A DNA stretch of 64,000 nucleotides, taken from NCBI GenBank assembly GCA_044224725.1, contig JBGAJW010000016.1:7055-71054 (forward strand). The letters are read 5' to 3'. Both the position numbers and the translations under genes were made by a program. The first letter of the stretch is position 1; every line of letters begins with the position of its first letter. The notes beneath the pieces were generated by a model, which searched no databases, was not told the DNA's origin, and saw only the letters and a program-made list of their open reading frames with translations. This DNA is from Flavobacteriales bacterium (GTDB taxonomy: Bacteria > Bacteroidota > Bacteroidia > Flavobacteriales_F > PHOS-HE28). Positions 1 through 64,000 of this stretch are shown here, piece by piece.

Positions 1-776
1 TCAACAACCTCCTCATCGCTGATGCTGACGGCATCCGCACCATCACCATCAACCGACCCGATCAGCTCAACGCGCTGAACCGTGCCACCATCGCCGAACT
101 GGATCAAGCGCTGACCGAGGCCGATGCCGACAAGGGCGTGCGCGTGCTCATCATCACCGGTAGCGGCCCGAAGGCCTTCGTGGCCGGTGCCGACATCAAG
201 GAGTTCGCCCACTTCGCCGTGGAAGAAGGAAAGGCGCTCGCGGCCGATGGCCAGAAGAAGCTCTTCGACCATGCGGAGCGCATGAGCAAGCCCGTGATCG
301 CTGCGGTGAACGGCTTCGCGCTGGGTGGCGGACTGGAGCTGGCCATGAGCTGCCACATTCGCGTAGCGAGCGACAATGCGCGCATGGGGCTGCCGGAAGT
401 CTCGCTCGGTGTGATCCCCGGTTACGGCGGCACGCAGCGCTTGGCGCGACTGGTAGGCAAGGGAAAGGCCATGGAGATGATCTTCACCGCGGGCATGATC
501 AAAGCCGACGAGGCCCTGCAATGGGGACTGGTGAACCACGTTGTACCACAGGTCGATCTGCTGGCCAAGTGCAACGACCTGGCCGCCGCCATCATGAAGA
601 ACTCACCCACCGCCATCGCCGCCGCCATCCGCGCGGTGAACGCTGGTTATGAACCCGGAGCGGACGGCATGCAACGCGAGATCGAGGAGTTCGGCAAGTG
701 TTTCGGCACGTCTGATTTCAAGGAGGGGACGAGCGCGTTCATGGAGAAGAGGAAGGCGAACTTCACAGGGGCGTGA
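1..776 (+). CDS. Enoyl-CoA hydratase/isomerase (crotonase family), 5'-truncated by the window edge. The frame is open from nt 3 (NNLLIADADGIRTITINRPDQLNALN...).
   Basis: Crotonase motifs are present: oxyanion-hole region AAVNGFALGGGLELAMSCHIRVAS, plus ...GLPEVSLGVIPGYGGTQRL and MIFTAGMIKADEALQWGLVN. The ORF runs to the window start without a stop. Confidence 0.85.
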   Translation, partial: NNLLIADADGIRTITINRPDQLNALNRATIAELDQALTEADADKGVRVLIITGSGPKAFVAGADIKEFAHFAVEEGKALAADGQKKLFDHAERMSKPVIAAVNGFALGGGLELAMSCHIRVASDNARMGLPEVSLGVIPGYGGTQRLARLVGKGKAMEMIFTAGMIKADEALQWGLVNHVVPQVDLLAKCNDLAAAIMKNSPTAIAAAIRAVNAGYEPGADGMQREIEEFGKCFGTSDFKEGTSAFMEKRKANFTGA

Positions 777-1423
777 AAACCTGCTGGATCGACCGACTGG
801 CGACGCCACTTGGGGAGGTGACTTGTGAGCTACTATCTGAGCCACCCGTGGCTGAACGTAACACGGACCAGAGTGTCGCTACCATAGGAGGCTATACGAT
901 CAAGAGCGATCGACAAGCCTTACCGATGGATTGGAATAAGGGAAAGACTCAAGCGCCAGCACTTATCGACGGAGGTTGTTTCTGGCGCTGGGTTTTCATG
1001 CGTACCGGTCCCGGCGAAGCAGAGTTCATCATTCGCTGTGGCCTTAATGCGCACTCGGTGATCTACGACCCAGCGACAGGTGAAGACCTCGCAGCGGTCG
1101 AGTATTGTAAGAAGGAGCAGGTCCTTCACATCGGGACGGAGGATGACAAGTATTTGCGCTATCGCTCCAAGGATGTTTCCGGTGCCTTCCCCCTGCGGTT
1201 TGGAGAATTGCCTTTTGATAGATGGGAGGGCCTATTGGAGGATCTGATACAGCTCAGCGAACAAGGGATCCACCTCGCCGTTCCGAATTTGCGGATAGGA
1301 GAGACCATGTACTTCCATGTGATCGCGGCATATAAACGGACCAACCCTCAACAAGACATATCGACGTGGCTCGCTGTTGACAGGCGTAAAGCCGAACTTG
1401 ATTCATTCGCCCCCTGGCCATGA
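773..1423 (+). CDS. Hypothetical protein of 216 aa with no recognisable domain. It has a GTG start overlapping the upstream stop (GTGA) and lies in a lower-GC segment.
   Basis: Long ORF with normal protein-like composition. The 4-nt overlap with the crotonase stop and the ATGA overlap with the next gene suggest translational coupling. No signal peptide or known motif was recognised. Confidence 0.45.
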   Translation: MKTCWIDRLATPLGEVTCELLSEPPVAERNTDQSVATIGGYTIKSDRQALPMDWNKGKTQAPALIDGGCFWRWVFMRTGPGEAEFIIRCGLNAHSVIYDPATGEDLAAVEYCKKEQVLHIGTEDDKYLRYRSKDVSGAFPLRFGELPFDRWEGLLEDLIQLSEQGIHLAVPNLRIGETMYFHVIAAYKRTNPQQDISTWLAVDRRKAELDSFAPWP

Positions 1424-1809
1424 GCGCCCGCCACAAACTCGCCAGCCGAACGGCCATCTATGGACTCGGTGTTATCATGGCGCTCTTCGTGACCGGTTGT
1501 GGTCGACTGAACGATGATAGACTAGTGGGATGTTGGTGGAACGAAGTGCGACCTGATTACGATATCACAACGTTCTGCTTTCGGCCTGACGGAGATTGGA
1601 GCAGCTCAGGTCCTGACGAGTCGCCTATGCATGGCACGTACGAATTGAGTGGAGACCTCTTGCTTTGGCGTTGGATAGACTCCCGATATGGGCATGACAC
1701 CACTTTCCGTTGCATCATGCACTGGAGCGACGAAGATCACCTTCGTCTTGCGATGAAGCTCGACCCACGACCAGGAGTTGAATTCAATTGGGAGCGCCGT
1801 CCGAAATGA
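1420..1809 (+). CDS. Small predicted lipoprotein (129 aa). Its N-terminus is a diverged duplicate of the N-terminus of the downstream flippase.
   Basis: Signal peptide with lipobox (LFVTGC). The N-terminus MSARHKLASRTAIYGLGVIMA matches the flippase N-terminus MSVLRKLAGQTAIYGLSSIVA. There are ATGA overlaps at both ends. Confidence 0.5.
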   Translation: MSARHKLASRTAIYGLGVIMALFVTGCGRLNDDRLVGCWWNEVRPDYDITTFCFRPDGDWSSSGPDESPMHGTYELSGDLLLWRWIDSRYGHDTTFRCIMHWSDEDHLRLAMKLDPRPGVEFNWERRPK

Positions 1810-3317
1810 GCGTCCTCCGCAAACTCGCCGGGCAAACGGCCATCTACGGGCTGAGCAGCATCGTTGCGCGCTTTCTGAACTTCCTGCTGGTGCCGCTGTA
1901 CACGAGCAAAGGCGTGTTCGAGCCGGCGGACTATGGCGTGGTCACCGCGCTCTACTCGTGGACGGCCTTCCTCAACGTGGTACTCACCTTCGGCATGGAG
2001 ACGGCCTTCTTCCGCTTCTCCATGAACACGCCGTTGCAGCAGCAGAGCGACAACGGGCGAACGATCTACAGCACCGCCACCTATGCGCTGCTCCTCCCCG
2101 CGCTCGTCTTCATGGGCTTGGGCAGCTTGTTCTCCGGCTCCATCGCTGACGCATTGCACTTCCCCGCGTATGCCAGTTCCGTTCTGTTGCTCGTCCTGAT
2201 CATCGGCATCGATGCGCTGACCGCTATCCCCATGGCGCGGCTGCGCCAGCAAGGGAGGCCCTGGAAGTACGCGTTCATCAACATATTGAGCGTGGCGGTG
2301 AACGTGGGCCTCAGCGTGTTCTTCTTCCTGTACTGCATGAAGCGTTACAACGCCGGGGAAAGCACGCCGCTGATCGACCGCGTGTACGATCCGGCGTTCG
2401 GCGTGGGCTATGTGTTCGCCATCAACTTGGTGTCCACCGGGGTGAAATTGCTGGTGCTGCTTCCCGCGTGGCCATCGCCATCGCACTTCCAGAAACAACT
2501 GCTACGGGCCTTGGCCGCCTTCGGTCTGCCCTTGATGATCGCCGGTCTCGCGGGCATGGTGAACGAAACGGCGGACCGCATCATCCTCAAGTACCTGCTG
2601 CCCGCCGATGTCGCCAACGCGCAGATCGGTATCTATGGCGCATGCTACAAGCTGGCGATCCTGATCACGCTCTTCATCCAGGCCTTCCGCATGGGCGCGG
2701 AACCCTTCTTCTTCAGCCACGCGCGTGAGAAGAACAGCGGCGAGACCTTCGCGCGCATCATGAACCTGTTCGTGGCCGTGTGCATGGCGGCCTTCCTCTG
2801 CGTGATGCTCTTCATTGACCTGTTCAAGTGGTTCATCCCGAACCCGGCCTACCACGAAGGCCTACGCGTGGTGCCGATCCTCATGCTCGCGAATGTGTTC
2901 CTCGGCATCTACTACAACCAGAGCGTGTGGTACAAACTCACCAACAAGACCCGAGCCGGTGGGACCATCGCCGTCATCGGTGCCATCATCACGCTCGTGC
3001 TGTTGTTCTCGTTGATCCCGAGCATGGGGTACATGGGCGCGGCATGGGCTACCCTGGCCTGCTATGCGAGCATGGCGGCGATCAGCTACGTGTGGGGGCA
3101 GAAGCACTACCCGGTGCCATACAATGTTGGGCGCGTGCTCACTTACATGGCGGCGGGCGTTTTCATCTGGTGGAGCGCCGAGGCCTCGACCGCGATCAGC
3201 CTGACATTGCCCCACGGCGAGGCATTCAACTATGGTCTGAGAGCCGTCCTGTTGGCCGGGTTCGTCGGCGTCGTTTGGCGGAACGAACGGAGAACTTTGT
3301 CACCTTCGCATGGATGA
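1788..3317 (+). CDS. Polysaccharide biosynthesis protein / Wzx-like oligosaccharide flippase (multi-TM, MOP superfamily). The likely true start is the ATG at 1806.
   Basis: About 500 aa, highly hydrophobic, 12-14 predicted TM segments. N-terminus KLAGQTAIYGLSSIVARFLNFLLVPLYT is typical of Bacteroidota lipopolysaccharide/polysaccharide flippases. The 1806 ATG overlaps the upstream stop (ATGA). Confidence 0.75.
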   Translation: MGAPSEMSVLRKLAGQTAIYGLSSIVARFLNFLLVPLYTSKGVFEPADYGVVTALYSWTAFLNVVLTFGMETAFFRFSMNTPLQQQSDNGRTIYSTATYALLLPALVFMGLGSLFSGSIADALHFPAYASSVLLLVLIIGIDALTAIPMARLRQQGRPWKYAFINILSVAVNVGLSVFFFLYCMKRYNAGESTPLIDRVYDPAFGVGYVFAINLVSTGVKLLVLLPAWPSPSHFQKQLLRALAAFGLPLMIAGLAGMVNETADRIILKYLLPADVANAQIGIYGACYKLAILITLFIQAFRMGAEPFFFSHAREKNSGETFARIMNLFVAVCMAAFLCVMLFIDLFKWFIPNPAYHEGLRVVPILMLANVFLGIYYNQSVWYKLTNKTRAGGTIAVIGAIITLVLLFSLIPSMGYMGAAWATLACYASMAAISYVWGQKHYPVPYNVGRVLTYMAAGVFIWWSAEASTAISLTLPHGEAFNYGLRAVLLAGFVGVVWRNERRTLSPSHG

Positions 3318-3859
3318 GCGGCAACGACATCCAAGCCCTGGACGCGCAGCATCGCAAGCCCTTCCTGCGATGGGTGAAGCGCCGCTTCGGCATCTCTGAG
3401 GCTGATGCGCAGGATGTCTACCAGGAATCGGTGACGGCTTTCGCCCAGCGCGAAACGCAGAACGAGGGTGGCGAATTGGAGTGCCAGCCTTCGACTTTCC
3501 TGTACGCCATCGGCCGCAACCAGACGCTGAAGTTGATCCGCTCGCGCAAAGGAAACGAGAACAGCACCATCGAACTTGACTCAGCCGGTGGCCTGTTCGA
3601 ATTGCCGGAAGTAGAGTCGCTGTTCGACATGGAACATGCGCGTACCGTGGTCCGTGAAGGTCTCGCCCGACTCACCGAACGACAGCGCGAAGTGCTGCGC
3701 CTCTACTACTACGAGGAACGGTCCATGCAGGAGATCGCCACCGTCATGGGCTACAACAACGCGGATGTGGCGAAGAAGATGAAGTACGAGGGCCTCAAGA
3801 AACTGTCCACGTTGATCGTGCGGAGTTGCGCGATCCCGTTCTTTTTCCATGCGTTCTGA
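3314..3859 (+). CDS. RNA polymerase ECF-type sigma-70 factor (181 aa)
   Basis: Region 2 (FLRWVKRRFGISEADAQDVYQESVTAF) and region 4 (LTERQREVLRLYYYEERSMQEIATVMGYNNADVAKKMKYEGLKKL) are both present. The start ATG overlaps the flippase stop (ATGA). The longer ORF beginning at 2828 is an artefactual extension through the flippase 3' end. Confidence 0.85.
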   Translation: MSGNDIQALDAQHRKPFLRWVKRRFGISEADAQDVYQESVTAFAQRETQNEGGELECQPSTFLYAIGRNQTLKLIRSRKGNENSTIELDSAGGLFELPEVESLFDMEHARTVVREGLARLTERQREVLRLYYYEERSMQEIATVMGYNNADVAKKMKYEGLKKLSTLIVRSCAIPFFFHAF

Positions 3860-4577
3860 ACACGCCGATATCGAGCGCATCGAAGCGTATGTGGAAGGCC
3901 GCTTGAGCGATGCCGACCGCCGTGCGTTCGAGGAGCAGCTCGGAACGGACAGCGCGTTGGTGGATGAACTCCATGCCTACCGGGTTATGCGCAAGGCATT
4001 GGTGGATGTGTTCGCGGAAGAACATGAGCGTGCCACGCAGAATGGCAAAGTTGTGCGGTTGAACAACCCTCGAAAGAGCACTTGGCGATGGGCGGTGGCG
4101 GCGGCTGTTTTGCTACTGGCGGGTGCTGGTGCGCGGTACTTGCAGCATGCGAAGGAGTCCCTGCCTGAGCTGGCGGAGCGGTATGTGGTGCATGAATCTC
4201 CGCTGCCTGTGCTCATGTCCGGCCCGGCAGATCACCAGAACGTGCTGGACAAGTCGATGCAACTCTTTGGGGCTGGCCGGTACGATCAGGCCCTTGCTGA
4301 ACTCGAACGGTTACCGGCAAGCGACACGGTCGCGTTCTATGCGGGTCTGTGCGCGGTTGAACTCCATCAAGATCCTTCCACCCGTTTCCAATCGGTGATC
4401 GATGATGCAACGAGCGGCTATCATCCAAAGGCGCTCTATCACTTGATGCTCTGGCAACTGGAACACGATTGGCGAACAGATGCTGTCCACCTGCTCCAAG
4501 AGCAACTGCGCATCAGCGATCATCCGTATCGCCAGCAATTGGAGGCATTGGCTGCTGACAAGGCGCTGCTGCCCTGA
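3849..4577 (+). CDS. Anti-sigma factor: a single-pass membrane protein with a cytoplasmic N-terminal sigma-binding region and a periplasmic C-terminal domain
   Basis: It overlaps the sigma-factor stop by 11 nt. The N-terminus IERIEAYVEGRLSDADRRAFEEQL is typical of RskA/ChrR-type anti-sigma N-domains. One TM segment (WAVAAAVLLLAGAGA) is present. Confidence 0.6.
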   Translation: MRSEHADIERIEAYVEGRLSDADRRAFEEQLGTDSALVDELHAYRVMRKALVDVFAEEHERATQNGKVVRLNNPRKSTWRWAVAAAVLLLAGAGARYLQHAKESLPELAERYVVHESPLPVLMSGPADHQNVLDKSMQLFGAGRYDQALAELERLPASDTVAFYAGLCAVELHQDPSTRFQSVIDDATSGYHPKALYHLMLWQLEHDWRTDAVHLLQEQLRISDHPYRQQLEALAADKALLP

Positions 4578-4580
4578 GCG

Positions 4581-6968
4581 ATGTTCCAACGAACACCGTT
4601 CCCCGGCAAGGTGGTGTTGAGCTTCTTTCTGGCTGTTTGGTTCTGCGCACACAACACAGCCGTCCGCGCGCAGGCCGCATCCGTCTTGCAGCGCGCCGAA
4701 CAAGCCTTGTGCGATGGGGATGACCTCGGCGCGGAACGTTCCTTGATGAAGTTGTTGGCGGAACCAGGGCTTGAAGGCAGCGCGCGATTCGATGCGCTGA
4801 TGCTGATGGCGGAGATCCACTATCAACGATCTGCGCAGGAACAATTCTTGGCCGCTACCGAAAGCGCGGCCAAATTGCTGGGTCCACAGGACGGCCTTGA
4901 ACAGGAATCGTGGGCGCGCGTGGAAACCAACCGTTGCCGCCACGCGTTCTTCGCGATGCAGTACGAGCGTGCGATAGAACTCGGAGAGTCCGCGATAACC
5001 CGCTACCGACGCGCCCCTGACCGGTCGCACTGGAAGAATGCCTTCCGGATCCATCAAGCACTGGCGGCCTCGTACCGCATCGGCACGCCGGAACGGAAGG
5101 GGAAGGTCTTCGCGCACTTCGACACAGCCCTGGCGCTGGCCCATGCACGCACGGACCTCCTGCCCTACTGGGAAGCCGCGATCCAGCGAAGCCTTTCGAA
5201 CGCGGCCATGGACCGCATGCGAAAAGACAATCCAGACCATGTGAAGTGCGCCGACCTCTGCAGGCGCGCACAAACCCAGGCGCTGCGGATCATGGCGCGG
5301 AGCCACCCGAACAATCGGCTGGAGTGCGCGATGCTGATGAACCTGCACGGCTTGTACCTGGTTTACAACGGACAGCCGGACAGCTCCATGAAATGGTTGT
5401 CGAACGCACAGGATCTCATCTCGGAAGATGTGTGGCGCGCACGGGATGAGCGGTTCTTTCCGACCTGGCTCCTCACGCTGCGCTGGAAGGCCTTCGTATT
5501 CGAGGGCGAACCTTGGCGCTCGGATACCGCACTGCTCAATCGCTATTTGGATGAACTGCAAGCGGCGGAACCCTTGTTCACCCGCTATGCCGCCATGCAA
5601 GCCACCGCCAAAGGGCTGTTCACACAGGACCGGTACGACCGTTCACCTTTCCCATCAACACTGGCCGTTTGTCAGCGGCTGTGGGAGCTGACCTTGAATA
5701 CGAGCTACATCGACCATGCATTGCGCACAACGGAAAAAACACGAAGCGACGCATGGAACATAGCGCAGTCGCTTCGGAGTCGGCGAGATCTGATTCTTCC
5801 CGATCCGCCGACAGAAATGTTGTCCTCGATACGGCAGAAGATGGACCCGAACGAAGGCTTGCTGATTTGCGTGGACTATGGCTTGGCACAGGTTGGCCAT
5901 CGCGTTATCACCCTGACCGTGACCGTTGATTCCGTAGACTTCAACGAATGTGGATTCAACTATGACTGGTCCTGTGCATTGGACATGCCACAGCCGCTCG
6001 ATGCGATGAAAGAACGTCGTGCGCTCCACTTGCTATACGACTCGATCTACGCGCCGGCGAAGCACCTGTTGAATGATCGGATCACACGGCTGCGTGTGGT
6101 GAGCACGAACGAGCTTGCCAAGTTGAGTTTCGACGCGTTGCTGGCTGATACCGCTTCCGCTGACATCCGAAAATGTCATCCGCTGGTGGAAGAGCACGCC
6201 ATCAGCTATCCCTACTTCCTGTTGCCCTCGAGCGATGATGGACCCAGCTCCCCCCAACGCGACGGACTGTACTTGGCCCCGACGCGAGGATCAGGGGAAC
6301 TGACGGACTTGACCATGCTGCGCGAAGCCATGGCGTTTTGGCACGAAGGTGTTTTGCCTGGTGATCTGGATAGTTCAGTGACCGATGCGGCTGTCGCGAT
6401 GCAGCGCATGGAACAGACCGAATTCCTGGTGTGGGGTGGACACTGCGGCGGCAACATCTTCATACAGGATGAGCCTGTCAGCAGCTTCTCGACCTCCTTC
6501 ACGGACAGCGCCACGACCTTGTTGCCCAGCCAACTATTGAGTTTGCATCAAGCGCCTTCGTTCGTGGTGCATGCCTCCTGCCAGAGCGGCGTGTTCTATC
6601 CCTACGGCAGTAGCGGTAGCGTCTCGTTCGCCCGCGCCTTCCTGTTCGCCGGATCCCGCACCGTGGTGGCAGCGCAACATGTGGCCGATGAGCGATCCTC
6701 CATCCGGCTATTGGAGCATCTGATGGATGAACTCGCCGACGGACAACCGGCGGACCTTGCTCTTCAACACGCCAAGCTCGCCTACTTGCGAGAAGCCGCT
6801 TCCGCCGAAGACGCACGCCCCTTATACTGGGCCACTTGGCAGGTGTGGGGCGAATGCACTCCGCTGGTACCCGCTGATAAACCCCTACGCCCATGGCCGT
6901 GGCTGGGGGGTGGAGCAATCATTGTGCTTGCTGGAGCCCGCGCATTCCGGAAGCGCAGGAAAATTTGA
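4581..6968 (+). CDS. Secreted TPR-repeat CHAT-domain (caspase-like) protease with a C-terminal TM anchor
   Basis: N-terminal signal peptide, TPR-like helical N-terminal half, and a C-terminal CHAT domain. The catalytic His sits in LVWGGHCGG and the catalytic Cys in FVVHASCQSG. Motifs AGSRTVVAAQHVADE and PLYWATWQVWGE follow. A terminal hydrophobic stretch ends in RKRRKI. Confidence 0.75.
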   Translation: MFQRTPFPGKVVLSFFLAVWFCAHNTAVRAQAASVLQRAEQALCDGDDLGAERSLMKLLAEPGLEGSARFDALMLMAEIHYQRSAQEQFLAATESAAKLLGPQDGLEQESWARVETNRCRHAFFAMQYERAIELGESAITRYRRAPDRSHWKNAFRIHQALAASYRIGTPERKGKVFAHFDTALALAHARTDLLPYWEAAIQRSLSNAAMDRMRKDNPDHVKCADLCRRAQTQALRIMARSHPNNRLECAMLMNLHGLYLVYNGQPDSSMKWLSNAQDLISEDVWRARDERFFPTWLLTLRWKAFVFEGEPWRSDTALLNRYLDELQAAEPLFTRYAAMQATAKGLFTQDRYDRSPFPSTLAVCQRLWELTLNTSYIDHALRTTEKTRSDAWNIAQSLRSRRDLILPDPPTEMLSSIRQKMDPNEGLLICVDYGLAQVGHRVITLTVTVDSVDFNECGFNYDWSCALDMPQPLDAMKERRALHLLYDSIYAPAKHLLNDRITRLRVVSTNELAKLSFDALLADTASADIRKCHPLVEEHAISYPYFLLPSSDDGPSSPQRDGLYLAPTRGSGELTDLTMLREAMAFWHEGVLPGDLDSSVTDAAVAMQRMEQTEFLVWGGHCGGNIFIQDEPVSSFSTSFTDSATTLLPSQLLSLHQAPSFVVHASCQSGVFYPYGSSGSVSFARAFLFAGSRTVVAAQHVADERSSIRLLEHLMDELADGQPADLALQHAKLAYLREAASAEDARPLYWATWQVWGECTPLVPADKPLRPWPWLGGGAIIVLAGARAFRKRRKI

Positions 6969-7049
6969 TCGCATGGCGGGTTACCTCCTGCTCTGGATGG
7001 GTATCAAGCTGTGATACCCTTCCTCCGAACAAACTTGAACCCTTGACCC

Positions 7050-8282
7050 ATGCGCAACCTTTTCGCTCTGTCCGCACTGCTCTTCGCCGTAACCAACCTC
7101 CATGCTCAACCGCCGAATTATGTACCCACAGAAGGGCTCATGGGTTGGTGGCCATTCAGCGGGAACGCGAATGATGAGAGCGGGAATAGTCACCATGGAA
7201 TTTCGGTCGGAGCTACCCTCACAACAGACAGATGCGGGCAGCCCGCAAGTGCATACGCGTTCAACTCAAGTTACATTGAGGTACCGCCGATAGCGGCGAT
7301 CAATGGCATGGATGACTTCGCTTGGTCGGTATGGTTCATGATCGAGGGCAACGCAGCCGAAGAGAGACAGTACTTGGTCGGACGCGGCTGGGACTTCACG
7401 GAGGGCTTCAGCATTTGGCGAGGGAATGATGACCGCTTGGCTTTGATCGTGAACGGGTTCAACGGATTCCAACAATTGTCCGCGAGTCCTGCGGCTCCCA
7501 TCCAAGCGTGGCATCACTTCGTAGCCAATCGTGAGCAAGGTGTCGTCGGCTACTACATCGATGGAGTGCTCGATACGTCTTTCGCCTGCCCAGCGACTGT
7601 GCTCACAAGCACATGGCCAGACTCGCTGTATTTCGGAGCGCACAAGTGGTACAACCAACCGCCCGACTACTTCGAGTACTTCCTCAACGGCAAACTCGAT
7701 GACATCGGTCTTTGGAACCGCGCACTGACCTCTGATGAAATCCAAGCCCTCTACCTCACCGGTTGTGGCCCATGCATCAGCACAACGCCCGTGAGCTATT
7801 CCGGTCTTTCTGCGAGCTACACGACGCTCGACGCTGCTACAACACTTGTCGGAAGTCCGGTCGGTGGTGTCTTCATCGGCTCGGGCATGTCGGGCAGCAC
7901 CTTCGACCCATCCGCAGCAGGCGAAGGGACCCACGGCATCAGCTACACCTATTTGGATTCCAACAACTGCGTGAACACCTACAGCCTATGTACATCAGTG
8001 GTTATCGGAATGGGTCTTGAAGTTCCCCCCCGGACGATGGGGGGCGTTCGCGTTTTCCCGAACCCCAACGACGGCCAGTTCACGGTGGAAATGGAACTGC
8101 TGGGCTTGGTGTCCTTGCAGGTATTCGATGCACGCGGCCGACAAGTTCACAACGAAGTGTTCCAGGGCAACGGCAGCAAGACACAACGCATGCTGGACCT
8201 CTCTGGGCTGGCCAAGGGCGGTTACTCGGTAACCATGCAGAACGCCGGTGCGATGGTCACGCAGCAGGTGATCATTGAATGA
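7050..8282 (+). CDS. T9SS-secreted LamG/concanavalin-A-like jelly-roll lectin domain protein
   Basis: N-terminal signal peptide and a LamG-like core (GLMGWWPFSGNANDESGNSHHG...). The C-terminal roughly 80 aa (VFPNPNDGQFTVEM...GGYSVTMQNAGAMVTQQVII) has the T9SS type-A sorting domain signature. Confidence 0.7.
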   Translation: MRNLFALSALLFAVTNLHAQPPNYVPTEGLMGWWPFSGNANDESGNSHHGISVGATLTTDRCGQPASAYAFNSSYIEVPPIAAINGMDDFAWSVWFMIEGNAAEERQYLVGRGWDFTEGFSIWRGNDDRLALIVNGFNGFQQLSASPAAPIQAWHHFVANREQGVVGYYIDGVLDTSFACPATVLTSTWPDSLYFGAHKWYNQPPDYFEYFLNGKLDDIGLWNRALTSDEIQALYLTGCGPCISTTPVSYSGLSASYTTLDAATTLVGSPVGGVFIGSGMSGSTFDPSAAGEGTHGISYTYLDSNNCVNTYSLCTSVVIGMGLEVPPRTMGGVRVFPNPNDGQFTVEMELLGLVSLQVFDARGRQVHNEVFQGNGSKTQRMLDLSGLAKGGYSVTMQNAGAMVTQQVIIE

Positions 8283-8366
8283 CCTGCGAGAAGGTGGCGT
8301 CCCCTCCACGAGCGTGTTGGTCACGGGCGAGCATCACGTGCCGCAAGGACATGCACCTTTGCGGGC

Positions 8367-8831
8367 ATGAATGACTTCTCGACTGCGCTCGAAGTGACAT
8401 CAGTGAGGATCGTCAACAAAAGCAAACACTCGCTCCCCAACTACGCTACCGCCCACAGCGCCGGCATGGATCTCCGCGCCAACTTGGAAGCATCCATCAC
8501 TTTGGCCCCCGGCGAACGCGCCTTGGTGAAGACCGGCCTCTTCCTGGAACTCCCCGAAGGCACCGAAGCCCAAGTGCGCCCCCGCAGTGGGCTTGCCTTC
8601 AAACATGGCGTTACCGTGCTCAATGCGCCGGGCACCATCGATGCCGACTACCGCGGGGAGGTGGGCGTCATCCTCATCAACCACGGGCAGGAGCCTTTCG
8701 AGGTGAAGGATGGGGAACGCATTGCCCAGTTGGTCATCGCCCGGTACGAGCGCATCACCTTCACGGAAGTAGCTGACCTGTCGGTGTCAGAACGCGGGGC
8801 CGGGGGCTTCGGGCACACTGGAAGGAATTAG
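8367..8831 (+). CDS. dut: dUTP diphosphatase. The likely start is GTG 8394 or GTG 8403, giving about 143 aa.
   Basis: All Dut motifs are present: [51 protein letters not shown] and GFGHTG. Confidence 0.9.
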
Positions 8832-8850
8832 GCACCTTCGCGGCCAATTC

Positions 8851-8929
8851 TTCACCACAGAGGCACAGAGACACAGAGGACGGGCCGAGAACATTGAGCT
8901 TCTCCGTGCCTCCGTGTCTCTGTGGTGAA
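8851..8929. repeat. Long imperfect inverted repeat (12-bp perfect outer stem TTCACCACAGAG / CTCTGTGGTGAA plus a further imperfect inner stem of about 12 bp) between dut and the nucleotidyltransferase gene. It is a candidate terminator or attenuator.
   Basis: Read directly: ttcaccacagaggcacagagacacagagga ... ctccgtgcctccgtgtctctgtggtgaa. Confidence 0.45.
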
Positions 8930-8942
8930 CTTCAGACACGAA

Positions 8943-9950
8943 ATGAAGATCATCGTCCCCATGGCGGGCATGGGCAAGCGGATGCGTCCGCACACCCACA
9001 CCACCGCCAAGCCGCTGCTGCCCATCGCGGGCAAGCCCATCGTGCAACGCCTCGTGGAGGACCTGGCTGCCGTGGCCGGGGAACCCGTGGAGGAGGTCGC
9101 CTACATCGTTCACCCCAGCTTCGGCAAGAAGGTGGAGGATGAACTGGTCGGCATCGCGAAGGCCATCGGCAGCAAAGGCACCATCCACTACCAGAAGGAA
9201 GCGCTGGGCACGGCCCACGCCATCCTCTGCGCCGAACCCGCGCTCAACGGCCGCATCATCGTGGCCTTCGCGGACACGCTCTTCCGCGCTCAACTCAAGC
9301 TGGACAAGGACTGCGACGGCGTGATCTGGGTGAACAAGGTGGAGGACCCCAAGCCCTTCGGCGTGGTGAAGCTGGACGACAGCGGCATCATCACGGAGTT
9401 CGTGGAGAAGCCGCCGACCTTCGTGAGCGACCTGGCCATCATCGGCATCTACTACTTCGCCGATGGGGAGTACTTGCGCAGGGAGATGCAGTTCCTCATC
9501 GATAACGACATCAAGGACAAGGGCGAGTACCAGCTGACGAACGCCATGGAGAACATGAAGCGCAAAGGCGCGCGCTTCAAGGCCGGCAGCGTGGACGTGT
9601 GGATGGACTGCGGCAACAAGAACGCCATGGTGGACACCAACACCAAGGTGCTCGGCTTCCTGAAAGGCGACAAGAGCTTGGTGAGCGCTTCCCTGAAGAA
9701 GGAGAACAGCGTGGTGATCGAGCCCTGCTTCATCGGCGAGAACGTTTCGTTGACGAACAGCGTGGTGGGACCGAACGTTTCCATCGAGAGCGGCTCGGTG
9801 GTTGCTGGCAGCATTGTGAAGAATTCGATCCTGCGCGGCAACACGCGTGTACAGGACTGCGTGATGGACAACAGCATGATCGGCGAACGGGCACAAGTCA
9901 AAGGCCACGCGTTGGACGTCAGTATCAGCGACGACAGCACGATCGGCTGA
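8943..9950 (+). CDS. Sugar-phosphate nucleotidyltransferase with a C-terminal left-handed beta-helix (GlmU / mannose-1-P guanylyltransferase-like)
   Basis: N-terminus MKIIVPMAGMGKRMRPHTHTTAKPLLPIAGKPIVQ carries the G-x-G-x-R nucleotide-binding signature of NTP transferases. C-terminal hexapeptide-like repeats follow (VIEPCFIGENVSLTNSVVGPNVSIESGSVV). Confidence 0.75.
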   Translation: MKIIVPMAGMGKRMRPHTHTTAKPLLPIAGKPIVQRLVEDLAAVAGEPVEEVAYIVHPSFGKKVEDELVGIAKAIGSKGTIHYQKEALGTAHAILCAEPALNGRIIVAFADTLFRAQLKLDKDCDGVIWVNKVEDPKPFGVVKLDDSGIITEFVEKPPTFVSDLAIIGIYYFADGEYLRREMQFLIDNDIKDKGEYQLTNAMENMKRKGARFKAGSVDVWMDCGNKNAMVDTNTKVLGFLKGDKSLVSASLKKENSVVIEPCFIGENVSLTNSVVGPNVSIESGSVVAGSIVKNSILRGNTRVQDCVMDNSMIGERAQVKGHALDVSISDDSTIG

Positions 9951-9975
9951 CCTTTGTACCGCCCGTTCACGCGGG

Positions 9976-11754
9976 ATGAACCAGATGCGCTCCTTCTCCG
10001 CCTGCCTCTTTCTTCCGCTGCTGGCGGTGCTCATCGCGTGCGGCGGAGCGAAGCCCGTTGCCGAAAAACCCCGCGACCACGAAGGCGCAGAGGCCACTCA
10101 CGCCGTTGGCGGCAAGAACAAGCGTGCGTTGGTCATGCGCCTCTTCATGGAGGCCAACCAAGCCCGGTTGAAAGGTGAACTTCCCAAGGCGATCCAGCTC
10201 TTCGAAGCCACCTTGAAGGAGGACCCGCAGAACGCGGCCAGCATGTTCGAGCTGGCCAAGCTCTACAACCAGGCCCAGGCCCCCGAGGAGGCGCTCGCGC
10301 TGGCGAAACGCGCGGTGGCCACCGACAAGGAGAACATCTGGTACCGCTTCCTGCTCGCCGATATGAGCATGCAGAACAGCGACCTGGCCGGGGCCACCAA
10401 GGCCTACCAGGAGATCGTGGCCAAATGGCCCGACCGCTATGAGGTGTACTTCGGACTGGCGAACACGCTGGCGCAACAGAAGAAGATCCCCGAGGCCCGG
10501 CAGGTGTTCCGCGATCTGGAAAAGCGCACCGGCAGCAACGAGGAACTGGTGATGCGCGAGTACGACATGCTCGCCAACGCCGGTGAGACGGCCGCCGCGA
10601 GGGACCTGCTCAACGATGCCATCAAAAAGAACCCGGAACAGACGCAGTACTACGGCATGCTTGCCGAGGTCTACGAGTCCATGGGTGATACGGCCAAGGC
10701 GGAGGAGCTCTACCTGAAGGCCCTCGCGCTGGACCCGGACGACAGCATGACGCGCATCTCGCTCGCGCAGTTCTATTACAACGCGGGGCGCGCCACGGAA
10801 GGCTTCACGCACCTGAAGGAGGCCTTCGGCGATCCCGATCTGGACATCGATCCGAAGATGCAGTTGCTGCTCGGTTTCTATGAGATGAGCGCCAAGCCGG
10901 GCGGGGATGTTCCCGCCGACCTCGTGCAGCAGAGCCACTTCCTCATCGACGAGCTGAAAAAGGCCCATCCGCAGAGCGGCAAACCCTACAGCATCGAAGG
11001 CGACTTCTACACGCGGGAGGGCAAGATCGCCGAAGCACGCGATGCCTTCGCCAAGGCCGTCGAGTTCGACAAGGACCGCTTCCCCATCTGGTCGGCCTTG
11101 CTGCAATTGGACGCGCAGCTGAACGACTACACCGCGTTGGATGACCACGCGCAACATGCCATCGAGCTCTTCCCGACGCAGCCGGAGTTCTACCTGTACA
11201 AAGGCATCGCCGCCAGCCAGCTGAAGAAGAACGATGAAGCCATCGAGGCCCTCGTTACCGGACGTGACCTGGTGGTGGACAACAAGCCCCTTGAAGGCCA
11301 GTTCTGGACAAGCCTCGGCGACGCCTACAACGCGGCGAAGGAATTCGCGAAGAGCGATGCGGCCTACGACAAGGCGCTCGCCATCAACCCGGACGATGCG
11401 ACCGTCCTGAACAACTACGCCTACTACCTGAGCGAGCGCAACGCCGAACTGGAGAAGGCCGAGCGCATGAGCCGCAAGTGCAACGACCTGCAACCCGGCG
11501 TGGCGACCTACTTGGACACCTACGCCTGGATCTTCTACAAGCAAGGGAAGTTCAGTGAGGCGCGCACCTGGCAGGAAAAGGCCATCGCCAGCGGCGGCGA
11601 AAAGGAAGCCGTGCTCATCGAGCATTACGGCGATATCCTCTTCAAGCTGGGCGATACCGCCGGTGCGGTGGAGCAGTGGAAGAAAGCGAAGGACCTGGGC
11701 GGGGCGAGCGAGTTGATCGGACGAAAGGTCACCGAAGGCAAGCTCATTGAATGA
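9976..11754 (+). CDS. Tetratricopeptide-repeat lipoprotein
   Basis: Signal peptide with lipobox (LIACGG). Multiple TPR-like helical pairs run through the 592 aa (AIQLFEATLKEDPQNAASMFELAKLY ... YAYYLSERNAELEKAERMSRKC). Confidence 0.7.
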   Translation: MNQMRSFSACLFLPLLAVLIACGGAKPVAEKPRDHEGAEATHAVGGKNKRALVMRLFMEANQARLKGELPKAIQLFEATLKEDPQNAASMFELAKLYNQAQAPEEALALAKRAVATDKENIWYRFLLADMSMQNSDLAGATKAYQEIVAKWPDRYEVYFGLANTLAQQKKIPEARQVFRDLEKRTGSNEELVMREYDMLANAGETAAARDLLNDAIKKNPEQTQYYGMLAEVYESMGDTAKAEELYLKALALDPDDSMTRISLAQFYYNAGRATEGFTHLKEAFGDPDLDIDPKMQLLLGFYEMSAKPGGDVPADLVQQSHFLIDELKKAHPQSGKPYSIEGDFYTREGKIAEARDAFAKAVEFDKDRFPIWSALLQLDAQLNDYTALDDHAQHAIELFPTQPEFYLYKGIAASQLKKNDEAIEALVTGRDLVVDNKPLEGQFWTSLGDAYNAAKEFAKSDAAYDKALAINPDDATVLNNYAYYLSERNAELEKAERMSRKCNDLQPGVATYLDTYAWIFYKQGKFSEARTWQEKAIASGGEKEAVLIEHYGDILFKLGDTAGAVEQWKKAKDLGGASELIGRKVTEGKLIE

Positions 11755-12641
11755 GGTGCCGCGCGCGGTTCCTCGGCTTCGGGCTGCTCGCATTTCTCGC
11801 GGCGTGCAAGCCCATCCGTGAAGTGATGCCGTTCCGCGGGGAGATCCCCGCACGTGGTCCGGAGAAGCTCGTTGAACGATTGGTCGCCGACCGCATCACC
11901 GATGTGCGGTACTATAGCGCGAAGGCCGGTGTGGAACTGAAAGACAGCACGGGCTCGAAGAACTTCAAGGCGCACATACGCTGCGCGATCGACAGTGCGG
12001 CCTGGATCAGCGTGGTCCCTGCGCTGGGCATCGAAGTGGCCCGGGCGCTGCTCACCACGGACTCGCTGAAGGTGATGGACAAGCTGGGCGACAAGTTCTG
12101 GGTGGGCGATACCGCCCAGGCCAAACGCAAATTCGGCCTGGCCCCGGACCTCTCGCTGTTCCAGCAAGCCCTGCTCGGCATGCCCATCGGTCTGGACCCC
12201 GAAGAGAAGTACAAGAGCGACCGGGAGGACGGCCAATACACCCTCACCAGCAAGGAGAAACGCCGCTTCCGCCGCGCGGCTGAAGACATGGCCATCGACG
12301 ACACGCTCGCGCACGATCACGACATGGGCGAGCGAAAGTTGGAGCGCACCCTGCGCCGGGCCGAGAAGAAGGACGCCATCGTTTTCAAGTACTGGTTGGA
12401 GCCCGACAGCTTCCGGGTGACCCGTGTACTGATCAGCGACCTGGCACACGATCAACAAGCGGACGTGCGTTATTCATCACGGACCACCGTGAATGGACAC
12501 TCCCTGCCCAGCCTCGTCAGCCTTTCTTTGTCGGACCCCGCGCGCCACGCCGAAGCCGTCTTCGAACTGGACCGCATCAGCCTCGATGGGCCCCTCCAAT
12601 TCAGCTTCAGGATCCCGGAGAAGTTCACTCCGATGGAATGA
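11751..12641 (+). CDS. DUF4292-like lipoprotein (LolB-like fold family)
   Basis: Lipoprotein signal (LLAFLAACKP). The gene order TPR protein, then DUF4292, then M23 peptidase is a conserved Bacteroidota arrangement. There is an ATGA overlap with the TPR gene. Confidence 0.5.
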   Translation: MRCRARFLGFGLLAFLAACKPIREVMPFRGEIPARGPEKLVERLVADRITDVRYYSAKAGVELKDSTGSKNFKAHIRCAIDSAAWISVVPALGIEVARALLTTDSLKVMDKLGDKFWVGDTAQAKRKFGLAPDLSLFQQALLGMPIGLDPEEKYKSDREDGQYTLTSKEKRRFRRAAEDMAIDDTLAHDHDMGERKLERTLRRAEKKDAIVFKYWLEPDSFRVTRVLISDLAHDQQADVRYSSRTTVNGHSLPSLVSLSLSDPARHAEAVFELDRISLDGPLQFSFRIPEKFTPME

Positions 12642-13881
12642 GCCACGGGCGCTGCTCGCGCTCCTTTTCCTTCCCCTGCTCCTGACGGCGAACGCGCAGA
12701 GCCGCAAGGAACTCGAGAAGAAACGCGACCAGCTCGACAAGCAGATCAAGGCCACCAGCGCATTGCTCGCTGCCGGCGAGAAGGAACAGAAGGCCACCCA
12801 GCGCCAGCTCGAACTCCTGCAAGCGCAGATCCGCCAGCGGCAAGAGCTGATCAATACGATGAACAGTGAGGTGTTCCGCGTGGACAAGGAGATCAGTGAG
12901 ACCGAGGACCTGATCGGCTCACTGGAAAGCGACCTCGTGAAGTTGAAGGACGAGTACGCGCGCATGCTGCAGTACGCCTACATGAACCGCGATTCGTACG
13001 ACCGCCTCAGCTACATCTTCGCTGCGGAGAGCTTCACACAGGCCTTCCAACGCAGCCGCTACCTGGACCAGCTCGCTGAGCAGCGCCGCCAGCAGGCGAG
13101 CCTCATCTCCGCCACGCAGGAAAGCCTCGGCAAGAAGGCCGAAGACCTGAAGGGGCGCCGCAACGAAAAGGTGTCGCTATTGAGCGAGCAGGTCACAGAG
13201 AAAAAGAAACTCACCACGGACAAGAGCGCACAGGAAGGCACCCTGAGCAGCTTGCGCAAGGAGGAGGACAAACTCCGCGCAACGCTCCGCAAGCAGCAGA
13301 GCAAACGTGAGAACCTGGCCGCCGAGATCCGTAAGGCCATCGAAGCGGAAGTCCGCAAGAGTTCCAAGCCCGCGAAGACCGGGACCAGCGGAGGCTCAAG
13401 CGAGAAGAGCTCCGGCAAGATGGAGCTGTCCTTGACACCCGAGGCCCGGGAGCTGGGCAGCGACTTCGAGAAGAACAAGGGCAAGTTGCCGTGGCCCGTG
13501 GCGAAGGGCACGATCACAGAGGGCTACGGCGAACACGACCACCCGGTGCTGCGGGGCGTGAAGACCTACAACAACGGCATCGATATCAGCTGCGAGAAGG
13601 GTGCGAGCGTAAGGGCCATCTTCCGCGGCGAGGTGAGCAGCGTGATCGTGATCCCCGGCGCGGGAAAAGCCGTGGTGCTGAGCCATGGCGCCTACCGCAC
13701 CGTGTACAGCAACCTGCGCGAGGTGAGCGTGAGCAAAGGTCAGAAGGTGGAGACCAAAGGGGCCGTGGGCTCCGTGATGACCGATGAGGATGGCTCCACC
13801 GCGCACATCGAGATCTGGAAGATCACTTCCGCAGGCGACCTGGTGAAGGTGGACCCGGGTGCGTGGATCTACCGGGATTGA
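12586..13881 (+). CDS. M23-family peptidoglycan DD-metalloendopeptidase with an N-terminal coiled-coil (EnvC-like). The start is uncertain and the ORF is open from 12493.
   Basis: Signal peptide (ALLALLFLPLLLTANAQ), a long coiled-coil (KELEKKRDQLDKQIKATSALL...) and a C-terminal LytM/M23 domain (VKTYNNGIDISCEKGASVRAIFRGEVSSV...GSTAHIEIWK). Confidence 0.8.
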   Translation: MGPSNSASGSRRSSLRWNEPRALLALLFLPLLLTANAQSRKELEKKRDQLDKQIKATSALLAAGEKEQKATQRQLELLQAQIRQRQELINTMNSEVFRVDKEISETEDLIGSLESDLVKLKDEYARMLQYAYMNRDSYDRLSYIFAAESFTQAFQRSRYLDQLAEQRRQQASLISATQESLGKKAEDLKGRRNEKVSLLSEQVTEKKKLTTDKSAQEGTLSSLRKEEDKLRATLRKQQSKRENLAAEIRKAIEAEVRKSSKPAKTGTSGGSSEKSSGKMELSLTPEARELGSDFEKNKGKLPWPVAKGTITEGYGEHDHPVLRGVKTYNNGIDISCEKGASVRAIFRGEVSSVIVIPGAGKAVVLSHGAYRTVYSNLREVSVSKGQKVETKGAVGSVMTDEDGSTAHIEIWKITSAGDLVKVDPGAWIYRD

Positions 13882-13893
13882 CACCTCCACACC

Positions 13894-14454
13894 ATGTTGC
13901 GCTTCCTCAAATGGATGCTCCTCATCTTTCTCTTCGTCGCCGGGACCGCCTTCCTCTTCCGTGAGCGGGTCTTTCGGGCGTTCTTCCACTTCGAGGGGCT
14001 TCACGAGCGATCCCTGGCAAATGCCGGAGTCCACGCATCAGCCCGGCCCCTCGCGTCTCTCGCACACAGGACCAACGATGTAGAAGCCTGCATCGACGCC
14101 GCCCTGGAAGAGACCGCCGAGGCCTTGAGCTTCACCACGGGCCATGTCCGCAACGATGCAGCGAGCGCGTTGAGAACCGGAAAGGCCAATTGCATCGGCT
14201 ATTCCGCCGTCTTCAAAGACCGCTGCGAAGAAAAGCTCGCGCGGGCCGGCCTCTCGGACGAATGGCGCGTTCGCCACATGCGCGGATCGCTTCACTGCGG
14301 ATCCTTCAACATGCACCGCCTCTTCTCCTCCCCGTTCTGGAAGGACCACGACATCTGCGTAGTGGAGAACCACCACACCGGAGAACGACTGCATGTGGAC
14401 CCCTCCCTATTCGACGCCCTGGGCATCCGGCGGGTAAGCGGCCCCCCGAACTGA
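13894..14454 (+). CDS. Membrane-anchored transglutaminase-like cysteine protease superfamily protein
   Basis: N-terminal TM segment ([16 protein letters not shown]). A candidate Cys-His-Asp triad is present ([12 protein letters not shown] ... [14 protein letters not shown]). Confidence 0.45.
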
Positions 14455-14507
14455 CTACTTTCGCCGCGCGGTACGGACAAGACACTTTTCATCCGGAACG
14501 CGGGACC

Positions 14508-14666
14508 ATGGGCAAATTCGGTACAACGGAGATCATCCTCATCCTGGTGGTGGTCCTCCTCCTGTTCGGCGGAAAGAAGATCCCCGAACTGATGCGCGGC
14601 CTCGGCAAGGGCATGAAGGAGTTCAAGGATGCCAAGGACGGCAACGAGCCGAAAGACGACAAGTAG
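14508..14666 (+). CDS. tatA: Twin-arginine translocase subunit TatA/E (52 aa)
   Basis: [40 protein letters not shown] shows the hallmark TatA N-terminal TM and amphipathic helix (FGxxKLPxxxRxLG). The upstream part of the 14190 ORF is a spurious extension. Confidence 0.85.
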
Positions 14667-14681
14667 TCCGACGACCGCAAC

Positions 14682-16094
14682 ATGTCGACACTGCGTGATG
14701 CGCAGGCCGCATTGGCCGCCGGAAGCACTTCGGTCGTTGAACTTACCCGCGCGGCGCTCGCACTGGCCCGCGCGAAAGCCGATCTGAACATTTTCCTGGA
14801 GCTTTTCGATGAGAGCGCGTTGGCCAAAGCCGCCGAGGTGGACGCCAAACGCGCTGTGGGTACCGCCGGTGTATTGGCGGGGGCCATCGTCAGCCTGAAG
14901 GACAACCTCTGCTACAAGGGACACAAGGTTTCCGCCTCGTCGCGGATACTGGAAGGCTTCGTCAGTCCCTACAGCGCGACCGTGGTGGAGCGCTTGCTCG
15001 CCGCCGATGCGGTGATCATCGGCCGCACGAACTGCGACGAGTTCGCCATGGGCAGCAGCAATGAGAACAGCGCCTTCGGCAACGTGCGGAACCCATTGGA
15101 TCCGACGAAAGTCCCGGGCGGGAGCAGCGGGGGTGCGGCTGGCAGCGTGGCGGCGGGCATCTGCAACATAGCCCTCGGCAGCGATACCGGTGGAAGCATC
15201 CGGCAACCGGCCTCCTTCACCGGAACGGTCGGATTCAAACCCACCTACGGGCGGGTTTCGCGCTATGGCCTGATCGCCTTCGCCAGCAGTTTCGACCAGA
15301 TCGGCCCCTTCGCACACACCGCCGAAGACGCGCTCGCTGTGCATCGTGTGATCGCCGGGCATGACCCGTTGGACAATACGAGCAGTTCGCGACCGCTCGC
15401 GGAGACCCCGGCTCTCCGCTCCGCTACCACCGGGGGTCAACCGCTACGCATCGCCTACTATCGCGAGTGCATCGAACGAGATGGCCTCGACCCTGAGATC
15501 AAGGCGCACCTCCTCAACAACATCGAGCGCTTGAAGGAGCGCGGCCATTCTGTGGAGGCCATCGAATTGCCGATGCTCGACCATCTGGTCCCCACCTACT
15601 ACATCCTCGCTACAGCAGAGGCCAGCAGCAACCTGGCGCGCTTCGATGGCATCCGTTACGGGCACCGCAGCAAGCAGGCGCAGGGCGTGGACGAGACCTA
15701 CCGGAAGAGCCGCACCGAAGGCTTCGGCGCGGAGGTGAAGCGCCGCATCCTGCTCGGAACTTTCGTGCTCAGCGCGGGCTATTACGACGCTTACTACGCC
15801 CAAGGCATGCGCGTGCGCCGCCTGATCCGCGACAACACGTTGAAGGCCTTCGAGCGCTTCGATCTGGTGATGACCCCGACCTGCCCGACCACGGCCTTCG
15901 GCCATGGCGAGATCAGCGACCCGGTGGCCATGTATCTACAGGACATCTTTACCGTGCAGGCGAATTTGGCCGGAGTGCCGGCCATCTCCGTTCCCACGGG
16001 CACGCACTCCAACGGGCTGCCGTTCGGCACCCAGCTCATGGGCAAGCCGTTCGATGATGAACTGCTGATCGCCATGGCGCAGCAGCTATTCTAA
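14682..16094 (+). CDS. gatA: Glutamyl-tRNA(Gln) / aspartyl-tRNA(Asn) amidotransferase subunit A
   Basis: Amidase signature GGSSGGAAGSVAAGICNIALGSDTGGSIRQPASFTGTVGFKPTYGRVSRYGLIAFASSFDQIGP. Length (470 aa) matches GatA. Confidence 0.92.
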   Translation: MSTLRDAQAALAAGSTSVVELTRAALALARAKADLNIFLELFDESALAKAAEVDAKRAVGTAGVLAGAIVSLKDNLCYKGHKVSASSRILEGFVSPYSATVVERLLAADAVIIGRTNCDEFAMGSSNENSAFGNVRNPLDPTKVPGGSSGGAAGSVAAGICNIALGSDTGGSIRQPASFTGTVGFKPTYGRVSRYGLIAFASSFDQIGPFAHTAEDALAVHRVIAGHDPLDNTSSSRPLAETPALRSATTGGQPLRIAYYRECIERDGLDPEIKAHLLNNIERLKERGHSVEAIELPMLDHLVPTYYILATAEASSNLARFDGIRYGHRSKQAQGVDETYRKSRTEGFGAEVKRRILLGTFVLSAGYYDAYYAQGMRVRRLIRDNTLKAFERFDLVMTPTCPTTAFGHGEISDPVAMYLQDIFTVQANLAGVPAISVPTGTHSNGLPFGTQLMGKPFDDELLIAMAQQLF

Positions 16095-16162
16095 GGCCGC
16101 GAAGCTTAGAATCTGGAGGAGACCAGAGGAAAGCCTTAGTTTGGGCTGGTAATAGCACCCGC

Positions 16163-18961
16163 ATGGGTCTGCGTCGCCCCACGTACATCGCCGCCTTGCT
16201 TATCGCGCCTCTGCTTGCTGCCCAGCAGGAAGAGCACTATTTCGCCGATACCGAAATGAAGGAAGGTGGCGCGGCTAGGTCCTCTCTCGTTCTAGGTAGC
16301 AACATCCTTGTCGGGGGGTATTCATACGCCAAGAAGCAGCTTACTCCCTCGGTCACGCTGCTGGACACCTTGGGGAATGTGGTTTGGACCACGACAACCC
16401 ACGATACAACGGACTACAACCTTAGTCAGTGGAGCTATCCGCCAGTGGAGAAACTGCTCGATGGAGGTGATGGTTTTATCTATGCCGCATCACCCATTTC
16501 GAATTTTGAGGGGCTGATATGGAAGGTGAATTCCGCCAACGGCGACATTGTCTGGCAGAGACACTGTGAGTGGAATCTCTTCAGCTACGGCTCATTGCTG
16601 TCCTTGGATAATGAACGTATCCTTTTCGAGCATGGAAATGAAGCGCAGGACATAGTCATTGACTATGTGGACCGGGCCACAGGAGATGTTACCGGAACGT
16701 ACTCTATCAATCCTTCGTCCGACTACTCGTTCGCCGTGGCCTTAGACCATGATGGGCATGTATACTATACCAAGGACGACAGCCTTTTCAAGGCACCCGT
16801 GGAGGATCCGGGTACCCGCATCTGGTCCAAGCGGTATTCGGCTGCAAGCCTGAGATATTTCAGCCAATTGTACGTGGACGAAGCTGACAGTCTTTTTGCC
16901 ATGGGCACTGGCAATTCGGGCCAACCTGCCAAAGTGCTGGCTGTGGCTGTCGGGAACGGTGATATGCAGTGGCAGCAACCCTCCTTCACTGATGTTCGCT
17001 ACCAGGACCTAAGCGATAGGAACGGGAAGATCTACTCCGTGTGGAAGAATCTGCTGGTCGGCGATGGTGGGGGCGCTTTTCACGCGACCTGCGTCGACAA
17101 GCTCACTGGGGAAGTAGCTTGGACAACGAGCATCAACAACCCGCCCGTGGGCTTGCCGGGCCCGTCCAGCGACGATGACGAAGGTGCCCAGGCAGGGGAG
17201 GTGGATGATGCGGGCAACTATTACATGACGGGGTTCTATGGCGGAGGGGACTACGGTCCGGGGGTCTGGGCCGTAGCCAAGGTAAATGGTGCCAATGGGG
17301 AACTCATATACAGTCGGACCATTACGCTTGACTCGCTTCAATACAACAACCTCAGTTGGGGTACAGGAGCGTTCGTGATTAACGGGTTGCCGTGCTTCGT
17401 CGGAGAGCTGGAAACAGCGCACCAGGAAGGTTACAGGCGCGAACAGGCCACGTTCGTTCGTCTCGATCCCGGGAGTGGCGATATCGTGATACGGGAACCG
17501 TTCAACGGTGAACACCCTCAACAGTCATCTGCCGTTGGCATCACTTCATCGGCGGCGGGCACTTACGTTCTCAAGCAATTAGGCCGGAGGGTGTGCTTGG
17601 AGATGTATGACCAGGACAATACCCTCGTGTGGGAGCGGTCGTACGGGGGGAGCTACGCCTTGTGCACGGGCCAGTTGGCCATCGGTCCTACAGGGGATGC
17701 GTGGTTCACGGCGTTCAGCGTACCCTTTGAGAGTTTCTACTCCTACATTAGTTCGGATGCGGACAGCCTTTGGATAGTCAGCGTTTCACCGGACGGGACG
17801 CTACAACAGCAAATCCGGTTTCCGACCGGAAGTCCGAACGATAGACCTGTGGACCTGCTCGTTGATGAGCAAGGGCGCGCTTACATGTGCTATGCCCAAC
17901 CCGACTCTATGTTCTTCCGTGCCGTCGTATCGGGTGTATTGGGTCCGAAAACCTTCCTTGACCTCACTTATCTATGGCCCAATCCCAGCGTGAACGTAAT
18001 GGTGGACCATGACGCAACGACCTTGTTCGTTCTCGGGAGACGTGGGAGCGCCCTGAAACTCTTGAGTATTGATAAGAGCATGCAACAGATCACCGCAGTG
18101 GACACTATCCCGACCAGTCCTCCTATCCTCAAGCTCCAACAGGTACTGCGCCTTCCCGGTGACCGACTGTTTGTGATCGGCGAAGGGCAATTCAAGCAAC
18201 GAATGGCCATGTATGATGTCGCCGCACATGATACCATCTGGTGCGGCTGGGCAACCGGGCCGGCTCCGATCCGGGCGTGCTGGGCTGGTTACGGGATATA
18301 TACCGCATCGCAGGATACAGGCAACACCGCGGCGGTACGGCGCTACAATGCGGACACTGGCGAACTCATTTGGACGCATACGGTCGATGGGCCGGCGGTC
18401 AGTCAGAACTGGGTCTTCGCATTGTGCCATGATCCTTACAGGCAGCAGATCATCGTTGGTGGCTGTGAGTACCAAAGCATAAATGGCCCCAACAACGTGG
18501 TGATCCAACGCCTGGATTCATCGGGGGCGTTGATTGAAGACATCTATCGCGTGGGTGGCCCTGCACTGATGGATGGCGCTTATTGCGCGGCCGTGCTCCC
18601 GAATGCCAGCGTATTGGTGGGTGGTTCGTTGGATACCACCGCATATGGGAGGGCTGGTTTCATCTACACACTGGAGGAGCCACTCCCAATGCAGGTGCGG
18701 CCAGATCCAGGGCCGTCTCACGAACAACTCATGGTGTATCCTCAACCGATGGCACAGTTGTCTTGGCTTGATCCTGGCCTGCTCCCCGCGCCATATACCT
18801 TGATGTTGTACGATGCCAATGGATTGCAAGCGCAGGTGATATACCAATCGCGAACAGCGCCCATCCCGTTGGTCCGTGGCTCTCTTGCCCGCGGACTTTA
18901 TTTGGCAAAAGTCACCGCTGGCGATGGCACCAGCCATTGCCTCCGGCTGATGATCGAGTGA
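16163..18961 (+). CDS. Large T9SS-secreted protein (932 aa), probably beta-propeller-rich, in a lower-GC segment
   Basis: Signal peptide (LLIAPLLAAQQ). Repeated 'GxxxW' beta-strand-like segments are present. The C-terminal roughly 80 aa (MVYPQPMAQ...GLYLAKVTAGDGTSHCLRLMI) resembles a T9SS sorting domain. GC is about 50-55% versus about 62% in the flanks. Confidence 0.55.
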   Translation: MGLRRPTYIAALLIAPLLAAQQEEHYFADTEMKEGGAARSSLVLGSNILVGGYSYAKKQLTPSVTLLDTLGNVVWTTTTHDTTDYNLSQWSYPPVEKLLDGGDGFIYAASPISNFEGLIWKVNSANGDIVWQRHCEWNLFSYGSLLSLDNERILFEHGNEAQDIVIDYVDRATGDVTGTYSINPSSDYSFAVALDHDGHVYYTKDDSLFKAPVEDPGTRIWSKRYSAASLRYFSQLYVDEADSLFAMGTGNSGQPAKVLAVAVGNGDMQWQQPSFTDVRYQDLSDRNGKIYSVWKNLLVGDGGGAFHATCVDKLTGEVAWTTSINNPPVGLPGPSSDDDEGAQAGEVDDAGNYYMTGFYGGGDYGPGVWAVAKVNGANGELIYSRTITLDSLQYNNLSWGTGAFVINGLPCFVGELETAHQEGYRREQATFVRLDPGSGDIVIREPFNGEHPQQSSAVGITSSAAGTYVLKQLGRRVCLEMYDQDNTLVWERSYGGSYALCTGQLAIGPTGDAWFTAFSVPFESFYSYISSDADSLWIVSVSPDGTLQQQIRFPTGSPNDRPVDLLVDEQGRAYMCYAQPDSMFFRAVVSGVLGPKTFLDLTYLWPNPSVNVMVDHDATTLFVLGRRGSALKLLSIDKSMQQITAVDTIPTSPPILKLQQVLRLPGDRLFVIGEGQFKQRMAMYDVAAHDTIWCGWATGPAPIRACWAGYGIYTASQDTGNTAAVRRYNADTGELIWTHTVDGPAVSQNWVFALCHDPYRQQIIVGGCEYQSINGPNNVVIQRLDSSGALIEDIYRVGGPALMDGAYCAAVLPNASVLVGGSLDTTAYGRAGFIYTLEEPLPMQVRPDPGPSHEQLMVYPQPMAQLSWLDPGLLPAPYTLMLYDANGLQAQVIYQSRTAPIPLVRGSLARGLYLAKVTAGDGTSHCLRLMIE

Positions 18962-19313
18962 TGCAGAATTCGGCGCCAAGGTGACCAAGCATACTGGGAA
19001 GCGCTCAGCGACCGCGCGCATGACCAAATTGCGCAAGCGCTTCGATCGGCGTCCCGGCCTGATTCTGGTTGAACCTCCCTCCGGGAGGCAGGCCTTCCTC
19101 CAAACCGAGGGCGTGCTCACGGAGGTGGAGGGAGCACCCCACCAAGCGAGTGGAGCCCAGGCGCACATTGTTCCGCTGGTTCGGGGTTCACAAGTGGTAG
19201 GTGAACATTTGCGCTAGAGCGCCGGACCTGCGCCCGAAAGGTGGACCATCCAAAGGGATACTTGTGTGGTTTGAAAAGCCTGCCACCTTTGCTCGGACAC
19301 AACCTTCCTCAGC

Positions 19314-20876
19314 ATGATTCTTACGCGCCGCATGGACCGCATGCTCTTGCTCATCTCTTCCACGATCGCCGCATTGTGCGCCTTGGCACAGGCCCCCCCC
19401 TCGATCGACTGGCAGAAGGCCTTGGGTGGGTCCTTAAGGGACAAGGCGTATGCCGCTCACCCGACCATGGATGGTGGGTTCGTGGTGGTTGGCCAAACAC
19501 AATCCGACGATGGTGATGTGAGTGGGAACCATGGAGGCCTTGACGGCTGGTTGATAAAGCTGGGACCGACGGGGACAATCCAGTGGCAGAGGGCTTTGGG
19601 CGGGAGTGCGGACGACTGGTTGGCATGCACGCAACAGGTAGCCGACGGTGGCTACATCATGGCAGGTGCCGCCGAGTCCAACAATGGCAACTTTAGCGGC
19701 AACCATGGCGGTAAGGATTTCTGGGTGGTAAAGCTCAACGGGGAGGGCGTGCTCATCTGGCAAGTTTGCTTGGGTGGTGACCACTGGGATGAAGCGGCTT
19801 CGATCCAACAGACATTGGATGGGGGCTATATCGTGGCCGGCAGGACTGCATCCGACAATGACCAGGTCACGGGCTTTCACGGCGGCATGGATGTATGGGT
19901 AGTGAAGCTGGATGCATCGGGCGTGCTCCAATGGCAGAAGGCATACGGAGGCAGCCTGGCGGACGAGGCGAACTCCATCCGGCAGCTCAGCGATGGTGGC
20001 TACATCGTTTCCGGTTTTACTTATTCGAACGATGGTGATGTCACTGACAACCATGGGAGCTACGACTACTGGATCCTGAAGCTGGATGCCACAGGAACGC
20101 TTGAATGGCAGAAAACATTCGGAGGCAGTGAGAGCGATGAGGGGGAGCAGATACTCCCGACCGTTGATGGTGGATTCGTGGTGACCGGCAACACATCGTC
20201 AGGCGATGGCGACGTTTCCGAAGCGCCGGGAAACGGAGATATGTGGGTGTTGAAACTGGACAACGCGGGTGAACTCCTATGGGAACGTGCGTTTGGAGGA
20301 ACCGATAACGACTACGGCCGCTCCATCGTGATCACCGATGACGGGCACTACGTGATGGCGGGCTATTCCGGTTCGGCTGACGGCGACGTTCCCGGCAATC
20401 AAGGAGACTTCGACTATTGGGTCATCGATATGGATGAAAGCGGCACTCCGGGGTGGTCTCTTTCCCTGGGTGGCGGCGATGAGGACGAACTCCGATGGAT
20501 GGAGGCCACCAGCGATGGGGGCTACATCGTGTCGGGGGCCACCCTGTCCACCAGCGGGGACGTGACGGATAACCACGGGGACTATGACGTGTGGTTGGTG
20601 AAGCTCAACTTCTTCGTGGACGGGATCGCGGCCGACCAGCTACCGGCCTTCAGTGTTTCACCTAACCCAGCTTTCAGCCTCGTCCGCATCACAGCGGAAC
20701 GCTTCATCGACAATGGCGAATTGTGGCTCACAGATGCGACTGGTCGCATAGTGCTGAAAGAAGGAATGAACGGCATTACGAAGATTTTGGACCTGGAACA
20801 CCTCGCCGCGGGTTGCTACACGCTGAATGTGCATACCGGGGAGCATGTAAGTAGCACACGCCTGCTCTTGGAGTAG
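19314..20876 (+). CDS. T9SS-secreted protein made of eight tandem repeats of about 48 aa (beta-propeller blade-like) plus a C-terminal sorting domain
   Basis: Signal peptide, then eight copies of the consensus W(Q/E)(K/R)A(L/Y)GGSxxDxAxxIxQxxDGGYIVxGxTxSxDGDV(T/S)xNHGxxDxWVVKLDxxG. The C-terminus SVSPNPAFSLVRITA...GCYTLNVHTGEHVSSTRLLL is a T9SS domain. Confidence 0.65.
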   Translation: MILTRRMDRMLLLISSTIAALCALAQAPPSIDWQKALGGSLRDKAYAAHPTMDGGFVVVGQTQSDDGDVSGNHGGLDGWLIKLGPTGTIQWQRALGGSADDWLACTQQVADGGYIMAGAAESNNGNFSGNHGGKDFWVVKLNGEGVLIWQVCLGGDHWDEAASIQQTLDGGYIVAGRTASDNDQVTGFHGGMDVWVVKLDASGVLQWQKAYGGSLADEANSIRQLSDGGYIVSGFTYSNDGDVTDNHGSYDYWILKLDATGTLEWQKTFGGSESDEGEQILPTVDGGFVVTGNTSSGDGDVSEAPGNGDMWVLKLDNAGELLWERAFGGTDNDYGRSIVITDDGHYVMAGYSGSADGDVPGNQGDFDYWVIDMDESGTPGWSLSLGGGDEDELRWMEATSDGGYIVSGATLSTSGDVTDNHGDYDVWLVKLNFFVDGIAADQLPAFSVSPNPAFSLVRITAERFIDNGELWLTDATGRIVLKEGMNGITKILDLEHLAAGCYTLNVHTGEHVSSTRLLLE

Positions 20877-21449
20877 GAACCGCTTTACGCGGGCAACACA
20901 CCCTTCGGGTCATCTGATGTTCGGATGTAAACATGTGGCACTCGGGAAACACCCGAGAGCCGGGATGGCATTGCAAAGGAGTTTCATGAAGTTGGAAGGC
21001 AGCGTAGTGCCGAATATTCGACCTTCTTTCCCCCAAAACGCCAACAGCCTCCGCTGATCAAGCGAGGGCAGTTGGTAAGGCAGGTTCCGCTTGGGGCGGG
21101 TATTTGGCCGAGGAACGTGTTAGCCCCGTGGAAGGGCACCGCCACCGCTTATGCGACGCGGCTGGTCACGATCTCCGAGAGTGGGCCTTCGCCGGCGGCG
21201 TCGAGCGCCGTTACGCGAAACCTGTGCAAATCCTCACAACTCGCGTGAGCGTCGCCCTCGTCTGATATTGACTCCTGCTACCCTCGATCCGTACGGCCGC
21301 TGATCGTTTACTGATCCGCCCCATACGGACTGCACGGTCCGTTCCGTTCTCCCTCCGGTCTGTGGCGTGCTTTTTCCCGTTCATGGGCCGACCGTTACCT
21401 TTCGTCGACCGCGCCGTTCACAGATGATCGTGGACCGCTGCCTAGAACC

Positions 21450-22982
21450 ATGCGGAGCCCGGAGCGTATGAAGCCTACTTTTCGCCCCCACATGACGAAG
21501 ACCCGTACCCTGCGACTGGTCCTGGCCGCCTTCTTACCAGGTCTTTGTTCCATTCCCGTTTCCGCCCAGGATCCCATGGCCCCCGATGATGAGGTGCTCG
21601 CGCGGATCAATGACCTGAGCAACTTGCCCTGGCTGAAGAACGACCCGTTCAGCACGGACGTGGGCGCGTTGAACACGCATGGCTTCGCGCCTACCGACAC
21701 GCCGAGCTATTCGCCCGATGTGTTGCGCCAACGGCTCGCGTTGTTGGATGAGCGCACGCCTTTCAAGCTCACTTACAACGAACAAGTGCAGGGGTACATC
21801 GACATGTACACCCGCCGGAAAAGGGAACAGGCCGGGCGCATGCTCGGATTGGCCCAACTCTACTTCCCCGTATTCGAAGAGGCGTTGGACCGGCATGGTA
21901 TGCCGCAGGAGCTGAAGTACCTCGCCGTGGTAGAAAGTGCATTGTTCCCAGGTGCGAAATCACGCGCGGCGGCTGTGGGCCTCTGGCAGTTCATGATCGG
22001 TACCGGCAAGATGTACGGACTGGAAGTGGACAGCTACGTGGATGAACGCTGCGATGTGTACCAGAGCACCGAGGCCGCTTGCCTGTACCTGAAAGACCTC
22101 TATCGGATCTTCGGCAACTGGGAACTCGCGCTGGCCGCGTACAACTGCGGACCCGGCAACGTGAACAAGGCCATCCGCCGATCAGGAGGCACGGATTACT
22201 GGAGTGTGTACAACAACCTGCCCCGGGAAACGCGCGGCTATGTACCCGCCTTCATCGCGGTGAACTACCTCTTCAACCACGCGGCGGACCACAACATCTA
22301 CCCCGTGATCCCGAACTACTGCGCGTACGAGGTGGACACGGTGCAGGTGTGCTATCCGCTCGACCTGGCCAAGCTCGCCGAGATCACCGGTGCCAACACG
22401 CAGGAGCTCCTCGACCTGAACCCGGTATACAAGCAAGGCCGTGTGCCGGACATGAACCAGGAGGCGACGCTCTATCTGCCGCGCACGCTCGTGGACGAGT
22501 TCATCGACCGCGAGGATTTCATCCGCTACAGCTACGTGCCGGACATGCACATGCCCGCTCCCGTGGCCAAGGGTGCGAACAAGAGCACCGGCGCGGACGG
22601 CGCAACAGCAAAACGCACGCATACGGTCCGGCGCGGGGAATCGCTTGGTACCATCGCACATAAGAACCATGTGACCGTGGGCAACCTGCGCGCTTGGAAC
22701 AAATTGCGCAGCGACCGAGTACGTGTGGGCCAGAAGCTCATCGTGAGCAAGGCTTCAAGCGCTGCGGCTTCTGCGGACCAATCGTCCAACGAACAGAAAG
22801 TTCTCCCAAGCGCTGCCACGGAGATCATCTTCCATACCGTACAGCCGGGCGATACGCTGTGGGGCATCGCACAGCGCTATCCAGGCGCTTCCGTGGAAGA
22901 GATCAAGCGCATCAACAGCGATTCGGATCTGCGCCACCTCGTCGTGGGCAAGAAGATCAAGGTCTCGGTACAGAAGGGCTGA
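21450..22982 (+). CDS. mltD: Membrane-bound lytic murein transglycosylase D-like protein (SLT domain plus two C-terminal LysM domains)
   Basis: SLT catalytic region LKYLAVVESALFPGAKSRAAAVGLWQFMIGTGKMYGL...AAYNCGPGNVNKAIR. There are two LysM motifs (HTVRRGESLGTIAHKNHVTVGNLRAWN and HTVQPGDTLWGIAQRYPGASVEEIKRIN). The start may be at 21468 or 21492. Confidence 0.8.
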   Translation: MRSPERMKPTFRPHMTKTRTLRLVLAAFLPGLCSIPVSAQDPMAPDDEVLARINDLSNLPWLKNDPFSTDVGALNTHGFAPTDTPSYSPDVLRQRLALLDERTPFKLTYNEQVQGYIDMYTRRKREQAGRMLGLAQLYFPVFEEALDRHGMPQELKYLAVVESALFPGAKSRAAAVGLWQFMIGTGKMYGLEVDSYVDERCDVYQSTEAACLYLKDLYRIFGNWELALAAYNCGPGNVNKAIRRSGGTDYWSVYNNLPRETRGYVPAFIAVNYLFNHAADHNIYPVIPNYCAYEVDTVQVCYPLDLAKLAEITGANTQELLDLNPVYKQGRVPDMNQEATLYLPRTLVDEFIDREDFIRYSYVPDMHMPAPVAKGANKSTGADGATAKRTHTVRRGESLGTIAHKNHVTVGNLRAWNKLRSDRVRVGQKLIVSKASSAAASADQSSNEQKVLPSAATEIIFHTVQPGDTLWGIAQRYPGASVEEIKRINSDSDLRHLVVGKKIKVSVQKG

Positions 22983-22997
22983 GCACCTCACCCCAAC

Positions 22998-23018
22998 CCC
23001 TCTCCCGAGGAGAGGGGC
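22998..23018. terminator. Perfect GC-rich hairpin (9-bp stem CCCCTCTCC / GGAGAGGGG, 3-nt loop) 16 nt after the mltD stop. It is a candidate intrinsic terminator and one copy of a repeated palindrome.
   Basis: Sequence cccctctcccgaggagagggg. A T-run (ctttttc) lies about 25 nt downstream. Confidence 0.5.
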
Positions 23019-23226
23019 TTCGCAAGACCCTGCAGCTTTTTCACATTCCATTCCGCTCGAACCGGCTCCGGGCTTCCCATTGACGGTCAGGCAATAGGCC
23101 GAAGAAGGTGCGCGTTCTCATGGCAGGGCATCGTGCGATGTTGATAATTCAACGAGCCGAACGAGCCGGTCGTCGACTACTTTGCGGTGGTCATCAAGAC
23201 GGGTTTCTCGTCGATCACGCATCCGC

Positions 23227-23457
23227 ATGGAACTCACCCGCATCCGCCCCTTCGCCCACAAGCACTGCCGTTTCAAACTGCGCAGCGGCAAGGAAGTGTT
23301 CGGCGTGATCTGGGAAGTGGAGAGCACGGAGAAGCGCTCCCTCTTCTTCGCGAGCATCGGTGACTACGAGCGCCTGCAGCGCGATCCCCAAAAACCGGTC
23401 AGCGTCATCAACCTGCGGCCGGAGGAGATCATGCATGTGGAGAGCATCGCGAGTTGA
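23227..23457 (+). CDS. Small hypothetical protein (76 aa)
   Basis: An ORF with plausible composition but no recognised domain. Weak call. Confidence 0.25.
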   Translation: MELTRIRPFAHKHCRFKLRSGKEVFGVIWEVESTEKRSLFFASIGDYERLQRDPQKPVSVINLRPEEIMHVESIAS

Positions 23458-23496
23458 TCCGCAGATGTCGCTGATGACGCAGATGAATGCGTCAGG

Positions 23497-24021
23497 TCAA
23501 TCCATTTTGGTCGTCCTCACACCGATCGGTCGGTGCTGTGCCCATAACATGATCAGCGGGCTGATCATCAGGCTTACCGGAACGATGGAGAAGTACCATG
23601 GACGGAAAAACGTCCAACCGGAAGGCAGGTAGTCGCGATGCCACGACGTGATCAGGATCACGAACCGTTCGAACAGACTGAACGGATCAATGAGCAGCCA
23701 CGTGATCGCCCATGCCACCCACCATGAACGTCTGGCGCGTTCCAACAGAAGCGTGGTGATGATGACCAGGAGCGACAAAGGCCGTATCCAGAACCAGCGC
23801 GCGTGATGAAGATGGGCTGCCATCGTACTGGCCAGCCATGCGATCAATTCGAGGCCGGACCCGATGATCGCCAGCCAGGTGCAATACAACAGCATCCTGC
23901 TCCATGCCTCGGAGCGCTCACGATGGAATACGCGCCAGATGGCCAGCAACGGAATGGTCAGGACGAACAAAGCCTGAAGCAGGTCGGCCAGCGAGGCCAT
24001 GTATGGCCATGTTGCGGCCAT
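23497..24021 (-). CDS. Hypothetical integral membrane protein (about 175 aa, 4-5 TM segments), immediately downstream of and co-directional with the oligopeptidase gene
   Basis: Hydrophobic segments (LFVLTIPLLAIW, LLYCTWLAIIGSGLELIAWL, LSLLVIITTLLL, WWVAWAITWLLI, YFSIVPVSLMISPLIML). The start ATG abuts the ptrB stop. Confidence 0.4.
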   Translation of the reverse strand: MAATWPYMASLADLLQALFVLTIPLLAIWRVFHRERSEAWSRMLLYCTWLAIIGSGLELIAWLASTMAAHLHHARWFWIRPLSLLVIITTLLLERARRSWWVAWAITWLLIDPFSLFERFVILITSWHRDYLPSGWTFFRPWYFSIVPVSLMISPLIMLWAQHRPIGVRTTKMD

Positions 24022-24023
24022 CT

Positions 24024-26147
24024 TCACCGGCTGGACAGCAGCCTCGCGCGCTGAACGAGGAACGCATAGATCAGTGCAACCTCTTTCAGCCGTTCGAAAC
24101 GCCCACTGGCACCACCGTGGCCCGCCTCCATATTGGTCTTCAGGATGATCGGCTCGGCCGCCTTCTGGTGTTCGCGCAAGCGCTGCACCCATTTGGCCGG
24201 CTCCCAGTACTGCACCTGGCTGTCGTGGAAACCGGTCAGTACCAGCATCGCGGGATAGTCGGCGTCCTTCACGTTGTCATACGGTGAATAGGACAGCATG
24301 CGCTCATAGGCTTCCTTCTCCTTGGGGTCGCCCCACTCATCGAACTCGCCGGTGGTGAGCGGGATGCTGTCATCCATCATCGTGGACACCACATCCACGA
24401 AAGGCACTTCGGCCACTACGCCGTTCCACAGGTCGGGACGCATGTTGGTGACGGCGCCGACGAGCAGTCCCCCCGCACTGCCGCCCATGCAGAAGAGGCG
24501 TTGCGGATCGCTGTACTTGTTCTTCAGGAGGTACTCGGCGCAGTCGATGAAATCCGTGAAGGTGTTCATCTTGTGCTCCATCTTGCCGTTGTCGTACCAG
24601 TTGCGGCCGAGCTCTTCACCGCCCCGGATATGGGCCAGCGCGTAAACGAAGCCCCGGTCCAGCAACGATAGGCGTGCACTGCTGAAGGTCGGGTCCATGC
24701 TGATGCCATAGGAGCCATAGCCGTACAGGAGCGCGGGTGACGTTCCATCGATCCTGGTGCCCTTGCGGTATACGATGCTGATCGGAATACGCTGGCCGTC
24801 ACGCGCCGGTGCCCACACGCGCTCGCTCACATAGTCCGCCGCATTGAAGGTGCCCATGACCTCCTGCTGCTTGAGCAGGATGTCCTTCGCCGTGTTCAGG
24901 TCGTGCTCGTAGATCCCGTTCGGCGTGGTAAGGCTGGTGTATCCATAGCGCAGTTTGTCGCTGTCGTATTCCGGGTTCGTGCCGGTATAGGCCACATAAG
25001 CCGGGTCATTGAACACGATGGGATGGTCCACGCCCGTGCTGAGCTTGCGCACGCGCAGGTGCGTAAGGCCGTCCTTGCGCTCGCTGAAGACCATGTGGTC
25101 CTTGAACAGGTCCACGTCTTCCAGCAGGACGTCCTCACGGTGCGGCACCACTTCGGTCCATGCCGCCTTCGAGGTATTGGACACGGGGCACTTCATGAAG
25201 CGGAAGTTCGTGGCCTTCCAATTGGTGAGGATGAAGAACTCGCCATTGGCGTGTTGCACACTGTACTCGTGCTCTTCTTCGCGGGGAAGTACCACCCTGA
25301 ACGACCCCGTCGGTTCGCCCACCGGCAGGTACCATTCCTCGGTGCTCAATGTGCTGCCCGTCGTGATCATCACGAAGGCGTTGCTCCGGTCGCGGTACAC
25401 ATCACAGCTGAAGGCGCCGTCCTTCTCGTGGTAGACCTCCACGTCGCTCTTCTCGTCCGTGCCGAGCGTATGGCGGAAGATCTTGTAGTTGCGCAAGGTC
25501 TTGTCCTTCCTGCTGTAGAAGAAGGTCTTGTTGTCCGCCCAAGCGCCCCCTCCACTCGTGTTGGTGATAATGTCCGGCAGTTCTGCGCCGGTCGACAGGT
25601 CGCGGAACCGGATCGTGTACAGACGGCGGCTTACGGTGTCCACACTGTACGCGCAGAGCTCGTTGTCCGGGCTGATCTCGAAGTCTCCGAGATCGAAATA
25701 GTCATGCCCGACGGCCATGGTGTTCTCGTTGATGAAGTCCTCCAGCCTCTCCGGCTGGCCTCCGTCAGCGTTCGCCTTGCCGCGCATATGCACGGCATAC
25801 TCTTTCCCTTGTTCGAAGCGGTGGTTGTACCAGTACTTCATCTCTTGGAAGAGGGTTTCGCGGAGTTGCTTCACGGGGGCGAGAAGGCTGTCCGCATAGG
25901 CGTTCTCAGCGGTCAGATGCGCGATCACTTCCTGCGTGTGCACGTCCGGTTGCTTCGCCTCGCGCTGCTCCTCGCTCAGGCGCATCCAGAAGTACTCGTC
26001 GTTGCGCGCATGGCCGTGCTCGACCATTTCGTGGGGGACCTTTTTGGCCTGGGGGGGGCGGGGTTGTTCGCTGGGCATGTGGGTCATCGGCTCGCCGCAC
26101 GCTGCTATCATGCAGATACCTGCGATGAGGCCGGCGTTGTGGTACAT
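24024..26147 (-). CDS. ptrB: Oligopeptidase B / S9A prolyl-oligopeptidase-family serine peptidase, predicted lipoprotein. The ORF extends to 26207.
   Basis: C-terminal catalytic domain has GGSAGGLL (nucleophile Ser), ...DDSIPLTTGEFDEWGDP and ...HGGASGRF. The N-terminal beta-propeller region is present. N-terminus MYHNAGLIAGICMIAACGE has a lipobox. Confidence 0.85.
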   Translation of the reverse strand: MYHNAGLIAGICMIAACGEPMTHMPSEQPRPPQAKKVPHEMVEHGHARNDEYFWMRLSEEQREAKQPDVHTQEVIAHLTAENAYADSLLAPVKQLRETLFQEMKYWYNHRFEQGKEYAVHMRGKANADGGQPERLEDFINENTMAVGHDYFDLGDFEISPDNELCAYSVDTVSRRLYTIRFRDLSTGAELPDIITNTSGGGAWADNKTFFYSRKDKTLRNYKIFRHTLGTDEKSDVEVYHEKDGAFSCDVYRDRSNAFVMITTGSTLSTEEWYLPVGEPTGSFRVVLPREEEHEYSVQHANGEFFILTNWKATNFRFMKCPVSNTSKAAWTEVVPHREDVLLEDVDLFKDHMVFSERKDGLTHLRVRKLSTGVDHPIVFNDPAYVAYTGTNPEYDSDKLRYGYTSLTTPNGIYEHDLNTAKDILLKQQEVMGTFNAADYVSERVWAPARDGQRIPISIVYRKGTRIDGTSPALLYGYGSYGISMDPTFSSARLSLLDRGFVYALAHIRGGEELGRNWYDNGKMEHKMNTFTDFIDCAEYLLKNKYSDPQRLFCMGGSAGGLLVGAVTNMRPDLWNGVVAEVPFVDVVSTMMDDSIPLTTGEFDEWGDPKEKEAYERMLSYSPYDNVKDADYPAMLVLTGFHDSQVQYWEPAKWVQRLREHQKAAEPIILKTNMEAGHGGASGRFERLKEVALIYAFLVQRARLLSSR

Positions 26148-26228
26148 GGGTTCGATCCCGTGGGCTTGGGAAGACCATGGGGCGGGCAAGTTACCCCGGC
26201 CCTCCATTCCTTCCGGCCCGGGTCGGCA

Positions 26229-26951
26229 TCACTCCAGCACAGCGCGCAGGACATCCAGTGAACGAAGCTCTCCGAAGCCTGCCACATGGAGCCGATAGTA
26301 AATGAGCAGGTCTTCCAGCAGCCGACGTCGTACTTCCGCGGAGGTCCTCAGCAGGGTGACCGTCTCCCCCGGTGCTTCGATGCGGCCTATCAGTTCGGCG
26401 AAAAGGTCGACCTGCGCCGGTTCCATGCAGAACTCGTGAGGAGCTTGGCCGTGGAAGAAATAGCCTTCGCGCAGGTCGAAGCGGTGTTCACCCGCATCGG
26501 GGATCTCAGGGAAGAAGCCCAAGTGGCGAGACAGTCCAACGAGAAGCAAAAGCGGCTGATGGGTCATGTCCGATCCCGTGTCCATGTTTTCCAAGGTCTC
26601 CTGAAGGAAGCCGTAGAGTTGTGCGTCTTCGGACTCCTCGCGCAGGGTGCGGTTGAACACTTCCTGGGCGAAGAGCATCAGCACGCCACGCACCGGCTCC
26701 TGCTGCAGCCGCGTGTACGGCCGATCGATCCGCAGTTCGCGTACGGTACGGAGCTCATGCTCGCCCGCTTCCGGCACCACCAGTTCCACCCGGGACAAGG
26801 GTTGAAGCGCGGCCGATCGGGCAGTGCCCTTCCCTGCTGACCGGACCATGTAGGACCGCAATCCGAACCGCTCGGTATAGGCCCGCAACACGGTGCTCTT
26901 ATCGCCGTGCTTGATGGCCCTCAGGACGATGGCTCGCGTGGTCTGGACCAT
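26229..26951 (-). CDS. recO: DNA repair protein RecO
   Basis: N-terminal OB-fold region MVQTTRAIVLRAIKHGDKSTVLRAYTERFGLRSYMVRSA... The length (240 aa) and layout match RecO. Confidence 0.8.
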   Translation of the reverse strand: MVQTTRAIVLRAIKHGDKSTVLRAYTERFGLRSYMVRSAGKGTARSAALQPLSRVELVVPEAGEHELRTVRELRIDRPYTRLQQEPVRGVLMLFAQEVFNRTLREESEDAQLYGFLQETLENMDTGSDMTHQPLLLLVGLSRHLGFFPEIPDAGEHRFDLREGYFFHGQAPHEFCMEPAQVDLFAELIGRIEAPGETVTLLRTSAEVRRRLLEDLLIYYRLHVAGFGELRSLDVLRAVLE

Positions 26952-26977
26952 GCGCGAAGTTCAGCGCCGGGAACCGA

Positions 26978-29338
26978 TCACCGCACCACCATCACCTTGG
27001 TGTTGCAATGCGACGTACCGGTCGGGTCTGAAGCCAGCACGATGTACACGCCGCTGCTCACGCGTTGTCCGCTCAGATCCGTTGCCGGCCACACCGCTTG
27101 GCCGCCGTTGGAGATGGTCCTGTAAACGAGGTTGCCGGCCATGTCCGTGATGCGCACGTCGCTGTCCGCGATGAGGCCGGTAATGGCGACCGGCCCTTGG
27201 TACGTCCCGCGCACAGGATTGGGGAAAACCGTGGCGCAGTCGGCTTCCTTGGCCCCGTCGGTCGCTTCCCCCCGATAACTCACGATGCCCTGGTCCGTGC
27301 CGATGAACACTTCGCCGGTGTTGCCGTTGATGGTGATGCTCGTGACGTTGTTGCTGGGCATCGGGCTGTTCTCCTTGGTGAAATGCTCGAGTTGGGTGGT
27401 CCCGTCCGGACTCACCAGGAACACGCCGCTGCTCTGCGTTCCGAGCCATTTGCGATCGCCACCGTCCACCGTGATCGCGCTCACCACTTCGGTCTCCAAC
27501 AGGATCTGCACGTTCCCATCCTGTTCGATGAGGATCTGCTGGCAATCGAAGTTCTCATCACTGAATATGGCGTCCGGGTTGTAGAATACCGCGATACCCT
27601 TGCCCGTACCCACCCAGACCTCCCCATCCTGGTCCTCCGCGACGCTGAAGACGTCCATCGTCGGCAGTTTGCCCTGGTTCTCGTAAGTGGTGAGCACCTT
27701 GAACTGATCGTCGCCCGTGTCGTCGATGGTGCCGCCATCCGTGAAGACCAGCAAGCCACTGGTGCGGGGGCGCACCAGCCATTTCTGTCCGTTCTCCATG
27801 GCGGTGATATCGGACAACAGTTCGTTCCCGCCCAGGATGGTCCCGGGATCGAAGGACTTCCATGTCCCGTCCTTTTTGCGCACACTGATCACTTTCTGCG
27901 TGTTGGCGTTGGACACCCAGAGGTTGCCGTCCTTGTCGAAGTCCAATCCGCCGACATCCACGACGCCATCCGCAGGAGTTCCATTGGTGCCCAGCGAGCT
28001 GTTCGTCGCGTTCCATATGTTCTGTACCACGCCATCCTGCCATTCCAGCACCCCTTCCTCCCAGCTGCCCGTGTACGCATGGCCGGTTACCTCCGGGTCC
28101 ACCGCCACCGCCATCGGGTCCACGGCGCCTCCGCCGATCCCGTTCACTCCCATCATCAAGGGATCATCCGCTTCCCCCACCGTTCGCCATTCACCATCCC
28201 TGAAGAGATGCACTCCTTCATGACCGTATGCGTTGGTCCAGTTCCCCGTGACCGAGCCGGTGGCCACCATCAGCAGGTCGTTCCGCACATCCAGTTCGAT
28301 CGCACCGCTGGTACGGGGGCCATTCGGCAATGTGATGATGCCCGCCCCGCCCTCATCGCATCGGACCAGGCCCAGATTCAGGCTCGCCACCCAGACCCCT
28401 CCATTGGACGCCCCGGTAACGCTGGATACGATGAAGTTCCGTCCATTCGCCGAACTCGTGGAGAAGATCCGCTGTAAGCCATTGTCATATTGCCGCGTCT
28501 CGAAGATCTGTCCGATCACAAGTCGCTGCCCGTCCGGTGAGACGGACATTCCCCGGGTGTCCCTTCCATACGCGTCGGACAACCGCTGCCAGCCACCGTC
28601 CCAGAAGTAGATGGTATCGGTCTCGGCATTGCTGGGCGGGGGAGCGGACCAATTCACGAAGAGCCTGCCCGAAAACGATTCCACATCCGTGAAAAACCCG
28701 TCCGCCTGTGGCAGGTCGATCCGCTGGTGCCAACTGGTGAAGGCGGCCAGATTGGGTTCCTCCTTCCAGGCGCTGAACAGGCCCCTCTCCGTTGCCGCAT
28801 AGATGGAATCCTGGTGGAAGGTCAATGTGTTCACCCGATTCTGCGCGGCGTTCGGGAAAATGAACCAGGTATCCTTCACCTCATTGCGCGCCAGATCGAG
28901 CACGACAATACCGAAGCCACAGCTCAAATAGGCAAGTTCACCCTCGCAGGTGATGCCATAGATCCGCTTGTCCCCGATGATGCTGCTTCGCCGGATATCG
29001 CTCAGGTTCGTGCACACACCTCCGGAAACCACATCCACGTTGCCATTGCCGTAGCCGATCACCAAGGCGTTCCGCGCACTGTTCCAGCCCAGGGCGCTCA
29101 CGTCCACATCGTTCAGGGCATTCGTCTTGTTGATCCGCGCGACCTCGTTGCTGGCGGGGTCGAAACTGAAAATCCCGTTGCGCGTGGCGCAGTACGCCGT
29201 GCCGTTGCCTTCGACCACGGCCACCGTGGCGATGTAGCTGAAATGGTCGCGCCATTGGCCGATGGGGATCTGGGCATGCGCCGCGCAGGCGAGTGCGAAC
29301 TGGAGCGTGATAGCGGCCAGGGTACGGATGGATGGCAT
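26978..29338 (-). CDS. T9SS-secreted protein with two beta-propeller domains of the two-component-regulator propeller type (PorZ-like)
   Basis: Signal peptide (LQFALACAAHAQ). Repeated W/Y-containing propeller blades fill the first roughly 650 aa. The C-terminal T9SS sorting domain is (TVFPNPVRGTYQGPVAITGL...SGVYIVLASDPTGTSHCNTKVMVVR). Confidence 0.6.
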   Translation of the reverse strand: MPSIRTLAAITLQFALACAAHAQIPIGQWRDHFSYIATVAVVEGNGTAYCATRNGIFSFDPASNEVARINKTNALNDVDVSALGWNSARNALVIGYGNGNVDVVSGGVCTNLSDIRRSSIIGDKRIYGITCEGELAYLSCGFGIVVLDLARNEVKDTWFIFPNAAQNRVNTLTFHQDSIYAATERGLFSAWKEEPNLAAFTSWHQRIDLPQADGFFTDVESFSGRLFVNWSAPPPSNAETDTIYFWDGGWQRLSDAYGRDTRGMSVSPDGQRLVIGQIFETRQYDNGLQRIFSTSSANGRNFIVSSVTGASNGGVWVASLNLGLVRCDEGGAGIITLPNGPRTSGAIELDVRNDLLMVATGSVTGNWTNAYGHEGVHLFRDGEWRTVGEADDPLMMGVNGIGGGAVDPMAVAVDPEVTGHAYTGSWEEGVLEWQDGVVQNIWNATNSSLGTNGTPADGVVDVGGLDFDKDGNLWVSNANTQKVISVRKKDGTWKSFDPGTILGGNELLSDITAMENGQKWLVRPRTSGLLVFTDGGTIDDTGDDQFKVLTTYENQGKLPTMDVFSVAEDQDGEVWVGTGKGIAVFYNPDAIFSDENFDCQQILIEQDGNVQILLETEVVSAITVDGGDRKWLGTQSSGVFLVSPDGTTQLEHFTKENSPMPSNNVTSITINGNTGEVFIGTDQGIVSYRGEATDGAKEADCATVFPNPVRGTYQGPVAITGLIADSDVRITDMAGNLVYRTISNGGQAVWPATDLSGQRVSSGVYIVLASDPTGTSHCNTKVMVVR

Positions 29339-29447
29339 GCGGACGGGTGATGAGCACCGGTATCAACGTGTTTCCGGCGCGATCGGTATGGACAAAGAAA
29401 CCGCTTGAACGTAACGGTCCCCCACCAAAGGCGGAGGACCGTAGTTG

Positions 29448-29518
29448 AGGTCGCGTGCGGATTCGAACCGCAGTAGCAGCTTTTGCAGAGCTGTGCCTAG
29501 CCACTCGGCCACGCGACC
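29448..29518 (-). tRNA. tRNA-Cys (anticodon GCA)
   Basis: The reverse complement gives GGTCGCGTGGCCGAGTGGCTAGGCACAGCTCTGCAAAAGCTGCTACTGCGGTTCGAATCCGCACGCGACC(T). It has a 7-bp acceptor stem, an anticodon stem CAGCT/AGCTG with loop CTGCAAA (anticodon GCA), and T-arm TGCGG-TTCGAAT-CCGCA. No CCA is encoded. Confidence 0.85.
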
Positions 29519-29587
29519 TTGAGCGGGCGGCGAAGATAGGCGAAGGGTAATCGATCGGCGGATGCGGACAGGATCCCCGGCCAGGAT

Positions 29588-29953
29588 TCACCCTCGGCCC
29601 TCGATCTCGTAGACCACATGGTCCAACGCGCCGCCCACGGGCGGGTGCTCTTTGGTGAGCCTTACACGCCAATGGAACTCGCCGGGCCACGTGGCTTTCA
29701 AGTGGTTCATGATGCGGCGTGCCACCTGTTCGATCAACGCGCTGCGCTGCGCCATCTGACCCAGTACGATCGCGGTCACCCGGCCATAATCGATGGTATC
29801 CTGGAGGTCGTCGCTGTTCTCCGCGTCGGAGAAATCACCCTCCACCCGCACATCCACACGGTAATGCCCCCCGATGCGCGCTTCCTCCTGCAGGCAGCCG
29901 TGGTATCCGAACGACCGGATCCCGTTCACCTCGATCACGCCCATGATGCGCAT
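29588..29953 (-). CDS. folB: Dihydroneopterin aldolase
   Basis: GVIEVNGIRSFGYHGCLQEEARIGGHYRVDVRV ... DTIDYGRVTAIV ... the FolB motif pattern (GxHGxxxxExxxGQ) is present. Length 118-121 aa. Confidence 0.85.
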   Translation of the reverse strand: MRIMGVIEVNGIRSFGYHGCLQEEARIGGHYRVDVRVEGDFSDAENSDDLQDTIDYGRVTAIVLGQMAQRSALIEQVARRIMNHLKATWPGEFHWRVRLTKEHPPVGGALDHVVYEIEGRG

Positions 29954-31470
29954 AGATCGAGCCCTGCCTTCAAGCGGGCGATGACCTCTTCCTTGCCCAA
30001 CAGTGCGCTCACGTCGAACATGCCCGGACCCTGCATGCGGCCGGCCACGAACAAGCGGTACACGGGCATCACCTGGCCCACCTTCATCGCTTTCGCTTGG
30101 AGCACTTGGTTGAAAGTGGCTTCAAGGTCTGACGGTCCGGGAGTTTGAAGGACCGAAAGCGCGCCGATGTAGGCTTCGATGGCTTGGGCGGTTTCGGGTT
30201 TCCAGCGCTTCTTCAGCTCCTCGTTCGCGGCCTCGTTGCCGGTGAGCGGGGAGCCCTTGGTGAAGAGATAGGTTCCCTCAAGCATGTCGTCGACGAAGGT
30301 GGCCCGCTCCTTCAACAAAGCGGCGGCGCGGGTGGCCCGGTCCAAGGAGGTCTCGATGCCCTTGTCCTTCAACCGGGCCATCAGTTTGGCCCCCAGTTCC
30401 TCATCGGGCCGCATACGCAGGTATTGCTGGTTGAACCACTTGGTCTTCTCCGGATCGAACTTGGCACCGCCCTTATGCACCCGCTCGAGGTCGAACAGCT
30501 GGGTGAGTTCCCCGATACTCATGATCTCCTGGTCCGTACCGGGGTTCCAGCCCAGCAGTGCGAGCATATTGATGAACGCTTCCGGGTAGTAACCCCGCTC
30601 GCGATAACCGCTGCTCTTTTCCTTGCTGACGGGGTCGACCCAATCCAATGAAAAGACCGGAAAACCGAGGCGATCACCATCGCGTTTGCTGAGTTTGCCA
30701 TTGCCATCGGGCTTCAAGATCAACGGCAGGTGCGCGAACGCCGGACGCTCCCAACCGAAGGCTTCGTAGATCAGCACATGCAATGGGGCGCTGGGCAGCC
30801 ATTCTTCCCCCCTGATCACATGCGTGATGCGCATCAGGTGGTCATCCACGATGTTGGCCAAGTGGTAGGTGGGCATGCCGTCGCTCTTGAACAGCACCTT
30901 ATCGTCGATGTTGGCGCTGTGCACCACCACCCACCCGCGGATGATGTCCTCGAAGCGCACTTCCGCATGGCGGGGCACCTTCAACCGCACCACGTACTGG
31001 TCCCCACGCTCCAAGCGCTCCTTCACCTCGTCCGCGCTCAAAGTGAGCGAGTTCTTCATGTGCTCGCGCGTGACCGCGTTGTAGGCCGGGGCGGCAACCC
31101 CCGCGGCCTGCAGCCGGGCCCGCATCGCCTCGAGTTCTTCCGGCGTGTCGAACGCGTAGTAGGCCTTGTCCTTCGCTATCAATTCATCAGCGTACTGCTT
31201 GTACAGCGGCTTGCGGTCGCTTTGGCGATACGGTCCATCAGGACCGCCCAACCATGGGCTTTCATCGGGTACCAGACCACACCACTCCAAGCTCTCCTTG
31301 ATGTACTGCTCGGCCCCCGGTACGTAGCGCGCCTGGTCGGTATCCTCGATGCGCAGCAGGAACTGCCCGCCGTGCTTGCGGGCGAAGAGGTAGTTGTAGA
31401 GGGCAGTGCGCACACCGCCCATGTGCAAGGGGCCGGTGGGGCTGGGGGCGAAGCGGACGCGAACGCTCAT
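29935..31470 (-). CDS. gltX: Glutamate--tRNA ligase. The ORF extends upstream to 31614, but the conserved N-terminus begins at M 31470.
   Basis: RFAPSPTGPLHMGGVRTALYNYLFAR with the HIGH-type motif. A KMSKS-like LSKR is present (GNGKLSKRDG). The length of about 512 aa matches GltX. Confidence 0.9.
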   Translation of the reverse strand: MSVRVRFAPSPTGPLHMGGVRTALYNYLFARKHGGQFLLRIEDTDQARYVPGAEQYIKESLEWCGLVPDESPWLGGPDGPYRQSDRKPLYKQYADELIAKDKAYYAFDTPEELEAMRARLQAAGVAAPAYNAVTREHMKNSLTLSADEVKERLERGDQYVVRLKVPRHAEVRFEDIIRGWVVVHSANIDDKVLFKSDGMPTYHLANIVDDHLMRITHVIRGEEWLPSAPLHVLIYEAFGWERPAFAHLPLILKPDGNGKLSKRDGDRLGFPVFSLDWVDPVSKEKSSGYRERGYYPEAFINMLALLGWNPGTDQEIMSIGELTQLFDLERVHKGGAKFDPEKTKWFNQQYLRMRPDEELGAKLMARLKDKGIETSLDRATRAAALLKERATFVDDMLEGTYLFTKGSPLTGNEAANEELKKRWKPETAQAIEAYIGALSVLQTPGPSDLEATFNQVLQAKAMKVGQVMPVYRLFVAGRMQGPGMFDVSALLGKEEVIARLKAGLDLCASWA

Positions 31471-31693
31471 GTGCTCAAGGGATAGGTAACCGTTCGAACG
31501 GCCTTCAAAAGGGCGGCGAAAATAGGTTGGGGCTTCCGGGAACGACCGGTCAACCCGCCGTACAGGGCTGTGTTGTGGAACAACGATCCAACACCAGACC
31601 CTCGCCCCCTCCACCGCTTGTCAACAAATTCGTCGAATATTTCACGGCATTCATCGAAATCGTTCTGACATTTGTGACCTCAATCATTCGCCC

Positions 31694-32233
31694 ATGAAGC
31701 TCCAACAACTCCTTTCAGCGGCGGTGTTCGTCCTCTCCTCAGCCGGCCTGAGCGCCCAGTGCAGCGAGGTTCCTTTGGTCGACAAGGAACTCTTCGACCT
31801 GTTGCGCAAGCAGCCCACGCTCTCCGCCACTCATGCTTCATCGCGCATCGACGTGGTGAACGACCGATTTGAACCCTGTACCCGGCGAAAGGACGCGCGC
31901 TACGTCCGCACGATCACCCCCACGGCGCATGGCTATTCTGTGCGGGTGCAGACCCCCCACGGGTTCACCCTGATGACCGGCATGTTCGCTGACGCCGATG
32001 CCAACGTGCCCCATGGCGATTTCCGCTACTACGATGATGCCGGTACCCTGCGCGCCGAAGGCCGGTATGTGGACGGCCTGAAGATGGGTGTCTGGCACCG
32101 GTACGACGACCGCGGCCAGGCCTTGTTGGACAAGGAATACGATGGCCTGGATTGGGAGGGAAAGCAGTTGAAACTCGGACTGGCCAGCCAATGCTGCTAC
32201 CTCGGTGATATGGCCGAGGAGCGCGAACAGTAG
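31694..32233 (+). CDS. Secreted MORN-repeat-variant / YwqK-like protein
   Basis: Signal peptide (VFVLSSAGLSAQC). MORN-variant-like repeats follow (GDFRYYDDAGTLRAEGRYVDGLKMGVWHRYDDRGQALLDKEYDG). Confidence 0.4.
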   Translation: MKLQQLLSAAVFVLSSAGLSAQCSEVPLVDKELFDLLRKQPTLSATHASSRIDVVNDRFEPCTRRKDARYVRTITPTAHGYSVRVQTPHGFTLMTGMFADADANVPHGDFRYYDDAGTLRAEGRYVDGLKMGVWHRYDDRGQALLDKEYDGLDWEGKQLKLGLASQCCYLGDMAEEREQ

Positions 32234-32328
32234 CCCCAAAGCCACACGAAAGAGAGCGGGTCATGAACGGCCCGCTCTCCTTCGTTTTTCGGCCACTCCT
32301 CTCATGGGGGAGCGCAAGAAAGAAGTGC

Positions 32329-32658
32329 TCAACGCAACTGTACCCCTTTCAGCAGCAAGCGTTGCCAAGAGGGGTTCTGGCGCAGATAATCCTTCACCTT
32401 CGGGCAAAGGGGGATCAACTTCAGGTTGTTGGCCTCCACATGACTCAAGGTCTTTTCCGTGAGCACGCGGTGCGCATCACCGGTGGCCAATTGTTTGGGC
32501 ACGTCCGTCCGGGTGAGGAATATCCGATCGCCCTGGTGGTCGTATTCGATGCGGGCCCGCTGATCGCCCACTTTCAGCACGAACTGGCGCGTGGCCTTTT
32601 CGTCCGTCAGTGTCAACTCGCTAAGGTCCGTGACTGCGGGGGTAATGGTTTTCGCCAT
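32329..32658 (-). CDS. Small GNAT-like N-acetyltransferase (about 109 aa, YjdJ/PF14542-like). The ORF extends upstream to 32751.
   Basis: IEYDHQGDRIFLTRTDVPKQLATGDAHRVLTEKTLSHVEANNLKLIPLCPKV resembles the single-domain GNAT_acetyltran_2 family. Confidence 0.4.
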   Translation of the reverse strand: MAKTITPAVTDLSELTLTDEKATRQFVLKVGDQRARIEYDHQGDRIFLTRTDVPKQLATGDAHRVLTEKTLSHVEANNLKLIPLCPKVKDYLRQNPSWQRLLLKGVQLR

Positions 32659-32943
32659 GGTGAGGAGGGCCGCAAAGATAACCTTACGGACGCGCACTGG
32701 TCGCATACCGGTCCCGTCTCGGCCGCAGTCCCTTCCATCGAGTGCGCACAATGAACCAGTTCAATGGCGGCCCTGCGCCCCCATCGGACTTTTGTGCCCG
32801 ACACGTGGATCCCCATGGACCGCAAAAGCCAGATGGGCACAGGTGCAGCAGCCGTTACCGGAATTACGCTCGCCGATCAGCGGACCAACGATTTGCCAGT
32901 AGTGGTGTGCTTCAACCATTTGCCCTCGGAAAACCCGAAGATC

Positions 32944-33669
32944 ATGGCCAACACCGTCCTCCATAAAGCCGCTACCCGCGGCCACGCCGATCATGGCTGG
33001 TTGAACAGCCACCACACCTTCAGCTTCGCGAACTACTATGACCCGGAGCGTATGCACTTCGGCGTGCTCCGCGTGCTGAACGACGATACCGTGGCCCCCG
33101 GCATGGGCTTCGGCACGCATCCGCATGACAACATGGAGATCATCTCCATTCCGCTGGAAGGCGATCTGGAGCACAAGGACAGCATGGGCAACACCGCGGT
33201 GATCCGCAACGGGGACGTGCAGGTGATGAGCGCCGGCACGGGCATCCGCCACAGCGAGTACAACCGCAACAAGGAACAACTGGTGAAGTTCCTGCAGATC
33301 TGGGTCTTCCCGAACAAGCGGGATGTGGCACCACGCTACGACCAGATCACATTGGACGCGGCCAAGCGGCACAACAACCTCCAACAGATCCTGTCGCCCA
33401 ACCCCGAGGATGAGGGCGTGTGGATCCACCAGAACGCGTGGTTCCACTTGGGCACCTTCGACAAGGACTTCGCCACGACCTACGAGCTGAAAGACAAGCG
33501 TAACGGGGTGTACGTGTTCGTCCTCAGTGGGGACCTTACGGTGAACGGCATCCCACTGAACCAACGCGATGGATTGGGTGTTCAGGAGGCGCCTTCCTTG
33601 AACCTGAAGGCGGACAGCCAAGGTGCCGAAGTGCTGCTGATGGAAGTGCCGATGACCATTGAACAATGA
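32944..33669 (+). CDS. Pirin family protein (bicupin). The ORF is open from 32764.
   Basis: GHADHGWLNSHHTFSFANYYDPERMHFGVLRVLNDDTVAPGMGFGTHPHDNMEIISIPLEGDLEHKDSMGN is the classic pirin N-terminal cupin with its metal-binding His residues. Confidence 0.9.
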   Translation: MANTVLHKAATRGHADHGWLNSHHTFSFANYYDPERMHFGVLRVLNDDTVAPGMGFGTHPHDNMEIISIPLEGDLEHKDSMGNTAVIRNGDVQVMSAGTGIRHSEYNRNKEQLVKFLQIWVFPNKRDVAPRYDQITLDAAKRHNNLQQILSPNPEDEGVWIHQNAWFHLGTFDKDFATTYELKDKRNGVYVFVLSGDLTVNGIPLNQRDGLGVQEAPSLNLKADSQGAEVLLMEVPMTIEQ

Positions 33670-34268
33670 CCGAACTGACCACCATTGACACCCGAACGCT
33701 GAAGGAGGCGCATACCGCGCAACCCGTGCATCCGCTGATCCGTGGGCGGTTCAGCGCACGCGCCTTCAGCCCCGAGCAGCTCTCTGACGCTGAGCTCCTC
33801 ACCCTCTTGGAGGCGGCGGCTTGGGCACCCAGCGCAATGAACGAACAGCCTTGGCGGTATCGCTATGCGCTCCGGGGGACCGCGTGGTTCGATACCCTTT
33901 GGAACTGCCTGAACTCCGGCAACCAGCCGTGGACGAGGGATGCCGCCGCATTGGTGGTCTGTTCGGTGATGACGAAACTCGAACGCAACGGCCAACCGAA
34001 CCACAGCCGCCACCACGACCTCGGCCTCGCCAACGCACAGCTGCTACTGCAGGCCACGAGCATGGGCATCTATGGCCACCTCATGGGCGGTTTCGACCAT
34101 GAGAAGGCCGACCGCGAACTCGGTATCGACGCCGAACAGGAGGAGGTGGTTTGCCTGCTAGCCATCGGCCGCCTCGGAACGCCGGATAGCCTCATTGAGC
34201 CCTTCAAGACCCGCGAACTGACCCCGCGCACCAGGCGTCCCCTTGCAGGCACGGTACAGCGGCTCTGA
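33666..34268 (+). CDS. Nitroreductase family protein
   Basis: RFSARAFSPEQLSDAELLTLLEAAAWAPSAMNEQPWRY ... NAQLLLQATSMGIYGHLMGGFD matches nitroreductase-fold FMN oxidoreductases. There is an ATGA overlap with the pirin gene. Confidence 0.8.
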   Translation: MTELTTIDTRTLKEAHTAQPVHPLIRGRFSARAFSPEQLSDAELLTLLEAAAWAPSAMNEQPWRYRYALRGTAWFDTLWNCLNSGNQPWTRDAAALVVCSVMTKLERNGQPNHSRHHDLGLANAQLLLQATSMGIYGHLMGGFDHEKADRELGIDAEQEEVVCLLAIGRLGTPDSLIEPFKTRELTPRTRRPLAGTVQRL

Positions 34269-34348
34269 GCTTGCTCCGTTCGGAGGCTGGAATTGACCGG
34301 CGGCATCAGCGGCTGCCAAGGATCACAGCTGCTGAGTAAGCTTGTACC

Positions 34349-35503
34349 ATGAGGCCATTCCTGTTCGTACTCGGCGTCCTGGTCCTGCTGGTGCCCGAGA
34401 TCCTGCGGGTCTACTACATCATGCCCTTCCCCGGCAGCCAGGAGGACATGCCCACGGATCTGCGGCAAGTGGACATCGCCTACTGGCTGCACACCAATAT
34501 CTGGTGGGTGCGGTTCATCGGTCTTGCGCTGATCATCGGGCCGTTCATCCACTACCTGCGTACCGGCAACTGGAGGAAGCGGATAGCCGTGCTGTTACCT
34601 GTTACGCTCTGCGCGGTGGTGTTCTACGCGTTCAACTTCAAGTTCATGGCGGACAAGATGTTCTACCCGCCGAAGGTGAAGAACCTCGCCCCCGTCCCCT
34701 CTCCCGAGGAGAGGGGGGCCCTGCCCGATAGCGTCGCGAACCACTTGGTGATCGCCGTGGAACGCAATGGCGATGCGCGCGCTTATCCGATCGAACTCAT
34801 CGGCTACCACCACCAAGTGCTCGATACCATCGGTGGTGAACCAGTTCTGGTGACCTATTGCACCGTGTGCCGAACAGGCCGCGCTTGGAAGCCGGAAGTG
34901 AAGGGCCAACCGGAAACCTTCCGGCTTGTGGGTATGGACCATTTCAACGCCATGTTCGAGGACAGCCGCACGGGATCCTGGTGGCGTCAGGTGAACGGCG
35001 AGTGCATCGAGGGGCCATTGAAAGGACAACAACTCGAAGAAGTGCCGAGCCAACAGATGACGCTCGGTGAGTTCGCTTCGCGTCATCCGAAGGGGCTGGT
35101 GTTCCAACCGGACAGCAACTTCACCCAAGAGTACGCGGGGCTGAAGGGCTTCGATGATGGAACGATCGAATCTTCTCTCGAATACCGCGACACGGCAAGC
35201 TGGCAACCCAAGAGTTGGGTTGTCGGCGTGGTCCTCGATGGGCATGAGAGAGCGTATGATTGGAACTATCTCTCACGGAACGAGGTCATAAACGACACTT
35301 TAGGTGGTCAGTGCATCAAGTTGTCGACCGACTCTGCCACGGGATTCGATGGTCTGGTTGTGTTCTCGGAGGTATCCGACAGAGCAGATGGCTCGGGGAG
35401 AGATTCTACCTACGTTGAAATGAACATTCCTGCCTACCAGGAGTTCTGGCACAGCTGGCGCACCTTCCACCCGAACACCACGCGGTACGAGCCGAAGCGC
35501 TGA
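34349..35503 (+). CDS. DUF3179 domain protein with an N-terminal multi-TM region
   Basis: Three or four N-terminal TM helices. The DUF3179 core carries the VLVTYCTVCRTGRAW (CxxC) motif. A 21-nt palindromic element lies in-frame in this gene. Confidence 0.55.
   Translation: MRPFLFVLGVLVLLVPEILRVYYIMPFPGSQEDMPTDLRQVDIAYWLHTNIWWVRFIGLALIIGPFIHYLRTGNWRKRIAVLLPVTLCAVVFYAFNFKFMADKMFYPPKVKNLAPVPSPEERGALPDSVANHLVIAVERNGDARAYPIELIGYHHQVLDTIGGEPVLVTYCTVCRTGRAWKPEVKGQPETFRLVGMDHFNAMFEDSRTGSWWRQVNGECIEGPLKGQQLEEVPSQQMTLGEFASRHPKGLVFQPDSNFTQEYAGLKGFDDGTIESSLEYRDTASWQPKSWVVGVVLDGHERAYDWNYLSRNEVINDTLGGQCIKLSTDSATGFDGLVVFSEVSDRADGSGRDSTYVEMNIPAYQEFWHSWRTFHPNTTRYEPKR
34696..34716. repeat. Second identical copy of the 21-nt palindrome cccctctcccgaggagagggg, lying in-frame inside the DUF3179 coding sequence (it encodes PSPEERG)
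   Basis: Exact 21/21 match to 22998..23018, in a different context (intergenic versus coding). Confidence 0.6.
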
Positions 35504-35539
35504 TGCACTCATCACCGCATCTTCACATCCGCTCATTCC

Positions 35540-36007
35540 ATGGCCCACGACCCCCTCTTCGAACAGCGCATCGCCGACGCCCTGAAAGCCCAAGGTGCCA
35601 AGCCCGAGCACAAGAAGATGTTCGGGGGTGTGGCCTTCATGGTGAACGGCAACATGTCCGTCGGTATCACGAACAAGGGCGACTTCATGGCGCGCTTCGA
35701 CGGCGAGCGGCACGAGGAGATCCTTCAATGGCCGGGTGCAAAGCCCATGACCTTCGGGCACAAGAGCATGAAGGGCTTCCTCTTCGTGGATGCTGAGGCC
35801 GTGGAAAGCAGGGCCGCCTTGGACAAATGGGTGAAACTGTCCTTGGCCTATGTGAACGGGCTGCCCATGAAGGCGAACAAGGCTTCTGCCGCTTCGACAG
35901 CCAAGAAGCCCGCGAGCACGGTAAAGAAGAAGGTTGCCCCTGCCAACCCCGGTTCAAAGACCGGGGCAAGGCCCGGCAACAACCCTCGGAAGAAAAAGCC
36001 CGTATGA
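35540..36007 (+). CDS. TfoX/Sxy N-terminal-domain family protein with a Lys/Ala/Pro-rich C-terminal tail
   Basis: LFEQRIADALKAQGAKPEHKKMFGGVAFMVNGNMSVGITNKGDFMARFD matches the TfoX_N pattern. Confidence 0.6.
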   Translation: MAHDPLFEQRIADALKAQGAKPEHKKMFGGVAFMVNGNMSVGITNKGDFMARFDGERHEEILQWPGAKPMTFGHKSMKGFLFVDAEAVESRAALDKWVKLSLAYVNGLPMKANKASAASTAKKPASTVKKKVAPANPGSKTGARPGNNPRKKKPV

Positions 36008-36037
36008 GCGGCCCGGCCACATAACGGCCGTCCTATC

Positions 36038-36667
36038 ATGAGCGCACTCGCACAACTCGCTACCTCCTTGGGCCGTGCCGATGAACAGCCCAACATCGCG
36101 CTCGCTGAGCGTATCGTGCTGGACAAGGACGTGCCCGCCGTGCGTGAGCTGGTGGAGATCCTGAACGGCAAGGACAAAGCCCTGAAGAGCGACGCGTTGA
36201 AGGCGCTCTACGAGGTCGGCTACCGTTCGCCCGAGCTCATCGCCCCGTTCATCGCGCAATTCAAGAACTTGCTGGCGAACCCGGACAACAGATTGGTCTG
36301 GGGTGCCATGTGCGCCATCGATGGCATCGCCACGATCAAGCCGGATGCGGTGTACATGATCCTTCCACAGATCATGGCGGCCGTGGACCGCGGCACGGTG
36401 ATCACGCGCGACCATGCCGTGAAGACCCTCGCCAAGCTCGCCGCACAAGAGCGCTTCGCACGCACGGCCATGCCACTGCTGCTGGAACAATTGCGTACCG
36501 CGCCGTTGAACCAATTACCGATGTACGCTGAACTCGCCTCAGCCGTCGTGCTGCCACAGGACACCGCCACGATGCGTGCGATCCTGGAAACACGCCTGCC
36601 TGAATTGCCCAATGAGGCGAAGAAGAAGCGCGTGGAGAAAGCGTTGCGGAAGTTGCGCGCAGCATAG
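36038..36667 (+). CDS. Hypothetical HEAT/armadillo-like helical repeat protein (209 aa)
   Basis: All-alpha composition with repeated LxxLxxxL helices. It may be DNA-alkylation-repair (AlkD)-like, but that is not established. Confidence 0.35.
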   Translation: MSALAQLATSLGRADEQPNIALAERIVLDKDVPAVRELVEILNGKDKALKSDALKALYEVGYRSPELIAPFIAQFKNLLANPDNRLVWGAMCAIDGIATIKPDAVYMILPQIMAAVDRGTVITRDHAVKTLAKLAAQERFARTAMPLLLEQLRTAPLNQLPMYAELASAVVLPQDTATMRAILETRLPELPNEAKKKRVEKALRKLRAA

Positions 36668-36756
36668 GCTCGACGGTACGCAGACCGCGCCAATACCACA
36701 GATACGCCGCTGACCTGAACGCCGGTGGTGGGCGTCTGCCCTCCACTTCCATTGCT

Positions 36757-39339
36757 GTGCCGCATCTTCACGGCATGGAAGGTCTCGTGTTCCTGCTCGC
36801 GCTGGTGCCCATCGCACTGCTCGTTCTGCTGATCATCAACATCAGCAAGATGAACGGGCTGCGCGAAGAAGTGCGCCTGATGCGCCTGCAGATGCAGGAG
36901 CTGATGAAGTCCTTGGCCCAACGGCCCGCTGGCCCTCCGCCGCCTGCGAAGGAGGCGTCTCCTGTTCAGGCTCCTCCTGCCCCAACGCCACAGACAACCG
37001 TTGTTGTTCCGCCCCCAACTCCTGTCCCTTCGAGCGAAGCCGAAAAACCTCCTCCTCCGGCACCGCCACCGGTCGTCATCGTCCCACCCCTTCGCACCGA
37101 GCCGCTCCATGCTTTGCGCGAAGAGTTGCGTGAACAACAGTCAGCGGCGGCCCACAAACCGACCGCTGTTCCGGAGAGGGTCATCATCGCGCCGCCGCCA
37201 CCAAGGCCCCCTCCGCCGCCCGCGCCACCGAAGCCTTCCTTCCTCGACCGCAATCCGGACCTGGAGAAATTCATCGGCGAGAACCTGATCAACAAGATCG
37301 GCATCACCATCCTGGTGCTCGGGTTGGGCTTCCTGCTGAACTGGGCTATTGACAAGGGCTATATCAGCGAGACCGCGCGCACGCTCATCGGTGTCGGTAG
37401 CGGAGGTGCGCTTATCCTCCTTGCCCACCGGTTGCGGGAGAAATTCCGCGCGTTCAGTTCCGTGCTCGTGGGTGGTGGATTGGCGGTGCTGTACTTCACC
37501 ATCGCCTTCGCTTACCGGGTATATGAGATCATTCCGCAAGCGCCGGCCTTCCTGGTCATGGCAGGCATCACGGGGCTCGGGGTTCTGCTCACCTTGGTGT
37601 ACGACCGTCGCGAACTGTCGGTGATAGCGCTGCTCGGCGGTTTCGCGGCCCCGTTCCTGACGAGCCGTGGCGATGGCAACTACGTCGTGCTCTTCAGCTA
37701 TCTGCTCATCCTGAACACGGGCATGCTGGTGCTGGCGAACTACAAGAAGTGGCACCTGATCAACGTGATCGCCTTCCTGCTCACCTCGGCCATTTTCGGT
37801 GGCTGGCTGAGTATGCGCTTCCTCGATCTGGAGCCGCGACCAGTGTGGCCCGCGATGGGCTTCGCGACGGCCTTCTTCCTGGTGTTCTTCATCATGAACC
37901 TGCGTTACAACCTGAAGCACGGCTCACAGTTCGTTGCGCTGGACTTCTCGTTGTTGTTGGCGAATACCGCGGTGTATTTCGCGGCCGGGCTTTCGATACT
38001 CCAGAACGTGAAGCCTTCGCTCGATGGCCTCTTCGTCATCGTGCTCGCTGCTTTCCATCTGGTGTTCGCGTGGATGTTCCACCAGCGCGCCAACGCACCG
38101 AAGCACTTGGTATTCCTGCTGATCGGCCTGGTGCTCACCTTCCTCAGCTTGGCAGGGCCGCTCCAGTTGCACGGTGATCACATCACGCTGTTCTGGGCGG
38201 CGGAGTGCGTGTTGCTCTTGTGGTTCTCGCAGCGCACGGGCATCCGCTTGGTGGAACGCGCGAGCATGCTGGTCGTCGTGCTCATGCTCATCAGCTTGGT
38301 GATGGACCTCGCGAAACACTACGGCGAAGTGCCGTTGATCCGATTGACGCCCTTGGTGAACAAAGCGTGGATCACCGGCATGGTAGCGGCCATCGCGCTC
38401 TTCCTGTACGGCCGACTCTGTACGCTGTTGCCCGCCGATCGCTCCGTTCTTCCGGGGCTCTCACCGAAGCTTCTCCGCAATTCCGCATGGGTGCTCTGCG
38501 CGGCAACGGCCTATGGGGTGAACTTCCTGGAGATCGGCCATCAGCTCGGCTTCATGCTGGGCGCGAATGTGGTCGTCATGGCGCTCGCGGCCTATTCGCT
38601 CGCAGCGTTCGCGGGGATGCACTTCATCGCCCGCACAGCCGGCCGTGCGATGAGCATTGCGGTGCTCGCGCTGCTCACCCTTGGTCTCTTGCACTACATC
38701 ACGGGGTTCTATTCCAACAGCATCCATGCGCTGCTCGATGTGCGCACCAACGCAGGCGGGGATGGCTTCGCGGTGTTCCATATCGCCGCGTTCATCGCCG
38801 CGGTCCTCGCGTTGGTTTGCGTTGTGCGAACGGTGCGAACGATCGTTGCGAAGAACTCACCGGCTTGGACGCTCTACGTGTGGAGCATCTGTGTGTTCCT
38901 GGTGTTCTTCGCCAGCCAAGAGCTTGACCATGCGATGCTGGCCGTTATCGCACCGACCACCTATGATGTGGGAGCGGACAACTGGGCGGAGGGTGCCGAT
39001 CAACGCTACGCGCTCATCGATGCTCTGCACTCGGCGCGAAAAGCGGGCTACCCGATCCTTTGGGGGCTCGGCTCCTTCGTGTTGATGTGGTACGGCATGC
39101 GCATGCGCCAACGCATGGTGCGCGTCATCGCTCTATCGCTCTTCGGCCTCACGCTGTTGAAGCTGTTCATCTACGACCTCAGCGGTATCAGCGAGGGGGG
39201 GAAGGTGGCGGCGTTCATCTGCCTCGGCATCATCCTGCTCGTGGTGAGCTTCATGTACAACAAGCTGAAGCTGCTGTTGAAGGAAGATGCGGGATCAGTG
39301 GACCAGAAGATCAGAGGATCAGAAAATGGACCGGCTTAG
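36757..39339 (+). CDS. DUF2339-like large polytopic membrane protein with an N-terminal Pro-rich linker
   Basis: 860 aa. One N-terminal TM is followed by a low-complexity PPPPAPTP.../PPPPRPPPPPAPPKP segment, then about 20 TM helices. Confidence 0.55.
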   Translation: MPHLHGMEGLVFLLALVPIALLVLLIINISKMNGLREEVRLMRLQMQELMKSLAQRPAGPPPPAKEASPVQAPPAPTPQTTVVVPPPTPVPSSEAEKPPPPAPPPVVIVPPLRTEPLHALREELREQQSAAAHKPTAVPERVIIAPPPPRPPPPPAPPKPSFLDRNPDLEKFIGENLINKIGITILVLGLGFLLNWAIDKGYISETARTLIGVGSGGALILLAHRLREKFRAFSSVLVGGGLAVLYFTIAFAYRVYEIIPQAPAFLVMAGITGLGVLLTLVYDRRELSVIALLGGFAAPFLTSRGDGNYVVLFSYLLILNTGMLVLANYKKWHLINVIAFLLTSAIFGGWLSMRFLDLEPRPVWPAMGFATAFFLVFFIMNLRYNLKHGSQFVALDFSLLLANTAVYFAAGLSILQNVKPSLDGLFVIVLAAFHLVFAWMFHQRANAPKHLVFLLIGLVLTFLSLAGPLQLHGDHITLFWAAECVLLLWFSQRTGIRLVERASMLVVVLMLISLVMDLAKHYGEVPLIRLTPLVNKAWITGMVAAIALFLYGRLCTLLPADRSVLPGLSPKLLRNSAWVLCAATAYGVNFLEIGHQLGFMLGANVVVMALAAYSLAAFAGMHFIARTAGRAMSIAVLALLTLGLLHYITGFYSNSIHALLDVRTNAGGDGFAVFHIAAFIAAVLALVCVVRTVRTIVAKNSPAWTLYVWSICVFLVFFASQELDHAMLAVIAPTTYDVGADNWAEGADQRYALIDALHSARKAGYPILWGLGSFVLMWYGMRMRQRMVRVIALSLFGLTLLKLFIYDLSGISEGGKVAAFICLGIILLVVSFMYNKLKLLLKEDAGSVDQKIRGSENGPA

Positions 39340-40570
39340 AACCCTTGGCGCATTGACCGGCGTTCTGGCCGCGTTCCTCGCGCAGGCACAACCGCAGTGG
39401 AGCGCTCCCCTCGCACCTGTTGAACGCGATGGCTACTACACCATCGTGCTGTCGCCGGAAGTGGTCGGGCGCTCGCGGGAAGACCTGTCCGACCTGCGCT
39501 TGCTCGACTCGTCCGGAAAGGAAGTAGCCTACCTGATCGAGCGCGAGCCCACTATGTATGAGCGCACATGGATGCGTTCCTACAAGCTGCTGCGTAATGA
39601 ACGCATCAAGCGCACGACCATTATCGAAATGGAAGCCGACAGCGCAGCCATGGTGGACGAGCTCCTCGTGCGGGTGCGCAACGCACGGGTGAGCAAACGC
39701 GCGCGCATCACCGGCAGTGATGACCGTGCGGACTGGTACATGATCCTGGACGAATGCCTCGCCGTGGGCGAAGGCGATGGTGAGACGAGCGTGCTCCGCT
39801 TCGTGGACCTTCCCTTGAGTGACTACCGCTACTACCGGATCGTGCTGGATGATTCGATGAGCGCGCCCGTTCAAGTATTGGATCTCGGACACAGCGCACG
39901 TGCGCGTAGCGAAGGGCAGTACACTCCCATCGATGGGCTCGAATTCTCCCGGACGGAAGACCGCTCGACAACACGCATCGCATTGCATGGTGGCTCGCCA
40001 TTCAGCGCCGACCGTCTCGTGTTCGACATCCGCAGCGATGTGCCCTTCCGACGGCAGGGACGATTCACCCGGCATGTCAGGTACACAACGCGGGAACGCA
40101 AGCGCGAAGTGATCCGAACGACGGAAGAACAACTCGGCGACTTCTCGCTCACACGGACTTCGCGCGGGAAGGTGACGGCACCCGGCAATATCACGGATAC
40201 GCTCTTCGTCCTGATCGAGAACGGCAATGACCAGCCGCTCGACATCACCGGAATCCGGGCTTTCCAGCTCGAACGGCGCGTGATCGCGAAATTGAACGCC
40301 GGTGGTCGTTACACCATCACTACCGCTGATGCGAAGGCGCACATGCCGCGCTACGACATCGCGCATTTCCGGGACAGCCTGCCATCCTCCATCGGTGTGC
40401 TGAATATCCCTGCGATGTCCGCGAGACCCATCACGCCCAAAGGCGGTCCTTCTTTTGCGCCGTCGATGAAATGGGTGTGGGCGGCGATCATCGGCCTTGG
40501 CGCGATCATCGCTTTCTCGGCGGTGCGGTTGCTGCGGCGCTCTTCAACAACAACGGATCGAACGGAATGA
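39326..40570 (+). CDS. DUF3999-like secreted protein, translationally coupled to the preceding DUF2339 gene
   Basis: Signal peptide (LGALTGVLAAFLAQAQP). A DUF2339 gene followed by a DUF3999 gene is a known conserved pair. There is a C-terminal TM (WVWAAIIGLGAIIAF). It overlaps the upstream gene by 14 nt. Confidence 0.5.
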   Translation: MDRLRTLGALTGVLAAFLAQAQPQWSAPLAPVERDGYYTIVLSPEVVGRSREDLSDLRLLDSSGKEVAYLIEREPTMYERTWMRSYKLLRNERIKRTTIIEMEADSAAMVDELLVRVRNARVSKRARITGSDDRADWYMILDECLAVGEGDGETSVLRFVDLPLSDYRYYRIVLDDSMSAPVQVLDLGHSARARSEGQYTPIDGLEFSRTEDRSTTRIALHGGSPFSADRLVFDIRSDVPFRRQGRFTRHVRYTTRERKREVIRTTEEQLGDFSLTRTSRGKVTAPGNITDTLFVLIENGNDQPLDITGIRAFQLERRVIAKLNAGGRYTITTADAKAHMPRYDIAHFRDSLPSSIGVLNIPAMSARPITPKGGPSFAPSMKWVWAAIIGLGAIIAFSAVRLLRRSSTTTDRTE

Positions 40571-42324
40571 ATACGCGTATCGTCGTTCTCGTGTTGGTCA
40601 TTGGCTTGTGGGCGCGACATGTCGAGCCGCTACATGCACAATGCCCGGGTTGCGTCGCGAACCTCGCCTGCATCGCTGACCCGGCCTACCCCACGCTGTG
40701 CCCCACCCAACCGCCGGACGCCACGGCCGGTGAACCCTACGCGGCCGATATCACCTTCTGGTTGCCGGACAACTTCACCGACCCCGGTACCGGTTTCAAT
40801 GTCGACTTCCTGATCATGACCATCACCGGCGTGAGCGGGCTGCCGTACGGGCTGGACATCACGTACAGCGACGCTTTGGGCATCTACTATCCACAGGAGA
40901 ACCAGTACGGCTGCGCCCGCATCTGCGGCACCCCGGTGGGCGCCGGCACTTTTACCATAAGCATCAGCATCATCGCGCATGTGGCGTACAACGGGTTCGA
41001 ACTGAACGCGCTGCAACAATTCCCGCTCACGCTCGTGGTGCAGCCCGGAACAGGAAGCAATACCGGCTTCAATTTCACCCCGACCACAGGATGCGGAACA
41101 GCCGATGTGCAGCTGGACGCGGTGATCGACGGCCAGGGCGCCCCCGTGACCTACGCGTGGGACTTCGGCAATGGGAATACCGGCACGGACGGATCGGCGC
41201 TCCAACACTACGATGCGCCCGGCTCCTACTCCATCTCGTTGCAGACCACGATCGGCGGCTACGTGCTGAACAACGTGAACGTGGGCGGGGTGAGCGACAA
41301 TTGGTGCGGTGATGTGGAGGAGCCCAGCCTTTTCGGCGCATGCACCGGCGACCCGGACCTATACTTCATCCTCACGGACGGCAACGGCAACAGCTACACC
41401 AGTTCCGCGAACGACAATTCCGGCTCCGCCAGTTGGTCCAACGTGGACCAATTGCTCGCGACACCCCCGTATTCCATCGCCTTCTTCGATGAGGATGTGA
41501 TCAGCCAGGACGATGACCTCGGCACGTTCAACATTCCGCCCGGCAGCGTTGGAACGGTGCCGTTCACCTTGGGCAATGGCACCAACGGCAGCTTGCAGAT
41601 CGACCTCTTGCCTCAGCAAGTGTTCAACGATACGGACACCGTGGTGGTCTTCGCCGCACTACTGCCGAGCCTGTCCTATGACACGCTCACGGCGCAGCTT
41701 TGCGTGAGCGATACCGGGCTCGTGGGAATCACGTGGTTCAACGATGGCGATACGGCTATCACGGGTGCCCTCTGCCTGGACGCCGACAGTTCCGGGACCT
41801 GGTGGGCGGTTGTGAACAACGCGTTCGGCTGCTCCACGGCCACGGACACGGTCATCATCTGTCCGCAGATCATCATCGAACAGAGCGGCAATGTGCTGTT
41901 CACCGAGACCGGTCTGGACGACTACCAATGGAGTTTGAACGGGGCCCCGATCTCCGGCGCTGACGGTCCCTTTCTGGTGGCCGAGACCGGCGGGCTCTAT
42001 ACGGTGAGCGCCACGAACGCGGATGGATGCTCGTTGACGGCCGAGTTCCAGCTCGTGATCATGGGGGCCTTGCCCACGGACGATGTCGGACCGGCCGTGG
42101 AGGTGTTCCCGAACCCGACCAAGGGGGCTTTTACCGTACACGTGGAACAAGCTGGATCCCTCTCCGTCCTTGGTGCGCAAGGACACCAAGTGCTCGCGGC
42201 CAGGAGGGCTTCTGGTGCGGGGAACGTGGTCTTCGAGGCAGGAATGCTCGCTCCGGGCACCTACTATCTCTGGTTGGAAACGGAAAAGGGGCGGAGCGTC
42301 TCGCGCATGTCCATCCTGCCCTGA
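40567..42324 (+). CDS. T9SS-secreted protein with a PKD domain
   Basis: ATGA overlap with the upstream stop. Signal peptide is present. A PKD-like segment is present (VTYAWDFGNGNTGTDGSALQHYDAPGSYSISLQT). The C-terminal T9SS domain is (VFPNPTKGAFTVHVEQAGSLSVL...GTYYLWLETEKGRSVSRMSIL). Confidence 0.7.
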   Translation: MNTRIVVLVLVIGLWARHVEPLHAQCPGCVANLACIADPAYPTLCPTQPPDATAGEPYAADITFWLPDNFTDPGTGFNVDFLIMTITGVSGLPYGLDITYSDALGIYYPQENQYGCARICGTPVGAGTFTISISIIAHVAYNGFELNALQQFPLTLVVQPGTGSNTGFNFTPTTGCGTADVQLDAVIDGQGAPVTYAWDFGNGNTGTDGSALQHYDAPGSYSISLQTTIGGYVLNNVNVGGVSDNWCGDVEEPSLFGACTGDPDLYFILTDGNGNSYTSSANDNSGSASWSNVDQLLATPPYSIAFFDEDVISQDDDLGTFNIPPGSVGTVPFTLGNGTNGSLQIDLLPQQVFNDTDTVVVFAALLPSLSYDTLTAQLCVSDTGLVGITWFNDGDTAITGALCLDADSSGTWWAVVNNAFGCSTATDTVIICPQIIIEQSGNVLFTETGLDDYQWSLNGAPISGADGPFLVAETGGLYTVSATNADGCSLTAEFQLVIMGALPTDDVGPAVEVFPNPTKGAFTVHVEQAGSLSVLGAQGHQVLAARRASGAGNVVFEAGMLAPGTYYLWLETEKGRSVSRMSILP

Positions 42325-42458
42325 ACGCTGGCAGGCGCCGAGTGTACCATCCACACCGGCCTGTCCGGATCTAACATCTGTTCACAGGCTGCGCCCTTGC
42401 CATCCCTCTACATTCGGCCAACATTCCCCGCGCTGGCGCGTTCCTTGACCGTCAGCCT

Positions 42459-45400
42459 ATGCCTATGGCTTCCGACTACAATCTCCTGATCGAAAAGCTG
42501 GATGCCTTCATCCGCAAGTACTACAAGGACCGGCTGATCCGCGGGGCCTTGTACAGCGTTGGCCTGCTGGTTCTCTTTTTCCTGGGCGCATCGCTCAGCG
42601 AGTATTTCGGTCGCTTCGGCACCACGGCACGCACGGTGCTTTTCTGGGGCTTCTTGTTCGTGGCCGCCGGTGTGCTGGCGCGCTTCATCGTTTTCCCGCT
42701 CGTGAAGCTGTTGCACATGGGCAAGGTGATCTCGCATGATGAGGCCGCCGCCATCGTTGGCCAACACTTCGGGGAGGTGAAGGACAAATTGCTGAACACC
42801 TTGCAACTGCGCGAGCAGGCGAACAGCAACTTCATGCAGCGCGAGCTCATTGAGGCGAGCATCGCCCAGCGCAGCCGGGAGCTGTCGCCTTTACCCTTCA
42901 CCGCAGCCATCGATCTGAGCAAGAACCGCAAGTACCTCCGCTATGCCTTGCCGCCATTGGCCGTGCTGCTCGTCCTGCTTTTCGCCGCACCGAGCCTGAT
43001 CACCGATCCGGCCAACCGCATCATCAAACACAGCAGCGAGTTCGCGCCGGATGCGCCCTTCCAATTCACCGTGCTGGACAGCAGCCTCACCGTGCCGGAG
43101 CAGGAGGACTTCGACCTGCACGTGGAAGTGAGCGGCGATGTGATCCCCCAACAGGTGGAACTCGACATCAATGGACAGCGCATCCCGCTGGTGAAACAGG
43201 ACGCCGTCCACTTCACGCACCGCTTCCGCAATGTGCAGGAGGCGATCGATTTCCGCCTCAGCGCCGAAGGCTTCAACAGCAAAGGCTACACATTGGAAAC
43301 CGTGAGCAATCCGATGCTCACCGACCTCGCCTTGCGCTTGGAATACCCGCCCTACCTCGGCATGCCGAACACCACCACGAACGGCAATGGCGATGTGACC
43401 GTTCCCGCCGGTACGCGCATCACGTGGACCGCCAACACGCGCAGCACGGACGAACTCGTGCTGGCGTTCGACGACACGACCTTCTCGCTCGAACCCCAGA
43501 GCGATAACGCCTTCATCGCCTCGCGCCGTTTTTTGCAAAGCCGCACCTACACGCTCGTGCCGCGCAAAGGCGACCGCGCCGCGCAGAACCCCTTGCAGTA
43601 CCGCGTGGATGTCGTGCCCGACCTATACCCCACCATTCTCGTGGAGCAGAAAACGGACAGCACTTCACCCAAGCGTCTCTACTTCAAAGGCGATATCGGT
43701 GATGACCACGGCTTCAAGCGCCTCATCTTCCATTACGGCTTCAGCGAAGGCGGGGACAGTGTGACCACCGAACAACGCGAGGGCACCAAGGAACTTCCCA
43801 TCGATGGCAAGAACACGCGCCAAGAGTTCTTCCATTATTGGGACCTGAGCGATCTGCGACTGGAGCCCGGTGACAAGCTGGAGTACTGGTTCGAGGTATG
43901 GGACAACGACGGTGTGCATGGCAGCAAGAGCGCCCGCAGCGGGACCCAGGTCTTCGAAGCGCCCACGTTGAAGGAACTCGCCGAGAAACAGGACGCCGAC
44001 GCCGAAGCGGTGAAGGACCAGTTGAAGGAGAGCATCAAGGACGCGCAGGAACTGCAGAAGGAACTGGACAAGCTGCGCCGCGAGATGCTGGACAAGAAAG
44101 AACTGAACTGGCAGGACAAGCAGAAGATGGAGAACGTGATGCAGAAGCAGAAGCAGCTGCAGGAGCGGATCGAGAAGACCACCGAGCAGTTCAAGCAGAA
44201 CAACCAGGAGCAGCAGAGCTTCAAGCAGATGGATGAGCGCCTGTTGCAGAAGCAGCAGCAGGTGCAAGAGCTTTTCGAGAACGTGCTGAGCGAGGAGATG
44301 AAGAAGCTCTACGAGGAGGTGCAGAAGCTGATGGAGCAGATGAACAAGGAGGAGCTCCAAGCGAAGATGGAGGACATGAAGATGAGCCAGGAGGACATCG
44401 AGAAGGAGCTGGACCGCGCGATGGAGCAGTTCAAGCAGATGGAGGTGGAACAAAAGGCCGAGGACATCGCCGAGCAATTGGAAAAACTCGCGGAAGAGCA
44501 GAAGAAGCTGGCCGAGGAAACCAAGAACGAGACCGGCGACAACAGCGAACAGAAACAGAAGCAGGAGGAACTGAACAAGGAGTTCGAGGACATCCAGAAA
44601 CAACTGGACGAACTGGAGAAGAAGAACAGCGAGCTGGAGAAGCCCATGGACCTGCCGAAGACGGAGGAGCAGGAAGAGGAGATCAAGAAAGAGCAGGAAG
44701 GCAGCCAGGAGGACATGGAGAAGAAGGAGAACGGCAAGGCCGGTGAGAAGCAGCAGAAGGCCGGTGAGCAGATGGAACAGATGGCCTTCCAGATGAAGAG
44801 CGCGATGGGCGCGAACGAGCAGGAAGAGCACGAAGAGGATATGGACGCTTTGCGCCAACTCCTGGAGAACATCGTGGAGCTGAGCTTCGATCAGGAGGCC
44901 GCCATGAACGATCTGGGCCGCACCGCGCCCAAGGATCCGCACCTGGTGGACATCGGTCGGCAACAGAAGAAGATGCGCGACGACGCCAAGGTCATCGAGG
45001 ACTCGCTCTTTGCTTTGAGCAAGCGCGTGCCCCAACTGCAGGCCGCCGTGAACCGCGAGATGAACGCCGTGAACGAGAATATGGACCAGGCCATGGAGCA
45101 CCTGGCGACCAGTCGTGCGGACATGCGCGGAAAACCCCAAGCGGCGGACAAGCAGCAACGGGCCATGACCGGCCTGAACAACCTCGCACTGCTGCTGGAC
45201 GAAGCCCTTCAGCAGATGCAGGCGGAGCCGCCCCCCGGCCCGCCCGGCAGCGGCAAGTGCAAGAAGCCCGGCGGCAAGGGCAGCAGCGCCGGTGAAAGCA
45301 AGAAGATGGCCAAGACCAAGGCCAACCAGAAGGCCTTGAGCAAGCAGCTCGAAGAGATGAAGAAGGCCTTGGAGAAGGGCAAGAAGCCCGGCGACAAACC

Positions 45401-45893
45401 CGGCCAATCGCCCGGAGAGAAGCCCGGAGCCGATGGCAAGCCGGGCGGAATGGGACTGCCGGGCATGAGCCAGCAACTGGCCCAGCTCGCCGCGCAACAG
45501 GCCGCCATCCGCAAGGAGATGCAGCGCGCGGCGCAGGAACTGAACAAGGACGGCAGCGGTGCCGGACAGCCCCTGCAGAAGCTCGCCGAGGAGATGGAGA
45601 AGAACGAGAAGGACATCGTGAACAAGAACATCACCCAGGAGACCCTGAAACGCCAGGAGGACATCATGGTGCGCCTGTTGGAGGCCGAGAAGAGCGAGCG
45701 CGAACGCGAGCTGGACCAGAAGCGCGAGAGCAACGAAGGCCGCGAGACCCCCCACGCCGATCCCGCCCGCTTCTTCGACTACCAGCGCAACAAACAGCGC
45801 GAGGCCGAACTGTTACGAACAATGCCACCGGGATTGAAGCCCTACTACAAGGCGAGGGTCGCTGAGTATTTCGATACTTTTGGCCGACCCTGA
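42459..45893 (+). CDS. DUF4175-like giant membrane-anchored coiled-coil protein (1144 aa)
   Basis: N-terminus YNLLIEKLDAFIRKYYKDRLIRG is followed by 2-3 TM helices, a roughly 350-aa globular region, and about 600 aa of E/K/Q-rich coiled-coil with a Gly/Pro/Lys low-complexity segment. Confidence 0.5.
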   Translation: MPMASDYNLLIEKLDAFIRKYYKDRLIRGALYSVGLLVLFFLGASLSEYFGRFGTTARTVLFWGFLFVAAGVLARFIVFPLVKLLHMGKVISHDEAAAIVGQHFGEVKDKLLNTLQLREQANSNFMQRELIEASIAQRSRELSPLPFTAAIDLSKNRKYLRYALPPLAVLLVLLFAAPSLITDPANRIIKHSSEFAPDAPFQFTVLDSSLTVPEQEDFDLHVEVSGDVIPQQVELDINGQRIPLVKQDAVHFTHRFRNVQEAIDFRLSAEGFNSKGYTLETVSNPMLTDLALRLEYPPYLGMPNTTTNGNGDVTVPAGTRITWTANTRSTDELVLAFDDTTFSLEPQSDNAFIASRRFLQSRTYTLVPRKGDRAAQNPLQYRVDVVPDLYPTILVEQKTDSTSPKRLYFKGDIGDDHGFKRLIFHYGFSEGGDSVTTEQREGTKELPIDGKNTRQEFFHYWDLSDLRLEPGDKLEYWFEVWDNDGVHGSKSARSGTQVFEAPTLKELAEKQDADAEAVKDQLKESIKDAQELQKELDKLRREMLDKKELNWQDKQKMENVMQKQKQLQERIEKTTEQFKQNNQEQQSFKQMDERLLQKQQQVQELFENVLSEEMKKLYEEVQKLMEQMNKEELQAKMEDMKMSQEDIEKELDRAMEQFKQMEVEQKAEDIAEQLEKLAEEQKKLAEETKNETGDNSEQKQKQEELNKEFEDIQKQLDELEKKNSELEKPMDLPKTEEQEEEIKKEQEGSQEDMEKKENGKAGEKQQKAGEQMEQMAFQMKSAMGANEQEEHEEDMDALRQLLENIVELSFDQEAAMNDLGRTAPKDPHLVDIGRQQKKMRDDAKVIEDSLFALSKRVPQLQAAVNREMNAVNENMDQAMEHLATSRADMRGKPQAADKQQRAMTGLNNLALLLDEALQQMQAEPPPGPPGSGKCKKPGGKGSSAGESKKMAKTKANQKALSKQLEEMKKALEKGKKPGDKPGQSPGEKPGADGKPGGMGLPGMSQQLAQLAAQQAAIRKEMQRAAQELNKDGSGAGQPLQKLAEEMEKNEKDIVNKNITQETLKRQEDIMVRLLEAEKSERERELDQKRESNEGRETPHADPARFFDYQRNKQREAELLRTMPPGLKPYYKARVAEYFDTFGRP

Positions 45894-45902
45894 ATTCCGC
45901 CC

Positions 45903-46340
45903 ATGGGAGCCTTGATCGAGGACGTGCAATACACCCAACGGATCGACTTCCCCGCGAAAGCGGAGAACATCGCGCTGGCCGAGAAACTCATCGATGAGGC
46001 CTGCCAAAAGCACGGCGTCCACGAGAGCCATTACGGCAACATCCTCATCGCCCTTACCGAGGCGGTGAACAACGCCATACACCATGGCAACCGGTTGGAC
46101 CCCGCCAAGAGCGTGGGCCTCGGCTACCAGATCAAAGGCGACCAGATCGTCTTCGTGGTGAGCGACGAGGGACCGGGCTTCGACTTCCAGCACCTCCCCG
46201 ACCCCACCGACCCACAGAACATCGAGAAGCCCCACGGTCGTGGCGTCTTCCTGATGCGCGCCCTGGCCGACAGCGTGGAGTTCAGCGACAACGGCAGCAC
46301 GGTGGCCATGGCCTTCAGCCTGCAGCCGGTGAAGGAGTGA
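45903..46340 (+). CDS. RsbW/SpoIIAB-like anti-sigma regulatory factor (HATPase_c_2 Ser/Thr protein kinase)
   Basis: LTEAVNNAIHHGN (N-box), VSDEGPGFD (G1 box) and HGRGVFLMRALADSVEF (G2 box). It is a standalone 145-aa protein. Confidence 0.7.
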   Translation: MGALIEDVQYTQRIDFPAKAENIALAEKLIDEACQKHGVHESHYGNILIALTEAVNNAIHHGNRLDPAKSVGLGYQIKGDQIVFVVSDEGPGFDFQHLPDPTDPQNIEKPHGRGVFLMRALADSVEFSDNGSTVAMAFSLQPVKE

Positions 46341-46765
46341 TGGCCACCCGCGGCCACATCGCGTTCATCGTCCATCAGGTCCCGTCAGCATTCCGTGAGC
46401 GAGAGCGCTTGCGCAAATGGCTCACCGCCGTAGCGAAGGACCATGGGCATAGCATCGGTGAGCTGAACTACGTGCTGATGAGCGACAAGGACCTGTTGAA
46501 GTACAACCGCGAGTTCCTTCAGCACGACGAGTTCACGGACGTCATCACCTTCGACGGCCAGACCGGCACTGGGGTGAGCGGCGATGTGCTCATGAGCCTG
46601 GACCGTATCACGGACAACGCGAAGACCTTCGGCGTGAGCGCACAGCACGAATTGCGACGCGTGATGGTGCACGGGCTCTTGCACCTGCTCGGGCACAGCG
46701 ACAAGAGTGCGGCCAAGCGAAAAGCGATGAGCGCGCTGGAGGACAAGTACCTGGCGCGGTACTGA
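46337..46765 (+). CDS. ybeY: rRNA maturation endoribonuclease YbeY
   Basis: HGLLHLLGHSD metal-binding motif (H-x-x-x-H-x-x-G-x-x-H). Size 142 aa. ATGA overlap with the upstream gene. Confidence 0.85.
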   Translation: MMATRGHIAFIVHQVPSAFRERERLRKWLTAVAKDHGHSIGELNYVLMSDKDLLKYNREFLQHDEFTDVITFDGQTGTGVSGDVLMSLDRITDNAKTFGVSAQHELRRVMVHGLLHLLGHSDKSAAKRKAMSALEDKYLARY

Positions 46766-46821
46766 CAAGAGCGCCGATGACGCGGCGTGCAGAGGTTCTT
46801 ACCGCAGAGGGCGCCGAGGGA

Positions 46822-46870
46822 CGCAGAGACTGAAGCTCAAGCTCGTTGAAACGATTGGAATTTCTCTGCG
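46822..46870. terminator. Inverted repeat CGCAGAGA ... TCTCTGCG between the convergent ybeY and histidine-kinase genes. It is a candidate bidirectional terminator.
   Basis: 8-bp arms with a 33-nt spacer, located in the 139-nt convergent intergenic region. Confidence 0.3.
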
Positions 46871-46904
46871 GTTCTCCGCGCACTCAGCGGTTCAATTGTC
46901 GCGG

Positions 46905-48680
46905 TCAGGCGGGGAACAGCAGCGTGAAGGTGGTGCCTTTGCCCAACTCGCTGTCCACCGAAAGCAGCACCCCGTGCGCATTGAAGATGTTGCGCGCCTC
47001 CGTAAGCCCAAGGCCCATGCCGCCTTTGCGGCCGCTGAAGAAGGGCTGGAAGATGCGCTCGCGGTCCTCCGCGCTCATGCCTTTGCCGTTGTCGCGGATC
47101 GTCACCTGCACACGGTTCTTCACACGCTCGGAACGGATCTCCAATCGGCCATTCCCCTCCTCCATCGCCTCCACGGCGTTCACGAGCAGGTTGGTGAAGG
47201 CCACCGTCAATGTCGATCGATCGATGGGTACGGTCCCCAATGAGGGGTCGAGCCGCAGTTCGGCTTCCGCCTTCCGCAATTCACACCGGTCCTTCACCCG
47301 CGCAAACGCATCGGCCAGTACCTCGTTCAGAGAGCCCTGCTCCATTTTCATTTCCAGCGGTCGGCTGGTGTGCAGCATCTCGGTGATCAACTGCCCGATG
47401 CGGTGCGAGTTGCGGCGCAGGATATCGAGGTAGATCTGCTGCTCGGGCAATTGCGTGCCCTCGGATTCCAGCTGGTCCAAGGCCAGTTGGATGTTCGTGA
47501 GCGGATTCCGCACTTCATGCCCCACCATGCGTGCGAAGCGACCGGTCACGCTCAAGCGCTCGCCCTCCGCCACCAGGATCGCCTGGCGCTTCGCTTCGGT
47601 GATATCCGTGAAGGTGACCACCATGCCGTCCAACAACCGCACGGCCGAAACGGCCAATGTGGTGGTCTGTCCATCGCGCGTGTATTCGCTCTCGGTCTTG
47701 AGCGGCTCACCTGTTTCCACCAAACGGATGTACTGGTTGAAGAGCACCGAATCCCTGTTCTCGGGATTCACGTCCAGGATGCTGCGATGTAGCATCTCTT
47801 CGGCCTTCTTGTGCACGATGGTCTCCGCGGCCTCGTTCATTCGCGTGCATTCAAAGTCCACGATCCTGCCCCGCTCATCACGGATGGCGCGGAAGGCCAT
47901 GATCCCGCTTTGCGAACTGTCAAGTACGCGTTTCAAGCTGCGTTCGGCGATCTCGCGCGTGCGGGCCTCCTGATCGAGTTCGGCGGCCGTGCGCAACGCT
48001 TTCCGCTCCGCGTGCTGCGCGCGCACCAGCGCTCGGAACATCCACCACAGCAGCACCCCGATGCACAGGACGGACACGCCGGCGTATACCGCCACCATGC
48101 CGGGGCCCGTGAACACCAGGTCCCTGCCCTTGGCCTCCTGCTCGCTCAATCGTTCGGTGTAGCGATCCATCAACGAACGGTGCGCGATGCGCAATTGGTC
48201 CATGCTCTGCTTGCCCAAGCGGAAGAGGATACTGTCCGGGCGGCCCAACGGTACCGTGCCCAAGCGCTGGTCGCGCACACGCTGCTCGAGGTATTGCATC
48301 CGGAGTTCTATCCGCGAGCGCAGCACGGCCAGCCCCGACCCGGATCCGGTGTCCGGAGCCAGCAGCACCGCCAGTTCCGCGAGGTGCGGGGCCAAGGTGG
48401 CTTTCGCGGTGGTGTAAGGCTCCAAGTATGCGCTGTCATTGGAGAGCATGAAGCCGCGCGTCCCCGTTTCGGCATCCTTCACGATGGACAGCACCTCATC
48501 CAGATCGCGGAGCACCCTGTGCGAATGCAGGATCTCCTGGTTCTGTCGCACGTAGCCCACCAGGTTCCGGTAGGTTATAGCGAGCAACACGAGCATGACC
48601 AGAACGCTCGTGACCGCGAGGCTCTTCAGCAACAGGTTATAGCGGCCTTGGCGGCGTATGGTCTCTGGTCTGAGGGGCAT
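46905..48680 (-). CDS. Sensor histidine kinase with an N-terminal CHASE3 domain, a PAS domain and a HisKA-HATPase core
   Basis: Two TM segments flank a CHASE3-like periplasmic region. A PAS-like segment is present. The H-box is FARMVGHEVRNPLTNI, the N-box NLLVNAVEA, and G-boxes DNGKGM / GGMGLGL. Confidence 0.8.
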   Translation of the reverse strand: MPLRPETIRRQGRYNLLLKSLAVTSVLVMLVLLAITYRNLVGYVRQNQEILHSHRVLRDLDEVLSIVKDAETGTRGFMLSNDSAYLEPYTTAKATLAPHLAELAVLLAPDTGSGSGLAVLRSRIELRMQYLEQRVRDQRLGTVPLGRPDSILFRLGKQSMDQLRIAHRSLMDRYTERLSEQEAKGRDLVFTGPGMVAVYAGVSVLCIGVLLWWMFRALVRAQHAERKALRTAAELDQEARTREIAERSLKRVLDSSQSGIMAFRAIRDERGRIVDFECTRMNEAAETIVHKKAEEMLHRSILDVNPENRDSVLFNQYIRLVETGEPLKTESEYTRDGQTTTLAVSAVRLLDGMVVTFTDITEAKRQAILVAEGERLSVTGRFARMVGHEVRNPLTNIQLALDQLESEGTQLPEQQIYLDILRRNSHRIGQLITEMLHTSRPLEMKMEQGSLNEVLADAFARVKDRCELRKAEAELRLDPSLGTVPIDRSTLTVAFTNLLVNAVEAMEEGNGRLEIRSERVKNRVQVTIRDNGKGMSAEDRERIFQPFFSGRKGGMGLGLTEARNIFNAHGVLLSVDSELGKGTTFTLLFPA

Positions 48681-49003
48681 CCGGCGGGTCTGGTATGGTC
48701 CACGTACAAGTCGCGCTCCGTGTTCACCGACAGGCCCTCAAGGTAGCCCCGTGCCCGCAGCACCACGCGGAGTCCGTGTTCATGAGCATGTGCTCGCGCT
48801 GTTATCGAGGCGCGCCGTTCCCATGGAGTGGAACAATTTCCCCAACGGCCCGTGGCGATCGACCCCCGCCACGAACACGCGTTGGCCTGATATTCAAGCT
48901 ACTACCGCGAACGCACGGACCGGGCACGGATCGGGCAGTCGGTGTGACCGGTATCGAGGCGTCCTCACGCCCTCAAAGACGTTCACGAACAATCCCGGGA
49001 TCC

Positions 49004-49912
49004 ATGAGAACCATGAGCAAAGAATCGACAAGTCACCCGCTGAAGCGCGCACTGCGCACATTGATAGCGGGCGCGATGGGCGTAATGCTGCTCATCGCCT
49101 GCGAGAACGGACCCAGCCCGCAAGAACTGGCCTTGAAAGCCGAGAACGAACGACTGAATCACGACCTGCAAGGCCGCGATTCGCTGATCGGCGATATGAC
49201 GCGCTCCTTCGACGAGATCCAGGCCAACATCGAACTCATGGAAGGCCGTGAGCAGATGATCGCGGAGAACTCCTCTGAGCAACAGCTCAGCCCGAACAAG
49301 AAGGACAGGATCGTTCGCGACCTGCAGCTGATGAACGGACTGATGAAGGAGAGCCGCGACCGCATCAAGGAACTCACCGCACGTCTCGATCGTTCGAAGA
49401 TCGACGCCAAGGGATTGCGCGCCAAACTGAAGGAGCTCGATCTGCAACTGGCCCAGCGCGACAGTGCGATCACGAACATGAAAGGCGACCTGCTGGCCCG
49501 CGACTTCCGCATCGACCAGATCAACAAGAACCTGGATTCGATCACCATGGTGGTGGCGAAACGCGAAGCGGTGATCGACCAGCAGACCGCTGAACTGAAC
49601 AAGGCCTATTACATCATGGGCACCGAGGAAGAGCTCGAAGCGCAAGGCGTGCTCACCAAGGAGGGTGGTTTCATCGGTATCGGCAAGCACACGACGCTGA
49701 ACGGAGAAGCATCAACCGCCACGTTCACCCGGACCGATGTGCGTGACCTCCACCGCATCCCCGTGAAAGCCAAGAAGGCCGAACTGATGTCCGAGCACCC
49801 GGCCAGTTCCTATGAAATGGTGAAAGAGGATGACATGATCGCCTACCTGGAGATCAAGGATGCCGACGCGTTCTGGAAATTGTCCCGATACGCGGTGGTG
49901 GAAGTGAAGTGA
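49004..49912 (+). CDS. Coiled-coil lipoprotein of unknown function
   Basis: Lipobox (MLLIACENG) followed by a roughly 200-aa heptad-rich coiled-coil. The ORF is open from 48695, but the upstream part is Arg/Pro-rich junk. Confidence 0.45.
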   Translation: MRTMSKESTSHPLKRALRTLIAGAMGVMLLIACENGPSPQELALKAENERLNHDLQGRDSLIGDMTRSFDEIQANIELMEGREQMIAENSSEQQLSPNKKDRIVRDLQLMNGLMKESRDRIKELTARLDRSKIDAKGLRAKLKELDLQLAQRDSAITNMKGDLLARDFRIDQINKNLDSITMVVAKREAVIDQQTAELNKAYYIMGTEEELEAQGVLTKEGGFIGIGKHTTLNGEASTATFTRTDVRDLHRIPVKAKKAELMSEHPASSYEMVKEDDMIAYLEIKDADAFWKLSRYAVVEVK

Positions 49913-50030
49913 TCCTTCCTTCCGGCGAACACGGCGCGGTCCCGACGTCATCGGGACCGCGCTGTATCCGGCTCCACTCGTACTCCCGCCCCGTTCTCAA
50001 CGCATGCAACACTTCAACCCGAACACATCC

Positions 50031-50663
50031 ATGGACCACTTGCTCCGACGCCCGCTCTTCTCCGCACTGCTCGCCGCCTTCTCCGTCGTACCCGCCATCA
50101 GCCTCGCTCAAGGTCCGGTCTTCGGGGTGAAAGGCGGTGTTACGCTCAGCAACCTCTACTCCGGCGACGTGGATGACAGCAACGGCCGCGTGGGCTTCAA
50201 CCTCGGCGTGCTCGGGCGCACCGATCCGCAACAACCGGTAGGGCTCCAGGTGGAACTATTGTATACCACCAAAGGCGAGACCTTCACCTACGACGGCTTC
50301 CTGATCGACCAGGAATTCAAGTTGAACCTCGGCTATCTGGATCTGCCGGTGATGGCCTCCATCCGCTTGGGCCCGGCCATCGAGTTCCAAGCGGGGGTCT
50401 ACGGCGGGCTCTTGTTGAGCTCCAACCTCTCATCGAGCGGCGATCTGGGAACCAGCTCCGATGATCTGGACAAGAGCAACTTCCATTCGCTCGACTACGG
50501 CTTCGTGGGCGGTGTCGCCTTCAATGCCGGCGCCATGCAGGTAGGAGCGCGGTACAACTATGGCCTGAGCAAGCTGGCCGGTTCGGACGAGGCCGAAGCC
50601 ATACTGGGTGACGCCAAGAACGCCTATGCGCAACTCTATGTAGCATTCGGTTTCGGACAATAG
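50031..50663 (+). CDS. Outer-membrane beta-barrel protein (OmpA-like TM barrel / PorT-like porin family)
   Basis: Signal peptide, alternating hydrophobic beta-strand pattern, and terminal ...AQLYVAFGFGQ, typical of OMP_b-brl_2 family barrels. Confidence 0.55.
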   Translation: MDHLLRRPLFSALLAAFSVVPAISLAQGPVFGVKGGVTLSNLYSGDVDDSNGRVGFNLGVLGRTDPQQPVGLQVELLYTTKGETFTYDGFLIDQEFKLNLGYLDLPVMASIRLGPAIEFQAGVYGGLLLSSNLSSSGDLGTSSDDLDKSNFHSLDYGFVGGVAFNAGAMQVGARYNYGLSKLAGSDEAEAILGDAKNAYAQLYVAFGFGQ

Positions 50664-51191
50664 ACACTGACCCCGATAGGGCCGTTGCGCAGAAGCGCGG
50701 CGGCCCTATCATGCGTTCACTCGAACAATACCACGCCGCGCTTCAACCACGAACGACATCCCATGACGACCGAGCCCCAAATGCCAACAGCCGAACGAAC
50801 CCCGAAAGCGAGAACCGTCAGCCCGCGTGTTGATGGCAAGCGGCCACGACTGAAACCGCCCGCGTTGAATCTCGAAGAGCATGTGCGATGGGAGGGAACG
50901 CCGATCACCAACCCTGGAAGGGAAGCGACGGAGGTGTCATGTCGGACCCTGCGAACGGATCCTGAACGGTCCTTCCGTTCGTTTCCGCATGCGATCCGCA
51001 AACAAGAAAGCGCGAACCGATCAACACGCCTACGCGGTGCATGCGCACCGCTTCGGCACCTGAAACACGGTTCGGCGTTCAACCCATGGCACGCAAGAAA
51101 AAAGTCATTCTGTCCGAACCGCTTCGCGATCGCTTGAAGACGATCAATGTGCGGCCCGATGAGCGCAAGGTGATCACCATCGGCGCCATCC

Positions 51192-51650
51192 ATGTCCTCG
51201 GTCCTTGAAGGCAACACTACCCGTTGGCCGAAGCGATCGGCTGAACAACACATGGAACAACGCACGTTCTCCAGCGACCTACTTGCCCTCCTGTGCCAGT
51301 ATGAACGGATGCTGCTACGCCGGTACGGTGTGCGCCTCCGCGTGGACAAGATCACCCGCGATGGAAAGAACGCGCTGTGCTCCATCGCGCAGGTGCGGCG
51401 TACCTGGTTCAGGTCCGCTCGTTCAACCGGCGAATTGATCGAGCTGGCGCAAAACGCCCTGATGCCTTTGCACCAAGTCGGTCTCAGCCCGCTGGTCTCC
51501 ACGCTGCCCCGACAGCCGAGCGCCACGTTCCCCGCATTGGACAAGAATGACCCGTTCGGCATCCATCGCGCATTGCGCCATGCCGGTTTGAACGAGGCAC
51601 CTCCTGGCAGCCTCATGGAAGCCGGCAGCTACCCTTCGTTGACGCCTTGA
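51192..51650 (+). CDS. Hypothetical protein (weak call)
   Basis: Protein-like composition and no homology recognised. It lies in a roughly 1-kb stretch with ambiguous coding on both strands. Confidence 0.2.
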   Translation: MSSVLEGNTTRWPKRSAEQHMEQRTFSSDLLALLCQYERMLLRRYGVRLRVDKITRDGKNALCSIAQVRRTWFRSARSTGELIELAQNALMPLHQVGLSPLVSTLPRQPSATFPALDKNDPFGIHRALRHAGLNEAPPGSLMEAGSYPSLTP

Positions 51651-51725
51651 ATGCGAACGGCTCCCTCCGCGCAGTGCGGGGGAGCCGTTGTTGTTCCTAT
51701 TCGACGCCGACGGGCGTCAACGCGT

Positions 51726-52331
51726 TCACTTCGCCAGCACCAACCGCACACCGGCCGAAGCATGGTAGAAGTTCACTCGCGGGTTGGTGGCGAACCGTTC
51801 CCCGTCAAAGACGTCGCTCATGGCCACGTCGTAACCAGCGTTCACGAACAGGACACCGAGCTGCACCTCACCGGCAAAGCCCAGATACCATTGTGTACCG
51901 CGCGTCTCCACGTCCAAGGAGTTCTGATCCAGCTTTGAGCTCAGACCGATCAGGGCCGTGGGGCCACCCATGAGGCTCACATTCACGGCGGGCTCCTCAG
52001 CGGGGTCGAGCAGGTTCAAGCCGAGCATCAAGGGTACGCGCAACGAACGCTCGGTGTACGTGAAGTCCTGCGGCGGAATATCCGCGGCGGTCGCATAGGT
52101 GAAGCCCAGGTTGCGCACCATGAAGTGGATACCGGGTTCCAGGAACCAATGATGCCCGAGCTTCATATCGGCTCCGAACATGTAGCCGCCACGCCCGATC
52201 CAGCGCTCGTCACCGGCCTTCTGCACATTGGAACCGTTGTACCCCGCGGACAAGTGGAACTCCTGGGCACTGGTACAGTTGCCTATCAGTGCCGCGGAAC
52301 CGGTGACCATCAGGGAAAGGAAGTGTCTCAT
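51726..52331 (-). CDS. Outer-membrane beta-barrel (porin family) protein, 202 aa. The ORF extends artefactually to 52694.
   Basis: Start MRHFLSLMVTGSAALIGNCTSAQE (signal peptide). Alternating beta-strand pattern. C-terminal ...FYHASAGVRLVLAK. Confidence 0.5.
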   Translation of the reverse strand: MRHFLSLMVTGSAALIGNCTSAQEFHLSAGYNGSNVQKAGDERWIGRGGYMFGADMKLGHHWFLEPGIHFMVRNLGFTYATAADIPPQDFTYTERSLRVPLMLGLNLLDPAEEPAVNVSLMGGPTALIGLSSKLDQNSLDVETRGTQWYLGFAGEVQLGVLFVNAGYDVAMSDVFDGERFATNPRVNFYHASAGVRLVLAK

Positions 52332-52591
52332 GTAGTTGGAATTTCGGCGATGGTCCGGCAGATCCCCAGCCACGTGATCCCGCGCCACACATCGGGTCTT
52401 GCGGTGCGCAGGCCGTAGTGTGACCTCCACAGATCGGGGAGGCGCCTCCCCCTGTTCCGCGTTGCGCGAAACCCTGGTCCGTTTGCAACGCTCAGGGTTG
52501 GCGTGCTTTTCACCGCGCAGGGGTCGGCGGTCCCACAATTGGTGAATGCCCTTCCGTCGGCAACTGGCCGGGAACCAACAACCCAACAACA

Positions 52592-52969
52592 ATGGACAAC
52601 TCAACTGGAAAGACAGCGCTCGCGCTGGTAGTGGGCATCGCCGCAGGGGCCGCCCTCGGACTCCTGTTCGCACCGCGTTCGGGCAAGGAGACACGCGCTG
52701 CCCTGCGCAGCAAGGGGGAAGACCTGCAGGAGGACCTGGAGGAACGCATCGAGCAGGCCCGCAAGGACTGGAGCAAGGCCAAGGGAAAAATGGCCGATGC
52801 AGCTTCGATGACGAAGGACGAGGTGAGCGACTTCGTCCACTACATGTTCAAAGAAGGCAAGCGCTCCGCTGGCCGTGTGAAGGAGGAGGTGAGTTCCACC
52901 GCCAACGACATCGCCGACCGCGCGAAACGCGCGGCGGACGACCACAAGCAGGCCGCACGCGCGAATTGA
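52592..52969 (+). CDS. YtxH-domain general-stress-like protein
   Basis: N-terminal hydrophobic helix ALALVVGIAAGAALGLLFAPRSGKETR, followed by charged helical repeats. Confidence 0.6.
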   Translation: MDNSTGKTALALVVGIAAGAALGLLFAPRSGKETRAALRSKGEDLQEDLEERIEQARKDWSKAKGKMADAASMTKDEVSDFVHYMFKEGKRSAGRVKEEVSSTANDIADRAKRAADDHKQAARAN

Positions 52970-53009
52970 ATCCGATCACAGTACCTCGCCGAGCTACGGC
53001 GCACGAAAC

Positions 53010-53372
53010 ATGGAAACCACCACCCGACCCGACTTCAGCGACCTGCTGAACGAAGTGGGCTCTGACGCGAAGGCCTTCTGGTACGCGCAGCGCGACTACA
53101 CCCTGCTCGTAGCGAGTGAGAAGGCCGCGAAGGCCGGACGCTCAATGGTGGGAGGAATGATCACCCTCGCTCTCGTCAGCCTGGTGGTGCTGATGCTGAG
53201 CATGGCGGCTGCCTACCTGGTCGCGGACCGGGTAGGCAGCACCGCCTTGGGCTTCTGTTATGTGGGATGCGGCTACGTCGTGGTGACGGTACTGTTCCTC
53301 CTGCTGTGGAAATCGGTGCTGGGCAAAAAAGTGCAACTCGATATCATCAACGCCTTCCATGACAAAGACTGA
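53010..53372 (+). CDS. Holin-X-like (phage holin superfamily III-like) small membrane protein
   Basis: 120 aa with two TM helices (MITLALVSLVVLMLSMAAAYLV, GFCYVGCGYVVVTVLFLLLW). It follows a YtxH gene, as in many Bacteroidota. Confidence 0.4.
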   Translation: METTTRPDFSDLLNEVGSDAKAFWYAQRDYTLLVASEKAAKAGRSMVGGMITLALVSLVVLMLSMAAAYLVADRVGSTALGFCYVGCGYVVVTVLFLLLWKSVLGKKVQLDIINAFHDKD

Positions 53373-53805
53373 ACGCTTCAGCAGCTTGGAGGACGTGCAC
53401 GCGCTGCGCCTCCTGCTCAAGGCGGAACGTGACGCGCGTGCGGAGGACCTGCGCGCCCATTGGGAGCACATCCAGGACAAAGAGTTCCGGCGAGGGCTGA
53501 TCCTCGATGCCGCATCCGATCTCTTCCGTTCCAACAACGGGAACGGTAGTGCCTTGGGGGCCCTCGTCAGCGGGGTGAAAATGGCCGGTGGTTGGCTTCC
53601 CTTGGTAGGCCCCCTCCTCGGTGGGCGGAAGGGCGTGCTCGGCAGTCGGCTCTTCTGGACAGGTCTCAGCCTCGCGCTCCCCTTGTTGGTGAACAAGGAT
53701 GGCGTCTCGCGGGCAGGCGACGTATGGGACAGCGTTCGCAACGGCATCCAGCGGATGAAGGACCTCCTGCACGGGAACAAAGGCGTTGAGGTGGAAGACC
53801 CATGA
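53359..53805 (+). CDS. Hypothetical protein (148 aa) with a hydrophobic, Gly-rich C-terminal region
   Basis: Overlaps the neighbouring genes at both ends (a 14-nt overlap upstream and an ATGA overlap downstream). No domain recognised. Confidence 0.35.
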   Translation: MTKTERFSSLEDVHALRLLLKAERDARAEDLRAHWEHIQDKEFRRGLILDAASDLFRSNNGNGSALGALVSGVKMAGGWLPLVGPLLGGRKGVLGSRLFWTGLSLALPLLVNKDGVSRAGDVWDSVRNGIQRMKDLLHGNKGVEVEDP

Positions 53806-55013
53806 TCGCCCGCGAAAAAACCGATCCGTACGCGGCGCTCCGTTCGGCAACAAGGAGCGATGCGACACCCACGGCAAGCCGTTCCGGTAAGCGTCGCCGT
53901 TGGCGCACGGTGCTCATGATCATCGGCGCGCTCGTTCTGGTCCGCATAGCGTTACCATACGTCCTGCTGCACTTCGCGAACAAGCGATTGGCCGCGATGC
54001 CGAACTACTACGGCCACATAGCGGACCTCGACCTCGCGCTTCTCCGGGGGGCCTATCGCATCGAAGCGTTCAACCTGGAGAAGAAAGACACGGTCTCCGA
54101 AAAGCTGACCTCTTTCATGAGCGCCGACCTGATCGACCTCAGTGTGGAGTGGAGCGCCTTGCTGGACGGATCGCTGGTCGGTGAGCTGGTGGTGGAACAC
54201 CCGGAATTGCGCTTCACCAAAGATGCCGCCGAACCGGCCGAAGCGCTGAAGGACAGCGCCGACTTCCGCACCTTGCTGAAGGACTTCATGCCGTTGAAGG
54301 TGAACCGCGTGGAGGTGCATCAAGGAGTTGTCCGCTACCGCGATGCAGGCAGCACGCCCGTGGTTGACGTACAGATGTACGATGTCGAAGCGCTCGTGTT
54401 GAATCTCACCAACTCGGCTGATTCGGTGAAACTCCTTCCGTCCTCACTGCGCGCCACCGCCAAGGTGTACGGAGGGGATCTGACACTCAACATGGGACTT
54501 GCCCCGTTGGCGGACAGCACACGCTTCGACATGAACGCGGAACTCGTACACACCGACCTGACGCGCATGAACGACCTCTTCCAAGCCTACGGGAAATTCG
54601 ACGTGAACAAGGGCACCTTCGGACTCTACTCGGAAATGGCCACCCGCGATGGCGCGTTCAAAGGCTATGTGAAACCCTTGATCAAGGACCTCGACGTGCT
54701 CGGGTCGGAAGACAAGCACGATGGGATTTTCCACAAGCTCTGGGAAGCCGTGGTGGGCGCGGCCGGCGGCATCCTGAAGAATCCAGGTACGGACAACGTG
54801 GCCACCAAGGTGACCTTCGAAGGGAGGCTGGACCATCCGGAAGTCGGCGCATGGGGAGCCGTTGCCCAGTCGCTGCGCAACGCGTTCATCAAGGCCTTGC
54901 CCCCGTCTCTCGACAACGAGATCAACATCGCCAACGTGGGCAAGAAGGACGGAGAAGAGAAGAAAGGCTTCCTGCGCAAACTGTTTGGCAAGAAGGAAAA
55001 GGCCGATCATTAG
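53802..55013 (+). CDS. DUF748-like (AsmA-like family) membrane-anchored protein
   Basis: N-terminal TM (VLMIIGALVLVRIALPYVLLHFA) is followed by a roughly 350-aa beta-rich domain. The C-terminus is Lys/Glu-rich. Confidence 0.5.
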   Translation: MIAREKTDPYAALRSATRSDATPTASRSGKRRRWRTVLMIIGALVLVRIALPYVLLHFANKRLAAMPNYYGHIADLDLALLRGAYRIEAFNLEKKDTVSEKLTSFMSADLIDLSVEWSALLDGSLVGELVVEHPELRFTKDAAEPAEALKDSADFRTLLKDFMPLKVNRVEVHQGVVRYRDAGSTPVVDVQMYDVEALVLNLTNSADSVKLLPSSLRATAKVYGGDLTLNMGLAPLADSTRFDMNAELVHTDLTRMNDLFQAYGKFDVNKGTFGLYSEMATRDGAFKGYVKPLIKDLDVLGSEDKHDGIFHKLWEAVVGAAGGILKNPGTDNVATKVTFEGRLDHPEVGAWGAVAQSLRNAFIKALPPSLDNEINIANVGKKDGEEKKGFLRKLFGKKEKADH

Positions 55014-55014
55014 C

Positions 55015-56121
55015 GTGAGCTACTCCTTCCAGCGGCAATTCACGCTCGCTTGGTACGTCCTCGCAGGAATGGCGGTGCACGCCCAGCGCTCCGACCGGCA
55101 CGCGGATGTGGATACCCAGTACGTGAAGGACTACTCGCATCTCCTCACGGGCCGCTCCTTCCTCAGCACCAAGTACAACGCCTTCCGGATCGACCCGGTC
55201 TATGAGGGTACCGCGTTGAACTACCGACCGAACAACCAGATCAACATCGGCGTAGGTGCGAGCTATCGCAAGTTCACGCTGAACCTCGGTTTCGCGATCC
55301 CCTTCCTGAACCGTGATGATGAGCGCTACGGCCGCACCCGCTACCTTGATGCGCAAGCGAATCTTCTCAGCCCGGAGCGCGCTACCAACTTCTTCTTGCA
55401 GGTGTTCAAGGGTTACCACATCAGCACCTACAGCCGCCAAGAACTCGGTTGGCCGGACCAAGGCGTCGCGTTGCCCTATCGTGGTGACCTGGTGGAATTC
55501 AACCTCGGCATCAGTACCCTTCGCGTATACAACAGCCGCCGCTTCAGCTATCGCGCGGCGTTCAACCAGGACGCATGGCAATGCCGCAGCCAAGGCTCAT
55601 GGTTGCTCGGCGGATACGCGCTGTACTACCGCTTGAAGGCCGATTCCTCACTGGTGCCCACCGCGCTGGCTCGGCAGTTCGATGCACAGGCCGCATTGCG
55701 CAAAGGCGATTTCGGCGACATCGGACCCATGGGCGGATACGCCTACACCTTCGTGCTCAAGCAACGCTGGTTCGCCACCGCCTCCTTCGCCGTGGGCGCC
55801 GGGCTCAGCGTGCAGCACACCCTGAAGGACCCGCCGCCGGAAGTCGCGGCGGCCGGATCCTCGACCACCTGGGGACCCGGCTGGCACCTACAGATGCGGG
55901 GGGCCATGGGCTACAACAGCCAACGCGACCAGGTGAGCCTGAGCTTCAACGAAGAGCGCGTGAGCTATTTGATGACCGACCAGAGCCTCTTCCGTTGGCA
56001 CGTGGGCAACATCCGCTTCAACGTGGTACACCGCTTCTCAGAACGATTGCCCTGGTTCGATCGCGGCTTCCGCTGGCTGAAGAAGAAGACGCCCGATATG
56101 CTGAAGACCGGGGATGCCTGA
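55015..56121 (+). CDS. DUF4421-like predicted outer-membrane/secreted protein, with a GTG start 2 nt after the upstream TAG
   Basis: Signal peptide (FTLAWYVLAGMAVHAQ). Beta-rich, with aromatic residues at strand ends. An alternative ATG start is at 55069. Confidence 0.4.
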   Translation: MSYSFQRQFTLAWYVLAGMAVHAQRSDRHADVDTQYVKDYSHLLTGRSFLSTKYNAFRIDPVYEGTALNYRPNNQINIGVGASYRKFTLNLGFAIPFLNRDDERYGRTRYLDAQANLLSPERATNFFLQVFKGYHISTYSRQELGWPDQGVALPYRGDLVEFNLGISTLRVYNSRRFSYRAAFNQDAWQCRSQGSWLLGGYALYYRLKADSSLVPTALARQFDAQAALRKGDFGDIGPMGGYAYTFVLKQRWFATASFAVGAGLSVQHTLKDPPPEVAAAGSSTTWGPGWHLQMRGAMGYNSQRDQVSLSFNEERVSYLMTDQSLFRWHVGNIRFNVVHRFSERLPWFDRGFRWLKKKTPDMLKTGDA

Positions 56122-56183
56122 GTGCGTGCTTCGGTCCTATCCGAGTGCGTACCCGCTGCGCAACCACCGGCCGTTCACCGCGC

Positions 56184-57707
56184 TCATTCCACCACCAATT
56201 TGCTCCCCGCCAACCATCTCTTCGTATCCCGCAAATGCAAGTAGTACGTGCCTGCCGGTAGTGCGCTCACAACCAATGTGGCCCGTAGAAGGTTGAGGTT
56301 CTGTTGTACGGATTGCTCCAACACCAAGCGACCGGTCTCATCCAGTAGCTGCGCCTGTACCTGCCCCTCAACCTCGCCCCCTTCAGGCAGGTCCAATACC
56401 ACACGTACCACATCACTCGCCGGGTTGGGGCTTAGGCGCAGCAGCTTTTGCAGGTCCATCACGTACTCCTGCACCCCTACGTTCTGGCAGCCGGGCACTA
56501 CACAGCCCAGGCTGTCGGTCTTGATCACAAAGATGGTTTCCATATTGGGGGTGGGATCCTCCAAGGTCTGGAACAACAAACCAGTGAGCAGGAAACCTCC
56601 ATCACTGGTCGGCTCTACATCGTAGGGCCAATGGTCGCCCATGTTGTTGAATACCGTCAGATGGCGGGACCATAGGCTATCGCCTGTAGCGGCGTACTTG
56701 GCCAGTTCCGTGTACCAGCTGTAAATGCCACAAGCAATGATCGTTTGGTCCTGGAGGATCTCGAAATCCCTGGGGAAGGCTTGATAAAAATAGTGCGACC
56801 GAGTCTCCCAGATTATATTCCCGGATGGATTCCTTTTGATAAGATCATACTGCGCCCACCCCCAAGGCCAATTGACCTCGCGGTACTCAGTGCAGGACAC
56901 AATACCACCATCGGCTGCCACACGCACTGCTCCACTACCACCTCCGTTGTCACCGAAGAAACGACGCCAGATCTGATTTCCCAGGCTATCCGTGCGTATC
57001 AGCCAGCCCAAATTCGTAAGATTACCTGGCAATCGATAACCAAGCAACAGGAAGCCGCCATCTGTGTATTGCGCTACCCCCATGCCCTCGTATAGTTGGT
57101 CCGGCGCACCGTATGTGCGCTCCCATTCTAGGAGCCCTGTACTGTCCAATTTGACCAGCATTGCGCTACCGGACGCACCCAGTGTATCGCGGAACCCGCA
57201 GTAGACAAAGCCACCATCGCTCGTTTGTCGCATCTGGCGGGTTCCAACAAGATTCGAGTCAGCTGGGTCCGAGGTCATCACCGACACTGGCGGCAACATG
57301 TTCCCAAGAGCATCAAAACGTGCAAGATCAATCGTGAAATCGTATCCATTGAAATGTTGCACAGTTGACGCGAAGCCGCCGCTATTCATCTTGGCCACCG
57401 GATCGTGGAACCCAAAATTTGAATGATAGTTTTCCCCTGTCCCTAGCTCGTATTTTTCTTGGAAGGCGCCATCGGGTCCAAGCTTGTAGACCACGCATCG
57501 GGTTCGTCCGGTACCATCATTCGACACTTGGTGACCGAATACTACAAAGCCGCTATCAGTTTCAAAGATGGATCGCCCACTGGCATCACGCCCATCCTGA
57601 ACAGCATTCATTTCGACAATAAAGCTGCTCTGGCAGGGAGCATGGTTGCTCCCTGCCAGAACCACAATCAACAGCGCGGACGAACGCATCATTTCGCGAT
57701 CGTGCAT
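56184..57707 (-). CDS. T9SS-secreted beta-propeller protein
   Basis: Signal peptide (SSALLIVVLAGSNHAPCQS). Repeated DGGF/W-containing blades. The C-terminal sorting domain is (LRLSPNPASDVVRVVLDLPEGG...GTYYLHLRDTKRWLAGSKLVV). Confidence 0.6.
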   Translation of the reverse strand: MHDREMMRSSALLIVVLAGSNHAPCQSSFIVEMNAVQDGRDASGRSIFETDSGFVVFGHQVSNDGTGRTRCVVYKLGPDGAFQEKYELGTGENYHSNFGFHDPVAKMNSGGFASTVQHFNGYDFTIDLARFDALGNMLPPVSVMTSDPADSNLVGTRQMRQTSDGGFVYCGFRDTLGASGSAMLVKLDSTGLLEWERTYGAPDQLYEGMGVAQYTDGGFLLLGYRLPGNLTNLGWLIRTDSLGNQIWRRFFGDNGGGSGAVRVAADGGIVSCTEYREVNWPWGWAQYDLIKRNPSGNIIWETRSHYFYQAFPRDFEILQDQTIIACGIYSWYTELAKYAATGDSLWSRHLTVFNNMGDHWPYDVEPTSDGGFLLTGLLFQTLEDPTPNMETIFVIKTDSLGCVVPGCQNVGVQEYVMDLQKLLRLSPNPASDVVRVVLDLPEGGEVEGQVQAQLLDETGRLVLEQSVQQNLNLLRATLVVSALPAGTYYLHLRDTKRWLAGSKLVVE

Positions 57708-57919
57708 TTGGTTTCACCGACCACAATGCCGTTGTCCACTACCCGCGCCAGGTAGAACCCATTGGCCCATGGCATGCCTTTCAAACGAACTGGCCATATG
57801 ATCAAGGTGCTTTGATCCGCTGGGTTGGGATAAGTCATGATGCCCGAAGGTACGGCTGCAGCGCTGTTCTGTGCTGCTGCCTGAATAGCGCTGGTGCGGC
57901 CAGAGCTTAGATGCTGCCT

Positions 57920-59779
57920 TCAATAGTACCCCACCTCTTCCGGCCGCGAGAACGCGTAGCCGCGTGCGCCGAGGTCGAAGTTGGAGATGGGGTTGAAGAC
58001 CGTGGTGGCGTTCGCGGATCCCGGAACATCGGGATAGAAACCGATGCTCACCTCGAAGGTCTTCACCAACAGATACTCGTTGCGCACCAGGAGCCCGATG
58101 GCGAAGGCCGGATAGATCCGGTTGCTCAACCACCGGTCGTGCTCTTCATCCACGGTGCCCACACCGAACAGCGCGACCGGCGCGATGCGGAAGCCCAGGA
58201 AGGAGAACGGCGCGTACAGCACGGTCTGTAAGCCGAGCACGGTCTTGCGTGTGCCGGACACCACCTCGCTCGAGAAGCCGTAGAGCTGCTGGCCGTTCAA
58301 GTCAAGGCGGTCCCTTGACCTGTTGAAGCCTAACGTTGAGCGGAGCTTCACGAATTGGCGCAGGTGCCACTTACCGAAGGTGAGCCGGTCGGTGAAGTAG
58401 TCCACATCCACCCGCAACGCGCCATCGACCCCCTGCCCATGATGGAAGAAGGTCCCGTAAGCCACCGTCGCGGTGAGATATCCCAGCGCATCGTAGTTGC
58501 GGCCGCGCGTGACTTCCGCACCGAGGTAAGGCTCCGGGGCCAGCAGCTCCCGTTTCCGCACGCCGGCGTTCACGCGCACCAACAGCCCCTCCGGTACATC
58601 TTCCGTGAGGCCGAAGCGGAAGAGGTAGCGTTCCTTGTAGAACTGCTGCTGACTGAGCCCTGCTCCCACCAGGAAGAGCGAAGTGTTGCTGTTGGTCCGC
58701 AAGGTGTCCTGCTCGAAGGAAGGACGCTGCGTGAAGCGTGTCTGCGCATACCGGACACCCACGATGATGCGGCTCAATTGACTGGCGAGCGTGGTGTCGT
58801 TCAACAAGGGGAAGCTCCGCCCCGCCCACGTGTCCAAACCCACTGGGCGCACGCTTGGCAATGCCATCTCTTCACCGACGCTGTCCGTTGTCGTGCTATG
58901 CGTCCATGTGCTGGTGAGCGCGGCACCGCCCGCCCACCTCGTAAGCGGCGAGAAAAAGTCGCGATGCACTTCGGCGCCCACTTGGTCCTGCTCAGCGGAG
59001 GTCGCATAAAAGGCCGATGTGCCGATGTAGGTGTCCGCGATGTTGTATACCACGTACTGCCCGTTCAGTTCGGGCCGCTGTGCCCCGAGCGAATACGCGA
59101 CCCCTTGTTCGAAGCGCTGCCCGAACCCGAGCAGGTTCCTGTCGCGCACGGTGATCGACCCATCGCTCGTGCTGATGTCCCCCACCACGTCAATGGACCA
59201 CTTGTCCAGCACGAACACGACCACATCCACGCTGTCGGCCGATCCGGACACGCGCTGGACCGTGACCCGCGCAGCGTTGACGACGGGAGATGCGCGGAGC
59301 AAGCGCTCGGATTCGGTGAGCTTCAGCGGATCCACCCGCTGCAGCTCCTTCATCAGCAAGAGACCGCGGATCACCTGCTCATGCGTCCGCACATGCAGCC
59401 CGTTGCCGATGCGTTGCAGCCGACTGGTCGGGGCCTGTGCGGTATCCTCCACGGAATAGCCGAAGGGGTCGTTCACATACACCCGCACATGCCGGATGAC
59501 CTTCCCTTTGTACTTGCGGAACGCGGCGACCCGCTTCGCCGGCTTCTTCGCCAGGGCGGGCTCCTCCTCCTCTGCGACAGGTTCCACGAAAACGCCTTCA
59601 TAGATCCAGCGCGCCACCTTGTGCTTCTTCGAATAGGCGTGGAGCTTCTCGTAGATGGCGGCCGAATCCGCCGGAGTGTTCTGGGCACTTGTCCTTGCCG
59701 AACAGCACACCAGCAGCGTGCAAAGGAGGAGTGTGGATCCGCGCCAGAGGGTATCGTGGCCTTCTTGAACGCGCAGCAT
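57920..59779 (-). CDS. Omp85-family-like outer-membrane protein (POTRA-like domain plus beta-barrel)
   Basis: Signal peptide, then a POTRA-like segment (VIRHVRVYVNDPFGY...VDVVVFVLDKWS), then about 400 aa of beta-strand-pattern sequence. Confidence 0.45.
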   Translation of the reverse strand: MLRVQEGHDTLWRGSTLLLCTLLVCCSARTSAQNTPADSAAIYEKLHAYSKKHKVARWIYEGVFVEPVAEEEEPALAKKPAKRVAAFRKYKGKVIRHVRVYVNDPFGYSVEDTAQAPTSRLQRIGNGLHVRTHEQVIRGLLLMKELQRVDPLKLTESERLLRASPVVNAARVTVQRVSGSADSVDVVVFVLDKWSIDVVGDISTSDGSITVRDRNLLGFGQRFEQGVAYSLGAQRPELNGQYVVYNIADTYIGTSAFYATSAEQDQVGAEVHRDFFSPLTRWAGGAALTSTWTHSTTTDSVGEEMALPSVRPVGLDTWAGRSFPLLNDTTLASQLSRIIVGVRYAQTRFTQRPSFEQDTLRTNSNTSLFLVGAGLSQQQFYKERYLFRFGLTEDVPEGLLVRVNAGVRKRELLAPEPYLGAEVTRGRNYDALGYLTATVAYGTFFHHGQGVDGALRVDVDYFTDRLTFGKWHLRQFVKLRSTLGFNRSRDRLDLNGQQLYGFSSEVVSGTRKTVLGLQTVLYAPFSFLGFRIAPVALFGVGTVDEEHDRWLSNRIYPAFAIGLLVRNEYLLVKTFEVSIGFYPDVPGSANATTVFNPISNFDLGARGYAFSRPEEVGYY

Positions 59780-59809
59780 GATCGCGGGAACCGTTGAGAC
59801 GGGGCGTAT

Positions 59810-60940
59810 CTACTTCTTCTTTCCCACCATGGTCCGTGGGAGGCTGAGCAGGGAGGACGCCATGTGCGGCTGGTCATCGCCGAGCAGGTATCCAAAGGGC
59901 TTCAAGGGTTCCACGCGATCGCACACGACCTTCACGATCGCTGTGAGCGGAATGGCGAGGAACATGCCGGCGATGCCCCACAGCGCGCCGCCGAACAGCA
60001 CCACCACGATGGACACCAGCGCGTTCACTTGCACCCGCGAGGCCACCACGCGCGGCACGATGAAGTTGTTGTCCACGAATTGCACCGTGAGATAGACCAC
60101 CAGCACCAACAGCAGTGCCGACGGGCTCTTCGTAGCGACGGCCATGAGCATGGGCAGTGAGATGGCCACCAGCCCGCCGATGTAGGGGATCATGTTCAAC
60201 AGGGCGCCGATCACCCCGAAGAGGATGGCGTACTCGATGCCGATGATCATCAATCCCACGGAATTCAGTACCGCCACGATGAGCGCTTCCAGCAGCAGGC
60301 CCACGAGGTAGCTCTGCACCAGCGAGCGGGTCTGCACCAGCACATCAGCGACCATGGCGTGCCGATCACGGGGAAAAAGCTTTGCGATGAACTCCAGCAG
60401 CAGCGGCTTGTAGAAGAGGATGAGGAAGATGTAAACGGGCAGCAGGAACACGAAGGCGAAGACGCCACCGATGGTGGTGAGCGTGGACCCCACGAGCATC
60501 GATCCGTTCTTGGTGACCTGGGATTGTGCTTTGGTCACCCACGCGCGGATGGCCGAGCGTTTCATGTTCGTGAGGTCAGCGGCCCAGCGTACCGCATCAT
60601 CATAAAGACCCTTGGACCTCTCCTTGAGCGCGGGGAACGAGTCACTGAAATGGACCACCTGCGCGGAGATGAACCAGATGAGGCCGGCGAGGAGCGCCAT
60701 GGCCAAGGTGATGGCGATCGCGATGGCCAGCACGCGGTTCAGCCCCCTGGCCGAAAGCAGGTTCACGACCGGATTCAGGACGATCGCGAGGATCGTAGCG
60801 AACAAGAGCGGTGTGATGATGTCCTGCCCGATCCAGAGAATGAAGAAGAACGCGACCAGTCCGAGCAGTATCGCCGACGCTTTCGCATACGCCGGCCAAG
60901 TGGTAGTCGTGGTGGTTTCCATGTGCTTTCCGTTCATCAT
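59810..60940 (-). CDS. AI-2E family transporter (UPF0118 / PerM-like). The ORF is artefactually open to 61567.
   Basis: C-terminal core LLLVLVVYLTVQFVDNNFIVPRVVASRVQVNALVSIVVVLFGGALWGIAGMFLAIPLTAIVKVV is the AI-2E family signature. Eight TM segments. Confidence 0.8.
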   Translation of the reverse strand: MMNGKHMETTTTTTWPAYAKASAILLGLVAFFFILWIGQDIITPLLFATILAIVLNPVVNLLSARGLNRVLAIAIAITLAMALLAGLIWFISAQVVHFSDSFPALKERSKGLYDDAVRWAADLTNMKRSAIRAWVTKAQSQVTKNGSMLVGSTLTTIGGVFAFVFLLPVYIFLILFYKPLLLEFIAKLFPRDRHAMVADVLVQTRSLVQSYLVGLLLEALIVAVLNSVGLMIIGIEYAILFGVIGALLNMIPYIGGLVAISLPMLMAVATKSPSALLLVLVVYLTVQFVDNNFIVPRVVASRVQVNALVSIVVVLFGGALWGIAGMFLAIPLTAIVKVVCDRVEPLKPFGYLLGDDQPHMASSLLSLPRTMVGKKK

Positions 60941-61941
60941 CGGCCGGACGGCCCTCTTATCGGTGCGGCCTTCTGGGCCTCGTCGATCTTCTCCTGCTTG
61001 GTCCCCTTCTCTACCACGTGCCCGTGATCCAGAACGACTTCTTGCTGCATGACCCGCACCGCGTTCGCCGAAGGTCTGATAGGGCGGCCGTGGACCTTGG
61101 CCCACACGTACACGAACTCCGCCCCGAGGAAGAAGGTCTGCGAGCTGTAGAAGGTCCAGAGCAGCAACGAGATCAACCCGGCGGCCGCACCGAACATGGA
61201 CGTGGGATCGGATGCGCTGAAATAGAACGCGATGATGTAGCGCCCCAGGCCGAACAGCGCCGTGGTGAAGAGCGCACCGGGGAGCACATCGCGCCATGCG
61301 ATGCGCGCGTCCGGCAGGTATTTGAACAGGCAGGCGAACACGCCGGTGGCCACCGCGATGGACAGCCCCAAGGAGATCCCGGCCAGCAGCACGATGCTCA
61401 GTTCCGGCAGCGCCCGCTCCAGGTTGTCCGAGAAACCCTCGATCAGCGCGTTGATGAGGAAGGTCACCACCATCAGGAAGCCCAGACCCAGCACGAAGGA
61501 GAACGACAGCAGCCGGGATACCAGGAATCCGACCACGGAGTTGCGTGGCTTCGGCTTGATCTCCCACATGCGGTTCAACGAGCTCTTCAATGCGCCGAAG
61601 ATCCCCGAGGCGCCCAGTATCAGCGTGATGATGCCCAGCATCGTGGCGAGCCAGCCGTGCCCGCTCTTGTACGCACTGCCAAGTATGTCCTCGAGCGCCT
61701 TCGCCGTATCCGGACCGACCAGCCCATTGAGGTCGGCGAACACTTTGCCGCGTATGGCATCAGGTCCAGCGATCAGCCCGGACACTGAAATGATCACCAC
61801 GAGCAGCGGCACGATGGAAAAGATGGTGTAATACGCCAGCGCCGCACCCATTTCGAAGGTGTTGTCATGCGCGTACGCCTTCACCATCGCTTTGGTGAAC
61901 CGCCAGACCTTGGAGATGTACCCTCGTGTTTTCCGGACCAT
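60937..61941 (-). CDS. YihY/BrkB (ribonuclease BN-like) family membrane protein. The ORF is artefactually open to 62169.
   Basis: AHDNTFEMGAALAYYTIFSIVPLLVVIISVSGL ... GLGRYIIAFYFS ... SSQTFFLGAEFVYVWAK matches YihY family conserved blocks. Six TM segments. Confidence 0.8.
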   Translation of the reverse strand: MVRKTRGYISKVWRFTKAMVKAYAHDNTFEMGAALAYYTIFSIVPLLVVIISVSGLIAGPDAIRGKVFADLNGLVGPDTAKALEDILGSAYKSGHGWLATMLGIITLILGASGIFGALKSSLNRMWEIKPKPRNSVVGFLVSRLLSFSFVLGLGFLMVVTFLINALIEGFSDNLERALPELSIVLLAGISLGLSIAVATGVFACLFKYLPDARIAWRDVLPGALFTTALFGLGRYIIAFYFSASDPTSMFGAAAGLISLLLWTFYSSQTFFLGAEFVYVWAKVHGRPIRPSANAVRVMQQEVVLDHGHVVEKGTKQEKIDEAQKAAPIRGPSGR

Positions 61942-62068
61942 GGTCTGCTTGCATCGTCCCACGACCAACCCCGTACCGATCGGCTGACCGCACAGTGGAG
62001 GCCGTGATGACGCCGTGAATGTGGCGATCATTCTCCGGACCGGGGCGACTTCTCCCCGATCCGAGTAT

Positions 62069-63796
62069 TCAGCCGCCTTTGCGCGCCGCTCGCTTGCGCT
62101 GACGTTGTTCCGCATTGCGCGCCCGTTCCTTCTGCCGCATGATGGCGCCTTGGATATCCGCCAGAACACCCGGCAGGAGCGTGCGCGTCAACCCTTCCCG
62201 CGTGTAGCACCAGATGAAGTTGAACAAGCTGCGATCCTTCTTGCGCCCGATGCGCAAAAGCATGGTACGTTCATCCGCCGGCCGGTCCTTGCTGTCGTGA
62301 TGCACCGCGGTGTTGGTGAGCTGTGTCAGGAGCCGCCGCTTCCCGCCGTCCGCCTTCAGTATCTGCAACCAGGCATCGCTGTACTTCAGGGTGAAGGCGC
62401 CCATGGCCGAATCGTTGTTCGCGCTCATGTGCAACTTCAGTGAACCGATCCACCCGCTGTCCGCCCGCAGCAGGATGAGGTTCTCGCTCATATTGTTCGC
62501 CGCACTCAGGGGCATGTCGCGCACGGTCACGTCCAGCGTGAAGGCATCCTTGGTCGAAGCGAGCGGCGCTGCGTACTCCCCGTGCAGGACTCCGGCATCG
62601 AAGAGCTTCGCGTCAACGGTACCGCGCATGGAGGAATCCGCCAGCGCCAGCAAGGTGTCGTTGCTCACGTTCATGATCGTAGCCCCGATCCCCGTGAGGC
62701 GCATGCTGCCGTAGCCGTTCCCCACCTCGAAGCGCTCCGAGTAGGTCATGTCGGTGTTCATCAACCGCAGGGTGTCCACACGCAATCCGAAGGGAACGTT
62801 CCGCAGCGCGGAAACCGGCAGCGGCATGAAGTGCGAGAGCGCGTCCGGCATGGACTTGTCCAGGAACACGTCGAAGAACGCCCCGTCCACCGTCAAGCTG
62901 CCCATCTCCACCTGCTGTTCGGCGAAGGCGCGGTAGAGGTCCACCCGGGCCAATGCGATCGACTTCACGTCCAACGCGTAGATCGTGGTCATCTCACGCA
63001 AGTACTTGTGCGTGGTCTTCCGGTCCACATGGGGCGTGTAGCGCAGTGAATCGATGGAGGCCAGGCCTTCCGGGTGCAGCAACCCGATGTGCGCGATGGA
63101 CAGGTCGTACAGCGGAGGGAGTTCGGCAGCGACATGCTGGATGTCCACCTGCGCCGTGCCCACGACCCATTCCAAGGGATCGCCCAGCTTCGGCAATCGG
63201 ATGTGTACCTCGTGTGCGCGTGCATCCATGCGTCCGATGCTCAGTTCCGGCGCACGCTCGGTGAGGTCCACCGCCGTTCCGCTCGCTTCCGTTACCAACA
63301 GTTCGCCTATGCTCAACAGGTCCGGGGTCTCCTGCGTCTGCCGGTCTTCCGCCGAAGTCCTCACCTGCGCATCGCGATGCGAAGCGTAGGTGTACCGCAC
63401 CACCGGTGTGTATACCGTGGCGGAAGCGATCCGCACTTCGTCCTTCAGCAACAAGCGCCAGTACGAAAGCCCGCTCACGGCGATGCGCCCTGCCCTCGCG
63501 TTCAGCACGAAGCGGCCACGTCCGTGACGAAGGCTGTCCAACAGGGCCGTGTCCGGCTCCAGCGAAAGATCCAGGATGGCCAGGTCGCCGCCGATCGGAT
63601 CGATGTCCACCTTACCGATCTTCAGGGAGTACAAGGGCCCGCCCGCCTTGCTCACCACCTCCCGGAGCTTTTCCAGTACCAGCCCTCGCATCCACTCGGA
63701 GCGCAGCAGTGCCCGACCTCCGAACACCAAGGCCGGGATGATGATCAGCAGGACCGCCAGTTTCCACCAGCGGGTGCGCGATGTCGTGTTCTCCAT
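62069..63796 (-). CDS. Hypothetical membrane-anchored protein, possibly of the AsmA-like family
   Basis: N-terminal TM (WWKLAVLLIIIPALVFGG), then a pattern resembling AsmA N-domains (KIGKVDIDPIGGDLAILDLSL). The C-terminus is Arg/Lys-rich. Confidence 0.35.
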   Translation of the reverse strand: MENTTSRTRWWKLAVLLIIIPALVFGGRALLRSEWMRGLVLEKLREVVSKAGGPLYSLKIGKVDIDPIGGDLAILDLSLEPDTALLDSLRHGRGRFVLNARAGRIAVSGLSYWRLLLKDEVRIASATVYTPVVRYTYASHRDAQVRTSAEDRQTQETPDLLSIGELLVTEASGTAVDLTERAPELSIGRMDARAHEVHIRLPKLGDPLEWVVGTAQVDIQHVAAELPPLYDLSIAHIGLLHPEGLASIDSLRYTPHVDRKTTHKYLREMTTIYALDVKSIALARVDLYRAFAEQQVEMGSLTVDGAFFDVFLDKSMPDALSHFMPLPVSALRNVPFGLRVDTLRLMNTDMTYSERFEVGNGYGSMRLTGIGATIMNVSNDTLLALADSSMRGTVDAKLFDAGVLHGEYAAPLASTKDAFTLDVTVRDMPLSAANNMSENLILLRADSGWIGSLKLHMSANNDSAMGAFTLKYSDAWLQILKADGGKRRLLTQLTNTAVHHDSKDRPADERTMLLRIGRKKDRSLFNFIWCYTREGLTRTLLPGVLADIQGAIMRQKERARNAEQRQRKRAARKGG

Positions 63797-64000
63797 GCTC
63801 GGCTATCCGGTGATGCCGGGCGCTACCCCACCGTCGGGAACGGGCGCTTGCGGTTCGCGCACGAGCGTGGGCCTGTGTATCGGGTCCTTCTTCTCCGGTC
63901 GCCGCTCTGGAATGGGTGCCTTGTGCTTTTTCATTCGAGAGGGTATGCGAAGATCAGCCCAGATCGTGGAGCACACGACCGTACGCTGGATGCCGCCCGC

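Follow-up and report, generated by a model that had tools for sequence, protein, structure and literature searches.

An Arc3A/Arc3B-like gene pair overlapping the gene for a T9SS cargo protein in a Flavobacteriales bacterium

The window analysed here, the whole stretch of 64,000 nucleotides, contains three overlapping genes, termed A, B and C, that are located on the plus strand between an upstream gene for a 209-aa protein and two downstream genes, D and E. The genes and their parts are as follows.

36038..36667, plus strand: upstream gene (context), 209 aa, weak helical-repeat matches
36775..39339, plus strand: gene A, Arc3A-like polytopic inner-membrane protein, 854 aa (based on PF10101, hydropathy and homologue starts)
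36781-36837: N-terminal transmembrane (TM) helix of A
36910-37269: Pro-rich linker of A
37276-39264: DUF2339 domain of A
39326..40570, plus strand: gene B, Arc3B-like (DUF3999) protein, 414 aa
39326-39388: signal peptide of B
about 39398-40324: beta-sandwich domains of B
40466-40552: C-terminal TM anchor of B
40567..42324, plus strand: gene C, T9SS cargo protein, 585 aa
40567-40638: signal peptide of C
40639-41061: Cys-rich N-terminal beta domain of C
41095-41250: PKD domain of C
41299-41652: C2-like domain of C
41659-42066: two beta-sandwich domains of C
42103-42321: type A T9SS C-terminal domain of C
42459..45893, plus strand: gene D (context), 1144 aa, weak DUF4175 match (Pfam, 32.2 bits)
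45903..46340, plus strand: gene E (context), 145-aa HATPase_c_2 protein of the anti-sigma-factor kinase type (PF13581, 101.9 bits)

Genes A, B and C are real genes and not chance open reading frames, since each of them has many full-length homologues (3494 matches for A, 64 protein clusters for B and more than 120 for C). Gene A starts with ATG at 36775, giving a protein of 854 aa, which is also the length called in public assemblies; in all 17 homologues listed the start methionine is followed by E, D or V (ME[GA] in 14), and the start codon and the N-terminal architecture of A are kept in homologues. A start at GTG 36757 was dropped because the homologue N-termini and the public calls favour ATG 36775, thus the 860-aa protein described in an earlier, sequence-only reading of this DNA is the same gene with a length that has to be corrected. 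For gene C, a start at ATG 40471 (617 aa) was rejected, as the orthologues align from the start of the 585-aa protein.

The stop codon of A (TAG, 39337-39339) is located downstream of the start codon of B (ATG 39326), resulting in an overlap of 14 nt, and the stop codon of B (TGA, 40568-40570) shares a 4-nt ATGA with the start codon of C (ATG 40567). The sequence-only reading had reported three genes on the same strand with exactly these overlaps, and both junctions were recovered on the plus strand. Between C and D the overlap is absent, the gap being 100-140 nt. The overlaps suggest that A, B and C are likely co-transcribed in this genome. Neighbouring genes often overlap by 4 nt in this window (for instance at 773/776, 11751/11754 and 33666/33669). 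Scans for promoters and terminators between 35400 and 47000 did not exceed the counts obtained with shuffled sequence, and no site was located in a gap between genes; the Bacteroidota -7 motif TANNTTTG was found only twice in the whole window, in neither case upstream of A, C or D. An Rfam search of the window returned one tRNA and nothing else. The repeats in the region are coiled-coil codons of gene D only; the D protein combines three TM helices at its N-terminus with a beta-rich domain and a long coiled coil rich in Glu, Lys and Gln.

The A protein matches PF10101 (DUF2339) with 282.1 bits (cut-off 33.6, E=1.5e-83) over profile positions 1-658 of 659. A Kyte-Doolittle scan revealed one N-terminal TM segment and about 19-21 further hydrophobic segments, and 33% of the residues in the linker (residues 46-165) are proline; this agrees with the earlier description of A as a DUF2339-like protein with about 20 TM segments and a Pro-rich linker. 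A short helical segment is located between the N-terminal TM helix and the linker. A PF10101 score above the gathering cut-off is what Ting et al. used to define Arc3A homologues (PMC8926400), and gene A combines such a score with unusually many, densely packed TM segments. The NCBIfam search of A, B and D and the PADLOC search of A to E gave no match, and no solved structure with sequence similarity to A, B or D was found.

The match of B to PF13163 (DUF3999) is modest, with 37.9 bits (cut-off 30) and a best-matched stretch comprising only the N-terminal residues 26-92; it is nevertheless above the cut-off, and the DUF3999 assignment made before stands. With this match next to a DUF2339 gene, B has the feature pair by which an Arc3B is recognised. 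Its C-terminal TM helix (hydrophobic residues 384-402, modelled helix 381-409) is conserved in the homologue alignment. The signal is of the signal-peptidase-I type with Gln at +1, and in the homologues AQ-P.W is conserved after the hydrophobic core. B has no lipobox Cys; its first 25 residues are free of Cys, as is the N-terminus in 20 of 21 aligned homologues of the clade, the exception being P0139. B does not have the lipoprotein signal looked for in an Arc3B, a feature that belongs to Pseudomonas PA5113 and not to the Pfam family. Since the lipobox is missing, B is not predicted to be tethered to the outer membrane; it is located in the periplasm, with its C-terminal helix as the anchor in the inner membrane. 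The modelled fold consists of the signal peptide, two discoidin/CBM32-like beta-sandwich domains and the C-terminal helix. One distant B homologue carries the Pfam domain F5_F8_type_C; the sequence identity of the two B domains to CBM32 and F5-F8 type C (discoidin) domains is about 10%, and the resemblance might be that of generic beta-sandwiches. A metagenome scan with the B alignment yielded only 12 loci, most of them short.

The DUF2339/DUF3999 pair was taken by the sequence-only reading to be without known function; a role has however been described for it as Arc3A/Arc3B (PA5114/PA5113), the antagonism resistance cluster 3 of P. aeruginosa (Ting et al., eLife 2022, PMC8926400). Genetics and lipidomics showed that Arc3 defends P. 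aeruginosa against T6SS phospholipase effectors and stops the build-up of lysophospholipids (PMC8926400), and a second, independent study supports this role (bioRxiv 10.1101/2024.10.26.620397). Arc3A and Arc3B associate stably, as seen by co-immunoprecipitation in P. aeruginosa, and the authors consider two routes, sequestration of lysophospholipids by the TM helices of Arc3A or interference with the lipase (PMC8926400). In Proteobacteria, Arc3 is a one- or two-gene unit, which is often adjoined by aas/lplT (PMC8926400).

As in P. aeruginosa, the DUF2339 gene is located upstream of an adjoining DUF3999 gene on the same strand and the two are conserved as a unit; B shares with Arc3B the exported N-terminus and the C-terminal TM helix. 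Several features differ. PA5114 has 35 predicted TM segments whereas hydropathy gives about 20 for A, and A has an N-terminal TM helix and a Pro-rich linker that are common to the Bacteroidota homologues examined and set them apart from P. aeruginosa Arc3A. PA5113 is a predicted lipoprotein anchored in the outer membrane, in contrast to B with its signal-peptidase-I type signal and no lipobox, and the Gac/Rsm control of the P. aeruginosa cluster is specific for gamma-Proteobacteria and does not apply here. Because PF10101 and PF13163 both match above their cut-offs on adjoining, overlapping genes, as in the published definition (PMC8926400), A-B is, judged from its sequence, the Flavobacteriales version of Arc3A/Arc3B and should be annotated as Arc3A/Arc3B-like.

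By homology to P. aeruginosa, A-B most likely would protect the cytoplasmic membrane from damage of the phospholipase A type by blocking the accumulation of lysophospholipids. A would be the densely packed polytopic inner-membrane protein of this unit and B, with its two discoidin-like domains held at the inner membrane on the periplasmic side, an accessory protein binding to A. The function of Arc3 was demonstrated in Proteobacteria; for Bacteroidota the reading is one of homology. Possibly, the Bacteroidota pair is not equivalent to Arc3 and has a housekeeping role at the membrane, in lipid homeostasis or envelope biogenesis, instead of a role in antagonism defence. The remote identity to Proteobacterial-type pairs fits with this, the A and B proteins of one such pair (L090) being only about 26-27% identical to those of the window, as do the missing lipoprotein anchor of B, the housekeeping-type neighbours and the fact that aas/lplT was not found among the large open reading frames of the window. 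In addition, the Arc3 authors allow that lysophospholipids of normal metabolism may be the substrate (PMC8926400). However, the arc3A deletion of P. aeruginosa can be complemented with diverged homologues of Arc3A taken from four further Proteobacteria (PMC8926400), suggesting that the activity is intrinsic and conserved, and the architecture of the pair is conserved here. We regard a housekeeping pair of this kind as rather unlikely; it is also compatible with the defence reading, with which it shares a common core, the prevention of lysophospholipid build-up.

Gene C encodes a protein with a PKD domain (PKD_4 31.6 bits, cut-off 27; PKD 26.3 bits, cut-off 23.5), a T9SS C-terminal sorting domain (TIGR04183 / PF18962) that is present with a borderline score, and a hydrophobic N-terminus with a predicted cleavage site LHA|QC, in which A|QC is conserved, indicating a Sec signal peptide. 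This bears out the earlier view of C as a PKD protein with a T9SS signal. The Sec signal, the modular beta-sandwich domains including PKD and the sorting domain of about 70 aa are shared with T9SS type A PKD cargo proteins such as gingipains and mirolase; different from these, C has additional Cys-rich N-terminal and C2-like domains, and a catalytic domain was not detected in C. The window itself encodes the T9SS component PorZ (26978-29338, minus strand), and at least four genes with T9SS C-terminal domains are present in the 64-kb window.

C appears to carry a previously unannotated C2-like domain. This region has the eight-stranded beta-sandwich fold of C2 domains, and its invariant motifs PDxYF and DxDxxSxxDxLG align with the Ca2+-binding loops of eukaryotic-type C2 domains (synaptotagmin, perforin, ferlins, cPLA2, plant CAR). 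The acidic loop residues typical of C2 domains are present, with a D in an SDPY-like motif and DxDx5D in loop 3: D264, D308, D310, S313 and D316 do not vary among 18 orthologues and line up with the corresponding motifs of plant CAR proteins (5a52, 5a4x). The alignment with perforin extends over this region as well, whereas that with synaptotagmin-1 is limited to the loop-3 motif. As in C2 domains generally, the acidic residues presumably act in the Ca2+ loops, and the domain probably binds lipid in a Ca2+-dependent manner. In contrast to the eukaryotic-type domains, the similarity is below Pfam detection (no match of C to PF00168 even at E<=10), C2 proteins of the PDB are matched only below threshold (E 0.07-0.6), and the context is that of a bacterial, extracytoplasmic T9SS cargo.

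To compare neighbourhoods, adjacency at the locus was counted for C orthologues in species representatives, 72 of which had enough upstream DNA; 71 were counted for the downstream neighbour. DUF2339 adjoins DUF3999 in all 22 testable loci, in line with the sequence-only reading, which called this pair widely conserved. The association with C is much looser: the A-B pair is located directly upstream of C in 7 of 72 loci and is missing there in the other 65, and C was present in only 2 of 9 informative loci that were found with A or B as query. Seven loci contain A-B and no C (L087, L088, L089, L096, L099, L103, L104). Among them, L103 is syntenic with the window from PorZ to YbeY, with C missing and B abutting D, L089 has the order A-B-D-E-YbeY, and in L087, L088 and L104 the pair is found in other contexts. 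Conversely, the 209-aa gene, which in relatives can be located upstream of A, directly precedes C in L009, L013, L025 and L026, where A-B is missing; in L009 and L013 it abuts C. Downstream of C, gene D is the neighbour found most often, together with the small HATPase gene in 36 of 71 loci, and gene E travels with D and YbeY. In the B tree as well as in the C tree, the order A-B-C is found in two or more separate clades, the clade of the window (L004, L005, L007, L076, L091, L092) and a second one (L018, L019, L021, L022, L032), and is also found in L074, which is placed in neither tree. The spacing between B and C is -4 or 0 nt in close relatives and about 100-340 nt in distant ones, thus the ATGA coupling is confined to the closest relatives.

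We consider it probable that an Arc3-like pair and a separate T9SS cargo gene meet here in a block that was compacted in this lineage. The ancestral syntenic block would have contained the 209-aa gene, [A-B], [C], D, E and YbeY, and A-B and C would each have been lost or moved from it independently. C would adjoin A-B because of this old block. In the lineage of the window, compaction would have made the genes overlap, and they are probably co-transcribed; the tight overlap in this clade, together with the same order in at least two clades, might reflect selection for co-expression. C itself would be an independent protein exported by the T9SS and attached to the surface or released, built from Cys-rich, PKD, C2-like, further Ig-like and T9SS sorting domains.

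An alternative, which we consider quite improbable, is that C belongs functionally with D and E in a surface-to-membrane or regulatory unit and that A-B is an unrelated upstream neighbour. C-D-E(-YbeY) is the commonest arrangement, with its 36 representatives spread over most of the C tree, and the same order is found in L001, in which C is 47% identical. However, about half of the C loci, including whole clades, have no D within 1.5 kb, the genes C and D are separated by a gap instead of an overlap, and D gives only its weak DUF4175 match. In addition, D-E-YbeY directly follows B where C is missing (L089, L103), showing that D-E is no more dependent on C than A-B is.

The sequence-only reading had proposed that A in the inner membrane, B in the periplasm and C at the surface form one envelope-spanning module with interdependent parts. 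The overlaps at both junctions, the order kept in two clades and L074, and a C2-like fold that suits the lipid-related role of Arc3 are in line with this, but the neighbourhood counts given above, including the fully syntenic L103, are not, and outside the closest relatives the overlap gives way to gaps of 100-340 nt. Furthermore, B lacks an outer-membrane lipid anchor in this clade, Arc3 is a unit of one or two genes in Proteobacteria (PMC8926400) and this genome is rich in genes for T9SS cargo. Such a module is therefore very unlikely. Of the checks proposed with it, the domain searches supported the Pfam assignments and the neighbourhood analysis did not support the PKD gene as a conserved neighbour; absence of this gene from all relatives, which had been named as refuting the trio, was not seen, as it is present in the clade of the window. 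The chances are slimmer still that in this lineage the Arc3 pair recruited C as a co-expressed outer layer of its defence against phospholipases and membrane damage, which at the surface would bind exposed or foreign (lyso)phospholipid or lipase-decorated membranes in a Ca2+-dependent manner; if true, Arc3 would gain its first accessory component, and C would be a rare case of a bacterial C2 domain with a function. The C2-like fold of C fits with the lipid-related role of Arc3 and might point to a facultative link between them.

With an Arc3-like pair next to an independent cargo gene as the preferred reading, the main value of the comparison is a negative one, since comparative genomics gives no support to a three-layer module. 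Judging from the variant found in this clade, not every Arc3B has a lipid anchor in the outer membrane, which constrains models in which Arc3B bridges both membranes. C represents a well conserved T9SS cargo family that is labelled only as PKD domain protein and contains a putative canonical Ca2+-binding C2 domain, and it provides a concrete hypothesis, namely that lipid is bound at the cell surface in a Ca2+-dependent manner. Annotation of A-B as Arc3A/Arc3B-like makes defence against phospholipase effectors and control of lysophospholipids testable in uncultured Flavobacteriales of activated sludge and freshwater.

In the window, the DUF2339 gene (A), the DUF3999 gene (B) and the PKD-domain gene (C) are open reading frames on the plus strand. 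A and B overlap by 14 nt (A stop TAG at 39337–39339, B start ATG at 39326), B and C share an ATGA (B stop TGA at 40568–40570, C start ATG at 40567), and a gap of 134 nt separates C from the next gene, D. The start of A was corrected to the ATG at 36775, since all 17 A homologues listed start with M and then E, D or V (14 of them with ME and then G or A) and the public gene calls likewise give a protein of 854 aa. Judging from the overlaps, A, B and C are probably co-transcribed in the window genome. Scans of 35400–47000 for promoters and terminators yielded no more sites than shuffled sequence and none between the genes, and the Bacteroidota −7 motif occurs twice in the window, upstream of none of A, C and D. 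Overlaps of 4 nt are also present elsewhere in the window, for instance between the pirin and nitroreductase genes and between the TPR and DUF4292 genes. The pirin gene (32764–33669, plus strand) is mirrored by a second 301-aa ORF on the minus strand (32761–33666); we attribute it, like the numerous further long ORFs in antisense orientation in the window, to the 60% G+C content. A 795-aa protein with a C-terminal CHAT (caspase-like) domain is encoded at 4581–6968 (plus strand), and the large ORF ahead of it (3849–4577) has no Pfam match. The genes and loci needed for the comparison with relatives are:

26978–29338, minus strand: PorZ, a T9SS component
36038–36667, plus strand: 209-aa protein with weak helical-repeat matches (Adaptin_N, DVU0298 family)
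42459–45893, plus strand: D, 1144 aa, with three TM helices at the N-terminus, a beta-rich domain and a coiled coil
45903–46340, plus strand: E, a 145-aa HATPase_c_2 protein
L103 (GCA_009612815.1, WBZS01000004.1), 8001–16140: relative's locus with B directly before D, C absent, synteny on both sides
L089, 5543–13626: relative's locus with B directly before D, C absent, window synteny on both sides

The sequence-only reading had joined A, B and C into a module reaching across three layers of the envelope, and the neighbourhoods in relatives do not support it. We surveyed 80 species-representative loci with a C orthologue, on which the window proteins were placed by tblastn; scoring required at least 1.3 kb upstream for B (n = 72) and at least 1.5 kb downstream for D (n = 71). 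B (and A) adjoined C in 7 of 72 loci and D did so in 36 of 71; C was present in two of the nine informative loci that were retrieved with A or B as query. A itself adjoined B in 22 of 22 loci. On neighbour-joining trees, the A-B-C order was found in the clade of the window, where it was lost once, in the nested L009, and in one or two clades besides. B and C are spaced by −4 to about 0 nt among close relatives, and by about 30–340 nt elsewhere.

Both kinds of separation were observed. In many loci without A-B (e.g. L009 and L013), the upstream genes of the window, DUF3179, TfoX and the 209-aa gene, are located directly beside C, and in three loci (L087, L088 and L104) A-B lies amid unrelated neighbours. 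L103 has the synteny of the window (PorZ, pirin, nitroreductase, DUF3179, TfoX, 209-aa gene, A-B) but continues at once with D-E-YbeY, C being absent, and the order in L089 is A-B-D-E-YbeY; these two loci look like a clean natural deletion of C. D-E-YbeY is the commonest block downstream of C in relatives and directly follows B where C is absent, and the 209-aa gene keeps its position, directly ahead of A or, in loci lacking A-B, ahead of C. In D, about 550 aa form the coiled coil, in which Glu, Lys and Gln are abundant; the protein has a weak DUF4175 match, and the AT-skew spike of 0.495 at 44–46 kb stems from the codon usage of its gene. These arrangements are most simply explained by an old syntenic block in which A-B and C were lost or relocated independently of each other, and which was compacted in the lineage of the window. 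As a base rate, at least four genes with a T9SS C-terminal domain lie within the 64 kb of the window. We rate it very unlikely that C and the A-B pair share a facultative link related to lipids.

The T9SS cargo protein C carries an unannotated C2-like domain. Its well-conserved family contains more than 120 protein clusters from uncultured Flavobacteriales (44–97% identity, full length about 585 aa), with distant members of 33–38% identity in Chitinophagales-type MAGs, and many Cys as well as the motifs NWCGDVEE, PDxYF and DxDxxSxxDxLG are invariant. By score, the predicted T9SS C-terminal domain is borderline (Pfam 23.6 bits, below the cut-off of 27; TIGR04183 24.2 bits, above the cut-off of 23); the orthologue profile matched solved T9SS C-terminal domains with E = 9.6e-6. 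Pfam did not detect a C2 domain in C. When the profile of this region was compared with PDB sequences, the top 12 matches were all C2 proteins and the 13th was a pectate lyase; the C2 matches were all sub-threshold (E 0.07–0.6) and aligned on SDPY-like and DxDxxSxxDxxG motifs, which we take to be the Ca2+-binding loops of C2 domains. Based on these alignments, we interpret residues ~245–362 as a C2-like domain, probably with Ca2+-dependent lipid binding. No catalytic domain was found in C, and a full-text literature search combining 'C2 domain' with 'type IX secretion' returned nothing relevant. Export of C would use first Sec and then the T9SS, leaving the protein surface-attached or released, and from the predicted fold and motifs it probably binds membranes or lipid.

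T9SS cargo genes are dense in the window, about one per 16 kb, owing to three further genes with a C-terminal domain at 7050–8282 (plus), 19314–20876 (plus) and 56184–57707 (minus); one encodes a Laminin_G_3 protein, one has a weak DUF4438 match and one is unannotated. Exported Bacteroidota proteins prefer Gln at position +1, and B and C fit this preference: a Gln directly follows the predicted signal-peptidase site in both (AQA↓Q in B, 39326–39400; LHA↓QC in C, 40567–40645), invariant in the aligned C orthologues and conserved in most B homologues.

Pfam bore out the domain assignments proposed from the sequence for A (DUF2339, 282 bits), B (DUF3999, 37.9 bits with a cut-off of 30, the N-terminal stretch alone being the best-matched part) and C (PKD_4, 31.6 bits; PKD, 26.3 bits). 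The accompanying statement that the DUF2339/DUF3999 pair has no known function is out of date, since two studies describe a protective role against phospholipase effectors. PA5114/PA5113 of P. aeruginosa are arc3A/arc3B, and arc3A was the most critical gene for survival of the T6SS phospholipase Tle3. The mutant lacking arc3A accumulated lyso-PE and monolyso-cardiolipin and could be complemented with divergent homologues from other Proteobacteria, and Arc3A and Arc3B co-immunoprecipitated (Ting et al., eLife 2022, PMC8926400). The same authors took Pfam 10101 proteins as Arc3A homologues and the adjacent Pfam 13163 protein as Arc3B, and suggested two routes, either that lysophospholipids are sequestered and turned over or that the lipase is interfered with (PMC8926400). 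arc3A also protects against V. cholerae TseL and A. baylyi Tle1 (bioRxiv 10.1101/2024.10.26.620397).

The N-terminus of A forms a TM helix, and a linker with 33% Pro and about 19–21 further hydrophobic segments follow. In the AlphaFold2 model of B (pLDDT 83.4), two beta-sandwich domains lie between the signal peptide and a C-terminal helix, and Pfam detects an F5_F8_type_C domain in a distant B homologue. Neither B nor 20 of 21 aligned clade homologues have a Cys in the signal region (P0139 is the exception); from this, B is predicted to sit in the periplasm with an inner-membrane anchor rather than to span the envelope. This lack of a lipoprotein anchor is a notable difference from P. aeruginosa Arc3B (PA5113), a predicted lipoprotein. 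A-B adds a new and divergent member to the Arc3 family. By homology, A and B would most likely make up an Arc3-type unit of the cytoplasmic membrane that limits the accumulation of lysophospholipids after phospholipase-A-type damage.
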